Counted from the first letter of the stretch, positions 1 through 64,000 are shown. The stretch: 64,000 bases of DNA from Planctomycetota bacterium (GCA_965222115.1 CBDCTJ010000003.1:384001-448000), one strand, 5' to 3'. Notes: a model not told the origin generated them from the sequence alone. A program made the numbers and translations.

Positions 1-152
1 TGCCCCAGACGAATCAGAATCTGACCAATCTGTCCGCCCTTTTCCCGCTGCTCGCCCAACGCCTCCTGAATCATGCCCTCATGCACGAGCTTGAGCTCTT
101 TTAGGACTTGCCCCAGAAGTTTCTTGGTGCGCTCGTATCGATAGTCCGCCAC
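1..152 (-). CDS. PilB/GspE-type ATPase, N-terminal MshEN region only (runs off the window edge)
   Basis: Manual translation from GTG at 152 (preceded by GGGAG) gives MADYRYERTKKLLGQVLKELKLVHEGMIQEALGEQREKGGQIGQILIRLG, an MshEN-like tandem motif. Lies directly downstream of pilT. Confidence 0.7.
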   Translation of the reverse strand, partial: MADYRYERTKKLLGQVLKELKLVHEGMIQEALGEQREKGGQIGQILIRLG

Positions 153-196
153 GGTGCTGCTCCCGCATTCATTCGTTCACGCGTATAGACGCCAGC

Positions 197-1261
197 CTAG
201 ATACCCAGCTTTTCACGAATCGATCGTGGATTCTGGCACTTGCTTAGAAGCTGCGCCTGATCAATCACGTCGCGCTGATAGAGATCCCACAAATGATCGT
301 CGAGCAAAAACATACCCGATTGGCGACCGGTTTGAATGGCGCTGGGAATCTTGAACGTCTCGTTCTTTCGGATGTGGTTCTCAATACCGGGCGTCATGGT
401 CATGACTTCAAAGCCCGCCACAACACCGGAGCCGTCCTTCTTGGGCATCAGCACCTGACTAATGACGCCAATCAACGACACGGAAAGTTGTACGCGAACC
501 TGTTCCTGCTGTTCGGGCGGGAACTGATCAATGATGCGGTCAACCGTGCGCGCCGAACCGGTGGTGTGCAACGTACCAAACACCAAGTGACCCGTTTCCG
601 CAGCGGTGATGGCAGTGGAAATCGTCTCCAAGTCGCGCATTTCACCCAGCAGAATGACGTCGGGGTCTTCACGGAGCGCGCGGCGAATCGCCTCGGCAAA
701 TGACGTGACATCGGTGCCCACTTCGCGCTGATTGACGATGCACTTCTTGTGCTCGTGGAAATACTCAATCGGATCCTCAATCGTAATGATGTGATGTTCA
801 TTGTTCTGATTGATGTGATCCACCATCGTGGCGAGCGTGGTGGTCTTACCCGACCCCGTGGGTCCGGTCACAAGCAACAGGCCACGCGGACGATTCAATA
901 GCTTGATGACGTCGTCGGTGAGGCCAATTTGTTCAAAGGTGAGCAGCCGGCTGGGAATCAGGCGGCAAACCATGGCGTGCTTGCCTTTCTGACGAAATAC
1001 AGCAACGCGAAAGCGTGCGGCGGTTCCGTGGGCCCACCCAAAGTCCGCGCTCCCACAGTCATCGAGTTCCTTCTTCTTGCCAGGCGAGATGATTTCACTG
1101 ATCAACGCTTTCGCGTCTTCATCGGTCACGTTGGGGATATCGAGGTTGCGCAGCCGCCCCTTAAGGCGCAACACCGGCGGCCGTCCCACCGTAATGTGCA
1201 AATCGCTGGCGTTGAGTTCAACCATGGTGTCGAACAGCTTGTGAATGTCACCGGGAAGCAT
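197..1261 (-). CDS. pilT: Type IV pilus retraction ATPase PilT
   Basis: ASDLHI, Walker A GPTGSGKTTT, TIEDPIE, AIRRALREDPDVILLGEMRD, AAETGHLVFGTLHT; GGAGG SD. Confidence 0.95.
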   Translation of the reverse strand: MLPGDIHKLFDTMVELNASDLHITVGRPPVLRLKGRLRNLDIPNVTDEDAKALISEIISPGKKKELDDCGSADFGWAHGTAARFRVAVFRQKGKHAMVCRLIPSRLLTFEQIGLTDDVIKLLNRPRGLLLVTGPTGSGKTTTLATMVDHINQNNEHHIITIEDPIEYFHEHKKCIVNQREVGTDVTSFAEAIRRALREDPDVILLGEMRDLETISTAITAAETGHLVFGTLHTTGSARTVDRIIDQFPPEQQEQVRVQLSVSLIGVISQVLMPKKDGSGVVAGFEVMTMTPGIENHIRKNETFKIPSAIQTGRQSGMFLLDDHLWDLYQRDVIDQAQLLSKCQNPRSIREKLGI

Positions 1262-1378
1262 GCAACCTCCTATGGATCTCTACGAGCACCGGCCTGCGAT
1301 TCTCGCGTGACTGAAAACTTGATTACCGCCCTACCGGCGCGTGATTTACAGCGCAGTGCGCCGTCGTGTTGCGATCGA

Positions 1379-3061
1379 CTAGACCACCTCTTGCGTGGTG
1401 CCCATGATCGCGCCGGCCACACGAAGCACCTCGTCGATCGTCGATGTGCCGTCGAGCACTTTGCGCAGTCCGTCTTCGCGAAGGCTGCGCAACCCACCGG
1501 TGAGTCGCGCTTGCTCACGAATCTGCTGTGTGCTGCTACGTCGGTACGTCGCCTCACGCACTTGCGGATCCATGGCGAAGAGTTCGTAGATACCTACGCG
1601 TCCCTTGTAGCCCTCGAAGCGACACTCACGACACCCCACGGCGCGGTAAAGCGTGCGACCGCGAATCTCTTCGGGGCGCATACCCACTGCGGCAAGCAAC
1701 GCGGCACTGGGTTCATAGGGCTGACGACACGAGAGACACAATCGACGAAGAAGTCGCTGGGCCATCACCGAAGCCACGGCGGTTGACACGAGGAAAGGCT
1801 TCACGCCCATGTCGATCAAACGTGTGAGCGCAGACGGTGCATCGTTGGTGTGGAGGGTGGAGAATACCAAGTGACCCGTAAGGCTTGCTTGAATCGCAAT
1901 CTCTGCGGTTTCCCGGTCGCGAATCTCACCCACGAGAATGATATTGGGGGCCTGCCGCAACATGGCGCGCAAGATGCGTGAAAAGTCGAGACCAATGTCG
2001 TGACGCACCTCGGCTTGGTTGATTCCCGCCAAGTGGTACTCAACCGGGTTTTCAGCCGTAATGATCTTTACGTTGGGCTTGTTGAGCTGCTTTAGCGCTG
2101 CATACAACGTCGTTGTCTTTCCAGAACCCGTGGGTCCGGTCACCAAGAAGATGCCATTGGGTCGTCGGATGATGCGCTCAAAGCGATCGCGGTCGTCGCC
2201 AATAAAGCCAAGATCGTCGAGCGACAGCAAACCGATTTCGCGGTCCAAAATACGCATGACGATGGACTCACCGGTGGTTCCGGGCACCAGCGAAACACGC
2301 AGGTCAATCGGCCGGCCGAGGAGTTTGAGGTTGATGCGACCATCCTGCGGTTTGCGGTGCTCGGAAATGTCCATGCGCGCCATCACCTTGAGGCGCGTAA
2401 TGACGGGACCCGCCAAATCGGCGTCGAGCGAGTTGGCTTCGTGACAAACACCATCCACGCGATAACGCACGCGTACCCGGTCGGTGAGCGGCTCCACGTG
2501 AATGTCAGACGCGCGCTGGGCCAACGCCTGTTCGAGAATTTCATGCACCAACCGAATGATGGGTGCGTCGTCGGCCTCTTCCTCTTCGGGGTCGCCGGGA
2601 CGTCGCTTAGGTACATCTTTCTTCTCGCCCAAGCCATACGACTCGGCGCGAATATTGTTGAGCGCCGTCGGCGGCGTCAGGGCGAATGTGATTTCACGAC
2701 CCAGCACGAACCGAAGGTCGTCGGCCGTGAACGTGATCATGGGATCGTCGGTGGCGAGGATGAGCTTGTTGCCGTGCATCTTGACCGGCACGACACCGAA
2801 GTCATTCACGACGTTGGAGGGCACCAAATCCACGACGTCAGGAGACAGTCGGGCACGGGTCAGATCCACGAAGGGGAGTTTGAACTGGCGGCAGAGCGCC
2901 TTGGTCAACTGGACCTCGTCGATGAAACCGAGATCCACCATCGCCTTGCCGATCTTCGTCCCCGGAATGCGGGCCTGGTGGTCGAGCGCCTCCTTGAGCT
3001 TGCGCTCGTCGATGACCCCCATCTCGATCAAGATCTGTCCGAGCATCTTGTGTGCTGTCAT
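1379..3061 (-). CDS. PilB/GspE family assembly ATPase with MshEN N-terminus
   Basis: Start MTAHKMLGQIL with GGAGG SD; ASDIHVEP, PQDGR, GPTGSGKTTT, GEIRD, TGHLVFSTLHTND, two CxxC pairs. Confidence 0.92.
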   Translation of the reverse strand: MTAHKMLGQILIEMGVIDERKLKEALDHQARIPGTKIGKAMVDLGFIDEVQLTKALCRQFKLPFVDLTRARLSPDVVDLVPSNVVNDFGVVPVKMHGNKLILATDDPMITFTADDLRFVLGREITFALTPPTALNNIRAESYGLGEKKDVPKRRPGDPEEEEADDAPIIRLVHEILEQALAQRASDIHVEPLTDRVRVRYRVDGVCHEANSLDADLAGPVITRLKVMARMDISEHRKPQDGRINLKLLGRPIDLRVSLVPGTTGESIVMRILDREIGLLSLDDLGFIGDDRDRFERIIRRPNGIFLVTGPTGSGKTTTLYAALKQLNKPNVKIITAENPVEYHLAGINQAEVRHDIGLDFSRILRAMLRQAPNIILVGEIRDRETAEIAIQASLTGHLVFSTLHTNDAPSALTRLIDMGVKPFLVSTAVASVMAQRLLRRLCLSCRQPYEPSAALLAAVGMRPEEIRGRTLYRAVGCRECRFEGYKGRVGIYELFAMDPQVREATYRRSSTQQIREQARLTGGLRSLREDGLRKVLDGTSTIDEVLRVAGAIMGTTQEVV

Positions 3062-3287
3062 GAGGCGTACATCCTCCAAACCCGGTGGCTGCAACGGCGA
3101 GCGAGCCCCGGATATAGCACATCGAAGGCCGAAATGACCCGGCTCACACCGCCGATGGCGAACAGAGCGCGCTGCTTGCGCGGAATCGGTCTCTAATCCG
3201 GAAAAATCAGGCGTGCGCCCGTGCGGCGCAGTCCACACCATGGCCGATAATGAACGTCGAGCCCACGCGCTTGGACGGGATACGCCT

Positions 3288-5981
3288 ATGTCTACGCCTA
3301 CGAGTTCTACATCGCGCCCTCACGCTAAACGTGCGCCCATTGTTTGGCATTTCAGCAAAGCGGGCGTCGATGGAAGTGCGGCGGATCGCGACCTACTCGG
3401 TGGAAAGGGCGCCAACCTCGCGGAGATGTGCCGCCTCGGATTGCCTGTGCCACCGGGATTCACGATCGGCACATCGGTGTGCGGTCAGTACTACGAGAGT
3501 GGTAAGGCGCTTTCCGACGAGGTGCGCGAGGAAATCCGCGCAGCCGTCAAACGATTGGAGCAGGTGACGGGTAAGAAACTTGGTGGCGCTGACAATCCTC
3601 TGCTCGTGTCGGTTCGCAGCGGTGCCGCGGTGTCGATGCCCGGCATGATGGACACGATTCTCAATCTGGGCCTTACCGACGAAACCACGCAAGGGCTGGC
3701 CAAACGATCCGGCAACCGACGTTTCGCATTGGATGCACGCCGCCGGTTCATTCAAATGTTTGCCAATGTCGTCGAAGGACTCGACATTCACCCATTTGAG
3801 AACATGCTCGATCGCGAACAGATCGAGCAGGGCGTAGAGTCCGATAGCGAACTGGACGAAGCCGCACTTGAGCGCGTTACCGACGCGTTCCTATCGCTCT
3901 ATGAGAAGCTTGCTGGTCACGCGTTTCCTCAGGATCCCTACGATCAGTTGGAGCGTGCCGTGTCGGCGGTCTTTGGGTCGTGGATGACGCCGCGTGCGAT
4001 TGAGTACCGCAAGATCAATCGTATAGAGAACCTCATTGGCACGGCAGTAAATGTACAGAGCATGGTCTTTGGCAATCTCGGGCCCTCATCCGGGACCGGC
4101 GTGTGCTTCACGCGGGACCCGTCCACCGGTGAAAACGTGTTCTATGGGGAGTACCTTATGAATGCGCAAGGGGAAGATGTCGTGGCGGGCATCCGTACGC
4201 CCCAAGACCTTGCGGGCCTTGAAAGTGAAAAGCCGGCGGTCTACGAGCAACTCTGTTCGTTGCGCGACACGCTGGAACGTCACTACCGCGACATGCAGGA
4301 CATCGAATTCACGATCGAAGACGAGCAACTCTATCTGTTGCAAACGCGCACGGGACAACGGACGGCACGCGCCGCGCTCAAAATCGCGGTGGACATGGCA
4401 AACGACGGGTTGGTTTCCAAGGCCGATGCGGTTTCCCGCGTGCGACCGGAGCAACTCGATTCCCTTCTCCATCCGCAATTCGATCCCAAGGCCGACAAAT
4501 CCGTCCTCACGCGCGGCCTACCCGCGAGTCCCGGAGCCGTGTCGGGGAGCGTTGTCTTTACCGCCGAGGATGCCAAAGCGCGCGCGGCAGAAGGAGACAA
4601 GGTCATTTTGGTTCGAAACGAAACGAGCCCAGAAGATGTCGGCGGGATGCATGCGGCACAAGGCATACTCACCGCAACAGGCGGCATGACGTCCCATGCG
4701 GCGGTGGTGGCGCGCGGCATGGGGCGCTGTTGTGTCGCGGGCGCTGGAGACGTGCGTATTGACTACGGCGGATGCGCATTTCGTGTGGACTCGCATCTGG
4801 TTCATGAGGGTGATGTCATCTCGCTAGATGGCAGCACGGGCGAAGTCATGTTGGGCGCCGTGGCCACTATGCCCGCCGATCCCGGTCCCTCATTTGAAAC
4901 GTTGCTTGGTTGGGCCGACGACGTACGCACGCTACGGGTGCGTGCCAACGCCGACACACCGGACGATGCCGCGGTGGCGCGTGCGTTCGGCGCCGAGGGC
5001 ATTGGACTTTGTCGCACCGAACATATGTTCTTCGGCGACGATCGCATTACGGTGATGCGCGAGATGATTCTCGCGGCGTCCGATGCCGACCGCCAGGGGG
5101 CCCTTGCGAAGTTGCTTCCCATTCAACGCAGCGACTTTGAAGGCATTCTAAAGTCGATGGACAGCCTGCCCGTCACGATTCGATTGCTCGATCCACCGCT
5201 GCATGAGTTCCTCCCCCACGACGCAGCAGCTCGCAAACAACTAGCCGACGCCACCGGGTTCGACGAGTCGGTCATTCTCGAACGTGCCGCACGACTGCAT
5301 GAGATGAATCCCATGTTGGGACACCGCGGTTGTCGGCTCGGCATCACCTACCCCGAGATTTACGAAATGCAGGTGCGCGCCATCTTTGAAGCCGCGGTGG
5401 CCAACAAGAAGGCGGGCTTGGATCCCCACCCCGAAGTCATGATTCCGTTGGTTGGCACCGTGAAGGAGTACACGGTTTTGCGGGATCGTCTCGTTCGCAT
5501 TGCACAGGACGTCGTACAGGCATCCGGACAAGGAGTTGCCATCATCTTTGGCACGATGATCGAAATTCCCCGCGCGGCGCTTGAAGCGGAGGCGATTGGC
5601 GCCGAGGCCGAGTTCTTTTCGTTCGGCACCAACGACTTGACGCAGTTGACCTTTGGGTACAGCCGCGACGATATCGGTTCTTTTTTGCCGCGCTACGTTG
5701 ACGACGGTGTACTGACCGACGATCCCTTTCAGTCCATCGACATCCAAGGCGTGGGACAACTTGTGGCGATGGGTACCCAACGCGGTCGCGCCGGTCGCCC
5801 CGGACTCAAAGTCGGTGTATGCGGAGAACACGGCGGGGATCCGCGCAGCATCCACTTTTTCCAAAAAGTGGGCTTGGACTATGTGTCGTGTTCGCCGTTT
5901 CGCGTGCCGATTGCACGCCTGGCAGCCGCGCAGGCCGCGACATCGTCTCGTTTCGCTACGTCGATTGATAGACCAAACTGA
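3288..5981 (+). CDS. ppdK: Pyruvate, phosphate dikinase
   Basis: GGKGANL, VSVRSGA, SMPGMMDT, GGMTSHAAVVARG phospho-His motif, GIGLCRTEHMF, FSFGTNDLTQ, CGEHGGDP. Start position uncertain. Confidence 0.97.
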   Translation: MSTPTSSTSRPHAKRAPIVWHFSKAGVDGSAADRDLLGGKGANLAEMCRLGLPVPPGFTIGTSVCGQYYESGKALSDEVREEIRAAVKRLEQVTGKKLGGADNPLLVSVRSGAAVSMPGMMDTILNLGLTDETTQGLAKRSGNRRFALDARRRFIQMFANVVEGLDIHPFENMLDREQIEQGVESDSELDEAALERVTDAFLSLYEKLAGHAFPQDPYDQLERAVSAVFGSWMTPRAIEYRKINRIENLIGTAVNVQSMVFGNLGPSSGTGVCFTRDPSTGENVFYGEYLMNAQGEDVVAGIRTPQDLAGLESEKPAVYEQLCSLRDTLERHYRDMQDIEFTIEDEQLYLLQTRTGQRTARAALKIAVDMANDGLVSKADAVSRVRPEQLDSLLHPQFDPKADKSVLTRGLPASPGAVSGSVVFTAEDAKARAAEGDKVILVRNETSPEDVGGMHAAQGILTATGGMTSHAAVVARGMGRCCVAGAGDVRIDYGGCAFRVDSHLVHEGDVISLDGSTGEVMLGAVATMPADPGPSFETLLGWADDVRTLRVRANADTPDDAAVARAFGAEGIGLCRTEHMFFGDDRITVMREMILAASDADRQGALAKLLPIQRSDFEGILKSMDSLPVTIRLLDPPLHEFLPHDAAARKQLADATGFDESVILERAARLHEMNPMLGHRGCRLGITYPEIYEMQVRAIFEAAVANKKAGLDPHPEVMIPLVGTVKEYTVLRDRLVRIAQDVVQASGQGVAIIFGTMIEIPRAALEAEAIGAEAEFFSFGTNDLTQLTFGYSRDDIGSFLPRYVDDGVLTDDPFQSIDIQGVGQLVAMGTQRGRAGRPGLKVGVCGEHGGDPRSIHFFQKVGLDYVSCSPFRVPIARLAAAQAATSSRFATSIDRPN

Positions 5982-6660
5982 ACTCGTACGTGCGCGGGGA
6001 GATATAGAACACGCGATACCCGACCTGCTGTAGTGCATGGATCGCATCGCGCGTGGCGGTATAGGAAATGGTGGGATAGCCGTGGTGAAACTCGATCAAT
6101 AGTTGCTGGGGCCGAACGGTCGTGCCGACCATGTCCTTGAGGACGTCGTATTCGCCCCCCTCAATGTCCATCTTGAGCACGTCGAGATGCTCGTGACCGA
6201 GTTCGCTCATGATCGTTTGCAGGCGCTTAACAGGTGCCTCGACGGCGTCGCTATCGTTGGTGTTGGTGTAACGCTTGACGGGTGTGAAATGGGCCGAGGT
6301 CTCGCGACGCGGAGGAAAAAACGAAATCGTGCCGTCGGTGGCGGCTAGGCCGTAGTCGTGAAACGTCAGCCGATCCGGAAGCGACTGCGTTCTTACCCAT
6401 GCAATCGATCGCGGCGTGGGATCAAACGCGTGTACGTGGGCACCAAAGCGACTCACAAGATCCACATCAAAGGAAAGATCGCGTCCCACGCCCACACTGT
6501 AAACAACGCTATCGCTTGAAAGACGCTCGGGCAAGACCGTCCACACGCCGCCTTCGGTGCCCAACATCGCGGTGTGGCCGACATCACGCGCACGGATGCC
6601 GTCACGATGCAGCCGCGCTAAACGACGTCTCTGCTTGAACCGCCGAATCTGGGCCTTCAT
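5956..6660 (-). CDS. FkbM family SAM-dependent methyltransferase
   Basis: VVYSVGVGRDLSFD, VHAFDPTP, LDVLKMDIEGGEY, QLLIEFHH. Confidence 0.85.
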   Translation of the reverse strand: MKAQIRRFKQRRRLARLHRDGIRARDVGHTAMLGTEGGVWTVLPERLSSDSVVYSVGVGRDLSFDVDLVSRFGAHVHAFDPTPRSIAWVRTQSLPDRLTFHDYGLAATDGTISFFPPRRETSAHFTPVKRYTNTNDSDAVEAPVKRLQTIMSELGHEHLDVLKMDIEGGEYDVLKDMVGTTVRPQQLLIEFHHGYPTISYTATRDAIHALQQVGYRVFYISPRTYEFSLVYQST

Positions 6661-6682
6661 GAGTGGTTCCCTCGATTGACGT

Positions 6683-7450
6683 CTACTCGGCCGCGAGCTT
6701 GGCGGCGACGTCGGCGCTGACTTCAAGATTGGTTGTCACGGACTGAACGTCGTCGTTGTCGTCAAGCAACCCTTGAATCTTCATGATCTTGCGTGCGGTA
6801 GCCTCGTCGGCATCAACCGATGTACTGGCCACCATCGTAAACTCGGCACGCGTGGGCTTGAGGCCTGCACCGTCCAGCGCCGTCTTCACCTCTTGAAATG
6901 AGCCTGCGGGGCACGTAACGAGGAAGCGCGCGTCGTCGGTGCCTGCGTCAAGCAGCACGATATCTTCTGCGCCCGCTTCAATCGCGATCTCAAACAGTTG
7001 CTCCTCCGACGTCGATACCGCCGGAATATCAAACTCGCCCTGCCGCGTGAACAGATAGCTGACCGCGCCGGTCGCAGCGAGCGAACCACCGTTCTTGTCT
7101 AGGATCGTGCGCACGTCCGTGCTGCTGCGGTTGCGGTTGTCGGTCAAGACTTCAATCAACATGGCCACGCCCGACGGGCCATAGGCCTCGTAGGTGAGTT
7201 CCACGTAATCGGCGCCGTCCACATTCCCACTCGCACGATCGATCGCGCGCTTGATGGTGTCCTTGGGCATATTGGCGGCACGCGCCTTATCAAGTGCGAG
7301 TTGCAGTCGGGGATTGTCTTCGGGTTTGGGCCCCCCCAGTTTCACCGCCGCCATGATAAGTCGCGACACCTTGGAGAACGCCTTGCCGCGCTTGGCGTCG
7401 GCGCGGGCCTTCTTGTGCATGATGTTCGCAAAGTGGGAGTGACCAGCCAT
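6683..7450 (-). CDS. yebC: YebC/PmpR family protein
   Basis: MAGHSHFANIMHKK, NPRL, ANMPKD, YEAYGPSG, TDNRNR, DDDVQSV. Confidence 0.95.
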   Translation of the reverse strand: MAGHSHFANIMHKKARADAKRGKAFSKVSRLIMAAVKLGGPKPEDNPRLQLALDKARAANMPKDTIKRAIDRASGNVDGADYVELTYEAYGPSGVAMLIEVLTDNRNRSSTDVRTILDKNGGSLAATGAVSYLFTRQGEFDIPAVSTSEEQLFEIAIEAGAEDIVLLDAGTDDARFLVTCPAGSFQEVKTALDGAGLKPTRAEFTMVASTSVDADEATARKIMKIQGLLDDNDDVQSVTTNLEVSADVAAKLAAE

Positions 7451-7572
7451 GATGCTCCATGTAGGCCCAACGCGTCCGCGATTCGAACGGCGGGCCCGTG
7501 AACAGCGTCGATCATAGCCGCGTCGGCGGGGAACCCGCAGGTCGAGTCGTCGGCCGAGGGCCGAGTTACCGC

Positions 7573-10500
7573 CTATCGCCGCGTCGACGGTGCCGTGAGC
7601 AACTCGGAAAAGACCTCTTGCGCCGCCGGCGACGTGGATGCAATCTTTCTTGCCGCGTCGATGGCCGCGTCTCGGTGTTCCGGTCGCCGGTACAACTCGA
7701 GGATGCGGCGCCTCACCGCAAGTCGATCATCGCCAATAGTGCCGAGCGCGCGCAACGAGGCGTCCGTTTCTCGACCGGCGTCAAGCAGCGAGAGAATCTC
7801 GGGAACCGCGGACACTGCCTTACTGCCCAAGGACGCTAGAACGTCCAACACCTTGCGACGCAGACGCGGCCGCGCAAGTGCCTGGATCAACGCTTCCACG
7901 TCGGACTGCGTAAGGTCGCGGTAGCGCCGCAGGGCCTGCGCTGCGTTTTCAGCAACCATGGCGTCCTCATGCTTGAGGAGGTTCAAGAATACGGGCCGCG
8001 CCTCGGAAAGCGCTGCGGCCGCCGCAATGGCGATCGCTGCGCTGCGACGACCCCACTGCGCGTTCTCCAATAACGGCACTACACGCCGGGCGTCTTCGGT
8101 GTCCCATGACTCAACACGAGCGAGATCTCCGTCCAACGCGAGCCCTACCTTGAATGGCTTCCCCTCAACCACGACGGTGGAAATCAACGGCTGCAGGCAT
8201 GGGTACGCAGCGAGTACATCGGGAAGATAGGACGCCGCCGCATCACCGACGCGAATACCCTCGTGATTCAAAAGGTCCAATAGCGATTCGACATCGTTTG
8301 CGGTAAAGGAACCTGCCTTCTTAGCAACGGCAAGTTGTTCGATCTGATCCCGGACCGACACGGCCTGCTTGGGTTGCTTTCCTTTGGGTTTGCGATCGCT
8401 CGCCTGGACGGACGTGTCTTTGAGTGCCACAATGCGCTTGGCAATGCTCCCCGGCAGACCACGTTCTTTCGTCAAAGTCCTCACGCGGGGCATCACACCG
8501 TCAATCGCACCATTGAAGGGCAGCAGCGCGAGCATCGAGATCGCCTTGACTTGTCCGTTCGCGTCCCCGACCAACGACGACAGGCGTTCAATCGTTGTGG
8601 CATCACGGGGAAAAAACGCGAGCGCCAGAGCCGCCATGCCCCGCTTTGGAGCTTCGGTCGCCTTGGTCCGGCGGAGCAACATCGCACGCGCATCGTTTCG
8701 AAGCGGGTCCCTCGAAACTTCGTTTCGATACGCGACGAGTTCATCCGACGTCCAAGCTCTGTCTATATTGATGTCCCTCAAGTCGGGTGCGGCGCGAGCA
8801 AAGAAGAAGATTCCGCCATCTTGGAGCGCTTCTTCCTGCGACGCAATGGCAGCAAGCACGCATGGCACAGCGCGAGGTCCCAGCGCATCAAGTACGTACA
8901 GGCCCTGGCGCACGGACTTGCGCTTACCCGACTTGAATAGGGAATGCACCAGTGTGCTCAAGGACGCGGGCGCAGGCTGTTTCGACGCGCGGGCCCACCG
9001 GACAGCAAGCGCTACCCGGGCGTGGGTCGGTCCGTTGCCACCGATGAACAGCAGCAGTTCGTCTGCACTCATGCTCTCAGCAAGCGCATCCACCGCGGCA
9101 CCGGACACTTGAGGTTCACGGTCCGCCATTTTCTCCGTAATGAGGCGTCGCGTTGCATCGTCAAATGGACCCATCTTGGACAATGCGCGAATCGACGCCG
9201 CCGCGGTAGACGCATCGCCGCGCTCAATGGCGCGTCGAAGTGCGGACGCTACCTCCGCGCTGACGGGCCCAATTCGGGCAAGGGTACGAGCGGCACGAGC
9301 CCCTTCCTTTCCAGAGAGATCACGTATCAACTGCCGGACAAGCGCCTGACTGGGATTGCCAATCGAAATCAACGCCGTTCGCGCCGATTGGCCGATCTTT
9401 GTAGATCCGCGTCCCATTCGATCCTCAAGGGCCGCGACGAGTTCCGGCGTGGATACCCGCAGTCGCGCGGCGGCATCTACACAAATGCGTACGACATTAC
9501 CGTCCCGCATGCGAATCCCTTCAACAAGTTGAGGTATCGCGTCGCGAACATGGCGCCCCATGCTGACCAAGGCGGCGGCGGACAATGCACGTACGTATTC
9601 ATCCTTGGAATTCAGCATGCGCCGCAACGTGGGTGCGGCCTCAATCGCGTCCTCCCCGAGCTCGACGAGCTTCTTTGCGGCGGCGGCACGCACCATCCAA
9701 CTCCCGCGCTCAAGCGCAAGGGCGAATCCCTTCACCGTCTTCTTGCCCATGAAGTTCAAGAGTCGCATGGCCTGTCGAACGGTTCCGATGCGGCTGGTTG
9801 GCGAGATGACGGAGAGAATCTCCGCAACGGAGCGCGGCCCCAGTTCATTGAGGGTGTTTACAACCGTCATGATGAACGACGGATCTCGATGATCGAGCAA
9901 TCGTATGACATCCGGAATCGCATGGTGCCCCTTGCGCCCCATGGTCCTCAACGCTCGAAGAACGCCTTCAAGCGTCTTCTGATTGCGATTTCGCAGCAAG
10001 GTTCGAAGCCCGGGCACAGCATCCTCGCCAAAGGAACCGATGAGCTCGTGGAGGGTGTAGTTGCTCTCGCGTTCATTTCGAAGCGCGCGCAGCATCGCGG
10101 GCAGAGACGGTTTGGCAGCGTCGCCAAGTGCCTTGTAGGCCGTCGCTGCTGCATAGGAAGTCTCGCGTTGCTGAATCAATGCGTCGAGCTTGGGGAGCAC
10201 GCGTGCTGTGGCTTGTTTCATAGCACCGAAGGCAATCACGGCGTCGCTGCGAACATCAGACGACGCCGTACGCTCGACAATCTTCGTCACAGCGTCGAAG
10301 GCGCTACTCGCGTCTGTCTGCGAGTCGTGCATAGCGCGGAGGGCAACGCGCACGGCAGATTCGTTATCAGACGTGAGCACGCCCGACAGAATGGGCATGG
10401 CCTGCGACCCCATCCGCCGCAGGGCGGTTGCGAGCCCATCGCGATTCTTGTCGGTCGCTGTGTCCATCGCGGCGCGAAGCCCTGATAACGATTGTTCTGG

Positions 10501-10965
10501 TGTCGAAGCCAATGCGTTGGCGGCTCGACGTGCCACGTACCAATGATCGTCACTCAGGAGCTCAATGAGACGCTCCACGGAGTCCGGCGTGTTCGAACGC
10601 AGGTGAGCAAGCGCGCCCGCTGCCTCGGCGCGCACCCAGGCAGAGTCGTCGTCGAGCGCCACTGCAAGACGATCGCGTACTTCGCGGCTTCGGAATGCGT
10701 CTTGGCCGAGGGCGGCGGCAGCGCAGGCGCGCGTTTCGGCGACGTCGCTTGCGAGATCGCCAAGGAGCTTGGCGGCATCCGCCGCGGAAACGTCCCGATT
10801 GGGCGTGGCGTTGGCGCCCATCAGGATTCCATCGCCGCCACGCGTGAGAAGGGCGATTCCAACGACGACGGCTAGCGCAAGCGCCGTCAGACCAAGAACG
10901 CGTGGTGGACTCATAGAACGGCTGCTGGCGTTTGCTCGCACGTCGGATTGTTGTGAGTGATGCAT
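7573..10965 (-). CDS. Large membrane-anchored HEAT/PBS-lyase repeat protein
   Basis: N-terminal hydrophobic segment, then many LxDxxxxVRxxAAxALG-type repeats over about 1100 aa; AGGAG SD before ATG 10965. Confidence 0.8.
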   Translation of the reverse strand: MHHSQQSDVRANASSRSMSPPRVLGLTALALAVVVGIALLTRGGDGILMGANATPNRDVSAADAAKLLGDLASDVAETRACAAAALGQDAFRSREVRDRLAVALDDDSAWVRAEAAGALAHLRSNTPDSVERLIELLSDDHWYVARRAANALASTPEQSLSGLRAAMDTATDKNRDGLATALRRMGSQAMPILSGVLTSDNESAVRVALRAMHDSQTDASSAFDAVTKIVERTASSDVRSDAVIAFGAMKQATARVLPKLDALIQQRETSYAAATAYKALGDAAKPSLPAMLRALRNERESNYTLHELIGSFGEDAVPGLRTLLRNRNQKTLEGVLRALRTMGRKGHHAIPDVIRLLDHRDPSFIMTVVNTLNELGPRSVAEILSVISPTSRIGTVRQAMRLLNFMGKKTVKGFALALERGSWMVRAAAAKKLVELGEDAIEAAPTLRRMLNSKDEYVRALSAAALVSMGRHVRDAIPQLVEGIRMRDGNVVRICVDAAARLRVSTPELVAALEDRMGRGSTKIGQSARTALISIGNPSQALVRQLIRDLSGKEGARAARTLARIGPVSAEVASALRRAIERGDASTAAASIRALSKMGPFDDATRRLITEKMADREPQVSGAAVDALAESMSADELLLFIGGNGPTHARVALAVRWARASKQPAPASLSTLVHSLFKSGKRKSVRQGLYVLDALGPRAVPCVLAAIASQEEALQDGGIFFFARAAPDLRDINIDRAWTSDELVAYRNEVSRDPLRNDARAMLLRRTKATEAPKRGMAALALAFFPRDATTIERLSSLVGDANGQVKAISMLALLPFNGAIDGVMPRVRTLTKERGLPGSIAKRIVALKDTSVQASDRKPKGKQPKQAVSVRDQIEQLAVAKKAGSFTANDVESLLDLLNHEGIRVGDAAASYLPDVLAAYPCLQPLISTVVVEGKPFKVGLALDGDLARVESWDTEDARRVVPLLENAQWGRRSAAIAIAAAAALSEARPVFLNLLKHEDAMVAENAAQALRRYRDLTQSDVEALIQALARPRLRRKVLDVLASLGSKAVSAVPEILSLLDAGRETDASLRALGTIGDDRLAVRRRILELYRRPEHRDAAIDAARKIASTSPAAQEVFSELLTAPSTRR

Positions 10966-11058
10966 GGTCTCTCCTGGGGGGCTACCCAAGAGAGCGGATT
11001 CGCGAAACGGTTGCTACGTAGCGGGGTGATTTTTGTGATCTGCGCTACGCTGCGGTCC

Positions 11059-11697
11059 ATGAATGGCGAAGGCACGGATCCTCACACGCGCTCAAGCAAC
11101 CAAGATTTGACACAAACACTGGCCTTGGTGAGAAGGGCGCAGGACGCCGACGCAATTGCTCGCGAGCAACTCTTCGTTCACATTCGACCCCGTCTGGAGG
11201 CGTGGATCGCGAGCCGCGTGGGGCCCCGCCTGCGAACGCGCCTCGATGTCGAGGATTTGTTCCAAGAGATCTGCATGAGCGCCCACACGGCCCTCGACAG
11301 CTTTTCGCCGGATGGCAATGAGGCCGCATTTTGGCGTTGGATAACGACCATTGCCCATAACCGCATCCGCGACGCGCACCGCTACCATGTGGGCGCCCAG
11401 AAACGCAGCGCAGAGGCCGAACAGCGGCTCGAACACCAGTTAACGAGTTCGTGGACGTCGCCGAGCTTGCGCGCCGTTCGTCGAGACCAACATGAACGTC
11501 TGTTGTTGGCCATTGCACGTCTCGATGAACCGCATCGCGACGTCTTGCGCGTCGTCGAGTTCGAACACCATAGCTACAAAGAGGCAGCGTCGATCTTGGG
11601 CATCTCGGCCTCCAATGTGAGTGCTCGTTTGACGCGCGCCCGCACAAAACTCGGCGAGTTGATACGCAAGTCGCCCGACGACTGGACGCGTGCATAG
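11059..11697 (+). CDS. ECF RNA polymerase sigma factor (kinase-associated type)
   Basis: Sigma2 DVEDLFQE...FWRWITTIAHNRIRD; sigma4 SYKEAASILGISASNVSARLTRAR; stop overlaps the next start. Confidence 0.9.
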   Translation: MNGEGTDPHTRSSNQDLTQTLALVRRAQDADAIAREQLFVHIRPRLEAWIASRVGPRLRTRLDVEDLFQEICMSAHTALDSFSPDGNEAAFWRWITTIAHNRIRDAHRYHVGAQKRSAEAEQRLEHQLTSSWTSPSLRAVRRDQHERLLLAIARLDEPHRDVLRVVEFEHHSYKEAASILGISASNVSARLTRARTKLGELIRKSPDDWTRA

Positions 11698-14240
11698 TGA
11701 CACTTGGCGATAGCGATCATGATGCCCCCGAGCGGATCCTTCATGAGTTCTTAGAGACTCACGGGCTCCGCGATGACGACGCGTGGCACGCGCTCTTGAC
11801 GTCGCATCCGCAACACGCCGATGCACTTAAGCAACTTGGCGATGCGCTGCGTGCCGCGGACGACGCGCTGGAGGGTTTGCGTGCTCCATTGAACACAGTG
11901 CGCGAGGATCCCGACGCGGCACTGCTCGATGCGTTCGCAGGCGATGTGCCGGACCACGCGGCCACATTCGAAGAGGTCGCGAGCATGACAAGGGAAGCGC
12001 ATCATGGGGTCGCATCCGGGCCCCATGCTTCGCACACATTGGAACGCTGCCCTCGATCCATGGAGGAGCGCGCGTTTCTCGAACAAACACGAACCATTGC
12101 ACGCCTGCAGCATCCGTCCATTGCGCCCGTCCACGATCTTGTGCGCGACGAGGACGGACGCCTTGCCCGTCTGAGATCCTTTCCGCCATCAACGTCTCTT
12201 CACGAGTTGCTGAAGGATTCGAAGAGGGAATTGCGCTTTGATCGACGGCGCCTCATCGAAATCCTGTCGAAATGCGCGCGTGTTCTCGCGTTTGCTCATG
12301 AACACGGAGTTGCACACGGTCATCTTGATACGGACAACATCGCCGCGGGCGCCGGTGGGGAACCCTACGTGTTGGGGTGGCAGAATGCCATCGCCCAAGG
12401 TGAACCCGATTATCCCGCTGCGGCGCGCGCAGATATGTCCGCAATTGGTACATTGATCCAAGCCGTAACTTCACGTTTCGGGACAAACGACGCACTGGAC
12501 GCCATTGCGGACGCGTGTGGCGACGGTACGACGTACGCGCGAGCCACGGGCATCGCGGATGACTTAGACGCGTATCGTGAACACCGTCCCCTCAAGGCCT
12601 CGCCCCCTACGGCATGGCGACGACTGGTTCTTACGGCACGACGACACCCGGCCATTGCTACAGCCGTAGGCGCCACGTTGCTTGCAGGTGCGGGTCTGCT
12701 GATGACTCATCTCATTGAGATGAGTCAGGAGATCAAGGCTGCGCAAATAGCTCAGCTGGCAGCACGGAATGAAACCGTGATCGCTGAAGAGAAATCTGAC
12801 TTGGCGCTTGCCCTTGCGCTTGAGCAAGAGGCGCCAACCCTATGGCCGCCGGATCCCGGTACGCTGCCAAAGTACAATGCATGGCTTGAAGACTGCGCAA
12901 GACTTGAGTCGCGTGTGCCCCTGCTACGTTCACGATTGAATCAAGCGCCCAAGGTGGCGACGCGGTCATTCGATACGAGCCAACCTCTACCCCGCACCCG
13001 TTCCATCCACCGCGCCGTACGCAGAATCTCAGTCTGCGAGAATGACATTCGCACGTTAACACTGACACTCAACGCGACGAAGGCGTCTACCGAAGACAAG
13101 CCGATTCGCAAGGCGATCGCGCACGAACTTGAGGAACGAAAGCAGAGGCGTGCAGAGTTGAAAAATGAGCTACGCGCCGCACAGATTCGCGCGCGCGTCG
13201 ATCGAGACGATCGATGGGCGCGTATTGCCTCCATCATCTACCGCATTGAACGTCTAACGCGTGGCGAGCGCTCCGCCAAACGGGTCATTGACGCCCGCCG
13301 CGACCTTGCTGAGAACGTTGCACGTCGCTATGAAAAACCAAGCGACGCATGGCGTCTTGCACAAGACCAGATTCGAGCCGACGCGCGATTCGGCATGTTG
13401 ATCGACGTCCAGCCCGACCTCGTTCCATTGGGCATGGATCGCGCGTCACGCCTCCAAGAATTCGCGTTCTTGCCATCGGGGTCGATTCCGCGGCGCGATG
13501 CAAATGGAGACCTACACTACAAAGACGATGCAGCAATCGTTTTCGTGCTGATTCCGGGCGGTACAACGTGGATTGGCGCACAGTCAGAGAACCCGAAGGG
13601 TAGGAATTACGATCCACAGGCAGTTCCTAACGAAGGGCCGCCTCATGAAGCGCCCATCGATCCCATCTTTATCGCCAAGCATGAGTGTACGGCCGCGCAA
13701 TGGAATCGGCTTCGCTCGCGCTGCCTCCCCATCGACGAAGAGCGCGAGATAGAGAAGACGATCGGTGAGGCTGCGCCGCGAGAGCCCCGTCGAAATCGCG
13801 AGCACACCGCAGTCAAAGAGATGTTGTCGCGCTACGCACTCCGAATGCCCTACGAGTGGGAGTGGGAGCATGCGGCCCGCGCGGGTGGAACGGGTCTCTG
13901 GCCCTGGCCCGGCGACGCCACGCACGCGCCGAGATACACGCAAGTCGGTAGCGGCGCCGTCTTGGCCGAAGTGGGACTGTATGCGCCAAATGGTTTCGGA
14001 CTCCACGATTTGGGAGGCAACGCTGCGGAGCTGATGGAAGGCTATGGGGGAGCATACGAATCGATCTTCTTCGTACGCCGATGGATATCGAACACACGCA
14101 CAGTTCGTGGTCGGTACCTCGGTCGGCCCATTGAGCACGCCCGCGTCACGCATCGCTGGGATGTGCCAATCACATTCTCTTCACCGTGGCTGGGGTTTCG
14201 ACCCGCGCGACCCGTGTATCGGCTGAAGAAGTACCCGTGA
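11697..14240 (+). CDS. Degenerate Ser/Thr kinase (pseudokinase) - TM - coiled region - FGE/SUMF1 (CLec-fold) domain protein
   Basis: Kinase remnants ARLQHPSIAPVHD and AFAHEHGVAHGHLDTDNI, but no Gly loop, VAxK, HRD or DFG. C-terminal FGE motifs VLIPGG, LRMPYEWEWEHAARAG, PNGFGLHDLGGNAAE, LGFRPAR. Confidence 0.8.
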   Translation: MTLGDSDHDAPERILHEFLETHGLRDDDAWHALLTSHPQHADALKQLGDALRAADDALEGLRAPLNTVREDPDAALLDAFAGDVPDHAATFEEVASMTREAHHGVASGPHASHTLERCPRSMEERAFLEQTRTIARLQHPSIAPVHDLVRDEDGRLARLRSFPPSTSLHELLKDSKRELRFDRRRLIEILSKCARVLAFAHEHGVAHGHLDTDNIAAGAGGEPYVLGWQNAIAQGEPDYPAAARADMSAIGTLIQAVTSRFGTNDALDAIADACGDGTTYARATGIADDLDAYREHRPLKASPPTAWRRLVLTARRHPAIATAVGATLLAGAGLLMTHLIEMSQEIKAAQIAQLAARNETVIAEEKSDLALALALEQEAPTLWPPDPGTLPKYNAWLEDCARLESRVPLLRSRLNQAPKVATRSFDTSQPLPRTRSIHRAVRRISVCENDIRTLTLTLNATKASTEDKPIRKAIAHELEERKQRRAELKNELRAAQIRARVDRDDRWARIASIIYRIERLTRGERSAKRVIDARRDLAENVARRYEKPSDAWRLAQDQIRADARFGMLIDVQPDLVPLGMDRASRLQEFAFLPSGSIPRRDANGDLHYKDDAAIVFVLIPGGTTWIGAQSENPKGRNYDPQAVPNEGPPHEAPIDPIFIAKHECTAAQWNRLRSRCLPIDEEREIEKTIGEAAPREPRRNREHTAVKEMLSRYALRMPYEWEWEHAARAGGTGLWPWPGDATHAPRYTQVGSGAVLAEVGLYAPNGFGLHDLGGNAAELMEGYGGAYESIFFVRRWISNTRTVRGRYLGRPIEHARVTHRWDVPITFSSPWLGFRPARPVYRLKKYP

Positions 14241-14251
14241 GGCGTCCGTCG

Positions 14252-16867
14252 ATGTCGCAGGAATCAGTACTCAGATATCGCTTCGTCGAACCACTCGGCC
14301 GTGGCGGCATGGGCGTTGTAGTGAAGTCGTGGGATCGCTACTTGGATCGAGCGGTTGCCGTGAAACTGCTGCGCGCTCGACCGGGAGCCACTCCCGTCGA
14401 TGACGAGTGCATTGCTCGATTTTCGCGTGAATCTAGTATCGGAGCGTCGTTGTCGCATGGCGGCATTGTGCCCATCTACGAGGTCGGAACCACAGAGAGC
14501 GGCACGCGGTTCTTTACGATGCCCGTGATCCAGGGTGACGAACTCAAAGCCCTCATTCGCCGCGCCCATGAGCCGCCTCGTACGCCACGTCAACGCAGAC
14601 GAGTGATTCAGCACATTGTGGAGGCGTGTGACATCGTTCACTACGCACACACGCAAGGAGTCATTCACCGCGATCTCAAGCCTTCCAACATCATGGTGGA
14701 TGAGGTCGGTCGCGTCTATGTCGTAGATTGGGGAGTAGCGAGGGGATTGGGAGAGCCGGAGGAGCAGGCAAGCCCCGTTGAACGCGCTTCGCACGAGCGA
14801 TCGACCGAAACGCTTGTTACCGAAGATGGATGCGCCCTTGGAACACCCTCCTACATGCCTCCCGAGCAAGCACTCGGCGAATCCGTGACGCCCCAAGCCG
14901 ACGTCTACGCGCTGGGCGCCGTGCTGTATCACGCCCTGACCAACCGAATGCCCTATCGAGATCCAACGCGACCAACGACGCAAGGCGAGATTCTGGGCAA
15001 ACTGATCAAAGGGCCGCCAACCGACATATGGGAACTTGCGCCGGACACGCCAAAGGCATTGGTTCAAATCGTCGAATTGGCTATGGCGCGTGAGCCGACC
15101 GGTCGCTACGGCAGTGCCGCGGCCATGGCCGGAGACTTGCGAGCGTACTTGGAAGGGCTTCCCGTTGCTGCGGCACGACCCTCGATTTGGCGCCGAACGA
15201 AGCTCATGGCTCGTCGGCATCGTACGGTCGCAGGCGCAGTCATGGGCGGGGCGATAGTACTCGGGCTTCTCTGGCTGGTGCTTGGCACTGTGCTTGACAA
15301 CGCGCAACGTCGGTCAGCCACTGCACAGGTTCGGCTGGCACGGGCAATCGACAGAGAGAAAGAATCGGCGATTCTGTCAAGCGCCAACGCACTCCGCGCG
15401 AGTTTAGACGAGTGTATCCCACTCTCGAAGGTGCACCTCACGGCATTGCGTGAACTCAAGGACAGGGCCAAAGCGGTCAACGAACGTAGAAGACCCTATG
15501 CGGAAGAACTCGAAACCCTCAAGGCAACGTCGCTCCCGCTCGATGCCGCGCAACGGAATTGGCACAATCGCGCGGACGTTGAAGACGCTCGCTTGGAGTC
15601 AATGTACGTGTCCTGGGTTCGGACGGAATATGACAAGATGCACGAAGAGGGAGTGATCGACCCCCGCATTGAGGAACTATTCTCAAAGACTCCTATTGAG
15701 CGATACGAGGAGGGCGTTGTCGCTCGGGCAGCCGACCTGAAAGCGAAACGCAGCGTATGGCGCTATGCTTTACCGCGTGACGGAGTGAGGCATCGCCAGC
15801 TTGAAGGGGCCCTCCGTCCCGACATAAGCAAAATCATGGCGGATATCCAACTGAGCATTGCTCGAATTAATGAACGAAAACGCGCAATGCCGGAGACCTC
15901 AACAAGCCGTTGGCGAACATGCCGGGCGAGCATTCGTAGCAACACTCGATATCGTGGTATCGAAATCCCCATACAAGAGAGTCTTTTCCCTTTAGGCGCC
16001 GATCCAAGCTCAGGATTGCATGAATTCGTGGATGTTTCGACAGGCAGTGTTCCGAAGCGGAACGAAGAGGGATCGCTGGTTCTTGAAGACGATACGGGGA
16101 TTGTGTTCGTCTTGGTCCCCGGCGCCGCGCGTACTGACGTTGGCGTATCGCGCCAAATCTGGGAAAGCAAGCTGGGCTCAGTCTCCCACGTAGGCCCGTT
16201 GCGTCCTGTCGCCATCGAGCCCTTCTTTCTTGCCAAGGGTGAGTGCACGATAGCTCAGTGGGAACGAATGGGTGGAGAGCTTGGCATGCGTTGGGAAGAG
16301 ATGCAGGAACCTCGCTGTGGGACCAATATCACAAAGCGATTCCCCATGTGCCATGTCTCATTCAATGGCATACAGCGCGCCTTGGAAACGTTTGGCATGC
16401 GTTTGCCCACGGCACACGAGTGGGAATATGCCGCGCGAGCGGGCATGCAGTCCCTCTACCCGGGTGGAGAATCGCATCATGCATTGAAGGGCGCCGCCAA
16501 TGTCGCGGACCAGTCCTTTGCAGAATGCCACAAGGAGGAGTCCAATCGAATCAGCGAGTCGCTCGCTAACTGGAATGACGGGTACGGCGCCGAGTCGCCC
16601 GGTGGGTCGTTTCTTCCAAATGCGTTCGGCCTACACGACATGATTGGGAACGTCGAGGAGTGGGCGTCTGCTGAATGCACATTGTTTACATGGCCAAGTG
16701 GGTCCACGGATTGGTCTACGCTTCCGAAATCGTGGGGCGTTGTCCGAGGCTCAAGTTGGTACTATCCGCCTAATCATGGGTATTTCGCAGCCCAGCGCAT
16801 CGAGCCCCCAAACACCTACCTCATGCAACTCGGCTTCCGCGCTGCGCGCAGCATTGACTGGAAGTAG
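14252..16867 (+). CDS. Ser/Thr protein kinase - TM - FGE/SUMF1 domain protein
   Basis: LGRGGMG, VAVK, HRDLKPSN, DWG, GTPSYMPPE, DVYALG; C-terminal RLPTAHEWEYAARAG, PNAFGLHDMIGNVEEW, LGFRAAR. Confidence 0.92.
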   Translation: MSQESVLRYRFVEPLGRGGMGVVVKSWDRYLDRAVAVKLLRARPGATPVDDECIARFSRESSIGASLSHGGIVPIYEVGTTESGTRFFTMPVIQGDELKALIRRAHEPPRTPRQRRRVIQHIVEACDIVHYAHTQGVIHRDLKPSNIMVDEVGRVYVVDWGVARGLGEPEEQASPVERASHERSTETLVTEDGCALGTPSYMPPEQALGESVTPQADVYALGAVLYHALTNRMPYRDPTRPTTQGEILGKLIKGPPTDIWELAPDTPKALVQIVELAMAREPTGRYGSAAAMAGDLRAYLEGLPVAAARPSIWRRTKLMARRHRTVAGAVMGGAIVLGLLWLVLGTVLDNAQRRSATAQVRLARAIDREKESAILSSANALRASLDECIPLSKVHLTALRELKDRAKAVNERRRPYAEELETLKATSLPLDAAQRNWHNRADVEDARLESMYVSWVRTEYDKMHEEGVIDPRIEELFSKTPIERYEEGVVARAADLKAKRSVWRYALPRDGVRHRQLEGALRPDISKIMADIQLSIARINERKRAMPETSTSRWRTCRASIRSNTRYRGIEIPIQESLFPLGADPSSGLHEFVDVSTGSVPKRNEEGSLVLEDDTGIVFVLVPGAARTDVGVSRQIWESKLGSVSHVGPLRPVAIEPFFLAKGECTIAQWERMGGELGMRWEEMQEPRCGTNITKRFPMCHVSFNGIQRALETFGMRLPTAHEWEYAARAGMQSLYPGGESHHALKGAANVADQSFAECHKEESNRISESLANWNDGYGAESPGGSFLPNAFGLHDMIGNVEEWASAECTLFTWPSGSTDWSTLPKSWGVVRGSSWYYPPNHGYFAAQRIEPPNTYLMQLGFRAARSIDWK

Positions 16868-16873
16868 CGATGG

Positions 16874-17416
16874 CTATGTGCCTTTCGTTTTCGCATCATC
16901 GGACTTTAGGATGTCCAACACGTCAGAGAGTGAGCGCTTGGAGTCAAAGAACTCGGGAATGAAGCGGCGCACTGCCGATGCCTGTCCCTCACTCATTGAT
17001 TCGCGAGCAATCTTCAGAACCAACTCGTTCGCCTTGTGGAGTGCCTTGTAGCGCCGCGATCGAATCTGCGCCAATCGAAGTTCGCCGTACATGCGCGTTT
17101 GGCCCATCACCATGCGATCCGTATTGCGCCGCATGAAGCCAAAGCCGCCAAGTCCCGGAATGATGTTCTCAATGCGATAGGGACTATGGACCGCCGCCAT
17201 GGCGCTCCTTGTTTCGTCGATAACGGCCCGCATGGCCCGTTCGGCACTGTCGGCTTCTGCGAAATGGGCTTTCACCCGTTCGTCTTCGGCCGCCTCGTCG
17301 ATCGCGGTCTGAGCAAGTGCGACAGCTTCGGCACGCGTAGAAGGCGCATCGCCGCAGCCCTGTGCCACGAACGTGACACCGGTGAGCAACACCAGGGAAA
17401 TGAATCGTTGAACCAT
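16874..17416 (-). CDS. Hypothetical lipoprotein
   Basis: Signal peptide with lipobox VAQG-C; AGCGGAGG SD; helical mature region. Confidence 0.65.
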   Translation of the reverse strand: MVQRFISLVLLTGVTFVAQGCGDAPSTRAEAVALAQTAIDEAAEDERVKAHFAEADSAERAMRAVIDETRSAMAAVHSPYRIENIIPGLGGFGFMRRNTDRMVMGQTRMYGELRLAQIRSRRYKALHKANELVLKIARESMSEGQASAVRRFIPEFFDSKRSLSDVLDILKSDDAKTKGT

Positions 17417-17472
17417 GATCTGTCCTCCGCTTCCTTGAGCGGATTCGGCCGTCCGTTGCTACAAGAATTCTC

Positions 17473-17514
17473 GGGCATCTTCGTCCCGGGTTTGGGCATC
17501 TTCGCCCCGGGTTA
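17473..17514. repeat. 21-bp tandem duplication
   Basis: gggcatcttcgtcccgggttt followed by gggcatcttcgccccgggtta; the second copy includes the stop codon of the upstream lipoprotein gene. Confidence 0.8.
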
Positions 17515-17952
17515 GTTGGGGCGCAGCCCTCCAGGGGAGGCCAACCGAGCCAGAATTGCGTTGATCTCTCGTCGGCGCGCTGCGTTATTCGTAATCGCCG
17601 GTCGAAATGCATCCACCATCGCGGTCACGCCCGTGCGTTCATTGAGTTTCATCAGTTCTGCGGCGGGCGGGTCGAGTTGATCGAGCAAATGCAGCAGATC
17701 ATTCAAGACGGGCCTGAGCGTGGCAGGATCGACGACGCCGCGTCGCGCCAGCTCGTAGTAGTCGTCCTGCCTCTTGTAAAACGACTTCCCCAGCTTGGCG
17801 TAGACCTCGGACACACGCTCAATCTCGGCTTTCAATGCAAGTGCTTCTGCTTCCGTCTTGGGCGGACCGACTGGCACGTCGGACGACTTGGAGCAGGACG
17901 CAATCACCAAGAGTGCAAGTAGAGTCGCGATTGGCAAGCCGTTGCGTATCAC
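17512..17952 (-). CDS. Hypothetical lipoprotein
   Basis: GTG start overlapping the CHAT gene stop (GTGA); MIRNGLPIATLLALLVIAS-C lipobox; helical mature part. Confidence 0.7.
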   Translation of the reverse strand: MIRNGLPIATLLALLVIASCSKSSDVPVGPPKTEAEALALKAEIERVSEVYAKLGKSFYKRQDDYYELARRGVVDPATLRPVLNDLLHLLDQLDPPAAELMKLNERTGVTAMVDAFRPAITNNAARRREINAILARLASPGGLRPN

Positions 17953-20738
17953 TTTGTTTCCCCCGTATTCGTTTCGCCGGGGTGCGGAACACCCCAAACC
18001 TGCCAACCGGCCCAATGATCCGGATCGCGAAATGCGGCACTTGATGCAAGCTCCTGCTTCGCACGTCGCAGCGCCTGCATAAGCGGTTCACCCGCCCCTT
18101 GCTTCGGATTCCATCGGCGATAAAACGCCGTCATGAACGCTTGCGTCGCTTGGTCGTCTACCGGCCAAAGGCTCGCAATGACAGCGCGTGCACCGGCCGA
18201 CAAGAAGCCGCGAGCGAGGGACAGGCTTCCTTCGGAGCGTGACAGTTGCCCGATTCCACTCTGACACGCCGAGAGCACGACGAGGTCGGTCCGAATGGGA
18301 ATCCGTTCAATCTCCTCCATCGTCAATCGCCCGTCGTCATGCCCGCTCGGCGAGAGTCGCAGCGCCGAACGCTGCGGTACGTAGTCATCGAGGTCGCCAT
18401 GGGCGGCGATGTGAATCGCACGCCATCCTGGTTTCTCACTCGCCGCACGTCGGTAGGCCTCCTCCGTTGCACTCGCTCGCACATGGACCTTGGTTCCGAT
18501 GGCGCGGGCTTCGTCGCCCGACGCACGCAGTCTCGCCAAAGACGTGTCGGCGCTGTAGTCCGGGTCGGCGAGGGCAACAACGCGCCTGCCGCCGACGCGC
18601 TTTCGCGCGAGCAGTTCTTGGAGTATGGCGAACGACGGAACGATCGAGACCGTTCGACGACCCAAGTACTCCGCAATCGGCATATGCGCGGTCACCCCTG
18701 TCGTAGATACATAGATATGGGTCGTGACGGGGTCAAGGGCAAGAGCGGCATCGAAACGCGTGCGGTAGGTGTCTCTCAATACGTTCCATGCATTCGGATG
18801 CTCTTGCTCGGCAAACGCCCTCTGCGCCGCATTGAGTTTCTCCACGGCGCCCAGGGTCACCAGACGCGCGTGTTTCCCGCTTACAACGAGTGCCAGCACG
18901 GTGTCGTCAAATACGTGGATGGACATCCACGCGCGATGGGCGGGGAGCAATCGACGGGCCTCGCGGAGGCGTTTCACACGGGGCTTGAATGTCCGCCCGC
19001 CGCGCAACGCGCTGCGCCTCACCGCCACGGCCTCGTGTAACGCCTGTCTCGCGGCTTCGACCTCCGGCATCGCATTCGACTCAAACGCTTGAAGCAGACG
19101 CCGACGCGCACGTCGAATCGCCGCGTCATGCTTGTAACGAGCATGTGCATCCCCGTGTGATTCATGTGCAGGGACGCGGTGATGGCGTGCCAGGGAATTG
19201 AGCAGCACACGTGCACGGCCTTCTTCGGCAAAACGAAAGAACGCGTCGGCATTCTTTGATGCGAACGCAGCGCGCATGCCTAAGTCCAATACGCTCTGAT
19301 CGCTGTCCCGTACGCGAATGACGTCCAGCGGCGCGAGATCGTTTGAACGATCATCGAGATACGGCACGGCTTCGTGCACAGATGCGATGGCGCCGGCATG
19401 GTCGCCTTGACTCAACTGCGCCGTTGCACGGCCACGTAGCGCAGCCACAATCATGCGCGGATTGTGCAGCTCGGTTGCAAGGGCGTGCGCACGCGTTAGA
19501 GACTGAATCGATGCGCGATGATCGTCCTTCGCGTGCTGTGCACCCGCCAGGGTGAGCAGGGCGACGAGTTCGTCCATCCGCAGCCGGAGCTTCCGTGATC
19601 GTGCCAAGTTCTCCGTTGCCAGTTGAGCCGCCAAATCAAACCGGTCCGATTTGAGCATGAGATCGGCCACATTCCCACGGACGACCATCTCCTGTTCGAC
19701 GTCGTTGATGGCCTGGGCGCGCGCTGCAATGGACGTTAGGCGTGAAACGAGCTCGTCACTCTTGTTGCCGTCCGCAATGTCAATATTCGCGAGATCCAGA
19801 TCGATCGCGAGAAGCTCCGAGGGCGCGCTTGCCCCGACGAGCTCCCGTTTCGCCACCATAACGTAGCTTCGCGCCTGCGACAGGTCTCGTAGTCGCCACG
19901 CAAGAACGCCAAGTTCCCGCACCGATTGTGCCGCGTGGAGCACGAATCCATGCTGGCGTTGAATCTCACGGGCACGCAGGAGACGCCGTTTTGCCCGACC
20001 ATAGTCACCCGACGTGATGTCGAGACGACCAAGTGCCGCCAGCGTATTGGCATACCCACGGGGGTCGCCGTGCTCACTGCGCATGGACAGGGATTCACCA
20101 AAGTGTTTGCGCGCCCTGGCAATATCTCCTTGCTGTGCATGCAACATGCCGAGATTTTGGTGCGCCTTCATGACGCCGGGGCGCATAAACGCTTCTCCAT
20201 AACTCTTGGCAGCGGCAGGCGCCCTTTCGAGTACGCGCTTCATCGAAGCAATCGCCTTTCGATCTTCGCCTAAGAGGTCGTAGGCCAGGCCTCGATTGAG
20301 TTCGAGCATGAGCAGCGCACGCCCGTGATCTACATTTTGAAACAAGCGCTCCGCCTCGGCATAAAGCGAAAATGTTTGCTCACGCAGCCGTAGGCGAGAC
20401 GCGACGTTTGCCGCGGACATGAGCGCGATCGCACGCGCCTGATCGTCCTTACGCTCCGCATGAATCTCAGCTTCACGTTGAAAATGGTTGAGCGAACACT
20501 CAAATCGCCCCAGATTTACACACGATCGTGCCTTCGCAGCGTGCATCGCCGCCGACTCATCTAACTCGCCGCGTTTGTAAAGCGCTTCGGCAATATCTAC
20601 ATCCTCGACCACCTGCTTTGCAGGATTCCGTGCCTCGTCTTCGGAAGCGCCACCTTGTGCGCGACTCTGCCACCATCCGAACACCAGAAGCGAAACGATT
20701 CCTGCAGTAAGTGCTAGTGCGCTGCGCTTGTTCATCAT
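17949..20738 (-). CDS. Exported TPR-repeat CHAT-domain (caspase-like) protease
   Basis: N-terminal signal/TM, many TPR-like helices (NLGMLH..GD..A), AEEGRARVLL, CHAT catalytic motifs IHIAAHG and LVVLSACQSG, VIASLWPVDD, HWAGW. Confidence 0.9.
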   Translation of the reverse strand: MMNKRSALALTAGIVSLLVFGWWQSRAQGGASEDEARNPAKQVVEDVDIAEALYKRGELDESAAMHAAKARSCVNLGRFECSLNHFQREAEIHAERKDDQARAIALMSAANVASRLRLREQTFSLYAEAERLFQNVDHGRALLMLELNRGLAYDLLGEDRKAIASMKRVLERAPAAAKSYGEAFMRPGVMKAHQNLGMLHAQQGDIARARKHFGESLSMRSEHGDPRGYANTLAALGRLDITSGDYGRAKRRLLRAREIQRQHGFVLHAAQSVRELGVLAWRLRDLSQARSYVMVAKRELVGASAPSELLAIDLDLANIDIADGNKSDELVSRLTSIAARAQAINDVEQEMVVRGNVADLMLKSDRFDLAAQLATENLARSRKLRLRMDELVALLTLAGAQHAKDDHRASIQSLTRAHALATELHNPRMIVAALRGRATAQLSQGDHAGAIASVHEAVPYLDDRSNDLAPLDVIRVRDSDQSVLDLGMRAAFASKNADAFFRFAEEGRARVLLNSLARHHRVPAHESHGDAHARYKHDAAIRRARRRLLQAFESNAMPEVEAARQALHEAVAVRRSALRGGRTFKPRVKRLREARRLLPAHRAWMSIHVFDDTVLALVVSGKHARLVTLGAVEKLNAAQRAFAEQEHPNAWNVLRDTYRTRFDAALALDPVTTHIYVSTTGVTAHMPIAEYLGRRTVSIVPSFAILQELLARKRVGGRRVVALADPDYSADTSLARLRASGDEARAIGTKVHVRASATEEAYRRAASEKPGWRAIHIAAHGDLDDYVPQRSALRLSPSGHDDGRLTMEEIERIPIRTDLVVLSACQSGIGQLSRSEGSLSLARGFLSAGARAVIASLWPVDDQATQAFMTAFYRRWNPKQGAGEPLMQALRRAKQELASSAAFRDPDHWAGWQVWGVPHPGETNTGETK

Positions 20739-20760
20739 GGACTCCGTTCGTGTTGGATTT

Positions 20761-22773
20761 TCAATTGGCGTGTTTCGTGGTCGTCGGCAGCGGCAAACCA
20801 AGCGCGCGCCGTGCCGCTTCGAGAACGGCCCGGCCCAACCGTCCGACCCTCGGCACGTGCCGCAGCGTTTCGAGCGCCGCGGTGTAGCGCCCTTGCGTGT
20901 ACAGAACGAATGCACGCCTTTCCTCGGGAAGTGCTTGTGTGGCGCGATCGACGATGGCGAGCGAAGCCGACGTCTGCTTCGGGTCGGCATCGGTCATGAC
21001 CGTAAAGGTGGCTCGACCCGCTTCTTCGCCCTCCATGTCCAACACATTCCACGTATAAGTTTGGCCTGGACGAAGCCGACCACGAATGTCTTCGGGAATC
21101 ACGATCCGCTGTGTGGCCGCGTCCGTCGCCTTGATGATCCGCTGAAAACTACTCCCATATACATCCATTGCAACGGTCCCATAGGTACCGGGTGGCATGG
21201 CAACCGTTAGCGCCACCACATCGTTCTTTGTCACGTTGCCGCGGGGAAGCCATGCGACGGGAGATGCGCGACTGCGTACGACGCGATGATGCGCTCTTGC
21301 CGACGCACGTACAAGTGCAACCATTTCGCGAACGAGCTCCGGTGCGTCCTCGCGCAACTGCTCCGCCGGCGCCAATTGGACTTCATCGCCACTGCGAATG
21401 CGGCACCGTTGGCTCCACGAATGAAAGTACGGTGATTCCCAACGAACTTCGTGTGAGCCGGGCGAGAGCTTGTGTCCGCGTAGCGGCGCCCCGCCACACG
21501 CCACACCATCGACATAGACTTCGCCCCCACCCAACGTCTCGGGAACCACGTGCAGCGTTCCACGGCGAAACGTGGTCCACCAAACGGTTCCTAGGCCCAA
21601 CATCGCGACCACGACGGCGGACGCAACCCAATGACGTTTCGCGAAACGCGCGGCTTTGGCGAAACGTCTGGACGGCATTCGGATTTCACGTCCCTGTGCC
21701 ACTTTCCGCAGGTCGTCAGCCAGCGCGCGCGCGTCGGCATAGCGATCCCGGGGATCTACTTCCAAAGCGCGGTGAATGACCTGAGCAATTGCGGGGGCAA
21801 TCGTCGGCGTAACGGACGCTAGTGGAGCGATCGATCCCCGCGTGACACACGTTCGCACGTCTGCTAAAGATTCGGCGGCGCCATGAATACGCTGGCCGCT
21901 CAGCGTCTCGTACATCACCGCGCCAAGGCCGTAGATGTCGGAGCGCCCATCCAGCCGTTTCGGATCACCACGCCATTGCTCGGGACTCATGTAGGAGGGA
22001 CTTCCGAGCATGTCGCCGTGCTGCGTGAGTGACGTGCCGAGTTCGGTCTTCGCAAGATCAAAGTCGGTGAGGACCAATCGACCCTTGGCGTCCAAGATCA
22101 AGTTGGAGGGCTTGACATCGCGGTGCACGATTCCCACGTGGTGATAGGCCGCGAGGGCTTCCGCCACGCCGACAAACGCCATGGCGATGCGCCGCGAAAA
22201 TCGATGGGCGCCGCGTCCCACGCCGGGAATACCGAGTCGATCCAGTACATGGTCGCGTTCGACACCGGAGGAGATTTCCTCTGCGTGAAGCTGACCAATG
22301 GCGTCGCTCCAGGTGGGGCCGCGCAAGAGCCCCATCACGATGTAGGGTCGGTCTGACGTGTTGGCAATGCCGTGATCAAAAATACGCGCCGCATGATCAT
22401 GTTCGACTTGAGCTGCGGCGGCCGCCCCCGCTTCAAACCGCTGCCGCGCCTCTGTGTTGCTCAGCCGTTGATGCAAGACCTTGAGCGCCACTTCACGAGA
22501 CAGGCCCACTTGCCACGCTCGAAACACATCGCCATACGATCCAGAACCCAAGTAGGCGAGGGTGCGATAGCCCTCCACGACAACGCCCACACCACCCTCG
22601 TCGAGTGACTTGTCTTGCACAACCGGGCGCTCGCTGAGGGTCTCATCCAACACGCGCGTAAACTGGGCGAATGCTCCTCCCGCTTGATCGCGATAGTCAT
22701 TCACGTCGGGCTCCTCCCCATGCAATGCGCGCAGAAAATAATCGGCAACAAGCATGGAAACGGTCGGGTCCAT
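20761..22773 (-). CDS. Ser/Thr kinase - TM - PEGA - DUF928-like C-terminal domain
   Basis: LGSGSYG, VALK, HRDVKPSN, DFD (DFG variant), GSPSYMSPE; TM; PEGA-like EVYVDGVACGGAP; C-terminal LRPGQTYTW and RAFVLYTQGRYTAAL. Confidence 0.88.
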   Translation of the reverse strand: MDPTVSMLVADYFLRALHGEEPDVNDYRDQAGGAFAQFTRVLDETLSERPVVQDKSLDEGGVGVVVEGYRTLAYLGSGSYGDVFRAWQVGLSREVALKVLHQRLSNTEARQRFEAGAAAAAQVEHDHAARIFDHGIANTSDRPYIVMGLLRGPTWSDAIGQLHAEEISSGVERDHVLDRLGIPGVGRGAHRFSRRIAMAFVGVAEALAAYHHVGIVHRDVKPSNLILDAKGRLVLTDFDLAKTELGTSLTQHGDMLGSPSYMSPEQWRGDPKRLDGRSDIYGLGAVMYETLSGQRIHGAAESLADVRTCVTRGSIAPLASVTPTIAPAIAQVIHRALEVDPRDRYADARALADDLRKVAQGREIRMPSRRFAKAARFAKRHWVASAVVVAMLGLGTVWWTTFRRGTLHVVPETLGGGEVYVDGVACGGAPLRGHKLSPGSHEVRWESPYFHSWSQRCRIRSGDEVQLAPAEQLREDAPELVREMVALVRASARAHHRVVRSRASPVAWLPRGNVTKNDVVALTVAMPPGTYGTVAMDVYGSSFQRIIKATDAATQRIVIPEDIRGRLRPGQTYTWNVLDMEGEEAGRATFTVMTDADPKQTSASLAIVDRATQALPEERRAFVLYTQGRYTAALETLRHVPRVGRLGRAVLEAARRALGLPLPTTTKHAN

Positions 22774-22835
22774 CTCGTCTTCTTGTGTATGGATGTGATG
22801 TCGCTCGTGGGGCATCATGGGGACCGAACCCGAGC

Positions 22836-23849
22836 CTACAGATCGTCCATGAACCGCCTCGCGGCGTGGAGTTGGTTGAGTGGGTTCGCTGACGCAGGCG
22901 CTTTGTCGTGCACACGGAACTCATGCGTGAACCGTCGCGAGGCAAGCGCCATGAACCCATAGAGCCACATGGCCATGAAAATGAAGTGGACGATGTGATT
23001 CGGCCCTGGCAGCGTCAGCCAGAGCATCCAGTCAAACGCCAATGCGCCGCAGAGCGCCGCCATGGCCGCCCGTGCCCACGGAACGCCCATACGCAGCGAT
23101 GCACCCCCTATGATGAGTAATACATCTTCCACAGCTTCCATCGTCCAACCGGGAAGGGCGGGGATCACATTCAAGTGTTCGGGAACACCAACGAGCGATA
23201 CGAAGAACGAAGGTATATAGGCCGAGGACGCAGCAACGGCGGCAACAAGCATGAGATGAAGTACGCCCGTCACGATGAGACACTTCCCAAGCGTTGCAAT
23301 GGGATCGGAGATCGTTCCTTGAATGGGCATGGCCGGACGAGGAACAACGACCGCGTGGCCAAGTAGCTTGCGCGCCCCGATCACGATTGCCCACACCACG
23401 AGTGGCAACGGTGCAAACAGCATGAGTGCGTCGAGATTGCTTTGATGAGTAAACAGTCGTTCGGTGATCAGCGCGATGACGCCACCCAGCGCGACAGTTA
23501 GATAGCCCGCAGTTGACTGTGGATTGCGTAACACCATGACCGCGCCAGCCAAGAGCGCAGAACCTGCGAACAGGTAATCCGTCGGTCCCCAAACGATGAA
23601 CCAGTCAAGGAGTACGTAGCCGAATGCCGCCGCCCACCAACTCATCAGAAGTCGACCCTGACGGAGGCCGCGTCCCAGATCGAGCCATGAACCGGGTACG
23701 GCGTACTGCTTGGCCTCCACGTCGATCACAACCGGCTCGTCTTCATGCGTGGCGGCCGCATTAGGCCCCTCGATTGGCAACTCGGGGATCGGCGCGTCAG
23801 TAACAGGTGCGTCAGCGGATCGAATCGCTACAGGCGTCGAATCGTGCAC
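22836..23849 (-). CDS. Hypothetical multi-pass membrane protein
   Basis: 337-aa ORF with about 8 hydrophobic segments; GGAGG SD before GTG. Confidence 0.65.
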   Translation of the reverse strand: MHDSTPVAIRSADAPVTDAPIPELPIEGPNAAATHEDEPVVIDVEAKQYAVPGSWLDLGRGLRQGRLLMSWWAAAFGYVLLDWFIVWGPTDYLFAGSALLAGAVMVLRNPQSTAGYLTVALGGVIALITERLFTHQSNLDALMLFAPLPLVVWAIVIGARKLLGHAVVVPRPAMPIQGTISDPIATLGKCLIVTGVLHLMLVAAVAASSAYIPSFFVSLVGVPEHLNVIPALPGWTMEAVEDVLLIIGGASLRMGVPWARAAMAALCGALAFDWMLWLTLPGPNHIVHFIFMAMWLYGFMALASRRFTHEFRVHDKAPASANPLNQLHAARRFMDDL

Positions 23850-23852
23850 GGC

Positions 23853-23888
23853 AAAACCTCCATAACCCGAAGGGCGGGCTATGGGGTT
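23853..23888 (-). terminator. Hairpin downstream of rpsI (putative intrinsic terminator overlapping the next RBS)
   Basis: Minus strand AACCCCATAGCCCG-loop-CGGGTTATGGAGGTT followed by TT; the 3' arm contains the GGAGG SD of the next gene. Confidence 0.55.
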
Positions 23889-24001
23889 GAGCGCAAACGC
23901 GAGTCGAGTACTACATGACTACACCGAAATTTCCGGTGCTGCGTGGTCGATATCGATTCGGAGCCGAGCCAATAGCAGGTGGGCATGCTCTAGGCGTTTG
24001 A

Positions 24002-24400
24002 CTAGCGCTTCGAGAACTGGAAGCGGGCTCGGGCGCCGCGCTGACCGTACTTCTTTCGCTCGGAGACACGGGCATCGCGTGTGAGGTAGCCGCTGCCACG
24101 CATTTGGGCTTCGAGACCTGCGTCGGCCTTGACCAATGCGCGCGCAATGCCGAGACGAACGGCATCGGCCTGTCCCTGAGGTCCACCACCTTTGACATTG
24201 ACGTGTACGTCGTAGGTAGATTCCGTGCTGGTGAGCGTGAGGGGTTGACGCACGGCAAGTTTTTGAGCGCGCGTTGTAAAGTACTCGGCCCAGTCTTTGT
24301 TATTCACCCGCATGATGCCTTCACCTGGCGTTAGACGAACACGCGCAATGGCGGTCTTTCGTCGTCCCGTACCCCAGGTAAATGTCTTCTGTCCAGCCAT
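24002..24400 (-). CDS. rpsI: 30S ribosomal protein S9
   Basis: GTGRRKTAIARV, GGGPQGQA, LTRDARVSERKKYG, QFSKR. Confidence 0.98.
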   Translation of the reverse strand: MAGQKTFTWGTGRRKTAIARVRLTPGEGIMRVNNKDWAEYFTTRAQKLAVRQPLTLTSTESTYDVHVNVKGGGPQGQADAVRLGIARALVKADAGLEAQMRGSGYLTRDARVSERKKYGQRGARARFQFSKR

Positions 24401-24403
24401 GGA

Positions 24404-24850
24404 TTACCTCCCCGTCCCGAACTGGAGTTCGGTGGGCTGCTGCGCGTGATGCGGGTGTTTGTCGTCGGCGTAGACCTTAAGTTTTTTCAACATGGCACGA
24501 CCCAAGTTGGTCTTGGGGAGCATACGCCGCACAGCCAGACGAACGATGTCTTCAGGATGACGTTCCTGCATACGAGTGTAGGGAACTTCTTTCAATCCGC
24601 CGGGCCAACCGGTGTGATGGCGATAGACCTTCTTGTTTTCCTTGCCGCCCGTGAGCTGCACCTTGGGTGCGTTGATGACGACGATGTAGTCGCCACAGTC
24701 CACATGGGGTGTGTAGGTGGCCTTGTGTTTGCCCATCAGACGCCGGGCAATTTCCGCCGCCATGCGTCCCAAGATTTCTTGAGAGGCATCCACAACGAAC
24801 CACTCGGCACCCACGTGCGGCTTGGTCTGGACAGTCGTTTTCGTTCGCAT
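24404..24850 (-). CDS. rplM: 50S ribosomal protein L13
   Basis: WFVVDA, LGRMA, LMGKHKATYTPHVDCGD, MLPK, HPHHAQQP; start MRTKTT at 24850. Confidence 0.98.
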   Translation of the reverse strand: MRTKTTVQTKPHVGAEWFVVDASQEILGRMAAEIARRLMGKHKATYTPHVDCGDYIVVINAPKVQLTGGKENKKVYRHHTGWPGGLKEVPYTRMQERHPEDIVRLAVRRMLPKTNLGRAMLKKLKVYADDKHPHHAQQPTELQFGTGR

Positions 24851-25019
24851 ACGAGTCACCCACGGGGCGCCACATATGGGCGCTCCCAACACCCGAGTCA
24901 GCACGAATGAGATTCCGGCTGGACTTCGGGCAGACAAGCGGGAAAGCGTATCGGGCGGGCTCCCTCGGTCAAGGCCGGGCAGGCGGCCAAATCCGCGCAA
25001 TTTTCCCGCGTCGTGAGGG

Positions 25020-26645
25020 CTACGGATGGTGAAACGCTCGAACAACCAGTTCCCGAATCGGCTCCAGCCCCACAATCCTAATGCCTCTATTTCCCGGCCT
25101 AGCAGACGCATAGCCCCGGAGATCCAACCGAGGCGTCGTCCTTGAGAACAGCGTCTCGACGCGCGCCCGCTCGTCCAGTTCCAACTCACGTGGCGCTGAC
25201 AGGGGCGCTTCCTGATACAGGCGTTCGAGGAGCAGCCAGGCAACTTGCCTCGGTGGAACGACCAATTGGCCTTCGATGCCTACGTATCCACCCCACGATC
25301 GGAAGAATCCGGGCCCCACAACCCGAACCCGGTCGTTGAGCCCATCGGGCCCGGCGTGAACGCGAACTATATGCAGTTCCCTGCTTGGTGCATCAGCGCC
25401 AAGACGCAGCACAACGGCATCCACGCGTGCAGCGGGCACGGAGGGCGCCAAGAACCAAAGAGCAATCACCGTCGCCAGCGACGCCACACAGGTCATGACG
25501 AATCGAGATCGTACGGTTCGCGCCGCGCGTTGAAGCCCGAACAATGCCAAGACGTACAGCGCCACCAATGCTAGCGATCGTCCATGCCGACCGCGTGTAA
25601 GAGACCACGCGCCCCAAGCATCCGTTGCGGGCGAGATACGAGGTGCACGATGGAACACGGTGGACAGGCGGGGAAGCCACGCGCGTTGATCGGCAAGTTT
25701 CGCCCCCGCGTCTGCTGCGCTTGTGGCTGTGAGTACATGGCCGAGTGTGCCGTCAGGCAATTCGCGAACGCGTTCACCGAGCAACGGTGGGTGCCGCTCC
25801 TCATCCAACATCATGACCGCGCCCCCCACGCGAACGAATTCCACCACGACACGAGACCAACGCTTGCCTCGCACGTCATCGAGCCATGCATCGGGACCGC
25901 AGAACACGACATCCACGGGCGCGATGTCCCATACGCGCTCAAGTTTTCCTCCGGTCGCGCGCAACACATCGTCTGCGCGCACGATTGTCAACTCGGTTGA
26001 GGCTTCCGGTGGTGCGATCGATGTCGATAGCCACAAAACAACCGGTCGCGGACCTGGGTGTGTTCCCCGTTCTGCAGCAAGCCATATCGGGCCTTCGGTG
26101 AACCCACGGTTTGACTGAAAACCCAATTGGGAAACGCGCGTGGCACCGCCCTCGCGCAGTCCCTCGTGCTGCGCACCGGGAGGCAACTCGCTCAACGTGC
26201 GTTCGTAGCGTTCGGTCGGTGACCGCTTCGCGAATGCGCGCCACCACTCGCTCGCGCCTCGCGACGTCACCGCCGCAACCGTTGCAAGGGAGAGCGCCAC
26301 GACAAGCGAACTGGCGGCGAGACGTCGGCGTGGTTTCGACACAATGGACAGCAGGCATGCGCCGGACAAGCACAACCACCATGCCCAGCCCGGCAGGGGG
26401 AGGAACCGAATGCGACCCTCACCGGTAAACACCAGCGCCGCGACGATCGGCAGCGCCGCCAGGAGCATCAACACGATGTCCGACGTCTTATGGATCCCGA
26501 AAAAGACGGCCCACACGATGAGCCCAACCAACAAAACGCGCCATGGCACCCACACGTCGGCCATGGACCACGACGAGCAAGCCGCGGGAATCAACAGCGC
26601 AACGACAAACAGCGAAGCAACAGCAACAGCGGTGCGCGTGTGCAT
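25020..26645 (-). CDS. Hypothetical membrane protein (N-terminal TM bundle, soluble middle, two further TMs)
   Basis: Long ORF with a clear hydrophobic segment pattern; no recognisable catalytic motif. Confidence 0.6.
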   Translation of the reverse strand: MHTRTAVAVASLFVVALLIPAACSSWSMADVWVPWRVLLVGLIVWAVFFGIHKTSDIVLMLLAALPIVAALVFTGEGRIRFLPLPGWAWWLCLSGACLLSIVSKPRRRLAASSLVVALSLATVAAVTSRGASEWWRAFAKRSPTERYERTLSELPPGAQHEGLREGGATRVSQLGFQSNRGFTEGPIWLAAERGTHPGPRPVVLWLSTSIAPPEASTELTIVRADDVLRATGGKLERVWDIAPVDVVFCGPDAWLDDVRGKRWSRVVVEFVRVGGAVMMLDEERHPPLLGERVRELPDGTLGHVLTATSAADAGAKLADQRAWLPRLSTVFHRAPRISPATDAWGAWSLTRGRHGRSLALVALYVLALFGLQRAARTVRSRFVMTCVASLATVIALWFLAPSVPAARVDAVVLRLGADAPSRELHIVRVHAGPDGLNDRVRVVGPGFFRSWGGYVGIEGQLVVPPRQVAWLLLERLYQEAPLSAPRELELDERARVETLFSRTTPRLDLRGYASARPGNRGIRIVGLEPIRELVVRAFHHP

Positions 26646-26791
26646 GAAAACGATGGCCCCATTCGTCCTATTGAAAGACCGTCGTCGGATTGAAAGACGG
26701 TCTTCCGATTGAAGGACAGTAGCCCGCGCGAGCCTACAACACGACCGCATGGACCTGAGGTTTCAACGCAAGACCGTGGCCTTCGTTCGAT

Positions 26792-27769
26792 TTATCTCCA
26801 GGATGGCGTGGAGCGGTACGCATCCATGAGCGGTTCGTCGCGCACATCCAAGTAACCGCCGGGAAGGGGTTGCGTGAGAAGGCGACGCAGGCGATGGAGC
26901 TTTGTTCGCGTATCGTCTTCACCTTGGACGCGAGACCGCGCGCGATCGGTGCGGCCCCACTCCACCGTTCGCACTACGCGCTTTCCGCCGCGGCGCTCGG
27001 GAGGACAGATAATGCGCAAGCGCACCTCGCCATCATGGCGCTGCGAAACGCTCGCGGGAAAGCGTGATACGTCGATGGCGTGCACCGTTACACGACCGGC
27101 AAAGAGCTCATATACCATCTTCGCAATGCGCGTGGCGGCCACGGCTTCGGCAACCTGCTCGTGGCGGTCCTCCCACACCTTCCCGACGGCGGGCAACGGG
27201 CGCGCCCGAATCCCCGTCACGTAGGGAATTGGATACCCCACGTGCTCGACAAAGCGTTGATACGGTTCGGCGGGTAGCAGGCAACCGTCATCACTTAGGT
27301 AACGCTCGAGTACAGCGGGCTTCCCGTCCCGAGTCGTTGTGGGAAAGCGAACGCGAGCTACGGGAACTCGAAAGGAAACGCGCGCATCGGCAAAGCGCGG
27401 ATAACGAATGCGCACTTCATCAACTTGTCGAACCAGCGGATGCTGCAACAAGTGAGACTTCACAATGGCTTCCGCGTCGTTGTCATACACCGACACCTTG
27501 AAACGCGAGAACTGATCCGGGTGCTCGGAGTGAAACGCATCCGACGAAAGCCACGCTGGAATATTGACGACCTTTACGCGACTCGGTGCCACTTGATAGC
27601 CCTGCAGCCCATAGCTGTAGGCGCGCGCCTCTTTCATGACGAGGCTAACCCCCAGCAAGACCCCGGAAGCCAGCAGCGCACGTATCAATACATGGCCACG
27701 AGGCGAACGTACAAGGTCGAGGAATCGTGCACCCAGTCCGTCATCGTTAGTGGTGGTACCGCGCGCCAT
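26792..27769 (-). CDS. FtsQ/DivIB-like bitopic protein
   Basis: Short basic N-terminus, one TM, POTRA-like HPLVRQVDEVRIRYP...FRVPVA, LSDDGCLLP, EWG, terminal YLDVR resembling FtsQ YIDLR. Confidence 0.55.
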   Translation of the reverse strand: MARGTTTNDDGLGARFLDLVRSPRGHVLIRALLASGVLLGVSLVMKEARAYSYGLQGYQVAPSRVKVVNIPAWLSSDAFHSEHPDQFSRFKVSVYDNDAEAIVKSHLLQHPLVRQVDEVRIRYPRFADARVSFRVPVARVRFPTTTRDGKPAVLERYLSDDGCLLPAEPYQRFVEHVGYPIPYVTGIRARPLPAVGKVWEDRHEQVAEAVAATRIAKMVYELFAGRVTVHAIDVSRFPASVSQRHDGEVRLRIICPPERRGGKRVVRTVEWGRTDRARSRVQGEDDTRTKLHRLRRLLTQPLPGGYLDVRDEPLMDAYRSTPSWR

Positions 27770-27926
27770 AAGAAGGGAAACTCCTGCGGGGGGGGCGCCG
27801 AAACTCGGCACACCACCGCAGGTCACGGGATCGGCTGTTCATGACCCGTGCTTCAATCGCGGAGAGCCCGTTCGGTCTTCGTTCGCACATCGAACACGCG
27901 TAGGGTCAACACCGATGCGGACCGCT

Positions 27927-28964
27927 TCAAAATCGATACGTGACGCTCAACACGACTTGGTGAAGCCAGGAGAATGTGTAGGTGTTGTCGTTGTCGGCAC
28001 CACCCTCGATCGTTCGGTAGCCAATGCCCACGCTCCAATGGGGTGTGAAATCGCGGTGCAATTTGAGCGCAAAATCAATGGCGCGACCTTGCGGAGCACC
28101 AAGGGCGTCCAGGTCGGCGGTAACGCGCCAGCCCGGGCGAGGTCGCCATTCCACGTCGGCGTGAAGCAACGGAACGAATCCGAGATCGGTTTTTCGCGCG
28201 AATTTGCCATCCTGCTCCAACTGAATCTTTGCATCGCGGATTTTGGCAGTGGCACCGAAGAAGAACGACCACTTGTCGTTTTCAGCAACGAGATAGCGAT
28301 ACCCCAATCGGTAGGAGTTGAACTTGAAGGTGGCCGTGGTGCGCCCACCCGCCACAAACGTCTCATCGCGAAACGTAACGTCACTTGGAAGGCTGCCCGA
28401 AGCCTCGATCGTGAGAGGCGCAATCAGGGCGCGCATGCGATGGCGACGCGAAAGCGCCCAATCCATGGTGACCCGCCCACCGAGAAAGGGCCCAGCACCC
28501 GTGACATCATCCACGTTGAACCGCGTACCCGTATCGCCAGGAATGGCGGCCTCATTGCGCGACTGCCACAACGGCCCACCTTCTACCTCTAGTGAGAATC
28601 GATAGAAGGGTCGCGACCAACGCCGAGCGTGCGCACGGCGCATCGACGGATTTGATGACGCGGTAAGAGGAACACCATGGACCGCAAACGACGTCGCGGC
28701 GGTTTGCTTGAACGAGGTCTGTCGGAACGGACCGTGTGTCATCGGCGCGCTAGACCGGTACGCAGTGGACAACGTGGATTGTGGTGTCCGCAATACGTTG
28801 CGCGTGAGCACGGGGTATTGGGCTGAGACCTGCCGACGCGGGAGTTTAGAGAACGTGGCGTTATGGGCCTCTGCCGTGCCTCGCAAGAAGATCCCAAACA
28901 CCAACGTCGCCAGAGGCACGAGGATTGGGGAGCCACGACGATGTGCCACGAAACAATCAATCAT
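27927..28964 (-). CDS. Outer-membrane beta-barrel protein
   Basis: Signal peptide, amphipathic strands (FNSYRLGYRY, GIGYRTIEGGAD), C-terminal YRF BAM signature; ATGA overlap with the SOUL gene. Confidence 0.75.
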   Translation of the reverse strand: MIDCFVAHRRGSPILVPLATLVFGIFLRGTAEAHNATFSKLPRRQVSAQYPVLTRNVLRTPQSTLSTAYRSSAPMTHGPFRQTSFKQTAATSFAVHGVPLTASSNPSMRRAHARRWSRPFYRFSLEVEGGPLWQSRNEAAIPGDTGTRFNVDDVTGAGPFLGGRVTMDWALSRRHRMRALIAPLTIEASGSLPSDVTFRDETFVAGGRTTATFKFNSYRLGYRYLVAENDKWSFFFGATAKIRDAKIQLEQDGKFARKTDLGFVPLLHADVEWRPRPGWRVTADLDALGAPQGRAIDFALKLHRDFTPHWSVGIGYRTIEGGADNDNTYTFSWLHQVVLSVTYRF

Positions 28965-29827
28965 CGAGCGGCACCATCCGAAATGCTCGTGTTTCGCTTC
29001 ACAGGCACCTGCACTTCATAAAACTGGCGCGAACTAGAAACCATAGGGCTGTTGTAGGCAAGTACTCGCCAAGGGCCTGCAACCGTGAGTCCGTGTGCGT
29101 TCATCGCTTTGTCAATCAATGCCTTTGCGAGTGCAATTGACTTTGCGTTTCGACGACCGCGCATACCGATACTTAGAACACGAGTCTGTTTCAAATCACG
29201 AACGGATACGCGGCCTTGTTCGCCGGTCTCCCCCTGTTGCAGTGACTCGTAGAGGAACGCCATCGACGCATTGCGCATCTTGCGGTCCAGGGTCATTTCT
29301 ACGGGGGCGGTCATAGCCACATTGTTTTTCTTGATGTGTCGAAACAGTGTCCAAAACGACATTCCCCGGTTGGTCGTGATCGCAGCGCGATACGCCGGAT
29401 ATCGCTTTGTGACGACATGCCCCACGGGCCCTGGCGCGGGGAATCCCTGCGGCAGTGACGCCTCGCGCTTAGGAATAAAGGCGAGGTCGCTCAGCAACAG
29501 ATCAAATGTGCGCCGCAATGCCCAGGCGCGCTCCGATGCATCGGCCAGCTCCTGCGAAAGGACTGTTTGTAGTCGGTGGCGCGCCAAGTCATGTTGGCCC
29601 ACACCCGTTTGCTGGATCACTCTGCGCGCGACGGCTTCGTAGGCGCGAGCGCAGCCCTCCGCATCACCGCTATTGAATAGCGATACACCCTTCTCTATGG
29701 CGCTAGTAAGCACTGCCTTTAGGTCCATTGGCTTTCGAGCCGCCGTCGCGGAGGCGTGCGCAGCGTTGGTCATGTTGAAAATGAGCCCAGAGAACAGGGC
29801 TACAGCGAGCATCGTGACTAGTTTCAT
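28961..29827 (-). CDS. Exported SOUL-family heme-binding protein with N-terminal helical domain
   Basis: Signal peptide; YPAYRAA, FWTLFRHI, VAMTAPVEM, MAFLY, LAYNSPMV, EVQVP. Confidence 0.85.
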   Translation of the reverse strand: MKLVTMLAVALFSGLIFNMTNAAHASATAARKPMDLKAVLTSAIEKGVSLFNSGDAEGCARAYEAVARRVIQQTGVGQHDLARHRLQTVLSQELADASERAWALRRTFDLLLSDLAFIPKREASLPQGFPAPGPVGHVVTKRYPAYRAAITTNRGMSFWTLFRHIKKNNVAMTAPVEMTLDRKMRNASMAFLYESLQQGETGEQGRVSVRDLKQTRVLSIGMRGRRNAKSIALAKALIDKAMNAHGLTVAGPWRVLAYNSPMVSSSRQFYEVQVPVKRNTSISDGAAR

Positions 29828-29855
29828 GCGCGGAGACTACCGCACCGCTCAAATT

Positions 29856-29877
29856 TGTTTAGTTTTTTTTCTAAACA
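29856..29877. promoter_or_regulatory. Inverted repeat TGTTTAG-N8-CTAAACA, putative CarH operator in the divergent promoter
   Basis: Perfect 7-bp inverted repeat in an AT-rich 64-bp gap between the SOUL gene and the CarH-like gene; half-sites fit TnnACA. Confidence 0.55.
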
Positions 29878-29891
29878 TATAGGATTTGGGA

Positions 29892-30857
29892 ATGAACTCG
29901 GAGTCGCCCCCTCCTTTGACGAGCTGCAGTCCCGAACGAGCCGAGGGACCCGAGACCCTCTTCTCAATCCGGGCGGCCGCCAATGCGGCAGGCATTTCTC
30001 CTCAGGCGATTCGAATGTGGGAAGAGCGCTACGGACGACCCAAGGCCGTTCGCCTACCCAGCGGTCATCGGCGCTACACCGAAGCGCAACTCACGTGGCT
30101 GCGACGAGTGGCGAGCGCCCTGACCCTCGGCCATCGACCGAGCGAAGTGATTCGTTTATCCCCCACCGAACTCGACGCCCTACTCGACGAAGAATTGCAG
30201 GCGACGCCGCTCACCGACGCAGGGAAACAAGCGCTCGAGTGGATCGCTGCGTTCCGGGCCTCCGACTTGCGTCAGTGGCTTCGAGCCGAGGCACATGCGA
30301 ATGACGTTGTGACGTTCTTGTCTCAACGAGTCGCGCCACTGCTCCAGGCCGTGGGCCGGTCTTGGGCTGAAGGCAATATTCAAGTCCGGCATGAGCACGC
30401 CTTTACGGAGGTGCTACAAGACGAGCTGCGCCGACTCCGATTGAACCATGTCCCCACGTCGCGCGCCGCGCCCATCGTTTTGGCCACGCTACCCGGCGAG
30501 CTGCACGCGTTGGGTGTTTACATGATCGACCTCATCACGGCATCCGAAGGCTTGCACACCCATACCCTTGGCGCGGACACACCCCTGGACGACATCGTCG
30601 ACACCGTGCGCGATGTAGGAGCACATGCGGTTGCCATTAGTGTGTCGTCCAACATGAGTGGCACAGTCGTGGATCGTCAACTGAAGCAATTGCGAGCACA
30701 GTTGCCAAAAGAGATAGCACTCCTTGTAGGCGGTGCAGGCGTTGAACGCGCGCGCCGACGCCCGCGCGGCGTTGAGATGCCATCCGGCCTCCGAGGGTGG
30801 CAAGCATGGGTCCGCGCGTACCGAACGCCCAGGTCCAACTCATCACCCAGCAACTAG
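29892..30857 (+). CDS. CarH/LitR-type MerR regulator with cobalamin-binding domain (B12 photoreceptor)
   Basis: MerR HTH IRMWEERYG..RLPSGHRRY; W-x9-EH motif (WAEGNIQVRHEH); ExHxxG (ELHALG); LGADTP, SxS, VGG. Confidence 0.88.
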   Translation: MNSESPPPLTSCSPERAEGPETLFSIRAAANAAGISPQAIRMWEERYGRPKAVRLPSGHRRYTEAQLTWLRRVASALTLGHRPSEVIRLSPTELDALLDEELQATPLTDAGKQALEWIAAFRASDLRQWLRAEAHANDVVTFLSQRVAPLLQAVGRSWAEGNIQVRHEHAFTEVLQDELRRLRLNHVPTSRAAPIVLATLPGELHALGVYMIDLITASEGLHTHTLGADTPLDDIVDTVRDVGAHAVAISVSSNMSGTVVDRQLKQLRAQLPKEIALLVGGAGVERARRRPRGVEMPSGLRGWQAWVRAYRTPRSNSSPSN

Positions 30858-30991
30858 CGCAACAGCGGAACGTCACCCGGCCGCGCGAACACCATTTGAA
30901 CATCGCTCAGGTAACGCTCGCGCAGCGATGCGTCTTCACGCTCAAAGACGCCTGACGAGTACGTCATGGTGTCGTCGAGGAACAACGCAAA
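30854..30991 (-). pseudogene. Collapsed remnant of a cyclopropane-fatty-acyl-phospholipid synthase-like (cfa) gene
   Basis: FALFLDDTMTYSSGVFE (motif from the start of the Cfa methyltransferase domain) joined in frame to RERYLSDVQMVFARP (Cfa C-terminal-like motif); no start codon context and no SAM-binding core. Confidence 0.65.
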
Positions 30992-31004
30992 GCACGCGTA
31001 CGCG

Positions 31005-31622
31005 CTAGTCGTCCCCCGACCCCCACACCGTCTTGGCGGTGGGATCGTCAAGGAGGCGCTTTAGCGTGAGGAGGGCGCGGGTAAGTCGCGCGCCTGCAGC
31101 CTTCTCGGTGATGCTTAGAACCTTGGCCGCATCAGCGTAGGTCATGCCGTCGAATCGAATGAGGCGAATGATCTCGCGATGCGACGGCGACAGCGTTGCA
31201 ATCATCGCCAGTAGCCGTTCCCGTTCTTCGTTGCGCTGCACCTCACCACTCGCTGAACACCACGACACGCGCAACGTCTCCTTGAGTTCTTGCTCGCGCC
31301 GCGCATCGCGCCTTTCACGTGTGAAGTGTTTGCCTGCATCGCGAATTCGGTTCTCCGCAATCTGCATGAGCCACGCGGCAAACGCGCCGGGCGTCTCGTA
31401 CGTGAAGCGTTCGAGGCCCGCGGACGCCCCCGAGAGGGCTTCCTGGACGATGTCTTCAACGTCGAGTCGCGTTCGAAGAAACTCACCAAATCGAAAGGCT
31501 ATCCAACGCTCAAGGCCAGGCCGCACCGCCGAAAACGCCTCATCGAGGGCGGCGCGGTCGCCGTTGCGCGCCCGGGCGAGCACCTCGGCAAGATTGGGGG
31601 GTTCGGAAATTAGACGAGACAC
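31005..31622 (-). CDS. ECF RNA polymerase sigma factor (paralog of 11059-11697)
   Basis: ARNGDRAALD, LRTRLDVEDIVQE, FAAWLMQIAENRIRD, MTYADAAKVLSITEKAAGARLTRA. Start approximate. Confidence 0.88.
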   Translation of the reverse strand: MSRLISEPPNLAEVLARARNGDRAALDEAFSAVRPGLERWIAFRFGEFLRTRLDVEDIVQEALSGASAGLERFTYETPGAFAAWLMQIAENRIRDAGKHFTRERRDARREQELKETLRVSWCSASGEVQRNEERERLLAMIATLSPSHREIIRLIRFDGMTYADAAKVLSITEKAAGARLTRALLTLKRLLDDPTAKTVWGSGDD

Positions 31623-31773
31623 CGGATGCGCAACTCTCCCCTGAAGATCGGGTCTGAATGGCGCTGAGAGTCTACCGCTGACCCCAATCCAGATCGAATC
31701 CGGGAAAAATCGGACTTGACCGTAGGGATGGCGCCGGCACGTCGCTCTTTCATCTAGGACCAAGGAATGCGCC

Positions 31774-33918
31774 ATGAATGACCCCACCTCTTCTGAAGGC
31801 TCGGAAGCTCCAAACGGCAATGACGCGAATCCCGCGCCCAATGCAGGCTTGGGTACCGGACAGAGTGAAGAGGCCGATGCGCTCATCGCATTCTGCCTCG
31901 GCGAGTACCACGGTCGTGAAGCAGCCGGCGAGTCGGTCAATCCCGAGTCGTTTCGAACGCGACTCGGAAAGGACTTCTCACGTTTTCTCGACTTGCTCGC
32001 CGTGGACGCGCTCCTCGATGGCAGCGCCGACGATCCGTTGGACAAGTTGCCGCGCGACATGGGCCCGTACCGGCTCCTCAGGCGACTCGGTCGGGGCGCG
32101 ATGGGCGTGGTGTATGAAGCGGTTCACCGCGACCTGGGTCGTCGCGCGGCGATCAAGCAGTTGTTCTTTCCTCAGGACGACGTTTTGCGCGGGCGTTTTC
32201 GTCGCGAAGCGCGAGCATGCGCGAGCATTCGTCATGACCACATCGTAGAGATCTTTGAAACCGGCGAGGCCGACGGACAGCTCTTCTACGCGATGGAGTT
32301 TGTCGAGGGACGCAGTCTTGCGGATGCCATCAAGTCGGTGAAAGACATCAAAGACCCCAAGGTGGTGGCCACGCAGTTCGCCAATGTCTCCGACGCGCTC
32401 CATGAATTGCACCTGGCCGAGATCGTTCACCGCGACATCAAACCGTCCAACCTGATTTACGACAGCAGGGGCCGCTTGATCTTGGCCGACTTCGGTCTCG
32501 CAAGCACGGCTGAATCCGACGCGTTGACTGCGACCGGCGAAGCACTTGGCACGCCGTTGTACATGAGCCCGGAGCAGATTCTGGCATCCCACGACGAACT
32601 TGACGGGCGCTGCGACATCTATGGTTTGGGCGTCACGTTGTTTGAAACGCTCACGGGTCGGCCGCCGTTTCAACCCGATAATATCCGCGCGCTCATCAAG
32701 CTTATCTCAAGCGAAAAGCCCCCCTCGCCACGTTCGATCAATCCAGACGTGCCGGAGCCCCTTGAGCGCATCATCTTGAAATGTATGGAGAAGGAACCCA
32801 AAGACCGCTATGCAACCGCCGCCGATCTCGCAAGCGACTTACGTGCCTATGTAGCAGACGAGACGGTAGAGGGTCGGCCGGTCACAGTGTGGCAGCACCG
32901 CTGGCGAGGGATTCGCAAACATCCCTGGTTGGCGGCGGCGTCCCTGCTCGCTGTGGCCGGCCTGTCGGCGCTCTTGATTACCAAGCCATGGGCTGAAACC
33001 ACCGCCCTGCTCAACATCGCCAGCGTAAAGGGCGCCACCGTTAGCGTGAATGCCTCCGACTTTCAGGCCGTGCCCTACGAGGCGCGCATCGAACCGGGCG
33101 AAGTCAAGCTCGTACTCAAACTGGATGGCCACGACGACCTCAAGATCAAACCGTTCCCAGTAGAGGCAGGTGATAAGCACAAGTTGCAGTTCCTGGGCTT
33201 TTCCGTGCGGCGAGGTGCGTCACTCAAGGATCTGGACAAGATGGCCAAGGTCCATGGGTGGGACTCAGGACTTAAGATCGACACGCGGCGCGTGCTCGCA
33301 CGTAGTCGCAGCGGCAGTAGCTACAAGGTGGCGCTGCTCTATCCCGTGGGCAATGTGCGCTCCATGGATATGAAGCACCTGCACGCGCAAATGGGCGACG
33401 ACTACTTTGAAGAAGGGTCCATCCAAGTTCGCCGTGGCGGCGATGTACTATTCACCAGTGGTGAAGTCGAGAACATCAAGTGGAACGGCGTATTGCCCGA
33501 CAACGTGATCGCCAAACTCAAAGCAGGTGATGAACTGACGTGGGGCTTCTACCCCGATGAGGGCGATCCCATTGTGACAACATGCCGTGTCGTCGAGCCC
33601 GATATCACCGAAGTGATGGCGCGACTCGACGCGTTCATCAATGACAAACGCGCGCCGCAACCGGCAGATGCCGCCGCCGTGTATCGCGCCAACGTACTCA
33701 TCAAGAACGGACTGCTGAGCGGAGCACTGCGCGTCCTTGAAGATGCTCGCACGCAGGGCGTCACCTCGAGCCCGCTGGTTGCCACCGCGCTCAAGGTGCT
33801 GGAAACGATGCAGGGCGATGCGTTTCAGGGTCTTGAGGGGACCTCGCTGGTATTCGACCTCAAAGAGGCGCTAACCAAGCTCACGTCGGAACCGATGGAC
33901 GAAGAACCGTCGAAGTAG
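31774..33918 (+). CDS. Ser/Thr kinase - TM - PEGA-like - DUF928-like C-terminal domain
   Basis: LGRGAMG, AAIK, HRDIKPSN, DFG, GTPLYMSPE, DIYGLG; TM; C-terminal LKAGDELTW and RANVLIKNGLLSGAL. Confidence 0.9.
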   Translation: MNDPTSSEGSEAPNGNDANPAPNAGLGTGQSEEADALIAFCLGEYHGREAAGESVNPESFRTRLGKDFSRFLDLLAVDALLDGSADDPLDKLPRDMGPYRLLRRLGRGAMGVVYEAVHRDLGRRAAIKQLFFPQDDVLRGRFRREARACASIRHDHIVEIFETGEADGQLFYAMEFVEGRSLADAIKSVKDIKDPKVVATQFANVSDALHELHLAEIVHRDIKPSNLIYDSRGRLILADFGLASTAESDALTATGEALGTPLYMSPEQILASHDELDGRCDIYGLGVTLFETLTGRPPFQPDNIRALIKLISSEKPPSPRSINPDVPEPLERIILKCMEKEPKDRYATAADLASDLRAYVADETVEGRPVTVWQHRWRGIRKHPWLAAASLLAVAGLSALLITKPWAETTALLNIASVKGATVSVNASDFQAVPYEARIEPGEVKLVLKLDGHDDLKIKPFPVEAGDKHKLQFLGFSVRRGASLKDLDKMAKVHGWDSGLKIDTRRVLARSRSGSSYKVALLYPVGNVRSMDMKHLHAQMGDDYFEEGSIQVRRGGDVLFTSGEVENIKWNGVLPDNVIAKLKAGDELTWGFYPDEGDPIVTTCRVVEPDITEVMARLDAFINDKRAPQPADAAAVYRANVLIKNGLLSGALRVLEDARTQGVTSSPLVATALKVLETMQGDAFQGLEGTSLVFDLKEALTKLTSEPMDEEPSK

Positions 33919-33934
33919 CTTCGCGCGTCGCCCA

Positions 33935-34474
33935 CTACTTGCGCGTGAGCAACATGTGCATGCGCCGGCCTTCCATGCGAGGCGGCTGCTCGACTTTGGC
34001 GATGTCTTCGAGCCGTTTGGCAACTTCATTGCAGTGCTTGATGCCCAACTCTTGGTGGGCCATTTCGCGGCCGCGGAAGAGAATCATGAGTTGCACCTTG
34101 TCGCCACGCTCCAAGAACTCGCGCGCCTTTTTGACGCGGATCTCGAGCATATGCGGGTCGGTTTTGGGACGCAGACGTACCGTCTTGAGCTGAACACGAT
34201 GTTGTTTGGCGCGACTTTCGCGAGCCTTTTTGTTCTGCTCGTACTTGAACTTTCCAAAGTCCATGATCTTGCAAACGGGCGGGCTTGAGCGCGCATTCAC
34301 TTCTACAAGATCGAGCCCGGCATCGCGGGCCATTCGCTTCGCTTCGTCCGTGGGGACGACGCCAATGTTCTGATCGTTTTGATCAATCAACCGTACTTGG
34401 CGTATGCGAATGCGATCGTTTACTCGCGGCCCACTGTCACGGGGCATCGAGCGGTCATAATTCCGATATCGAAT
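33935..34474 (-). CDS. infC: Translation initiation factor IF-3 (ATT start)
   Basis: RVNDRIR..VRLID, LDLVEV, PPVCKIMDFGKFKYE, FRGRE, PRMEGR; AGGAGG 8 nt upstream of an in-frame ATT at 34474. Confidence 0.95.
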   Translation of the reverse strand: MRYRNYDRSMPRDSGPRVNDRIRIRQVRLIDQNDQNIGVVPTDEAKRMARDAGLDLVEVNARSSPPVCKIMDFGKFKYEQNKKARESRAKQHRVQLKTVRLRPKTDPHMLEIRVKKAREFLERGDKVQLMILFRGREMAHQELGIKHCNEVAKRLEDIAKVEQPPRMEGRRMHMLLTRK

Positions 34475-34631
34475 CTGAAAATCCTCCTGGGATAAAATCG
34501 TGACTCGCAGCGGCACCTACCGCTGCGGCGCGGGCGACGACGTGCCGTCCGCGCCTCAAGTGTGCCATATCCGGGGCACGCGCGCACCCAGAACAGAGGG
34601 AAATCCGTATTCGTAGGGAAACGGAGCCGAT

Positions 34632-35402
34632 CTATCTCAATCCTGCGGGTCGTTCCGGTCCCTCGAGCGGCAAAAGGACTTGAAAGCGGCTGCCCTTGCC
34701 AACGTCGGAGTCGAGTGTGAGGGACCCGCCGTGCTCTTCGGCGATACGGCGCGCAGTGGGCAGTCCCAGCCCGCTGCCTTCGGTGCGACTGCTGAAATAC
34801 ACTTCAAAGATGCGCTCTCGATCACGCTCGGGAATGCCGGGACCGGTATCGATGATATCGATGCGTGCGCTGTCGGCCACCGCGGCCGTGCGCACAATGA
34901 GTTCGTGCGGTCCCTCGGATCGTTCGTGCTTCTCCATGGCCTGAATGGCATTGAGTATGAGATTGAGCAATGCCTGTTTGATGAGCCGTTCGTCTAGCTG
35001 CATCATAGGCAACTCGCGATCTGGATAGAACGTGAGCACTACGTGGGCCTTCTTGGTTTCGGGACGCACAAAGGCCGTAACCTCGTCCACGATGCGATTC
35101 AAATCCGCACGCGCGAGGTCGAGCCGGCGAATGCCCGCGTAGCGCAAGAAGTCATCGAGGATCGACTCCAGCCGGCCCACCTCACGACGAATGGAGCGCA
35201 CGCGACGCATGGTGCGGCGGGTACGATCGTCCCCATCCTCTTCGCCCTGCCAGTCTTCTTCGAGCAGTTGCAACGTGATGTTCATGGTGGAAAGCGGGTT
35301 ACGAATCTCATGCACAAGCCCGCCGGCCACGGCTCCGAGAAACTCCAGTCCTTTGGCGGTCGGGCCCGCAGCGCGGTCATTGGGGTCGATCGAGTTCGTC
35401 AT
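34632..35402 (-). CDS. Histidine kinase lacking a sensor domain (HisKA + HATPase)
   Basis: GGLVHEIRNPL H-box near the N-terminus, NLILNAIQA N-box, DTGPGI, GSGLGL, HGG. Confidence 0.88.
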   Translation of the reverse strand: MTNSIDPNDRAAGPTAKGLEFLGAVAGGLVHEIRNPLSTMNITLQLLEEDWQGEEDGDDRTRRTMRRVRSIRREVGRLESILDDFLRYAGIRRLDLARADLNRIVDEVTAFVRPETKKAHVVLTFYPDRELPMMQLDERLIKQALLNLILNAIQAMEKHERSEGPHELIVRTAAVADSARIDIIDTGPGIPERDRERIFEVYFSSRTEGSGLGLPTARRIAEEHGGSLTLDSDVGKGSRFQVLLPLEGPERPAGLR

Positions 35403-35548
35403 CGCCGCGCTACCCTACCAGCCAGGATCATGTCGCACGGACGCGACACGCGTTCACTCGCATGTTCATCGGCGTATTCATGGGAATCTCGATTCGGTTG
35501 GATGCGAATGTCAACCAGCGTGCCGAGATTGGCGGTATTGTCTAGGCC

Positions 35549-36655
35549 GTGGCCACCGAAGTCCTCCGCGTCCTGGACCGCACCGCCGAAGCCGGTGAAC
35601 TTGAACATGTTGGTCGCATTTTGCGCCGCGGCGGGCTCGTCGCGTTCCCCACGGAAACAGTCTACGGGATCGCCGTTTCGGCGGAGATACCGGAATCGGT
35701 TAAGCGTCTATACGAACTCAAACAGCGCCCTGCCACAAAGGCGATGACGGTCATGGTCGCCGACGTTGCGCCGGTAAGAAAACGTTGCCCCAATCTTCCG
35801 CCCAAAGCGATTGAACTTATGCGCCGATTTTGGCCGGGCCCCCTCACCATTGTCTTGCCGGTTGAACATCCAGGTGGATCCCTGGAACACGCCGAAGGCA
35901 TGGTGGGATTTCGTTTGCCGAGTCACCCGTTGGCGCAAGGTCTAGTCAAAGCCGCGCGTGTTCCGCTCTTGGTTCCAAGCGCAAACCTGTCGGGGCAGCC
36001 TCCCGCAACTACCGCCGACGAAGTGCTCGAACAGTTCCCTGACGCGCTGGATGTTGTCATTGATGGCGGTCGCGTTACCGGCGGCGTGTCGAGCACCGTT
36101 GCCCAAGTCGAGGGTGAAACCGTCACGGTCTTGCGCGAGGGCGCGATTCCCGAATGGCGCATCAATCAACCGCGCTGGGCCAATGTGCTCTTCGTGTGCG
36201 CTGGCAATACGGATCGAAGTCCCCTCGCCGCCGCCATCCTTCGACGCGCACTCGCCGCGCGCCTTGGTTGCAGCGAAGCACAACTGGCCGAACGAGGGTT
36301 TAGCGTGGCGAGCGCCGGCATGAACGAGTCGGCCAAACTTGGCCACCGCGCTTCACGACGCACGCGTCATGTGGCCCGCAATGCCGTCTCGCCGCCACTG
36401 GATCTCGGTGATCATCGCGCGCAACCGCTCACTGAGAAGCTCGTTGAGTGGGCCACGCGTATCTTCTGTATGGAGAAGGCGCAGCAAGAACAGATTCTGG
36501 CGTTCTTCCCCCACCGCGTTCGCGACGTGTTGTTGCTCGACCCCGAAGGCCAAGACATTGCCGATCCCGCGGGCCAGAGCTACGCCACCTATCACACGCT
36601 CGTACGCCGACTTGAGGCCGCTGCCACACTTATCGCGGGGTCGCTCGTTTCGTAG
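35549..36655 (+). CDS. tsaC: Threonylcarbamoyl-AMP synthase TsaC/Sua5 fused to an LMW-PTP (YwlE-like) domain
   Basis: VAFPTETVYG, FWPGPLT, SANLSG, SSTV; then VLFVCAGNTDRSPLA, SAG, DIADPAG. Confidence 0.88.
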   Translation: MATEVLRVLDRTAEAGELEHVGRILRRGGLVAFPTETVYGIAVSAEIPESVKRLYELKQRPATKAMTVMVADVAPVRKRCPNLPPKAIELMRRFWPGPLTIVLPVEHPGGSLEHAEGMVGFRLPSHPLAQGLVKAARVPLLVPSANLSGQPPATTADEVLEQFPDALDVVIDGGRVTGGVSSTVAQVEGETVTVLREGAIPEWRINQPRWANVLFVCAGNTDRSPLAAAILRRALAARLGCSEAQLAERGFSVASAGMNESAKLGHRASRRTRHVARNAVSPPLDLGDHRAQPLTEKLVEWATRIFCMEKAQQEQILAFFPHRVRDVLLLDPEGQDIADPAGQSYATYHTLVRRLEAAATLIAGSLVS

Positions 36656-36750
36656 ACATCTCGTAGACATCCCAGACGTAGACATCCCAGACGTAGACAT
36701 CCCAGACGTAGACATCCCAGTCGTAGACATCCCAGTCGTAGACATCCCAG
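36650..36750. repeat. 15-bp tandem repeat (WCGTAGACATCCCAG x6 plus an 11-bp partial copy)
   Basis: Units start at 36661, 36676, 36691, 36706, 36721 and 36736; the partial copy at 36650-36660 overlaps the tsaC stop codon. Confidence 0.95.
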
Positions 36751-36805
36751 ACAGAAGCTTGCCGTTGGATGCCTGCTGCGGGGTGACTATTGCTACACTT
36801 GACGC

Positions 36806-37282
36806 ATGAAAGTCACGCCTCTCAAAGTCGCATTGGCCTCCGATCACGCTGCCGTTGTGGAACGCCAGGCGCTCGCAAAGCACCTCAAAGCTGCCGGCCA
36901 CGAAGTGACCGACTTCGGACCCGACGACACCACGTCGGTTGACTATCCCGACTTCGCCGAACTCGTGGCCCACGCGGTTGCCGGCGAGGCGGTTGACTTT
37001 GGCGTTGTCCTTTGTACGACGGGCATTGGTGTGTGTATGGCTGCCAACAAAGTGGACGGGATACGCGCGGCCACGGTGAGCAATTCCTACACGGCGGAAA
37101 TGACGCGTCGCCACAACAATGCCAACGTCATCTGCATGGGCGCGGGCATTCATGCCACCGCAGCCATCATTCGCGCGGTTGATGTGTTTCTTGCGACATC
37201 GTTTGACGGCGGGCGCCATGCGCGTCGCGTCGAAAAGATCGACGCAATCCAACGTCGAGCGCCCGCGGCAAGCGACGCGTAG
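36806..37282 (+). CDS. rpiB: Ribose-5-phosphate isomerase B
   Basis: ASDHA, VDYPDFA, CTTGIG, ANKVDGIRAA, HNNANV, GGRHARRV. Confidence 0.93.
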   Translation: MKVTPLKVALASDHAAVVERQALAKHLKAAGHEVTDFGPDDTTSVDYPDFAELVAHAVAGEAVDFGVVLCTTGIGVCMAANKVDGIRAATVSNSYTAEMTRRHNNANVICMGAGIHATAAIIRAVDVFLATSFDGGRHARRVEKIDAIQRRAPAASDA

Positions 37283-37296
37283 TAGAAACTCAAACC

Positions 37297-37977
37297 GTGT
37301 CTTCTATTGTTCGCGCACGATTCGAGTCCGAAGGTTGGTCCTACATTCGACCCGGTTCCGCACCGAACGCGCCGCTGCTTGTTGCGATTCACGGTTACGC
37401 GCAAGAACTGACCTCGTGGCTTGACTACGCGGTGTCGCTGGTGGATGAATCCTGGACGGTCTTGGTTCCCGCCGGTCCTTCGTCCTTCTATGTGCGCTCG
37501 AAAGCGGGCGCGGGCACCAATAAGCGGGGCGTGGCCTACGGATGGGTCGCCCACCGTGACCGCACCGCCACCGACCAACGGAACGCGGCGTTCATTGCTG
37601 CTGCTATGGGCGAAGTCGCCCGCACGACGGGCAAGGACGCCGACCGCGTATCCATGATTGGCTACAGTCAGGGTGTCGGTGTCGCGATGCACGCAGCACA
37701 GTCACTCGCTACGTCGCCCGTGGCGTTTGTTGGGCTCGCGGGCGGCGTACCCAAGGACGCACGCGCGGCGTGCGCAGCGCTCCGCGGTGTGCCCACGTTG
37801 TGGGTCAGCGGCACGAAGGACGCGTCGTATCCACCCGACTACATGCACGCGCTGGTGGACGATCTCGAATCTGCCGGCCTTGCGATCACCCATCACGCGA
37901 TTGAGACGGGCCACGACGTCTTGGAGCCGGCGCGATCTATGGCCAGGGAATGGCTTCTTAGCCCGGACTATTCATGA
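37297..37977 (+). CDS. Alpha/beta hydrolase (phospholipase/carboxylesterase family)
   Basis: IHGYAQ, GYSQG nucleophile elbow, GTKD, GH. The last 5 codons and the stop lie inside the MITE terminal repeat. Confidence 0.85.
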   Translation: MSSIVRARFESEGWSYIRPGSAPNAPLLVAIHGYAQELTSWLDYAVSLVDESWTVLVPAGPSSFYVRSKAGAGTNKRGVAYGWVAHRDRTATDQRNAAFIAAAMGEVARTTGKDADRVSMIGYSQGVGVAMHAAQSLATSPVAFVGLAGGVPKDARAACAALRGVPTLWVSGTKDASYPPDYMHALVDDLESAGLAITHHAIETGHDVLEPARSMAREWLLSPDYS

Positions 37978-38204
37978 AGCGCGCGTCGATGAGCCTCCAG
38001 GCTCGCGCCCGGCTGCCCTTTGCCGTCAAAACGCAGTACCGCTCCGCGCCACAGTTTGTTCTCGCGAAGGATTCGGATTCAAGGTCGAAGCGGTGGTTCT
38101 GAGGCGATGCCAAAAGCATCGTCGAACGGTTCTCCGCAAAGAGATTGGATTTGAAGACCAGCGAGAACCGCGCGATTCACTTCAATTCATGAATAGTCCG
38201 GGCT
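37960..38204. mobile_element. Putative MITE (245 bp, non-coding) with perfect 19-bp terminal inverted repeats
   Basis: agcccggactattcatgaa (37960-37978) is the exact reverse complement of ttcatgaatagtccgggct (38186-38204); nested internal inverted repeats; no transposase. Confidence 0.75.
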
Positions 38205-38358
38205 TGCCCACTTGGAAAGTAGGGCCAGCTACCTTCGGCGATAAGATCACCCCGCACATGACCGCGGCGTCGTCGCATCTGGGTGGCATTTGCCGCGTCC
38301 AACCGACGGGGATTCCTCACGGGGATCATTCGCTGGCGTCCGGTCAGGAAGGAGGCCC

Positions 38359-39555
38359 ATGCGAATCGCGGTTCCGAAAGAGACATACCCGGGCGAGTCG
38401 CGCGTTGCCGTGACGCCCGATGTCGTGAAACGGTTGGTGCGCGAGGGCCATTCGGTTGTCGTCGAGAGCGATGCGGGCGCGGCGGGTGGCTTCCTCGATG
38501 GTGCGTACGTCGATGCGGGCGCAACGATCGCGACGTCGCCTACGCAACTGGTTGAGAACGCCGATGTCATCGCACACATCCATCCGCCCAAGCCCCTTGA
38601 GATTGGGCGCATGCCCTTGGGGTCGCTCGTTGTGTCGTTCTTATGGCCCACGGCGAATGAAGCAATCGTGCAATCCCTTTGTGATCATCGCGTAAACGCG
38701 TTTGCGATGGATCGCGTGCCGCGCATCACCCGCGCGCAGTCCATGGATGCGCTCAGTTCCATGAGTACCATTGCGGGCTATCGCGCCGCGCTGATTGCCG
38801 CGCAACACTTGGGCAAGTTCTTTCCCATGTTGATGACCGCCGCAGGGACCATCCCTCCCGCGCGCGTCGTGGTGATTGGCGTGGGCGTTGCCGGACTCCA
38901 GGCCATCGCAACGTGTCGTCGTCTCGGAGCCATCGTCGAGGCATCCGACATTCGACAAGAAGCCTTGGAGCAAGCGCGCAGCCTGGGTGCAGAAACCATC
39001 GACGTTGAACTGGGCGAGAGCGGCGAAGGCGAAGGCGGCTACGCGCGCGAGTTGTCCAAAGAAGCACGCGAACGCCAAGCCGCAAAGCTCGCGGAACGCA
39101 TCCGTGTTGCCGACGCCGTGATTACAACGGCGCTCGTGCCGGGTCGCCCCGCGCCTCGGCTTGTCTCCACCGATGTCGTAGACTCCATGAAGCCCGGTTC
39201 TGTACTGATTGATCTCGCGGCAGAGGCGGGCGGAAACTGTGAGCTGACCGAAGCGGGGAAAGCGATCGAGCGGAATGGCGTAACGATCGTGGGGTTGGTC
39301 AATTTGCCCGCCACCATGGCTTCTGATGGCAGCCGCATGTATGCCAAGAACATCCAGGAGATTGTGCGCCACTTGACACCGCCCAAAGGCGAGGCCGACG
39401 AGTCACCGACAGGTGTGCACATCGATTTCGACGATGAAATCACAGCGGGTTCGATCTATGTCTACGACGGTAAGGTTCGGCGCGCGGACGCCGACAACAA
39501 GGAGCAAACGCCAGTGACGCGCAGTGAGACTGAGAGTGTGGGAGAGGGCGCATGA
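38359..39555 (+). CDS. pntAA: NAD(P) transhydrogenase subunit alpha part 1
   Basis: MRIAVPKE, ESRVA, PRITRAQSMDALSSM, GVGVAGLQAI, GGYAR, DLAAEAGGNC; GGAGG SD. Confidence 0.95.
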   Translation: MRIAVPKETYPGESRVAVTPDVVKRLVREGHSVVVESDAGAAGGFLDGAYVDAGATIATSPTQLVENADVIAHIHPPKPLEIGRMPLGSLVVSFLWPTANEAIVQSLCDHRVNAFAMDRVPRITRAQSMDALSSMSTIAGYRAALIAAQHLGKFFPMLMTAAGTIPPARVVVIGVGVAGLQAIATCRRLGAIVEASDIRQEALEQARSLGAETIDVELGESGEGEGGYARELSKEARERQAAKLAERIRVADAVITTALVPGRPAPRLVSTDVVDSMKPGSVLIDLAAEAGGNCELTEAGKAIERNGVTIVGLVNLPATMASDGSRMYAKNIQEIVRHLTPPKGEADESPTGVHIDFDDEITAGSIYVYDGKVRRADADNKEQTPVTRSETESVGEGA

Positions 39556-39890
39556 CATTCACGATCGCGATTCTCGGCAGTGAACTGACCTACATCTTTA
39601 TCTTTGCGCTCGCGGCGCTACTTGGCTTTGAGATTATTACCAAAGTGCCTGCTACGCTCCACACGCCTTTGATGAGCGGCAGCAATGCCATCTCCGGCAT
39701 CATTTTGGTGGGTGCGATTGTGGTGGCCGGCATGACGCAGAGCACGTTCGGCACGATTTTGGGCGTACTGGGCGTGATACTCGCAACCATCAATGTGGTC
39801 GGCGGCTTTCTGGTCACCGACCGCATGCTCAAGATGTTTAAACAGAAGAAAGCGCCCAAGGCCGCGGGCAAGAAGGGCGGTGATGCGTGA
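39552..39890 (+). CDS. pntAB: NAD(P) transhydrogenase subunit alpha part 2
   Basis: VPATLHTPLMSGSNAISG, INVVGGFLVTDRMLKMF. Confidence 0.95.
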   Translation: MTFTIAILGSELTYIFIFALAALLGFEIITKVPATLHTPLMSGSNAISGIILVGAIVVAGMTQSTFGTILGVLGVILATINVVGGFLVTDRMLKMFKQKKAPKAAGKKGGDA

Positions 39891-41293
39891 GCACCGCCCT
39901 TGTAGGAATCGTGTACCTGCTCTCCTGTGGCTGCTTCATCTTTGGGTTGAAGCGCTTGGCATCACCCAAAACGGCGCCTGCTGGAAATCTACTCGGCGCC
40001 TTTGGCATGGTGTTGGCCGTGGTCGCCACCATCGTGACGTGGAAGACCACGGGCGATGGCGAGCGTGTCACTCATAACCTCGGATGGATCTTGGCGGCGT
40101 TGGCCATTGGCGCCGTGATTGGCGTGCTGCTCGCCACGCGCATTCAGATGACCGCGATGCCTCAACTGGTGGCCGCCTTCAATGGTTTTGGTGGCATGGC
40201 GAGTTCGCTCGTCACGCTGGGCGCCATTGCGCATACGGATCCGAGTTCGCCGTTCAACGCTGTGATTGCCGCGATTGGCGTGTTGATCGGAGGCATTACG
40301 TTTTCGGGCTCTGCGATGGCCTTTGGCAAGCTGCAGGGGATCATCAATACCGCACCGGTTACGTTTTCCATGCAGCGGGTCGTGAATGCGGGGCTCATTG
40401 TGCTCGGCATCGTGTTTACGATTCTCTACGCCAACAACAATGGCGGCGCTGTGTGGCCGTGGTTGATTTTACCGGTCTCCTTGATCCTGGGCGTAACGTC
40501 CACACAACCCATTGGCGGGGCCGACATGCCGGTGGTTGTGGCGCTGCTCAATAGCTTTTCCGGTATCGCCGCGTCCATGGCGGGCATCGCCACGGGCAAT
40601 GAGATTCTCATTGTCGCCGGTGCACTGGTTGGCGCTTCGGGTTTGATCCTCACGCACATCATGTGCAAGGGCATGAATCGTTCCCTCGCCAACGTGCTGT
40701 TTGCGGCCTTTGGAACAGGCGATGACGGTGCGGGCGCGGCTGCAGGTGGCGGCGAAGCACGCACGGTGCGCAACTACACGCCGGAGGACGGGGCCATTTT
40801 GCTCGCCAATGCGCGTTCCGTGATTGTGGTTCCGGGGTACGGCCTCGCGGTGGCTCAGGCCCAACACACGATTCGCGAACTTGCCGACCTGCTCATCGAA
40901 CGTGGCGTAGACATGAAATACGCTATCCATCCGGTAGCGGGACGCATGCCGGGGCATATGAATGTGTTGCTGGCCGAGGCCAATGTCCCCTACGACCAAC
41001 TGCTGGATATCGATGAGGTTAACCCCCACTTCGAAAGCGCCGACGTCGCGTTGGTGGTGGGCGCCAATGACGTGGTGAACCCGGGAGCGCGCACGGACAC
41101 CAACTCCCCGATCTACGGCATGCCCATTTTGAACGCCGACAAGGCCCGAAACGTCATCATATTGAAAAGGAGTTTGGGAACTGGCTTTGCCGGGACGCAG
41201 AATGAACTCTTCTTCAACGACAAGACCATGATGCTCTTCGGCGATGCAAAGAAGACGCTGACGAGCCTCGTGCAAGAGGTAAAGGCGCTGTAG
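39887..41293 (+). CDS. pntB: NAD(P) transhydrogenase subunit beta
   Basis: MTAMPQLVA, IGGADMPVVVALLNS, VPGYGLAVAQAQH, HPVAGRMPGHMNVLLAEA, GANDVVNP. Confidence 0.97.
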   Translation: MSTALVGIVYLLSCGCFIFGLKRLASPKTAPAGNLLGAFGMVLAVVATIVTWKTTGDGERVTHNLGWILAALAIGAVIGVLLATRIQMTAMPQLVAAFNGFGGMASSLVTLGAIAHTDPSSPFNAVIAAIGVLIGGITFSGSAMAFGKLQGIINTAPVTFSMQRVVNAGLIVLGIVFTILYANNNGGAVWPWLILPVSLILGVTSTQPIGGADMPVVVALLNSFSGIAASMAGIATGNEILIVAGALVGASGLILTHIMCKGMNRSLANVLFAAFGTGDDGAGAAAGGGEARTVRNYTPEDGAILLANARSVIVVPGYGLAVAQAQHTIRELADLLIERGVDMKYAIHPVAGRMPGHMNVLLAEANVPYDQLLDIDEVNPHFESADVALVVGANDVVNPGARTDTNSPIYGMPILNADKARNVIILKRSLGTGFAGTQNELFFNDKTMMLFGDAKKTLTSLVQEVKAL

Positions 41294-41295
41294 CC

Positions 41296-43044
41296 ATGTC
41301 CTTTCCGGACAAATCCGAAGCCGACGCTCCTTGGTCCTGCGAAGACGGGTCCTGGGATGAAGGTCTGTGGACGCCTTGGATGGGCGACGGCGAGGATGAC
41401 GAGTACGAGGAAGACGAAGAACCCGGCGAAGACGACGACTGGGAATGGGAGTACGACGACGACGACGAGGACGATGAGGAAGAGGACGCGGAGGATTCGG
41501 ACGACGACGAAGACGAAGCTGTTGAGGGCGATGAAGAAGACGGTGACTACGAAGGCGATGACGATGAAGAGGATGACGACGAGTGGGAGTATGAAGACGA
41601 TGAGGATGAGGTAGACGGCGACGAAGAGGCTGAAGATGAAGATGTGGACGCAGAAGACGAAGAGTGGGAATACGACGATGAAGACGAAGTGGATGATGAG
41701 TTAGCAGATGAAGATGACGTCGATGAGAACACGAATAAGGACGCGGCCTCCAGTTCTTCGGACGACCCTCGCGAGCTAACGGCATCTGCGGCGAAGAACA
41801 GGGAGGATGCAAGCGTGCTACCTCGCGCCGACGAAGCCGCGCCGCCCCCCACAGAACCTGCGCCACATGACGTGGAGGATGGAACCGAACAAAAACGCAT
41901 TGATACACGCGCCGAGCATGGCCGAAGCGGCGAGTTGGACGTGCTTGCGCTCGAACCATCAGACACCATCGACGATACGGTGCTCAACGTAGACGCGGAC
42001 GATGAGGAAACCGAGGTGCTGCCGAATACCCTGGGTGCAATGGAGCCTGCCGCCGATGCAGTGATAGAACCCGACGAGTCGACTGATATCAACGTCGAGG
42101 AGAAATCTGATTCTGCCGAGGACGAAGCGCTTGCTCTCGATGAGACGTCCGGCGGTGCAATCACCACAAACGAAGAAGCGCCACTTCATATTCCGCTAAG
42201 CGATGAGCCCGCCTCCACGCCTACATCCACGACACGCACAGGGATCGACCGACAAGTGCTTTGGCTCGCGGGCACGCTGGTGGCGCTGCTGCTCTTGGTG
42301 CTGCTGCTAAACCACCTAAAATCTAAGCGAGCTCAAGCACCTCTAAAAGCGGGCGCTCCCGCTGCGCTTCAATTAACGGGTCGCGTCCCCCGCATGGTGC
42401 GGGTGGGCAAACCGTTCCGCGTACGTCTTGCCGCGACGAACATAGGGGCGCACCCCCTTGATGATCATGAGATCATTGTGCGGGTCGACGATGTATTTCG
42501 GATGGCAGAAAAAACGGGCAACAAATCGGTCATCAAGACGCTCGATACGGGCGATCACCGCATCGTCGAATTCATTTTGATTGCCACAAGGCCCGGCGCT
42601 CACAATTTCGACGCGGTAACGCACGATAAACGAGGTAGTGCATGCGCCGGTCGGTTGTTTCGAATCGACGCGATACCTCAAGGTTCTACGATCGAACTGG
42701 ACGAGCGCGAAATGAAGGGGACGCCCTTCGCGCTAACGCTGAATACTCGAGCACCTGAGTTCGGACGCGTCAAAAAGTCTTTTGTCGTGCACGCGCAGAT
42801 TCAAAACACCGGGAACGGCGTGCTCGAAGATCTCATTGTCTCATTCTTTCCCTTTGACGGTGTAAGCCGCGAGGACAACGCTCAGATGCGCTACATGGTT
42901 TCAGATCTGAGCCCCGGTCAAAAACTAGATTTCAAGGCAGCCTTCAGCGCCGATGTCCCTGGAGAACGACTGGTTCGCGTCTCAGTTCGCGATCGGAACA
43001 ACTGGACCGCGGCGACCTCCCATCAAATCATCGAGATCCGATAG
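41296..43044 (+). CDS. Bitopic protein with hyperacidic N-terminal region, one TM and two Ig-like (CARDB/DUF11-like) domains
   Basis: Roughly 110-aa D/E tract; TM VLWLAGTLVALLLLVLLL; two related beta-rich modules (ATNIG...LDTGD...PG; IQNTG...LSPGQ...PG). Confidence 0.7.
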   Translation: MSFPDKSEADAPWSCEDGSWDEGLWTPWMGDGEDDEYEEDEEPGEDDDWEWEYDDDDEDDEEEDAEDSDDDEDEAVEGDEEDGDYEGDDDEEDDDEWEYEDDEDEVDGDEEAEDEDVDAEDEEWEYDDEDEVDDELADEDDVDENTNKDAASSSSDDPRELTASAAKNREDASVLPRADEAAPPPTEPAPHDVEDGTEQKRIDTRAEHGRSGELDVLALEPSDTIDDTVLNVDADDEETEVLPNTLGAMEPAADAVIEPDESTDINVEEKSDSAEDEALALDETSGGAITTNEEAPLHIPLSDEPASTPTSTTRTGIDRQVLWLAGTLVALLLLVLLLNHLKSKRAQAPLKAGAPAALQLTGRVPRMVRVGKPFRVRLAATNIGAHPLDDHEIIVRVDDVFRMAEKTGNKSVIKTLDTGDHRIVEFILIATRPGAHNFDAVTHDKRGSACAGRLFRIDAIPQGSTIELDEREMKGTPFALTLNTRAPEFGRVKKSFVVHAQIQNTGNGVLEDLIVSFFPFDGVSREDNAQMRYMVSDLSPGQKLDFKAAFSADVPGERLVRVSVRDRNNWTAATSHQIIEIR

Positions 43045-43069
43045 CCGGTCAGGGCAGGAAATGCCATCG

Positions 43070-46000
43070 CTAATGTGCCAACTGCTCCTTCGCCCGCTTG
43101 ACGAAGATCTCACGAGACGGGCGCGCGAGGCCTGGTCGATACCCTTTGACAAGTTCCGGTCGATGGCGGAGGAATACGGACCAGGCTTCCTTGCGCACGT
43201 TTTCATCGGCATCATCGAGCCGCTCGGCGCACGCGATGAGTAGCGGCAAGATGGCGCGACCGCCGGCAATGGTCCTGCATGCCCGTTCGCGTGTAGGTGC
43301 ATGAGCGTGGGCTAGTAGGTGCGTCAACTCGGCGACGAATGCACCTCGCAAGTTCCAGTGAGCGACTTCGTCCATCGCCGACAAGCGCGGAACATCGGAT
43401 TCACTGGCCATCAATGTCTTCAGTTGCGTGTCGCTAGCGTCAAGTACCCGTGAGAGCCCGGCCAACAATGCCCGATGCACCGCCGGCGCATCCTGTCGAA
43501 TGACCTTGAGCCTCTTGATTGCTACCGCGCACCCCCACGTGCCATGTTCCTTGGCCATGGCCGCAACGCGCTTGGCCGCGGTGCGCAACGCCCGCTTGCG
43601 ATCGGCGTCGAGCGCCCCGCGCAGCTCGTCAAATGCGGGAGCCAGAAACGTCGCAACCGATTCGCCGCACGGGGCCATGTCGGCAAAGACCCATGCCAGA
43701 TCCGGCGGGATCGTCGCTTTGTCATTGTCAAGCCGCGCGCGGAGCACACGCGAGAATCGTTCCAGCGCTTTCGCTGCCGAAGGTGCCCACGAATCGTCGG
43801 TACAACGCTTCACCGCGTGAAGCGCATGCTCACAGTGACCGCGGGTGAGGGCGGCTGCTACGTAGGCCTTCAGCACGTCCAAACGCTCACTAGCAAAGGG
43901 ATCGTCATCGCTCAACAACGGCGGCAAACATGCATCGAGCAGGCGCTCGGCTTGTTTGCGTGCGTCGCCGCGTTCTTGATCGCTTGAATCGGTTCGTTTC
44001 GCGCGCCCAAGCAGCGCCATCGCTTTAGAGAGTGCTTGTCGCCGAAGCGCGCGCACGCGGCGCCACGCAAGCACGCGATCACCAGGAATGAGGTCCCGCG
44101 CCTTGGCATACCCGTCGGCGGCTTCGTCGAGCGCATCATCGCGAAGTTTCCGCACGGCTCGAATCTCGGGATGACCCGGAGGCAGAGCACGCAATGAAAT
44201 GCTCAGAAACGCCGCTTCGCCATCGCGCCAGCGTGCCGCCAATGCCAAACGTGTGGCATTACGCACAGCCGTGCCGTCGCGAGACGTCCACCACGGCTGT
44301 CCGGTGGGCACATCTTCGTCATCAACCAAGGTGGCGAGATAAGCGAGGGTTCGATGCAAATAGGGGGTGTTGAGGCTTGCACGAGGTGTCGGGCGAAACT
44401 CGGGATAGGGGTCGGCATCCGAGATCACGCGAAAGTGCGCTACATCGATCCCGGGAGCGGGCGACGCGAGCACCTGTTTGCCCGAAGCGATGTAGGCGGC
44501 GGCCAATGCGCGCGGCGTCGCCAGGCCCGACGCTGAAAGATCATCCTCAATCGTGGAGACGCGCCGCGACCATGCCCTTTCTGAGGGGTACACGCCGTTG
44601 CTCTTGCGTCCAATCAACGCCGTTGACTGTTCAAAGAACCACAGCGAGCCATCGGGAAAGACCTCGAAGAATGTGCGCAGAAACGCCGCGTAGAGCGGCG
44701 CGGGCATAGCGTGAACGGGCACCCACTGACACACAATACCGTCCGGTGCCAAGCGTTCGTGGCACAGCTCATAGAACTCGCGCGTATAAAAGGGAAGCCC
44801 GTGGGGACTGTAGGGCATGAGCGGTTCAAGCGTGATCACGTCCAGGGGTGTGTCACGCAACAAAAGGGCATTGCGACCGTCGTCTTTCACAATACGTGTT
44901 CGCGAATCGGCGAGCACGTTTCGATTCACGTGTTTGAACGCATCCGCGGCTTCGAGCACACTCGAACTCAACTCGACAACCGTAATCTCTTTGACGTCGT
45001 CGTGCATGGCCACGGCACCTGCGGTGGTGCCCGTCCCAAATGCAATCACCATGGTGCGCGCGGGCGTTGGTGCCAACAGACACGGCAAGTGACCGAGCAT
45101 ACGCATGTAGCGATAACTCGCGCCGGTCGCGGCGGCAGGAAAATCATCGGTGTAGAGATAGCGCTCGCCGCCCGGGAGGTCCACCACGCTCACCGTGGTG
45201 GTTGCATCGGTCGATACCGACGTGAGCGCGCGTCCATCGCGACCTTGCATGACCGCGGAATGCGTGACGAGCGTTTCGGCATTGGTCATTGGCAGAGGTA
45301 TCAAAATCGCAACCACACCCGCGAGCGCAAACGCAAGACGAGGAACGCGATCGCGCACCACCAACAGAAACGCTACGAGCAACGCAAGGCACGCAATCGC
45401 GGTCCACGTCGCCAATACGCCTTTCCAGGGCACAAGCACAAACGTACACAGTAGTGGCGCTGTAACCGTGCCCAGGCTGTTGAAGAGGTACGTGGATCCA
45501 ACGGCGTCTCCCGGCGAGGCACCGTCCGCTTCGGCGATGCGAACACACACGGCAAATGTGGCCCCGAGTACGAATGCGGGCAAGAAGAGTAAGCACGCCG
45601 CGCCAAGCGTGGCCGAAACGCCAAGGGCGCGAGCAATGTCGGCGGGTGAACGCACGGTCGCGAATTGATCGGCTTTGATTCCGCGCATGATGGACTCGAA
45701 CTGCGGCATCAACACATAGACCGCGACGAGCGCCAATGCGGCGTAGAGCGCCAACAGGGCTGCAAGCGTTCGACGTGGGCGCTTGGTGCGCGTGGCCAGC
45801 GGACCAATCACCAAACTGCCGAGCCCGAGCCCGGCGATGAACACGCCGAGCATAGCGGTGAATGCGGTGGTGAATCCCTCGAGGAAAAACACCAAGATAC
45901 GAAAGCCCGCAAGTTCACATCCAAGTCCAATGAATCCGCAAAGAAACGCCAGAATGCGCGCGTCCCAAGGCGACCGACCGGATGCAGCTAATGGTTCTCG

Positions 46001-46696
46001 CGTGGCGGTGGGGTTTGCGTTTCCATCGTGCGCCGTCAGGGACACGATGAATGCAAGGGCCGCGGCAAGCAGGCCCAAGGCGATCCCCATCCAAAGCACG
46101 ATGGGCACGCCGAAACGCTCCATGACAACCATGCCCGAGACAAAGCACCCCGCCACCGCGCCCACCGTATTGATGCCATAGAGCGGCGCCGTAGACCGCC
46201 CGGCCATGCCCCGCTTGGTTTGCCATGCCACGACCATGGCGGGCAGCGTTGCGCCGAGCAGGAAAGCGCAGGGCACGACAACGATCGCCGCAACAAGCAA
46301 ACGCAAAGGCATATGCATCCACGCGCCACCGCCGGATGCAATCGATACATACACCGACGAAAGCAGCTTGATGATCCATGGCGCCAGCAACGCAAGGAGG
46401 GCCGCCCCCACTTCACAGCGTGCGTAAAGGCGTAAGGCCTCGCGCGGTCCGGATTGATCGACGCGCGGTCCTGCCCAACGCGCTCCTACGCCCAGCCCGC
46501 CCACAAACAGCGCCAACAAAATTGCTGACGTGACCGCGGTATGGCCCAGCACCAAGAGCAATTGACGCGACCAAACGATCTCGTACGTGAGTCCCGCAGC
46601 ACCGGACAAGAGAAACGCCAGCAGGAGCAGGGCGCGATAGCCTCGATGGGGTTTGGATGAAGAAGTCGATGCTTCGCTTGTGAACTCGCTCGTCAC
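43070..46696 (-). CDS. Fused membrane domain / spermidine-synthase-like methyltransferase with C-terminal helical repeats
   Basis: SGAAGLTYEIVWSRQL, GATLP, YGINTVGAVAG; GTGTTAGA, VELSSSV, DDGRNAL, FYTREFY, QWVP. Confidence 0.82.
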   Translation of the reverse strand: MTSEFTSEASTSSSKPHRGYRALLLLAFLLSGAAGLTYEIVWSRQLLLVLGHTAVTSAILLALFVGGLGVGARWAGPRVDQSGPREALRLYARCEVGAALLALLAPWIIKLLSSVYVSIASGGGAWMHMPLRLLVAAIVVVPCAFLLGATLPAMVVAWQTKRGMAGRSTAPLYGINTVGAVAGCFVSGMVVMERFGVPIVLWMGIALGLLAAALAFIVSLTAHDGNANPTATREPLAASGRSPWDARILAFLCGFIGLGCELAGFRILVFFLEGFTTAFTAMLGVFIAGLGLGSLVIGPLATRTKRPRRTLAALLALYAALALVAVYVLMPQFESIMRGIKADQFATVRSPADIARALGVSATLGAACLLFLPAFVLGATFAVCVRIAEADGASPGDAVGSTYLFNSLGTVTAPLLCTFVLVPWKGVLATWTAIACLALLVAFLLVVRDRVPRLAFALAGVVAILIPLPMTNAETLVTHSAVMQGRDGRALTSVSTDATTTVSVVDLPGGERYLYTDDFPAAATGASYRYMRMLGHLPCLLAPTPARTMVIAFGTGTTAGAVAMHDDVKEITVVELSSSVLEAADAFKHVNRNVLADSRTRIVKDDGRNALLLRDTPLDVITLEPLMPYSPHGLPFYTREFYELCHERLAPDGIVCQWVPVHAMPAPLYAAFLRTFFEVFPDGSLWFFEQSTALIGRKSNGVYPSERAWSRRVSTIEDDLSASGLATPRALAAAYIASGKQVLASPAPGIDVAHFRVISDADPYPEFRPTPRASLNTPYLHRTLAYLATLVDDEDVPTGQPWWTSRDGTAVRNATRLALAARWRDGEAAFLSISLRALPPGHPEIRAVRKLRDDALDEAADGYAKARDLIPGDRVLAWRRVRALRRQALSKAMALLGRAKRTDSSDQERGDARKQAERLLDACLPPLLSDDDPFASERLDVLKAYVAAALTRGHCEHALHAVKRCTDDSWAPSAAKALERFSRVLRARLDNDKATIPPDLAWVFADMAPCGESVATFLAPAFDELRGALDADRKRALRTAAKRVAAMAKEHGTWGCAVAIKRLKVIRQDAPAVHRALLAGLSRVLDASDTQLKTLMASESDVPRLSAMDEVAHWNLRGAFVAELTHLLAHAHAPTRERACRTIAGGRAILPLLIACAERLDDADENVRKEAWSVFLRHRPELVKGYRPGLARPSREIFVKRAKEQLAH

Positions 46697-46772
46697 CGGG
46701 CTATCGTCTCACGCCCCGACAACTCCCACAATCGGAGACTCCTTCAAATCGTCACTTGAGAATTGGAGACCC

Positions 46773-47195
46773 ATGGATCGCGTTCTCTTTGCCTGTGTCC
46801 ACAACGCCGGTCGCTCCCAGATGGCGGCGGCCTGGATGCGCTTATGTGCCGACCCCAAGCGTGTACACGTGCTTAGCGCCGGAACGAATCCGGGCGAACA
46901 CGTGCATCCCGTGGTGGTGGATGCCATGGCCGAAGTGGGCGCCGACCTAAAGGCCATCAAACCCATACGCCTCACCGCCAAGTTGGCAGGCGACGTAACC
47001 ACGTTGATCACGATGGGCTGCGGCGAAGCGTGTCCCGTGATGCCGGGTGCCGAGGTCGAGGACTGGCCGCTGCGCGATCCCAAAGATTTGCCGCTGGTAT
47101 TCGTGCGCGCCATACGAGACGTCATTCGCGACCGCGTCTACGACCTCGCTACGCGCAAGGGTTGGCTTGCCGAAGAAGTTGAAAGTAATTCTTAA
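46773..47195 (+). CDS. arsC: Arsenate reductase ArsC (LMW-PTP fold, thioredoxin-type)
   Basis: FACVHNAGRSQMA, SAGT, TMGCGEACP, DWPLRDP; GGAG SD. Confidence 0.85.
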   Translation: MDRVLFACVHNAGRSQMAAAWMRLCADPKRVHVLSAGTNPGEHVHPVVVDAMAEVGADLKAIKPIRLTAKLAGDVTTLITMGCGEACPVMPGAEVEDWPLRDPKDLPLVFVRAIRDVIRDRVYDLATRKGWLAEEVESNS

Positions 47196-47266
47196 TCGTC
47201 AATCGCGGACGTGACGATTCGCAAACGGGTACTTGGCGGACGTATCTCGTTGCGCTCGGAGTTTTG

Positions 47267-47476
47267 CTACTCGCCCATCATGTCTAGGGCGCGCTGCGCA
47301 AGACGAATGGTCTTGAGGCGTTCGCGAGAACGGCGACGGCGGCGCTCGCTGGGCTTCTCGTAGTAGGCGTGGCGCTTGAGTTCGCGAGTGATGCCCTCGT
47401 TGTTGCAAAGCTTGCGAAGGCGACGAAGGGTCTTATCGAGCGCCTCGTTAGACTTTGACTGAACACGTATGGCCAT
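47267..47476 (-). CDS. rpsU: 30S ribosomal protein S21
   Basis: EALDKTLRRLRK, ELKRHAYYEKPSERRRR; GGAG SD. Confidence 0.93.
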   Translation of the reverse strand: MAIRVQSKSNEALDKTLRRLRKLCNNEGITRELKRHAYYEKPSERRRRRSRERLKTIRLAQRALDMMGE

Positions 47477-47502
47477 GCGGACTCCACCAACTCTTTCTGA
47501 TC

Positions 47503-47550
47503 TGCGATTCGACGGACTTGCGATTCGACCGACTTGCGATTCGACCGACT
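47503..47550. repeat. 16-bp tandem repeat x3 (TGCGATTCGACSGACT)
   Basis: Copies at 47503, 47519 and 47535, just upstream of rpsU. Confidence 0.9.
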
Positions 47551-47963
47551 ACGTGCCCGTCATACAAGAATCGTGCGCCCCAGGGCACACAAGCGCGAGA
47601 GCGTAGACGGCAAGTGGGGCTCGGACAAGACCCGCCTGGTGTCGCCGCCTCGATTTTCATGACAAATTCGTGACGCGCTGAGAGCCGAGATGCCCGGAAT
47701 CCTGCCGCGAAGCACCGAAACAGAGGCCTTTCGATAACCGATCTGAAAGGGGGGGTACGGACCCTTCGTCCAAGCGACAGCGTCGTGCGGAGGAATTCCG
47801 CGCCTCCGGCGGGTCGAGCGGCCTCATGGGAGGGGTCGCTTGCATTTCCGCCTGCGCTACGAACGATGGCCGTCGCCTCGGCGATGGCTGCCCATCCGCT
47901 GCCGGCCCCATCCTTGCGATGACCCGGTAAGACCATTTGCCCAATCCCAAGGGAGAAGATCGC

Positions 47964-50570
47964 ATGCAGCGTCTTCGTCATTCGATGCCCGGCTCTTCTC
48001 GTTCCTCCTCGCCAGATAGAGACGAACTTGGAAACAAGCGCAGGTCTGGATGGGCCGCGCTCGCCCTGGGGATTGTGCTCGCCTTGCTGATCGGCGTGGC
48101 GCCAAGCTTCGTGTCGCACACAAGCACGTCGCCGGATTCGGCCTTCGCCGCCGACCCGGAAGAGATCGTCACCATCAACGCCACCGAAACGGTCAAGATG
48201 GAGGACTTCCTGGCGCTGGTCAGCAAGTCGCTCGACACGCCCCTGGTCTGGGACCCCACCGAACGCAATATCAAGGGCAAAGCCATCAAGGGTGGCATTC
48301 GACTCACGTCCAAGCGCAAGCACCTCTTCGGCATCGTACGCGCTCTACTAACATTTTACGAACTCGCGATGATTCCCGTGGGTCCCGGCGAATACCAGGT
48401 GCAGCTCATCATCGACACCAAGCAGCAAGGTCGCATTCTGCGCCTCAAGCCGGAATACGTAAACGTGACCGACGAGAACGTTGGAAGCCTCGCCAATGAG
48501 GATGGTCGCTTCATCACGACCACGATCAAGGTCGAGAACATGTCCGAGTTACAGAATGCGCGCAATGCGTTTTCGCGCATCTCGTCCCAAAACCTTGGGC
48601 AAGTCACGGAAGTCCCCCAAGCCAAAGCCTTCGTGGTGACCGACTTTGCGCCCAACGTGGTTGCCATCTATCGCCTCTTGAAGGAGATGGACGTGCAGCC
48701 CGAAGGGAAAGAGATTCGCGCCGAGTACCGCGCGTTGCAGCACGCGACGGCGGATGAGATTGAGCCCATTCTTCAGGACCTCTTCACCGGCAACACCCGC
48801 CCCGGCGCCAGTAACACACGCCCCAACCGTCCACGCTCACCCAATAACCGTGGCTCCACATTCGTGGATGAAGATCCCGAGCCGCAGATCATCGGCGACG
48901 CGCGTACAAATCAGATCATCATTTGGGCCACCAACGACGACATTCAATCGATCCTCGAGGTCATTGACCGCCTCGACCAAGAGACGTTTCTGCCACAAGA
49001 CAAAGTCCACGTCATCAAACTCAAGAACTTGGAGGCGGTGGAAACTGCCGATGTGCTTACGCAGTTGATCGAGGCCGCGAGCATCTTTGGTACCGATCAA
49101 GCGGTATCGGGCCGTTCGGGCAATCAGGGCCGGGCCAACGCAACCGGACGCGTGGGCGACGTGAACGATCCGCGCCTTCAGCCCAAGCCCGCCGTGGTTG
49201 CCGACGAGAAGAGCAATAGCCTCATCGTCGCAGGCACCAACAAGCAGTTTGAAGAGATCAAGCGCGTTGTTTCGCAGATTGACGTGCAAAAAGATCAGGT
49301 GCTTATCGAGGCCGCGCTCGTCGAGCTCACGCTGGATGATGCGTATACACTCGCATTTGAACTTGGCGCCGCCGACGACAATGGCCTTGTCAATAACGAC
49401 GCTGCTAGCGCGTTCGGATTCACCTCCTACGGCCAGACGACGTTTGCCGACAAGAACGGCGACACGTTCTTTACCGACCGCATTCCGCCCTTCGTGGACG
49501 ACGGCACCATCGCCGCGCCACGTGGCTTGGTGGGCGGTATCTTCGCCTTTGGTCAAGTGCCGTTGATCATGAACTTGCTCAATCGCGTCCAGCGCAGCCG
49601 TATCTTGCAGCTTCCCAGCATCTTGACCGCCGATAACGAACCGGCCGAAATGGAAGTCAAAGACGAGCAGGCCTATTCATCGTCAAACGCCAGTCAGGGC
49701 GGCGCGGTTGGCAGTGGCCTTGGTGGCTTTGAGGAAGCGGGTACCACGCTTCGCATCTCGCCCCACATCGCTGATGGCAACTACTTGCTACTCAACATCT
49801 ATCTGGAGGTTTCGGCTTTCGTCGGTGAACCCCGCACGCTGCCAAGCGGTGACGTGATTCCTGCCGATAAGATTCGTCGTACGTTGCAGACCGCCGTCAA
49901 CTGCCCGGATCGCCACACAGTGGTTCTCGGTGGATTGATGGGCAAGAACCAAACCAGCACATTGGAACAGGTACCCGGCGCGGCCGACTTGCCTTTGATT
50001 GGCGAACTCTTCAAGAGCACCAACAAGCGAGACCGCGATACGAGCCTCTTCCTCTTCGTAACGCCCACCATCATGACCGGCAAAAACGCCTTCGACGTGC
50101 TCGACATTGAGTCGTGCCGTCGCAAGCAGAAGGCCGATGAGCTGATCGGCTACACCGAGATCTACAACTCCCAGTTCGTGGGTTGCGAACTGCAAGACGG
50201 GGCCACCGGCCAGTACAACAAGAAGGGTGACAAATGCGGTTCGTGCAACAACCGTAACACTGGCTCGAATGCTGCGACGGGTTGCGGCTCCTACGGCACC
50301 ATACCGCGTCCCTCGATTGTGCCCGGCTCCGGAAGTGCATCAGACCGCATGGAACGGGTGGGCCTCCTTGAGACCACACGCTTTTCCGGCTTTAGCCGCA
50401 AGCGCCTCAACGCAGAGAGCGCCGCACGCCGGGCAGTCTTGCGCGGTTCCGCGGGACGCAGCAGCTCGAAGGCTGCGCCCAGTGACCGCAATGCGGCAGC
50501 ACGCGCTGCGCTTCGTCGTCGCGCCCTGCGTTCCGGCACCCCGAACGTTGTCCCGGTCGGCGCACGCTAA
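47964..50570 (+). CDS. gspD: Type II secretion secretin GspD
   Basis: Signal segment, N3 repeats (LQHATADEI, DARTNQII, ADEKSNSLIV), QVLIEAALVE, VVLGGL, VPGAADLPLIGELFK, LFLFVTPTI. Confidence 0.9.
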   Translation: MQRLRHSMPGSSRSSSPDRDELGNKRRSGWAALALGIVLALLIGVAPSFVSHTSTSPDSAFAADPEEIVTINATETVKMEDFLALVSKSLDTPLVWDPTERNIKGKAIKGGIRLTSKRKHLFGIVRALLTFYELAMIPVGPGEYQVQLIIDTKQQGRILRLKPEYVNVTDENVGSLANEDGRFITTTIKVENMSELQNARNAFSRISSQNLGQVTEVPQAKAFVVTDFAPNVVAIYRLLKEMDVQPEGKEIRAEYRALQHATADEIEPILQDLFTGNTRPGASNTRPNRPRSPNNRGSTFVDEDPEPQIIGDARTNQIIIWATNDDIQSILEVIDRLDQETFLPQDKVHVIKLKNLEAVETADVLTQLIEAASIFGTDQAVSGRSGNQGRANATGRVGDVNDPRLQPKPAVVADEKSNSLIVAGTNKQFEEIKRVVSQIDVQKDQVLIEAALVELTLDDAYTLAFELGAADDNGLVNNDAASAFGFTSYGQTTFADKNGDTFFTDRIPPFVDDGTIAAPRGLVGGIFAFGQVPLIMNLLNRVQRSRILQLPSILTADNEPAEMEVKDEQAYSSSNASQGGAVGSGLGGFEEAGTTLRISPHIADGNYLLLNIYLEVSAFVGEPRTLPSGDVIPADKIRRTLQTAVNCPDRHTVVLGGLMGKNQTSTLEQVPGAADLPLIGELFKSTNKRDRDTSLFLFVTPTIMTGKNAFDVLDIESCRRKQKADELIGYTEIYNSQFVGCELQDGATGQYNKKGDKCGSCNNRNTGSNAATGCGSYGTIPRPSIVPGSGSASDRMERVGLLETTRFSGFSRKRLNAESAARRAVLRGSAGRSSSKAAPSDRNAAARAALRRRALRSGTPNVVPVGAR

Positions 50571-50748
50571 CAAGTGGGTTCCTGCGCCACGCGCAGGCGA
50601 CATCGCAAGGGACATTGACCAAGAGTTGAACGTCCCCTCGGGTCGATTGCTCGGGTAAGATCTCGGCATTCGTCGTGAGTAGATGAGCGTCTCGGTCGTC
50701 TCATACGACATATCCATCCGGCAAATTGTCGGGAGCCAGGGCGCGCGT

Positions 50749-50793
50749 GCGCCCACATATTTGGCGCCCACGTATCGGGCGCCCACATATTGG
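50749..50793. repeat. 15-bp imperfect tandem repeat x3 (GCGCCCACRTATYKG)
   Basis: Copies at 50749, 50764 and 50779, immediately before the probable gspE start. Confidence 0.85.
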
Positions 50794-50803
50794 GGTCGAC
50801 CGC

Positions 50804-52528
50804 GTGCACAACCCGCTGCTTCAGGTCCTGCGCGAGAAGAAACTTCTCAGCGACGAAGATATTGAGAAGGCCCTCGAGCAAGAGCGCGAAACCGGTGCAC
50901 CACTAGACCGCGTCCTTCTCAGCAAAGGCATGGTGAGCGAACACGATCTGCTCAAGGCCATGTCCGAGTCGCTGGCGATGACCTACGAGGAGCGACTTGA
51001 GGACGCATCAGTCCCCGACGCATTCCTCAATCGCGTGCCCGTCCAGTTCGCACGCAACTACTACCTCATCGGCCTCGAACAACAAAACGGATCGAGTCGT
51101 AATGGAACCATGCGGGTAGCCACCGCGAATCCGCTCGACGCCTACCCCATGGACGACCTCGCGGCGATGCTCAACATGGAGCTCGACCCCGTTCTTGCGC
51201 CGCGTACTGAAATTACGAGTCTTATCAACAAGGCCTACCGCAATCGACAAGACATCGTCGAGGAGTCGGTGGGTGATTTTGACGACGCCGATCTTGAGAG
51301 CGTTGCCGAGGGCCTTGACGATTCCGAAGACATTCTTGATGTGGCCAACAAGGCCCCCATCATCAAGCTTGTCAATATGCTCTTCTTCCAAGCGCTCAAG
51401 ATGCGCGCTTCGGATATTCATCTGCAGCCCTACGAAGATCGCTTGCAAGTGCGTTATCGCGTGGACGGCATTCTTTACGACATGGAGTCGGTCCCGAAGA
51501 AACTCCAAGACGCGGTTACGAGCCGTCTCAAGATCATGAGCAAGCTCGATATTGCCGAGCGCCGCTTGCCACAGGACGGTCGTGCTTCTCTGCGACTGGG
51601 CGACGCGGAAGTCGATGTGCGTGTGTCCAGCGTGCCCACCAATCAGGGCGAACGCTTGGTGATGCGTCTGCTCGATAAGACGGCGCGCCTTTACGAGTTG
51701 GAAGAGATCGGCCTCATTGAAGGCAACTTGGAGATGGTCGAACAGTACGTTCACTACAATCACGGCATTGTGTTCGTCTCGGGGCCTACCGGTTCGGGTA
51801 AGACCACCACGCTCTATTCGTGCCTCACGCGTATCAATTCAACCAAACTCAATGTGATGACGATCGAGGATCCGATTGAGTATCACTTGGGTGGTATTAG
51901 CCAGATTCAGGTGAACGAGAAAAAGGGCCTTACCTTCGCCTCCGGCCTGCGTTCACTTCTGCGACAAGACCCCGACATTATGATGGTGGGTGAGGTGCGT
52001 GACGTGGAGACGGCGCGCATCGCCATTCAAGCCGCGCAAACCGGCCACTTGGTGTTTAGCACCATTCACACCAACGACGCCCCCACAGTCACCACGCGTT
52101 TGCTGGATATTGGCATCGAGCCCTACCTCGTCGCCTCGTCGGTCGTAGTCGCCATCGCCCAGCGCCTCGTGCGCCAGGTGTGTAAGGATTGCCTTGAGCA
52201 GTACGACCCCAATGAAGAAGACCTCTTCCAGCTGAAGCAACTCGGCATCGATCCCGATGAGCTAGGCGACGGGAAACTCGTGCGCGGCAAGGGCTGCGGC
52301 AACTGCTTTGGCAGCGGATATCACGGCCGACTTGGTATCTACGAGATCATGCCTATCGACGACGAGGTGCGGCATCAGATCGTGGAACGCGCGAGCGCCA
52401 GTGCCATCAAACGTGGCCTGATTGATCGCGGATTCCGGACGTTGCGCATGGACGGCTCACTGAAGGTCAAGCGCGCCATGACCACGCCGGAAGAGGTCTT
52501 GCGCGTGACGCAACTTGATGTGATGTAG
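50804..52528 (+). CDS. gspE: Type II secretion ATPase GspE
   Basis: APIIKLVN, RASDIHLQP, RLPQDGR, GPTGSGKTTT, GEVRD, TGHLVFSTIHTND, two CxxC pairs. Start approximate. Confidence 0.92.
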   Translation: MHNPLLQVLREKKLLSDEDIEKALEQERETGAPLDRVLLSKGMVSEHDLLKAMSESLAMTYEERLEDASVPDAFLNRVPVQFARNYYLIGLEQQNGSSRNGTMRVATANPLDAYPMDDLAAMLNMELDPVLAPRTEITSLINKAYRNRQDIVEESVGDFDDADLESVAEGLDDSEDILDVANKAPIIKLVNMLFFQALKMRASDIHLQPYEDRLQVRYRVDGILYDMESVPKKLQDAVTSRLKIMSKLDIAERRLPQDGRASLRLGDAEVDVRVSSVPTNQGERLVMRLLDKTARLYELEEIGLIEGNLEMVEQYVHYNHGIVFVSGPTGSGKTTTLYSCLTRINSTKLNVMTIEDPIEYHLGGISQIQVNEKKGLTFASGLRSLLRQDPDIMMVGEVRDVETARIAIQAAQTGHLVFSTIHTNDAPTVTTRLLDIGIEPYLVASSVVVAIAQRLVRQVCKDCLEQYDPNEEDLFQLKQLGIDPDELGDGKLVRGKGCGNCFGSGYHGRLGIYEIMPIDDEVRHQIVERASASAIKRGLIDRGFRTLRMDGSLKVKRAMTTPEEVLRVTQLDVM

Positions 52529-52576
52529 CAGCACCACCCCGAGCGAATCAAACGGCCAAGGAGCACACCCTCATTC

Positions 52577-53806
52577 ATGCCCGTCTATGACTACAAAGGC
52601 CTGACCCCAGCAGGCTCCATCAAGACCGGCATTGTGGACGCCGATTCGCCTCGCGAAGCGCGCCTCAAGCTGCGCCAGCAAAACGTCATGGTCACCAAGA
52701 TCGACGAGCGTAGTGCCGCCGTCCGACGTGACAAGAAGAAAGAGAAGATTCTCGATTTCAGCCGCTCGCTGAAGGGTAAGAACGAAGTGCCCATGTACAC
52801 GCGCCAGTTGGCCACACTGTTGGCGGCGGGCATTCCGTTGGCGCAAGCACTCAGTGCCCTGATCGAGCAGTGCGGCACGCCCGACCTGGAAGCGGCGTTT
52901 CGCGACATTCGCGAAAAGATTACGCAAGGTAACTCGTTCGCCGAGTCCCTGGCGTTTCACCCGGGCTACTTCAGCGACCTCTACGTCAATATGGTGAAGG
53001 CCGGTGAAGCCGCCGGAAGCCTCGACATGGTGCTTCACCGCTTGGCCGACTACCTGCTTCGTCAAGCCTCCATCCGTAACCGCATCGGTGCGGCCTTGGC
53101 CTATCCGGTGGTGATGATTTTCATCGGCATCATTATCGTCATCATCTTGATGGTCTTTATCGTTCCAAAGGTACTGAAGGTCGTTGAGCGCAGCGGACAA
53201 TCGGTGCCACTTCCCACACGTGTTCTAAAGTGGTCGGCCGACTTTCTCGGCAAGTACTGGCTGTTTATGTTGGGCGGCGTCGTGGCGCTCATGATCTTGC
53301 ATCGCATGTTCATGCGACGCGACGAGTACGCGTACCGCGTAGACAAGTTCAAACTCAAGCTCCCCGTCGTTGGGGAGCTCTTTCGCAAGTCGGCCGTTAG
53401 CCGTTTCGCAGTAGCGATGAGCACTCTGCTCAAGAGCGGTGTGCCGGTCATCGATGCGCTGCGTATCGTGAAGGACATCGTGGACAACCGCGTCATAGCG
53501 CGCGTCATCGACACGGTGCAAAAGCGCATCGTGGAAGGCACCGACATCGCCACACCGCTCAAGAAATCGGGGGTGTTCCCGCCGGTCGTGGGTTACATGG
53601 TGTCCGTGGGCGAGCAGACGGGTGAGCTTGAGGGCATGCTGGATCAGGTCGCGGCGGCCTACGATGAAGAGGTGTCCGTACAGACGCAGAAAGTGACGAG
53701 CCTGATGGAACCACTCATCATCGTGCTCATGGCACTCGTGGTGGGGTTCATTGTGATTAGCGTCATGCTCCCCATTCTCCAAATGTCGCAGATCCGCGGC
53801 CAGTAG
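52577..53806 (+). CDS. gspF: Type II secretion inner-membrane platform protein GspF
   Basis: MPVYDYKG, TRQLATLLAAGIPL, YVNMVKAGEAAGSL, ALAYP, GEQTGEL, MEPLII. Confidence 0.93.
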   Translation: MPVYDYKGLTPAGSIKTGIVDADSPREARLKLRQQNVMVTKIDERSAAVRRDKKKEKILDFSRSLKGKNEVPMYTRQLATLLAAGIPLAQALSALIEQCGTPDLEAAFRDIREKITQGNSFAESLAFHPGYFSDLYVNMVKAGEAAGSLDMVLHRLADYLLRQASIRNRIGAALAYPVVMIFIGIIIVIILMVFIVPKVLKVVERSGQSVPLPTRVLKWSADFLGKYWLFMLGGVVALMILHRMFMRRDEYAYRVDKFKLKLPVVGELFRKSAVSRFAVAMSTLLKSGVPVIDALRIVKDIVDNRVIARVIDTVQKRIVEGTDIATPLKKSGVFPPVVGYMVSVGEQTGELEGMLDQVAAAYDEEVSVQTQKVTSLMEPLIIVLMALVVGFIVISVMLPILQMSQIRGQ

Positions 53807-53995
53807 CGCCCTCCCTGGGATCAGGGAGCGACCGGAACCGGGTTGCCCACCAGCGAGAGACGACGGCTGGGTGGCATGTTATTTTTTGGCTTGAGTTAAA
53901 TTGGCAAGGTCCGAGCGGCTGCGACGTCCAATCGAGGCACGCCGCTCCGTCGGACTCGACGTAGCTGGTGCAACGCAGTTGGAGCAAGAAACACC

Positions 53996-54463
53996 ATGAG
54001 GGTCGAATCAGTGAGCGCAAGTGAGATGACGGTACGAAGCGAGGTTACGGCGCGAGACTGGCAAACGGGACGGTTCCAACGGAAGCGTGCTCGCGGCTTT
54101 ACGCTCGTGGAACTCATGGTGGTCATCGTCATCCTTGGAAGCTTGGTGGCCATCGTCGGTCCCAACATCTGGAAGGCGCTCTTTCAGTCAAATGTGGGTT
54201 TGACAAAGACGCAGATGCACTCCTTTCGTAGCGCCATATCTCAGTTCAAGCTGAGCGAAAAAAGACTGCCGTCCTCATTGGATGAACTCGTCCAGGAGTC
54301 CGACGGCGGATACTCGTACCTGTCTGAAGATACGGTTCCCGACGATCCATGGGGCACGCCCTACGAGTATCGAGCCGATGGAAACGAGTATACGATCCGG
54401 TCCGCGGGACCCGATAAGGCGTACGACACCGACGACGACATCATCTACCCTGAATCGAAATAG
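53996..54463 (+). CDS. gspG: Major pseudopilin GspG
   Basis: G|FTLVELMVVIVILG prepilin site, PDDPWGTPYEY, SAGPD..TDDDI. Start uncertain. Confidence 0.9.
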   Translation: MRVESVSASEMTVRSEVTARDWQTGRFQRKRARGFTLVELMVVIVILGSLVAIVGPNIWKALFQSNVGLTKTQMHSFRSAISQFKLSEKRLPSSLDELVQESDGGYSYLSEDTVPDDPWGTPYEYRADGNEYTIRSAGPDKAYDTDDDIIYPESK

Positions 54464-54495
54464 TAGAGACGCCCGTCAACCCACGAAGCCCCATC

Positions 54496-55179
54496 ATGCA
54501 TACACCCCATGGACTGTGCCGCGAACCGATCAAGCGCGGCTCAGGCATGGCCGGCTTTACCATGATCGAACTCATGGCGGTCATGCTCATTATGGGCGGC
54601 ACGTTGATGATCGCACTCGCCAACTACCGAGGCTCGGGCATCAAGATGCAGTTGGAGTCGGCCGCCAACACAATGGTTGCCGTGCTCACAACCGTGCGTG
54701 AAACGGCGATCATTGATGGGTATCCGGCCGCCATGGAATTGGGCATGTATCGCGAAGAGGGCGACAGCGACGAGCGTCAAGGCTATCGCATGCGCGCGAG
54801 CAACATTCGACAAGAACTCAAACAAGACGAAGACGCCGATGACGAGTCCAGCGAGGCATTCGACCGCACCGGTGAGCGAGAAGTGATTTATACCGATTGG
54901 GCGCCACTACCCGATGATGTAGTCATTGCCGGCATAAGCCGTGCAAAGGACAAGTGGGTCAAAGTGTCAGGAGGTGAACCGGTGAGCATTGTCTTCGGGC
55001 CGGATGGGAACGTCGATTCGGCGCTTGCCATTCGCCTGGAACACAAAGAATTGCGACAGGCGTCTAAGGACAAGCGATTCGTAACCGTCTTCGTAAATGG
55101 CCTCACGTCGGCGGCCAGTTGGCAACAGGGCGAGAAAGACCTCACGGCCTCGCGACCCTCGGCAGATTTTGGAAACTGA
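54496..55179 (+). CDS. Minor pseudopilin (GspH-like)
   Basis: G|FTMIELM prepilin motif, IVFGPDG; position after gspG. Confidence 0.8.
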   Translation: MHTPHGLCREPIKRGSGMAGFTMIELMAVMLIMGGTLMIALANYRGSGIKMQLESAANTMVAVLTTVRETAIIDGYPAAMELGMYREEGDSDERQGYRMRASNIRQELKQDEDADDESSEAFDRTGEREVIYTDWAPLPDDVVIAGISRAKDKWVKVSGGEPVSIVFGPDGNVDSALAIRLEHKELRQASKDKRFVTVFVNGLTSAASWQQGEKDLTASRPSADFGN

Positions 55180-55180
55180 C

Positions 55181-55774
55181 ATGGCCATTGCCGCTGCCTC
55201 CCCTGGTTCCACGCGGCCGCGCCGCACCGAAGGGTTCACGTTGCTTGAAGTCATGGTTGCCTTGGCAATCTTGGGCTTTGGCATTGCGTGGATGGTCGAG
55301 ATTTGGACCAACAGCATGGACAAGGCGGGCCGCGCGATCGATGACCGCGAACTTCGTGAATATGCCGGGGCCTTCTTCACCAAGTTCATTTACGAGCACA
55401 ACGATGGGTCACCAACGGATGGCACGCTGCGCGAGTATGGCGAGTGGGCCAAACTTTCCGCGGCAGAGTCCGATCGACTGAGTCGCTATCGCTACACATT
55501 TTCGCGATTGTCCAAGGCACCGATTGGTGCAGGCGGCGACGACAGCGACCCCCTGTTCGCTTTGGGCGAGGAAGAGGATGACGGCGGTGGGTTGGTCGAC
55601 TCCGATTCAACGCGAGAAGTGGGCGAGGGGGAAGGCGATGCCGCCACAAGCGGACCCGTCGTTTGGGAACTCTTGCTCAAGGTCTACGACACGAAGAACG
55701 CCAGCGACGATCGTGACGACAAACCCATTTACGTGCTAAAGACCTACGTGCCACCGTCGGTACCGGGGGAATAG
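55181..55774 (+). CDS. Minor pseudopilin (GspI-like)
   Basis: G|FTLLEVMVALAIL prepilin motif; operon order. Confidence 0.8.
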   Translation: MAIAAASPGSTRPRRTEGFTLLEVMVALAILGFGIAWMVEIWTNSMDKAGRAIDDRELREYAGAFFTKFIYEHNDGSPTDGTLREYGEWAKLSAAESDRLSRYRYTFSRLSKAPIGAGGDDSDPLFALGEEEDDGGGLVDSDSTREVGEGEGDAATSGPVVWELLLKVYDTKNASDDRDDKPIYVLKTYVPPSVPGE

Positions 55775-55775
55775 C

Positions 55776-56564
55776 GTGGCTGCTTCCCAACCATGTACGT
55801 CAACACGCCGCGGGTTCACATTGATTGAACTCATGCTGGCGGTCACGGTGCTAGCGGGTCTCGCCACCATGATGGCGCAGGTAATTGCCCAGACCATGAC
55901 GGGCAACGAACGCGCCCACGAACAACTTCGTCGCCCCAAGATCGCAAACGCCATCTTCAGCCAGATCTTTCGCGACTTTCGCTATATCTATTGGGGTGGC
56001 ATCACGGGCAACGCGGGCTTCCGCGGCAAAGCAAACACCATGAGCGGCAACGACGCCGATACGGTCCAGTTCATCACGGCGCGACTGACGCGCACCACCG
56101 CCCTCGAAGAAGGCGAGCAGCGAAAGGGTGAAGAGCCCGCCAGCCCCCTGACGGAGGTGGGCTACGCCCTGCGCAATAACGACGACGAACCGCAATATCT
56201 TGAGCTCTGGCGACGTGAAGATGCCTTCGTAGACGCCAAACCCACCAGCGGCGGCACCTACACGCTTGTGTACGATCGCATCACCACTTTCCGATTGCGT
56301 TATTTCCCTTCGCCCAGCGAACTTCCCCCCGGCAAAGCCGAAGGTTTCGAAACCTGGGACTCAGGCATTCGCGGCGCCATTCCCTATGCGATTTTGATCG
56401 AGATTCGTTTCGACGTCGCCCCTGACGAAGACGCCGATGCCGGCCGCAAGAAACGCAAAGAAACCGACAAAGGTCACGTATGGCAAATCATTCGCCTTCG
56501 TGGCGGTGAAGGCGTTCCCTACGAATCAACCACGCCCAACACAAATGGCAACAACGGAAGGTAA
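55776..56564 (+). CDS. Minor pseudopilin (GspJ-like)
   Basis: G|FTLIELMLAV, EVGYAL, LWRRE, ETWDS...PYAI. Confidence 0.82.
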   Translation: MAASQPCTSTRRGFTLIELMLAVTVLAGLATMMAQVIAQTMTGNERAHEQLRRPKIANAIFSQIFRDFRYIYWGGITGNAGFRGKANTMSGNDADTVQFITARLTRTTALEEGEQRKGEEPASPLTEVGYALRNNDDEPQYLELWRREDAFVDAKPTSGGTYTLVYDRITTFRLRYFPSPSELPPGKAEGFETWDSGIRGAIPYAILIEIRFDVAPDEDADAGRKKRKETDKGHVWQIIRLRGGEGVPYESTTPNTNGNNGR

Positions 56565-56595
56565 CTCACGCACCTCCCAATCCGTCTCTGTGCCA

Positions 56596-56881
56596 ATTTG
56601 CTCCCGGCACAAATCGGTGACTTCGTCCACCCTTCGCTGGTGCTTACTCAGGGTCTCGCGCAAATGGCCAAGCCATTTGCTCTTGACGTCCACGTCCACG
56701 TCCACGTCCACGTCCACGTTAAGGCGGCGCGATTCGTTCATCGGATGCCCACCCTTGAGTACGGGTATCGGGGTACGGGTGACGGGTGACGGGTAAGAAT
56801 TTCCTCCCGGCACAAATCGTGAAATTGCGCATTTGCTCCCGGTACTAATTGTGAATTTACGCATTCGCTCCCGGCACAAAT
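56596..56881. repeat. Cluster of 19-bp REP-like motifs (ATTTGCTCCCGGCACAAAT) with GTCCAC and GACGGGT micro-repeats
   Basis: Copies at 56596, 56799, 56831 and 56863 (last three at a 32-bp period); (ACGTCC)x5 near 56686-56719; GACGGGT repeats near 56775-56794. Confidence 0.85.
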
Positions 56882-56930
56882 TCGCTCGCAGAAGTGATCT
56901 GGGGGCGGCGATGGCGAGGGGAGCTGCGCG

Positions 56931-58223
56931 CTAGCTGTCTCTAGGCCGCAGCTCCGTCTTGCCGCCCATGTACGTCTGCAACGCCTTGGGAATACGCACG
57001 CTTCCATCTGCTTGTTGATGCACCTCGAGTAGAGGAATCAACACACGCGGCGTAGCGATCACGGTGTTGTTGAGCGTGTGGCAATGACGCACCTTGCCGT
57101 CCTTGTCGCGGTAACGGAGATTCAGACGGCGGGCTTGGTAGTCGTGAAAACGACTCGCGCTGTGGGTCTCGCCCCAACCTTCACGGCTGGGCATCCAGAC
57201 TTCGACGTCGTACTTGAGTTTGACGGCGCGGCCCATGTCGCCGGTGGCGTTGGCAACCACGCGATAGGGCAGCTCCAACAGATTGAGCATGTCCTCTGCG
57301 TTCTTGAGAATCGACAAGTGATGCGCCTTGCTGGCTTCTTCGTCGGCAACGTCAATGACAACCTGCTCGACTTTGTTGAATTGGTGCACGCGATACACGC
57401 CGCGCGTGTCTTTGCCATAGGTGCCCGCCTCGCGTCGGAAGCACGGGCTAATGCCCGCGTAACGCAGTGGCAGCATGTCGAGATCCAAGATCTCGCCGCC
57501 GTGCAGCGCTGTGACGCTCACTTCGCTGGTTCCGACCAACCAACTGTCTTCGTCCTCGGCGGTAGGATTGGCGATTCGATACGTCTGTTCCTCGGCTCCA
57601 GGGAAATAGGCCGTGCCGCGGAGCGCCCACTCTTTGACCACCACCGGCACCGAGAGCATTTCGTAGCCGCGCTCCGAAATGAGGTCCATGGCCATACGCA
57701 AGACCGCCTGCTCCAAAAACACAGCCTCGCCGCGAAGCACATAGTTGCGACTGCCCGCCAGCTTGCCGGCACGATCGATATCCACCATGTTCATGCTTCG
57801 CATAAGTTCGAGGTGGTCTTTGACCTCAAAGTCATACGTGGGTGGCTCGGCCGAGCGGCGGAGCTCCACATTGGCGCTGTCATCGTCCCCCACGGGCGCC
57901 TCATCATCGGGCGGATTAGGGCAGGCCAAGAGCAGGGTGTCGATCTCTTCCTGAACGGGTTTGAGGGCGTCGGTGTGCTCGCCCACGGCGGCCTTGAGTT
58001 GCTTGAGGCGTGTGAGCGCCAGACTCTTGGCATCGCCCTGAAGCGTGGCCACCTGCTTTCCCAGCGCATTCTGCTCGGCCTTGGTCTCTTCCTGGAGCTG
58101 GATCAACCGACGCCGTTCTTCATCCAGCGAGAGCAGGCGATCCACATCGAAATCGATGCGCTTCCTTCTCGCGCCATCACGGACTTCATCGGGGTGGGCG
58201 CGTATCCAGGCGAGATCCAGCAT
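56931..58223 (-). CDS. serS: Serine--tRNA ligase
   Basis: MLDLAWIR, GTSEV, CFRREAGTYGKDTRGVYRVHQFNKVEQ, KYDVEVWMP, HTLNNT. Confidence 0.97.
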   Translation of the reverse strand: MLDLAWIRAHPDEVRDGARRKRIDFDVDRLLSLDEERRRLIQLQEETKAEQNALGKQVATLQGDAKSLALTRLKQLKAAVGEHTDALKPVQEEIDTLLLACPNPPDDEAPVGDDDSANVELRRSAEPPTYDFEVKDHLELMRSMNMVDIDRAGKLAGSRNYVLRGEAVFLEQAVLRMAMDLISERGYEMLSVPVVVKEWALRGTAYFPGAEEQTYRIANPTAEDEDSWLVGTSEVSVTALHGGEILDLDMLPLRYAGISPCFRREAGTYGKDTRGVYRVHQFNKVEQVVIDVADEEASKAHHLSILKNAEDMLNLLELPYRVVANATGDMGRAVKLKYDVEVWMPSREGWGETHSASRFHDYQARRLNLRYRDKDGKVRHCHTLNNTVIATPRVLIPLLEVHQQADGSVRIPKALQTYMGGKTELRPRDS

Positions 58224-58253
58224 CGCTTCGTACTCCGATTTGAACGGCGGCCC

Positions 58254-58300
58254 AAAAATAGCCGCACGCCCACGAAGAGACGTATCTCAACGCAGGCGTG
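58254..58300 (-). terminator. Putative intrinsic terminator downstream of the small lipoprotein gene
   Basis: Minus strand CACGCCTGCG-TT-GAGA-TACG-TCTC-TT-CGTGGGCGTG hairpin (UACG tetraloop) followed by CGGCTATTTTT. Confidence 0.55.
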
Positions 58301-58368
58301 TTCGGATTGGACACCCCACCAATACTCGGCGGAGGCGTCTAGCTCAACTGCGCGGGTGTTTCCTAGGC

Positions 58369-58635
58369 CTAATAGCCTACGAGGCAGTCGCCGCGATAGG
58401 GGTCGTTGATGTCGTAGTTGAAGAACATGTTGTCAATGCAGCGCTCGTTCTTGCGGAAGTTGCGGGCCTGCTGACGCCACATGGCGTTCCACTTGCCCTG
58501 CGCACCACAACGGTCGTTGTCGAGGCAGTTGGCGCACGTCGCTGTTTCGATGCCCTGGGCAGCGAAGCGACAACCGCTAAACGCGACGCCGGCGAAGAAT
58601 ACGAACGCGACAAGGAGACAAGTGCGCTTCGTCAT
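58369..58635 (-). CDS. Small Cys-rich lipoprotein (88 aa)
   Basis: GGGAG SD; MTKRTCLLVAFVFFAGVAFSG-C lipobox; five further Cys; C-terminal FFNYDINDPY. Confidence 0.7.
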   Translation of the reverse strand: MTKRTCLLVAFVFFAGVAFSGCRFAAQGIETATCANCLDNDRCGAQGKWNAMWRQQARNFRKNERCIDNMFFNYDINDPYRGDCLVGY

Positions 58636-59030
58636 GGATGAACTCCCATACTTAAACCGACGGCGATCCGTCGAGGGCAACTGTTGCCTGGAGCGGGCCG
58701 CCCTTCTTGGGCCTACACTCCAGTCTTTTCGACGGACGTCGCCAACTCGAATCGTTGAGGCAGCATGAAAAAGGGCCAGGGTCGGGTCCCTCAACCCGAC
58801 ACCCGGCGGCGTTTTCTCCGCGCGGATCGACGTTCGGCCCCAGTAGAGCCCTACGCAATCTGTCGCGGATGCCTCAAGATCCCTCCGATGGCGATCCTGT
58901 CGTGTGTTTTGGTATCAATCTTGACCCACGCGGTCAACACATTCCCACCCTGCCGCCCCCATTTGTTGCGTCCAGCGCTTACGCATGACTTTACCGTGAC
59001 ACAACACCCCCATTTGCCCCAAACTCCATC

Positions 59031-59049
59031 ATTCGCTCCCGGCACCAAT
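59031..59049. repeat. Isolated copy of the 19-bp REP-like motif
   Basis: attcgctcccggcaccaat matches the copy at 56863 at 18/19 positions. Confidence 0.75.
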
Positions 59050-59422
59050 TGCGGTACCGACGGCGCTAGGGAACCAATCGCACCCGGTCACCCCAATCGG
59101 CTCTCCGCGACGCATGCGCTTCGTGTCTTTCTGCTCTTCGTGTGAGCTTCTTCTTCTGCGAGACCCGGTCCGTTACCGACATCGTCACGATTTCAGTCGA
59201 CGCTCCCCCTCCGGACGCGCTTGGTGACCTTGGTGAGAGTCCTCTTCTCTTTGAAGCGCTCCGACACCATTCGGCCTGCATTCGCACTCTACGCGTTCCA
59301 AAATGTAAATCCCACCGCGCCTCTGCACCTCGGCGTCACTGCGTGAGACTAAGGGCCTACGACAGCACACGATTCAATAGGTCAGGAGACAGATTAAGCT
59401 TCAGTGTAGGGAAGAGGCGACG

Positions 59423-60520
59423 TTACGTCGTCTGGCCTCGATAGAGCCCATGATCTCGGATATACGCAGTCACATTGGGCGGCAAACCGACCGGTTTTTC
59501 GTCGGCTGCTAGCGCGGCACGAATAGCGGTCGAAGACACATTGAGTTCGGGCGCATCCAATGCCAATACTTCATCGGTGCGATCGGCGAGAGCCGCAGGT
59601 GGAGTGAGTTCAAACCCGGGGCGCGCGGCAACAAGTAACTGCGCCATGTCGAGAATGCGTTCCCAATCTTTCCAGGTATTGAAATCCTGATACATGTCGG
59701 CGCCCACCAGCAAGCGAAAGCGCGTGCCGGCGGGAAAGCGGCGAACCAATGAGTCGATCGTATCCACCGTGTAAGAAGGCCCCGCGCGCCGGCCTTCGAG
59801 CTCCAAGACTTCGGTGCGTGGCAGGCCTTCGGTTCCCAAACGCGTCATAGCAACACGGTGATGAAACGGCGTACCCAGCGGCCCATCGTCGTCCAGTTCT
59901 TCATCCACAAACTTGTGAGGCGCTGCACCGGCGACGACGACCAACAGGCGATCGTTGTAACGCAATGCCGCTTCGCAAAGTGCACGATGGCCGTCATGAA
60001 ACGGATCAAAACTCCCGCCATACACGCACACGCGCAATCCGACGACCTCCGCGGGAGCTTCCGTGGGTCGCGAGAACCAGACTTGCATCGCCAAGTGAAA
60101 CGCGAGGGCGAAGCAGAGCCACAGGAGCGACTTGGGCACGACGTCGATGACTGCCAACATGCCCGCAGACGAAAACATCATTGCGCCAATCAGCATGGCC
60201 ACGCGCGTGGACATGGGTGCCACGGCGATGGGCACCATGAGTGCGGCGCCTGCGATGAACCATGCGGGCACGTCGGCCACGCCGCGCGTCGCGCCGGGGA
60301 TCCACGCAGCGAGGATGAGCAAAACGCCTAGACCGAACTGAATCACCCGGCGCTGTCCATGCCGAACTCGAATCGGTAGACACGCAAGCGCGCCCAACAA
60401 TCCTACAAATGCCGCGCCCGCGGCATAAAGCACGCGTCCTTGGATGCCGTGCACGACGGCGAGGGTAACTCCCACCACAGCCACAAGCAGCGGCACCCAA
60501 AGATCACGCTTCTCACTCAA
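59423..60520 (-). CDS. nadD: Nicotinate-nucleotide adenylyltransferase NadD with N-terminal multi-TM domain
   Basis: About 150-aa hydrophobic N-terminus, then YGGSFDPFHDGH, PSYTVDT, LVGADMY..F.TW, VSSTAIR, YIRDHGLY. Confidence 0.85.
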   Translation of the reverse strand: MSEKRDLWVPLLVAVVGVTLAVVHGIQGRVLYAAGAAFVGLLGALACLPIRVRHGQRRVIQFGLGVLLILAAWIPGATRGVADVPAWFIAGAALMVPIAVAPMSTRVAMLIGAMMFSSAGMLAVIDVVPKSLLWLCFALAFHLAMQVWFSRPTEAPAEVVGLRVCVYGGSFDPFHDGHRALCEAALRYNDRLLVVVAGAAPHKFVDEELDDDGPLGTPFHHRVAMTRLGTEGLPRTEVLELEGRRAGPSYTVDTIDSLVRRFPAGTRFRLLVGADMYQDFNTWKDWERILDMAQLLVAARPGFELTPPAALADRTDEVLALDAPELNVSSTAIRAALAADEKPVGLPPNVTAYIRDHGLYRGQTT

Positions 60521-60662
60521 TTGGACCTGCCTCGTATCCAGTGGGCCGCAGTTCGCCTCCCGAACGAGCGGCTATGGGTCGTGACCCTAACACAGTGCCC
60601 GTTGCGGGTGCGGCCCTGCGCCACGGTGCTTCTGTGCCTGAGTGCGGCGGTAGCCTTCGTGC

Positions 60663-61628
60663 ATGCGCGTCGATACGCCAATTCCCTGCGTCATTGGGCC
60701 AACCGCGTCGGGCAAGACTGACGTCGCGGCCGCGGCCATTGCCATGCAAAATCGCAAGGCCTGCGTGATCAGTTGCGACGCGTATGCCGTCTACCGCGAC
60801 CTTCCCATCCTCACCGCGGCGCCCGACTCGACGCCCCAACTCCCCCACCGGCTCGTAGGCATCATTGGCACGGATGAAACCTATGACGCGGCACGCTTTC
60901 TCACCGATTGCGACTACGAAGTCTCGAATGCGCGAAACGAAGGCCGTGATCCTTGGATTGTTGGCGGCACGGCACTGTACTTACGCTGCTGGCTCAAGGG
61001 ATTGGGCACCGGCGTCCCGCGCAACGAAGTCTATCGAAACGAACTCCGTCGATTGGCCGATCTGCATGGACCCGGTGCGCTTCATGAAAAGCTGGCCGCG
61101 TTGGATTCGCGCCGCGCCGACGCGTTGCATCCCAATGACTTGCGTCGCGTTGTACGTGCGCTTGAAATCATCGAAGCCACCGGACGCCCTGCCAGCGACC
61201 AACGACTCGAGTGGCAAGCGGCGAATCGCGTATCGGCCACAGTGGTTGGCTTGCGCCGCACACGAGAGGACTTGCGTGAACGTATTGCGCGGCGCACCGC
61301 CATGATGTTTGATGCGGGCGTCGTCGATGAAGTGCGAATAGCCCGCTCCCAACCCATGAGCCCGGAGGCACGGCAAACGCTCGGGTTTGAAGAAGTGAGC
61401 GCGGTCTTGGATGGCACGTTGAGCAAGGCGGAAGCGGCGGAGAAGATTTCTCAAAAGTCATTGCAATTCGCGCGCAAGCAAATGACGTTCTTCCGTTCGT
61501 TTCAGGATGTGTACTGGATCGACGTAGCGTCCGATGCGATTGCGACGGAGATCGCATCCAACGTGCTTGAGATTCTTGATCGATCCGTCGATGCCCCCGA
61601 ATCGCGGTCGGATTCAGCGAAAAAATAG
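60663..61628 (+). CDS. miaA: tRNA dimethylallyltransferase
   Basis: GPTASGKT, ISCDAYAVYR, VGGTALY, HPNDLRRVVRALE, FARKQMTFF. Confidence 0.92.
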   Translation: MRVDTPIPCVIGPTASGKTDVAAAAIAMQNRKACVISCDAYAVYRDLPILTAAPDSTPQLPHRLVGIIGTDETYDAARFLTDCDYEVSNARNEGRDPWIVGGTALYLRCWLKGLGTGVPRNEVYRNELRRLADLHGPGALHEKLAALDSRRADALHPNDLRRVVRALEIIEATGRPASDQRLEWQAANRVSATVVGLRRTREDLRERIARRTAMMFDAGVVDEVRIARSQPMSPEARQTLGFEEVSAVLDGTLSKAEAAEKISQKSLQFARKQMTFFRSFQDVYWIDVASDAIATEIASNVLEILDRSVDAPESRSDSAKK

Positions 61629-61669
61629 GCCTATAACCGGTTGGGCGCGTTCGCGTCTAATCGGGCAGC

Positions 61670-62260
61670 ATGACGGCATCCGCGTATCCAGCGACGTTGA
61701 TGGATCTGGCAGGTGCGTCCGACACCCCCGTGAGGCACGGCGTGCGAAATCAGGAGCAATCGGCGGCATTTGCCCAGTTGGTGCATGAGCACGCCGACAT
61801 GCTCTTCGCTGTGGCCTGCCGCCTGGGGAGTCGGGACAGCGCCGACGATCTTGTCCAAGAGACCTTTACAAAGGCCTGGCGCAACATGGCCCGATTTCGC
61901 GGTGACGCGTCTGCGCGCACCTGGCTCTATCGGATACTCGTCAATGCATCTCGCGACCGATTCCGACGTGAGTCACGAGCGAAACGCACACCGCTACGTG
62001 TACACCCACCGCGTGATCCGAGTCAGCGTGCCCAACAAGGCGACCTCGTCCGGCGCGTGCTGGGCGAGTTGAGCGCCTTGCCAGAACGTCAGCGCGAAGC
62101 CTTGCTACTTCGTGCGCGCGCCGGCTTTTCGTACGCAGAAATATCAGAAGTGATGGGCGTCACCATCGGTTCCGTCAAGGCCCACTTAGTAGCCGCCCGA
62201 AAGTCGCTCGCCGAGCGAGTCGGCAAAGACGTTGCCGCTTACGGCAGGAAACCAGCATGA
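61670..62260 (+). CDS. ECF RNA polymerase sigma factor
   Basis: ADDLVQETFTKAW, FRGDASARTWLYRI, LPERQREALLL, SYAEISEVMG. Confidence 0.92.
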   Translation: MTASAYPATLMDLAGASDTPVRHGVRNQEQSAAFAQLVHEHADMLFAVACRLGSRDSADDLVQETFTKAWRNMARFRGDASARTWLYRILVNASRDRFRRESRAKRTPLRVHPPRDPSQRAQQGDLVRRVLGELSALPERQREALLLRARAGFSYAEISEVMGVTIGSVKAHLVAARKSLAERVGKDVAAYGRKPA

Positions 62261-63975
62261 ACAAATCCGACACGCATTATGAAAACGCCGACTGCGCGGA
62301 GTGCCCAACAAGCGAAGCGCTCCACGCCTGGATTGACGGCGAAACGACGGCCGATGAAAGCGCGCGGCTAGAGCAACATGCGTCGACGTGTGCGTCTTGC
62401 AGTGAAGAAGCCGCCATGGTGCGGGTGCTAAACGACATTGTGGCTACACCCGAATCCACGCCGGCATCATTGGTCGACGAACTCTTGGCGAATCAGACCC
62501 TCGCGACGAACCACATGGAGCGTACGGCGTCGACGTCAATGGCTCGCTATGCATTGGCGGCATGTGCATTGCTTGGCGTCGGCTTGCTGGGTTACTTCCT
62601 TGGTAGTGCTTCCAATTCAGTCAAAAAGGAAACGCGTTCAGAGGCATCGACATCCGATACGCAATCGGTGGTCACGGCTGAAATTCAGGAGGGCGCGCGT
62701 GGCACAACCATCGAGACCTATCCACCAGCGCCCGTGCGATCGACGATGGAGCAGATTGCCTTGGCACTCACTGCTTCGCCTTCGAGTGCCCATGCACTGC
62801 TTGCCCAGCATCGACGCGACGCCGCGGCCTGGTTGCATGCGTTTGCCAAAGGGGACAACGCCGCACGGGCGCGGGCGGCAATCGCGCAACTGCCTGAATT
62901 CGGAAACCGACAAAGCACCAAAGTAATCGGCACATTGCTTTCGGATGTGTCGCGTCAGGAAGCGGCACTACGCGCGCTTACGGCAATCGGATCGCGCGAG
63001 GCAGCGGAAGAGATCCTCAACGAGCGGCATGAAATCGATGCACGACGTCGTTATCTCGCACTCGCAGCCATCGGTGACGATTCGAGTATGAGTGAATTAC
63101 TCGGGCGCGAGAGTGAGTCAGAAACAATCCGTTTGGTCGTACGGCAGGCGATTGAACGCTACCCCGACACAACAATCCCCGCGCTACTGAAAGTCGCCGC
63201 CTCGAATGATCCACGACTCGCAACGAGAGCGCTGTCCCACCTTGAACGACTGCGTCCCGCAACAGCGGTGGATGCGCTTGCCTCACTGCTCGATAAAGAA
63301 CACACCCACGTCGCGGCTGCACGTGTATTAGCTCGTATCGACACAGACGAGTCGCTTCGTGCATTGCTTCGCGTGCGCCCATCCCCAACGTTTGACGCTG
63401 TGTTCTCACTCGTGGGCCCCCATGGCGAAGCGCTACTCATTGAACAACTCGCTTCCGATTCGTGGCGCACACGCACTCGCGCGATTGAATTGCTCTCGCG
63501 CTGTGGTGATGTGAATGCCGCCCGCGCGTTGGCAGCACTTGCGGACGTCCCGGCAAGTGCACCGGCTGCGATTGCAGCCATAGGCCATATTCGACATCCG
63601 CTCTCGGTTGAGATACTCGATCAGCTCTCTGCGCACGCACGCCATCGCTTCGACATCGTTCGCGCATTGGGCGCGACGGGTCTTGCGGAAGCCGTGCCCG
63701 TGTTATTGCGTCTTGGGCGTCAAGAACGACGTCTACGAGCCGCTGCGATTGAAGCACTCGCTATGGTGCCCATGAGTGCCGCGGTAGAGGCCATTGTGCG
63801 CTTGGACGGCCGTGGGCGCCTTTCAACACCGACCAAAGAAGCACTGCAGCGTATGGACGACGAACTCGTTCGCGCCACGCTTCATGCAATGTTGGAAGGA
63901 CCTCACAGCGCGCATGCCCAACGTGCCATTCAGCGCCTGACGCGTGAGGTTCTGCAACCGGGAACGCGCGAATAG
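62257..63975 (+). CDS. Zinc-finger (ZAS) anti-sigma factor with TM and HEAT repeats
   Basis: HASTCASC (HxxxCxxC), LHAWIDGE, one TM, C-terminal HEAT-like repeats; ATGA overlap with the sigma gene. Confidence 0.82.
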   Translation: MNKSDTHYENADCAECPTSEALHAWIDGETTADESARLEQHASTCASCSEEAAMVRVLNDIVATPESTPASLVDELLANQTLATNHMERTASTSMARYALAACALLGVGLLGYFLGSASNSVKKETRSEASTSDTQSVVTAEIQEGARGTTIETYPPAPVRSTMEQIALALTASPSSAHALLAQHRRDAAAWLHAFAKGDNAARARAAIAQLPEFGNRQSTKVIGTLLSDVSRQEAALRALTAIGSREAAEEILNERHEIDARRRYLALAAIGDDSSMSELLGRESESETIRLVVRQAIERYPDTTIPALLKVAASNDPRLATRALSHLERLRPATAVDALASLLDKEHTHVAAARVLARIDTDESLRALLRVRPSPTFDAVFSLVGPHGEALLIEQLASDSWRTRTRAIELLSRCGDVNAARALAALADVPASAPAAIAAIGHIRHPLSVEILDQLSAHARHRFDIVRALGATGLAEAVPVLLRLGRQERRLRAAAIEALAMVPMSAAVEAIVRLDGRGRLSTPTKEALQRMDDELVRATLHAMLEGPHSAHAQRAIQRLTREVLQPGTRE

Positions 63976-64000
63976 CCAATCCGCACACAATCGACTTTCT

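Follow-up and report, generated by a model that had tools for sequence, protein, structure and literature searches.

CHAT proteases, which are caspase-like, are abundant in bacteria and substrates are known for few of them; DdvA is, to our knowledge, the only periplasmic CHAT protease that has been studied. A 64,000-nucleotide stretch of DNA from a Planctomycetota bacterium (hereafter the window) encodes a predicted exported TPR-CHAT protease directly after a transmembrane Ser/Thr kinase, which raises the question of whether the two proteins form a signalling pair in the cell envelope and, if so, through which part of the kinase. The first-pass annotation of this DNA had proposed an Arg-rich linker as the place where the protease binds or cuts the kinase ectodomain, and had likened that ectodomain to DUF928. 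The window was compared here with a set of 3403 ORFs from 80 CHAT loci.

Gene organization

Kinase, TPR-CHAT protease and two lipoproteins are encoded by four co-oriented, close-set genes on the minus strand (Table 1), the arrangement that the first-pass annotation had described. The intergenic region between kinase and protease genes is 22 nt, the protease and lipoprotein 1 genes overlap (spacing of -4 nt) and a gap of 95 nt separates the two lipoprotein genes. Missing from the earlier list was a gene for a multi-TM membrane protein, co-oriented and 17 nt upstream of the kinase, which is possibly the first gene of the unit; its product had no Pfam family, no PADLOC match and no relative in the 80 CHAT loci. 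The kinase end given previously, position 22773, corresponds to an internal methionine (Met16, 670 aa form) that is also the start in the database copy P0003. For the CHAT gene, the ATG at 20738 has GGAG ahead of it; a longer ORF extending up to 20990 was rejected for its atypical codon-position GC (GC2 of 0.71) and its overlap with the kinase 3' end. Scans for promoters and terminators gave nothing above chance. The sigma factor encoded at 10957 in the window showed no special closeness to the sigma factors of the module-bearing CHAT loci described below.

Table 1. Features of the gene unit, with positions counted from the first letter of the window.
Feature	Length or residues	Coordinates	Strand	Basis
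Multi-TM membrane protein, start uncertain	337 aa	22836..23849	-	Hydrophobic segments
Hanks-type Ser/Thr kinase	685 aa	20761..22818	-	ORF, Pfam domains
Kinase catalytic domain	84-365	21724..22569	-	Pfam Pkinase, E 2.9e-29
Single TM helix of kinase	397-417	21568..21630	-	Judged by eye
PEGA beta-sandwich of kinase	431-482	21373..21528	-	Pfam PEGA, E 6.6e-8
Arg-rich linker HRVVRSRAS, candidate recognition/cleavage site	511-519	21262..21288	-	Directly ahead of FN3-like domain
FN3-like beta-sandwich of kinase	520-609	20992..21261	-	hhalign, HMM, AlphaFold, Foldseek FN3/Ig matches
C-terminal helical part of kinase, three predicted helices, TPR-like as in MtxA; lower confidence		20764..20991	-	AlphaFold, Foldseek
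TPR-CHAT cysteine protease, exported or membrane-anchored	929 aa	17949..20738	-	Pfam CHAT and TPR families
N-terminal hydrophobic segment of CHAT protein, ALALTAGIVSLLVFGWW		20670..20720	-	Signal peptide or signal anchor by eye
CHAT protease domain	681-915	17994..18698	-	Pfam
Catalytic His in IHIAAHG		18396-18416	-	Sequence motif, alignment A1
Catalytic Cys in VVLSACQSG		18255-18281	-	Sequence motif, alignment A1
Lipoprotein 1, lipobox VIASC	146 aa	17512..17952	-	GTG start overlapping CHAT stop (GTGA)
Lipoprotein 2, lipobox VAQGC	180 aa	16874..17416	-	GGAGG upstream

Domain content of the kinase and the protease

The kinase consists of a cytoplasmic kinase domain, one TM helix, a periplasmic PEGA domain, a linker, an FN3-like domain and a helical tail. 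It belongs to the Hanks-type Ser/Thr kinases by its Pkinase match and by the catalytic motifs GSGSYG, VALK, HRDVKPSN and SPE, with DFD instead of DFG. The TM helix, PEGA domain and Arg-rich linker reported previously were all located in the sequence, as were two further motifs, LRPGQTYTW (within LRPGQTYTWNV, residues 582-592, inside the FN3-like sandwich) and RAFVLYTQGRYTAALETL (residues 635-652). No relatives of the PEGA domain were found within the CHAT loci.

Membership of the protease in the CHAT peptidases (PF12770, clan CD) is given by its Pfam match (E 7.4e-46; 157 bits, cut-off 24), found together with TPR families, and by a His-Cys dyad (AHG, SAC) that is intact, as first noted: in the CHAT alignment A1, C824 is invariant and H779 nearly so. 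Only the residues MMNKRS stand ahead of the hydrophobic segment ALALTAGIVSLLVFGWW, in agreement with the exported topology (signal or TM) described earlier and again judged by eye. The identity of the CHAT protein to its nearest relative is 29%. Its nearest relatives come from Planctomycetota MAGs, and it groups with four Planctomycetota CHATs (SH-aLRT 99). In a profile search of the PDB with the CHAT alignment, TPR matches swamped the result.

Sequence comparison places the kinase C-terminus in an unnamed FN3-like family

As judged from sequence and profile comparison, the last 171 residues of the kinase (hereafter the module) are a member of an unnamed FN3-like ectodomain family, for which none of the 120 database members listed carries a Pfam domain or name. 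With the kinase C-terminus as query, phmmer retrieved proteins from two loci among the 3403 ORFs (L039, E 1.2e-5; L013, E 7.3e-4), and jackhmmer converged at seven loci. The family HMM and alignment were then made without the kinase. Against this family, hhalign in local mode gave the kinase module 93.7% (E 1.9e-7) and its reversed sequence 0.1%. The HMM matched the kinase alone up to E 10 among the 720 window ORFs (E 6.8e-6), and in a pool of 4125 sequences it ranked the kinase 12th, after the 11 locus members (E 3.9e-5, the next sequence being at 0.034); two generic Ig-repeat decoys in that pool gave no score. The match is short and modest, covering ~50-63 residues at 21.5 bits. In alignment A2 of the family, P11, Y74 and W76 are invariant and S86 and F91 nearly so, and the kinase has the Pro before strand 1, the late-strand Y-x-W and the S and F near the end, the early-strand F-x-W being missing. 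A whole-ectodomain alignment (A3) was dropped for A4 since the family's first strands fell on the PEGA domain.

Neither Pfam nor NCBIfam had any match on the kinase C-terminus. The PDB was also searched by sequence, the queries being the kinase ectodomain, the ectodomain profile and the proteins from L013 and L008, and every match was a chance, FN3 or TPR one. Foldseek searches with the model of the module returned FN3/Ig matches. Against 1.84 billion representatives at E ≤ 1e-3, the module retrieved itself and three generic repeat proteins; these three, one of them (P0006) animal-looking, were considered as relatives and rejected as cases of generic beta-sandwich similarity. The combination of kinase and module is a single instance.

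A simpler account would make the kinase and the protease chance neighbours that act independently, the C-terminal domain being a generic FN3/Ig-like sensor. The generic repeat proteins that were all the database-wide search gave besides the kinase itself fit this account, as do the weak FN3 matches of the module profile in the PDB (best E 0.07) and the presence of four kinases in the 64-kb window, so that a kinase beside any given gene is not rare. It is at odds with the family HMM, which reached the kinase at E 3.9e-5 and no other Ig/FN3 ORF of the loci or the window at better than 0.034, and its standing is taken up again below with the gene neighbourhoods.

Comparison with DUF928 and MtxA

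The likeness to DUF928 claimed in the first-pass annotation probably holds at the level of fold, through a common match to PDB entry 4Z29, and was lost at the level of sequence and profile. DUF928 (PF06051) gave no match on the whole kinase at E ≤ 0.1 and none at E ≤ 10 on C-terminal pieces of 191 and 239 aa; a genuine DUF928 member (L020:6700-7713) matched PF06051 at E 3.3e-57. Compared by hhalign with an alignment of 40 DUF928 sequences, the kinase module scored 4.7% (E 0.0085) and the FN3-like family 4.1%, with reversed controls at 0.1%.

For the AlphaFold model of the genuine DUF928 domain (pLDDT 88.9), the top match in the PDB was MtxA (4Z29; E 6.4e-5). That of the kinase module (overall pLDDT 76.3; 77-93 in the sandwich and 55-73 in the helices, module residues 99-159) matched 4Z29_A at rank 10 in Foldseek (E 6.5e-4, probability 0.99, 176 columns, rmsd 11.1). 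Each of the two models is a beta-sandwich followed by helices and each matches 4Z29 over its full length, with TM-scores of 0.33-0.48; on these models the resemblance in layout is probably real at the level of the predicted fold. The two also have an L-x-x-G-x-x-Y-x-W loop motif at an equivalent place in the hhalign alignment, but DUF928 is a stand-alone secreted protein whereas the kinase module is part of a membrane kinase. The neighbourhood previously described for DUF928 was recovered in the cyanobacterial locus L020, where DUF928 lies between CHAT-CHASE2 and TPR-CHAT genes in clusters of sigma, DUF1822, CHAT-CHASE2, DUF928 and TPR-CHAT genes. Literature searches on DUF928 found nothing beyond a WD40 survey, and those on CHAT found no paper joining this domain with CHASE2, or with CHASE2 and ECF.

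MtxA of magnetotactic bacteria has an Ig/FN3-like sandwich followed by TPR-like helices (PMC4439547), a layout that the kinase module, as modelled, probably shares, although TM-scores between the two are only 0.33-0.34. Unlike the module, MtxA is secreted as a free protein and has one more domain at its N-terminus (PMC4439547). The MtxA families of Pfam (PF22433, MtxA_IG-like; PF22121, MtxA_C) had no match on the kinase C-terminus, and none of the PDB sequence searches with the ectodomain, the profile, L013 or L008 retrieved 4Z29. The Atlas feature score to the nearest clusters was 0.95, and MtxA_IG-like/MtxA_C occurred in 15-20% of the members of these clusters.

Members of the module family lie beside CHAT genes

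The FN3-like family was present in 11 of the 80 CHAT loci, spread over at least five other phyla, and nine of the 11 family genes overlap the CHAT gene or sit no more than 50 bp away from it, the corresponding gap in the window being 22 nt. Anti-sigma factors encoded immediately 3' of an ECF sigma gene account for nine of the 11 and secreted MtxA-like proteins for two; the MtxA-like gene of L013 stands before a CHASE2 cyclase gene, as mtxA does (PMC4439547). The order seen in the window, with the module gene immediately followed by a co-oriented CHAT gene, recurs at two loci (L008 and L069). An N-terminal hydrophobic segment was found in eight of the 11 full-length CHAT ORFs of module-bearing loci, which would place protease and module in one compartment.

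The kinase itself does not follow this pattern. Kinases occurred in only six of the 80 CHAT loci, with seven kinase ORFs in all, every one of them devoid of the module. Neither the module nor an adjacent kinase accompanies the four closest CHAT relatives. The conserved kinase-CHAT linkage expected by the first-pass annotation was thus not borne out, whereas the tie that it drew between the C-terminal ectodomain of the kinase and the CHAT gene holds: the survey supports conservation of module-CHAT linkage rather than of kinase-CHAT linkage.

These counts bear in two directions on the chance-neighbour account. The scarcity of kinases in CHAT loci, none of them module-bearing, and the lack of such a partner in the closest CHAT relatives favour it; the position of the family directly beside CHAT genes elsewhere (9/11) tells against it, as does the arithmetic of the window, in which, with ~55 genes, the single family member would adjoin the single CHAT gene by chance in about 4% of cases by our estimate. 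We consider chance neighbourhood somewhat unlikely. The kinase and the adjacent protease are probably an undescribed envelope signalling pair, because the module family elsewhere sits on sigma regulators beside exported CHAT proteases.

The anti-sigma proteins of the family and the window kinase have in common the ectodomain, an Arg-containing linker before it and a CHAT gene alongside, and they differ in most other respects. The nine anti-sigma proteins of the loci are 214-264 aa long as against 685 aa for the kinase, and their cytoplasmic part is an HxxxCxxC domain recognized by eye (Pfam zf-HC2 matched in only one of seven, at E 0.034) rather than a kinase domain. Their genes follow an ECF sigma gene, whereas the upstream neighbour of the kinase is a membrane protein gene, and most of them have neither the helical tail nor PEGA. 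A second anti-sigma ectodomain type found beside CHAT genes had no match in the window.

ECF sigma genes accompany CHAT in 21 of the 80 loci, an association already noted for group ECF54 (PMC8999054). Seven of the nine adjacent anti-sigma/CHAT pairs are convergent and hence not co-transcribed. The sigma factor could control the CHAT gene rather than be controlled by its product. Under such a scheme the sigma factor in the related loci, or the kinase pathway in the window, would drive CHAT expression, and the protease would attack proteins of the envelope or of foreign origin, as in defence or in remodelling of the envelope. Regulators and targets are in general inseparable from ECF neighbourhood context alone (PMC7826278), DdvA controls a defence island (PMC11506125), and PADLOC gave a weak BovA match in the window (E 7.5e-12). 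No defence-system model of PADLOC fits the whole unit, however; its other matches were to generic kinase domains (PD-T4-6, mad6), with nothing for the lipoproteins or the multi-TM protein. An output role would also leave both the recurrence of one small ectodomain on CHAT-adjacent transducers and its conserved Arg unexplained, and we regard it as distinctly unlikely.

The Arg-rich linker and a proposed mechanism

In 103 of 104 family members an Arg lies 11-12 residues ahead of the invariant Pro, and in the kinase R512, R515 and R517 lie 8-13 residues before the conserved Pro525. In the second CHAT-adjacent anti-sigma type all six seeds likewise have an Arg in one alignment column. Cleavage at the RSR linker, as the first-pass annotation envisaged, gains indirect support from this near-invariant Arg of the family.

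We therefore retain as our main reading, tentatively and with somewhat less than even confidence, that the kinase ectodomain is a binding partner or a substrate of the CHAT protease, with the Arg-rich linker as a possible site, and that the two proteins form a signalling pair. The sequences show the domain content, the topology as judged by eye, the family to which the module belongs and the repeated position of that family beside CHAT genes; physical contact, cleavage, its site and the effect on the kinase are what we infer. In outline, the exported or anchored periplasmic TPR-CHAT would engage the MtxA-like module of the kinase; upon an envelope signal it would cut the HRVVRSRAS linker just before the module; the module would then be shed and kinase output altered. 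The two lipoproteins would be co-expressed accessories.

The same association of module and CHAT would be seen equally if the protease bound the module without cutting it. The module would then serve for docking or inhibition, perhaps like a securin, or as a co-receptor. The kinase would report on the state of the protease (bound, free or ligand-occupied), and the actual substrates would lie among other proteins of the envelope, with the lipoproteins as possible candidates; lipoprotein 1 is probably coupled to the CHAT gene by the GTGA overlap. TPR arrays and Ig-like domains are typical protein binders, and in MtxA a hydrophobic face across both domains has been pointed to as a likely interface (PMC4439547). 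Yet a near-invariant Arg (103/104) in an otherwise variable linker is better explained as a cleavage or recognition site, and the intact dyad makes a mere scaffold unlikely; we take binding without cleavage to be unlikely.

The proposed linker cut has a possible parallel in DdvA, an anti-sigma factor whose periplasmic TPR-CHAT is turned towards the juxtamembrane linker of the same protein, with a proposed role as site-1 protease (PMC11506125); self-cleavage is a proposal there, and no cleavage event has been observed so far (PMC11506125). DdvA and the window CHAT both have a single membrane anchor and, on its periplasmic side, a TPR-CHAT with a His-Cys dyad, and the task proposed for each is a site-1-like cut in the juxtamembrane linker of a transmembrane transducer. 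Unlike DdvA, the window CHAT stands as a protein of its own, has only ~6 residues in the cytoplasm and lacks a zinc-binding anti-sigma domain; its presumed target is another protein, and a Ser/Thr kinase takes the place of the ECF sigma factor as output. Single-sequence PDB searches with the window CHAT did not retrieve DdvA. Craspase (Csx29 with Csx30) and HetF with PatU3 each pair a CHAT protease with one specific regulatory substrate (PMC10028731, PMC9457339), but Craspase, unlike the window CHAT, is a cytoplasmic RNA-guided complex (PMC10028731); against the type III-E Csx29 model (NF041237) the window CHAT scored 29.4 bits, the cut-off being 300, and no cas genes were found among the window ORFs scanned. 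In the accessible portions of the literature on CHAT domains with anti-sigma factors or in the periplasm, we found no description of an exported CHAT that is a protein of its own and has a kinase or an FN3-like anti-sigma factor as partner.

The module emerges as a candidate partner for exported TPR-CHATs, namely a small FN3-like ectodomain, preceded by a linker in which one Arg is near-invariant, that is borne by anti-sigma factors in several phyla and by a kinase in the window. If this link between module and protease holds, Ser/Thr kinases would join sigma-factor regulators as membrane proteins controlled by regulated proteolysis, the recurrent CHAT-ECF sigma association (21/80 loci) would be explained, and MtxA and DUF928 would fall into one structural and contextual class. 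A wider scheme, which we put forward as doubtful, would have exported TPR-CHATs act as signal-controlled site-1 proteases of a widespread periplasmic signalling system; they would read MtxA/FN3-like (and DUF928-like) modules and cut after a conserved juxtamembrane Arg. Three or more kinds of transmembrane transducer would have taken up this pair, among them ECF anti-sigma factors, CHASE2 cyclases whose partners are MtxA or DUF928, and the Hanks-type Ser/Thr kinase of the window. The scheme would give MtxA and DUF928 a first functional context.

The two lipoproteins

Neither lipoprotein had a Pfam or NCBIfam family or a relative among the 3403 ORFs of the 80 CHAT loci. The Atlas likewise gave no relative of lipoprotein 2 (best score 0.82). 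Codon-position GC did not tell the lipoprotein ORFs apart from antisense ORFs. The overlap of the lipoprotein 1 start with the CHAT stop suggests translational coupling, and on this arrangement lipoprotein 1 is probably coupled to the protease. Lipoprotein 2 shows a weak similarity to lipoprotein 1 (E 0.008).

The CHAT unit and its genomic surroundings

The four-gene unit described in the first-pass annotation was borne out in its open reading frames (ORFs), domains, spacing and intact His–Cys dyad, all four ORFs having the same orientation (see table). In order, the genes are spaced by 22 nt (kinase–CHAT), by a GTGA start/stop overlap (CHAT–lipoprotein 1), which is the only feature tying lipoprotein 1 to the protease, and by 95 nt. 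Residues 397–417 of the kinase form a single hydrophobic helix. A longer CHAT ORF to 20990 shows atypical codon-position GC and overlaps the 3′ end of the kinase gene. The CHAT dyad (His in IHIAAHG and Cys in VVLSAC) is invariant, or nearly so, across 12 aligned relatives. The two lipoproteins had no family match in Pfam, NCBIfam or PADLOC and no relative among the ORFs of 80 CHAT loci retained from a genome scan (L handles); their mutual similarity is weak (E 0.008), and the top Atlas score of lipoprotein 2 (0.82) was at chance level.

Features of the window and of selected CHAT loci (L handles), with their positions
Feature	Position	Strand	Content
Four-gene unit	window 16874–22818	minus	kinase, CHAT protein, lipoproteins 1 and 2
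Kinase		minus	685 aa; Pfam Pkinase (E 2.9e-29, residues 84–365); PEGA (E 6.6e-8, residues 431–482)
CHAT protein	ATG at 20738	minus	929 aa with that start; Pfam CHAT (E 7.4e-46, residues 681–915) and several TPR families
Lipoprotein 1 (third gene)		minus	small; lipobox-like N-terminus VIASC
Lipoprotein 2 (fourth gene)		minus	small; lipobox-like N-terminus VAQGC
Multi-TM protein	17 nt upstream of kinase	minus	fifth co-oriented gene; without family
ECF sigma/FGE-sulfatase operon	window 10957–16867	plus	ECF sigma gene (246 aa), then two large proteins, each with an FGE-sulfatase domain at its C-terminus: the first, a possible pseudokinase, with only a weak kinase match (E 3.1e-4), the second with a full Pkinase domain; convergent with lipoprotein 2 (gap 6 bp)
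ECF sigma ORF and Ser/Thr kinase gene	window 31005–33918	minus; plus	long sigma ORF (351 aa, minus) divergent from kinase gene (714 aa, plus), 5′ ends overlapping
ECF sigma and anti-sigma genes	window 61670–63975	plus	sigma closest of the three in the window to CHAT-locus sigma factors (E 2.5e-16 to L039), then anti-sigma gene with zf-HC2 and HEAT repeats
Type II secretion/type IV pilus-like genes	window 197–3241 and 47937–56564		secretin, two T2SSE ATPases and a PilT-like one, T2SSF, pseudopilins
PPIase or SurA-like chaperone gene	L001:9774–10907		directly behind CHAT gene
PPIase or SurA-like chaperone gene	L003:1061–3007		directly behind CHAT gene
DUF928 locus (Alkalinema MAG)	L020:1627–10581	one strand	sigma-70 region 4 protein, DUF1822, CHAT–CHASE2 fusion, DUF928, TPR-CHAT; TPS-domain gene further on
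Kinase between two CHAT genes (Gemmatimonadota MAG)	L025:5958–16712		906-aa kinase, multi-TM C-terminal part, without FN3-like module
Caspase and TPR-CHAT genes (cyanobacterial)	L029:6404–8677 (beside TPR-CHAT gene)		Peptidase_C14 protein with DUF4384
Caspase and TPR-CHAT genes (cyanobacterial)	L068:5547–7763		Peptidase_C14 protein with DUF4384; trypsin-like protease gene between it and TPR-CHAT

Family membership of the kinase module

The periplasmic module formed by the last 171 residues of the kinase retrieved nothing but itself and three repeat proteins from 1.84 billion representatives. Among the 3403 ORFs of the 80 CHAT loci, the kinase C-terminus gave two matches (L039, E 1.2e-5; L013, E 7.3e-4), and jackhmmer converged on seven loci. 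The proteins matched were of two types. The first, encoded directly behind an ECF sigma gene, comprises proteins 214–264 aa long that combine an HxxxCxxC motif, a single TM helix and an approximately 100-aa ectodomain. The second comprises two secreted proteins, that of L008 displaying C-terminal TPRs and a sub-threshold DUF7354 match. The gene for the other, in L013, precedes a CHASE2 cyclase gene, a position also reported for mtxA of magnetotactic bacteria (PMC4439547). A profile search placed at least 185 database members in this FN3-like family, and all 120 among the matches listed were unnamed and without a Pfam domain.

Compared by hhalign with a family alignment built without it (61 sequences: 52 database and 9 locus members), the kinase reached a probability of 93.7% (E 1.9e-7, 63 columns), against 0.1% for the reversed kinase. 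Its C-terminus was the sole hmmsearch match up to E 10 among the 720 six-frame window ORFs of at least 50 aa (E 6.8e-6). In a pool of 4125 sequences the kinase ranked right behind 11 locus members (E 3.9e-5; next match 0.034), two generic Ig-repeat decoys obtaining no score, and the model picked up two locus members withheld from training (2.5e-11 and 1e-10). The kinase match spans a short stretch of about 50–63 residues (21.5 bits), and the early F-x-W of the family is absent from the kinase. On these sequence comparisons we accept the module as a divergent member of the FN3-like family.

Fold of the module and its relation to DUF928

The AlphaFold model of the 171-aa module (12-row alignment) had a mean pLDDT of 76.3, with a beta-sandwich at 77–93 followed by three helices at 55–73. 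Foldseek matched the module to FN3 and Ig-like domains in the PDB (best E 2.0e-4); MtxA (4Z29_A) stood at rank 10 (E 6.5e-4, probability 0.99) with 176 columns aligned, each match ranked above it covering at most 110. Atlas features of the module led to clusters with MtxA_IG-like and MtxA_C in 15–20% of members.

A DUF928-like layout had been noted for this region in the first-pass annotation. Pfam gave no DUF928 match on the whole kinase, nor at E ≤ 10 on its C-terminal 191-aa or 239-aa pieces. With the genuine DUF928 protein of the cyanobacterial locus L020 (E 3.3e-57) and at least 120 relatives as reference, local hhalign of the module against 40 DUF928 sequences yielded a probability of only 4.7% (E 0.0085), compared with 4.1% for the FN3-like family and 0.1% for reversed controls. 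Similarity to DUF928 in sequence is therefore unsupported; the weak alignment coincides with a topologically equivalent L-x-x-G-x-x-Y-x-W loop. What survives of that layout lies at the level of the fold. The DUF928 model (39-row alignment, pLDDT 88.9) has eight strands followed by four helices, and its two best PDB matches were again to MtxA, i.e. 4Z29_A (E 6.4e-5; TM 0.39 and 0.48) and 4Z29_B (E 7.2e-5). With MtxA as common reference, the predicted module and DUF928 thus appear alike in layout, tentatively so because TM-scores are below 0.5 and the helices are weakly predicted.

Linkage of the module to CHAT genes

The CHAT protein likewise has no near relative, its best non-self match being 29% identical. 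Scanning one genome per species produced 604 pattern matches (601 confirmed relatives), with the window's own genome missing from the matches and Planctomycetota MAGs providing the top four loci. Among the 80 loci retained, ECF sigma genes occurred in 21, the FN3-like family in 11, kinases in six, CHASE2 in two and DUF928 in one; these are sample values from the 80 top-ranked loci out of at least 601, many ending at contig ends. An ECF sigma gene lies directly ahead of nine of the 11 family genes, and nine of the 11 overlap a CHAT gene or lie within 50 bp of it, seven being convergent with CHAT and two (L008 and L069) sharing its strand and lying upstream, the arrangement seen in the window. 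An N-terminal hydrophobic segment was present in eight of the 11 full-length CHAT ORFs of these loci. None of the seven kinase ORFs from the six kinase-holding loci scored with the family model; as read from sequence, their ectodomains are either multi-TM or rich in TPRs, the latter resembling those of the window FGE-sulfatase kinases.

A quick tree built from 94 CHAT domains (four of 98 removed for short coverage) grouped the window protein with four Planctomycetota CHATs (SH-aLRT 99), whose loci contain neither the module nor an adjacent kinase. In two of the four closest loci CHAT is immediately followed by a gene for a PPIase or SurA-like chaperone, which fits a periplasmic location of the protease. 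It follows from this survey that linkage of the module to CHAT is conserved and that linkage of kinase and CHAT is not; in the window, the former occurs in a CHAT lineage otherwise without the module. That kinase and CHAT are adjacent by chance is somewhat unlikely, and that the CHAT gene is an output rather than a regulator is decidedly so, yet both readings have to be reckoned with because most anti-sigma/CHAT pairs are convergent and kinase density is high (four kinase genes, alongside three ECF sigma genes, in 64 kb).

The juxtamembrane linker and a possible split protease–target pair

DdvA is the sole known example of a periplasmic TPR-CHAT with a part in transmembrane signalling; its authors describe it as the only characterised anti-sigma factor with such a domain (PMC11506125). 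In DdvA the domain is oriented towards the protein's own juxtamembrane linker, and its role as a site-1 protease acting before RseP is so far a proposal (PMC11506125). One review passage notes CHAT genes in the vicinity of ECF54 sigma genes (PMC8999054), the ECF reclassification paper does not use the word CHAT in its main text (PMC7826278), and our literature search found no report in which an exported, free-standing CHAT is paired with a kinase or an FN3-like anti-sigma factor. The wider interest probably lies in the comparative module–CHAT pattern more than in the window locus itself.

With DdvA as the closest studied case, we propose a split version in which protease and target are separate proteins: the exported TPR-CHAT would engage the kinase's MtxA-like module and cut the Arg-rich linker (HRVVRSRAS), thereby changing kinase output. 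Domain content, membership in the family and the genomic association are observed here, whereas contact between the two proteins, cleavage, its site and its consequence are inferred. Binding of the module by CHAT without cleavage appears unlikely. In the FN3-like family, profile column 12 or 13 is occupied by Arg in 103 of 104 full-length members (101 distinct linker strings), i.e. 11–12 residues ahead of an invariant Pro on the periplasmic side. R512, R515 and R517 of the kinase lie 13, 10 and 8 residues ahead of the matching Pro525. Since hmmalign left the kinase linker out of register with that of the family, the putative equivalence of these residues to the family Arg is based on spacing and on a MAFFT alignment (A2).

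TPR-CHAT genes in eight loci (L005, L031, L047, L053, L058, L070, L075 and L079) adjoin a gene for another unnamed type of ECF anti-sigma factor, whose different, beta-rich ectodomain terminates in a G-x-Y-x-L-x-V-like strand; in all six seeds of this type an Arg precedes the ectodomain at one shared alignment column.
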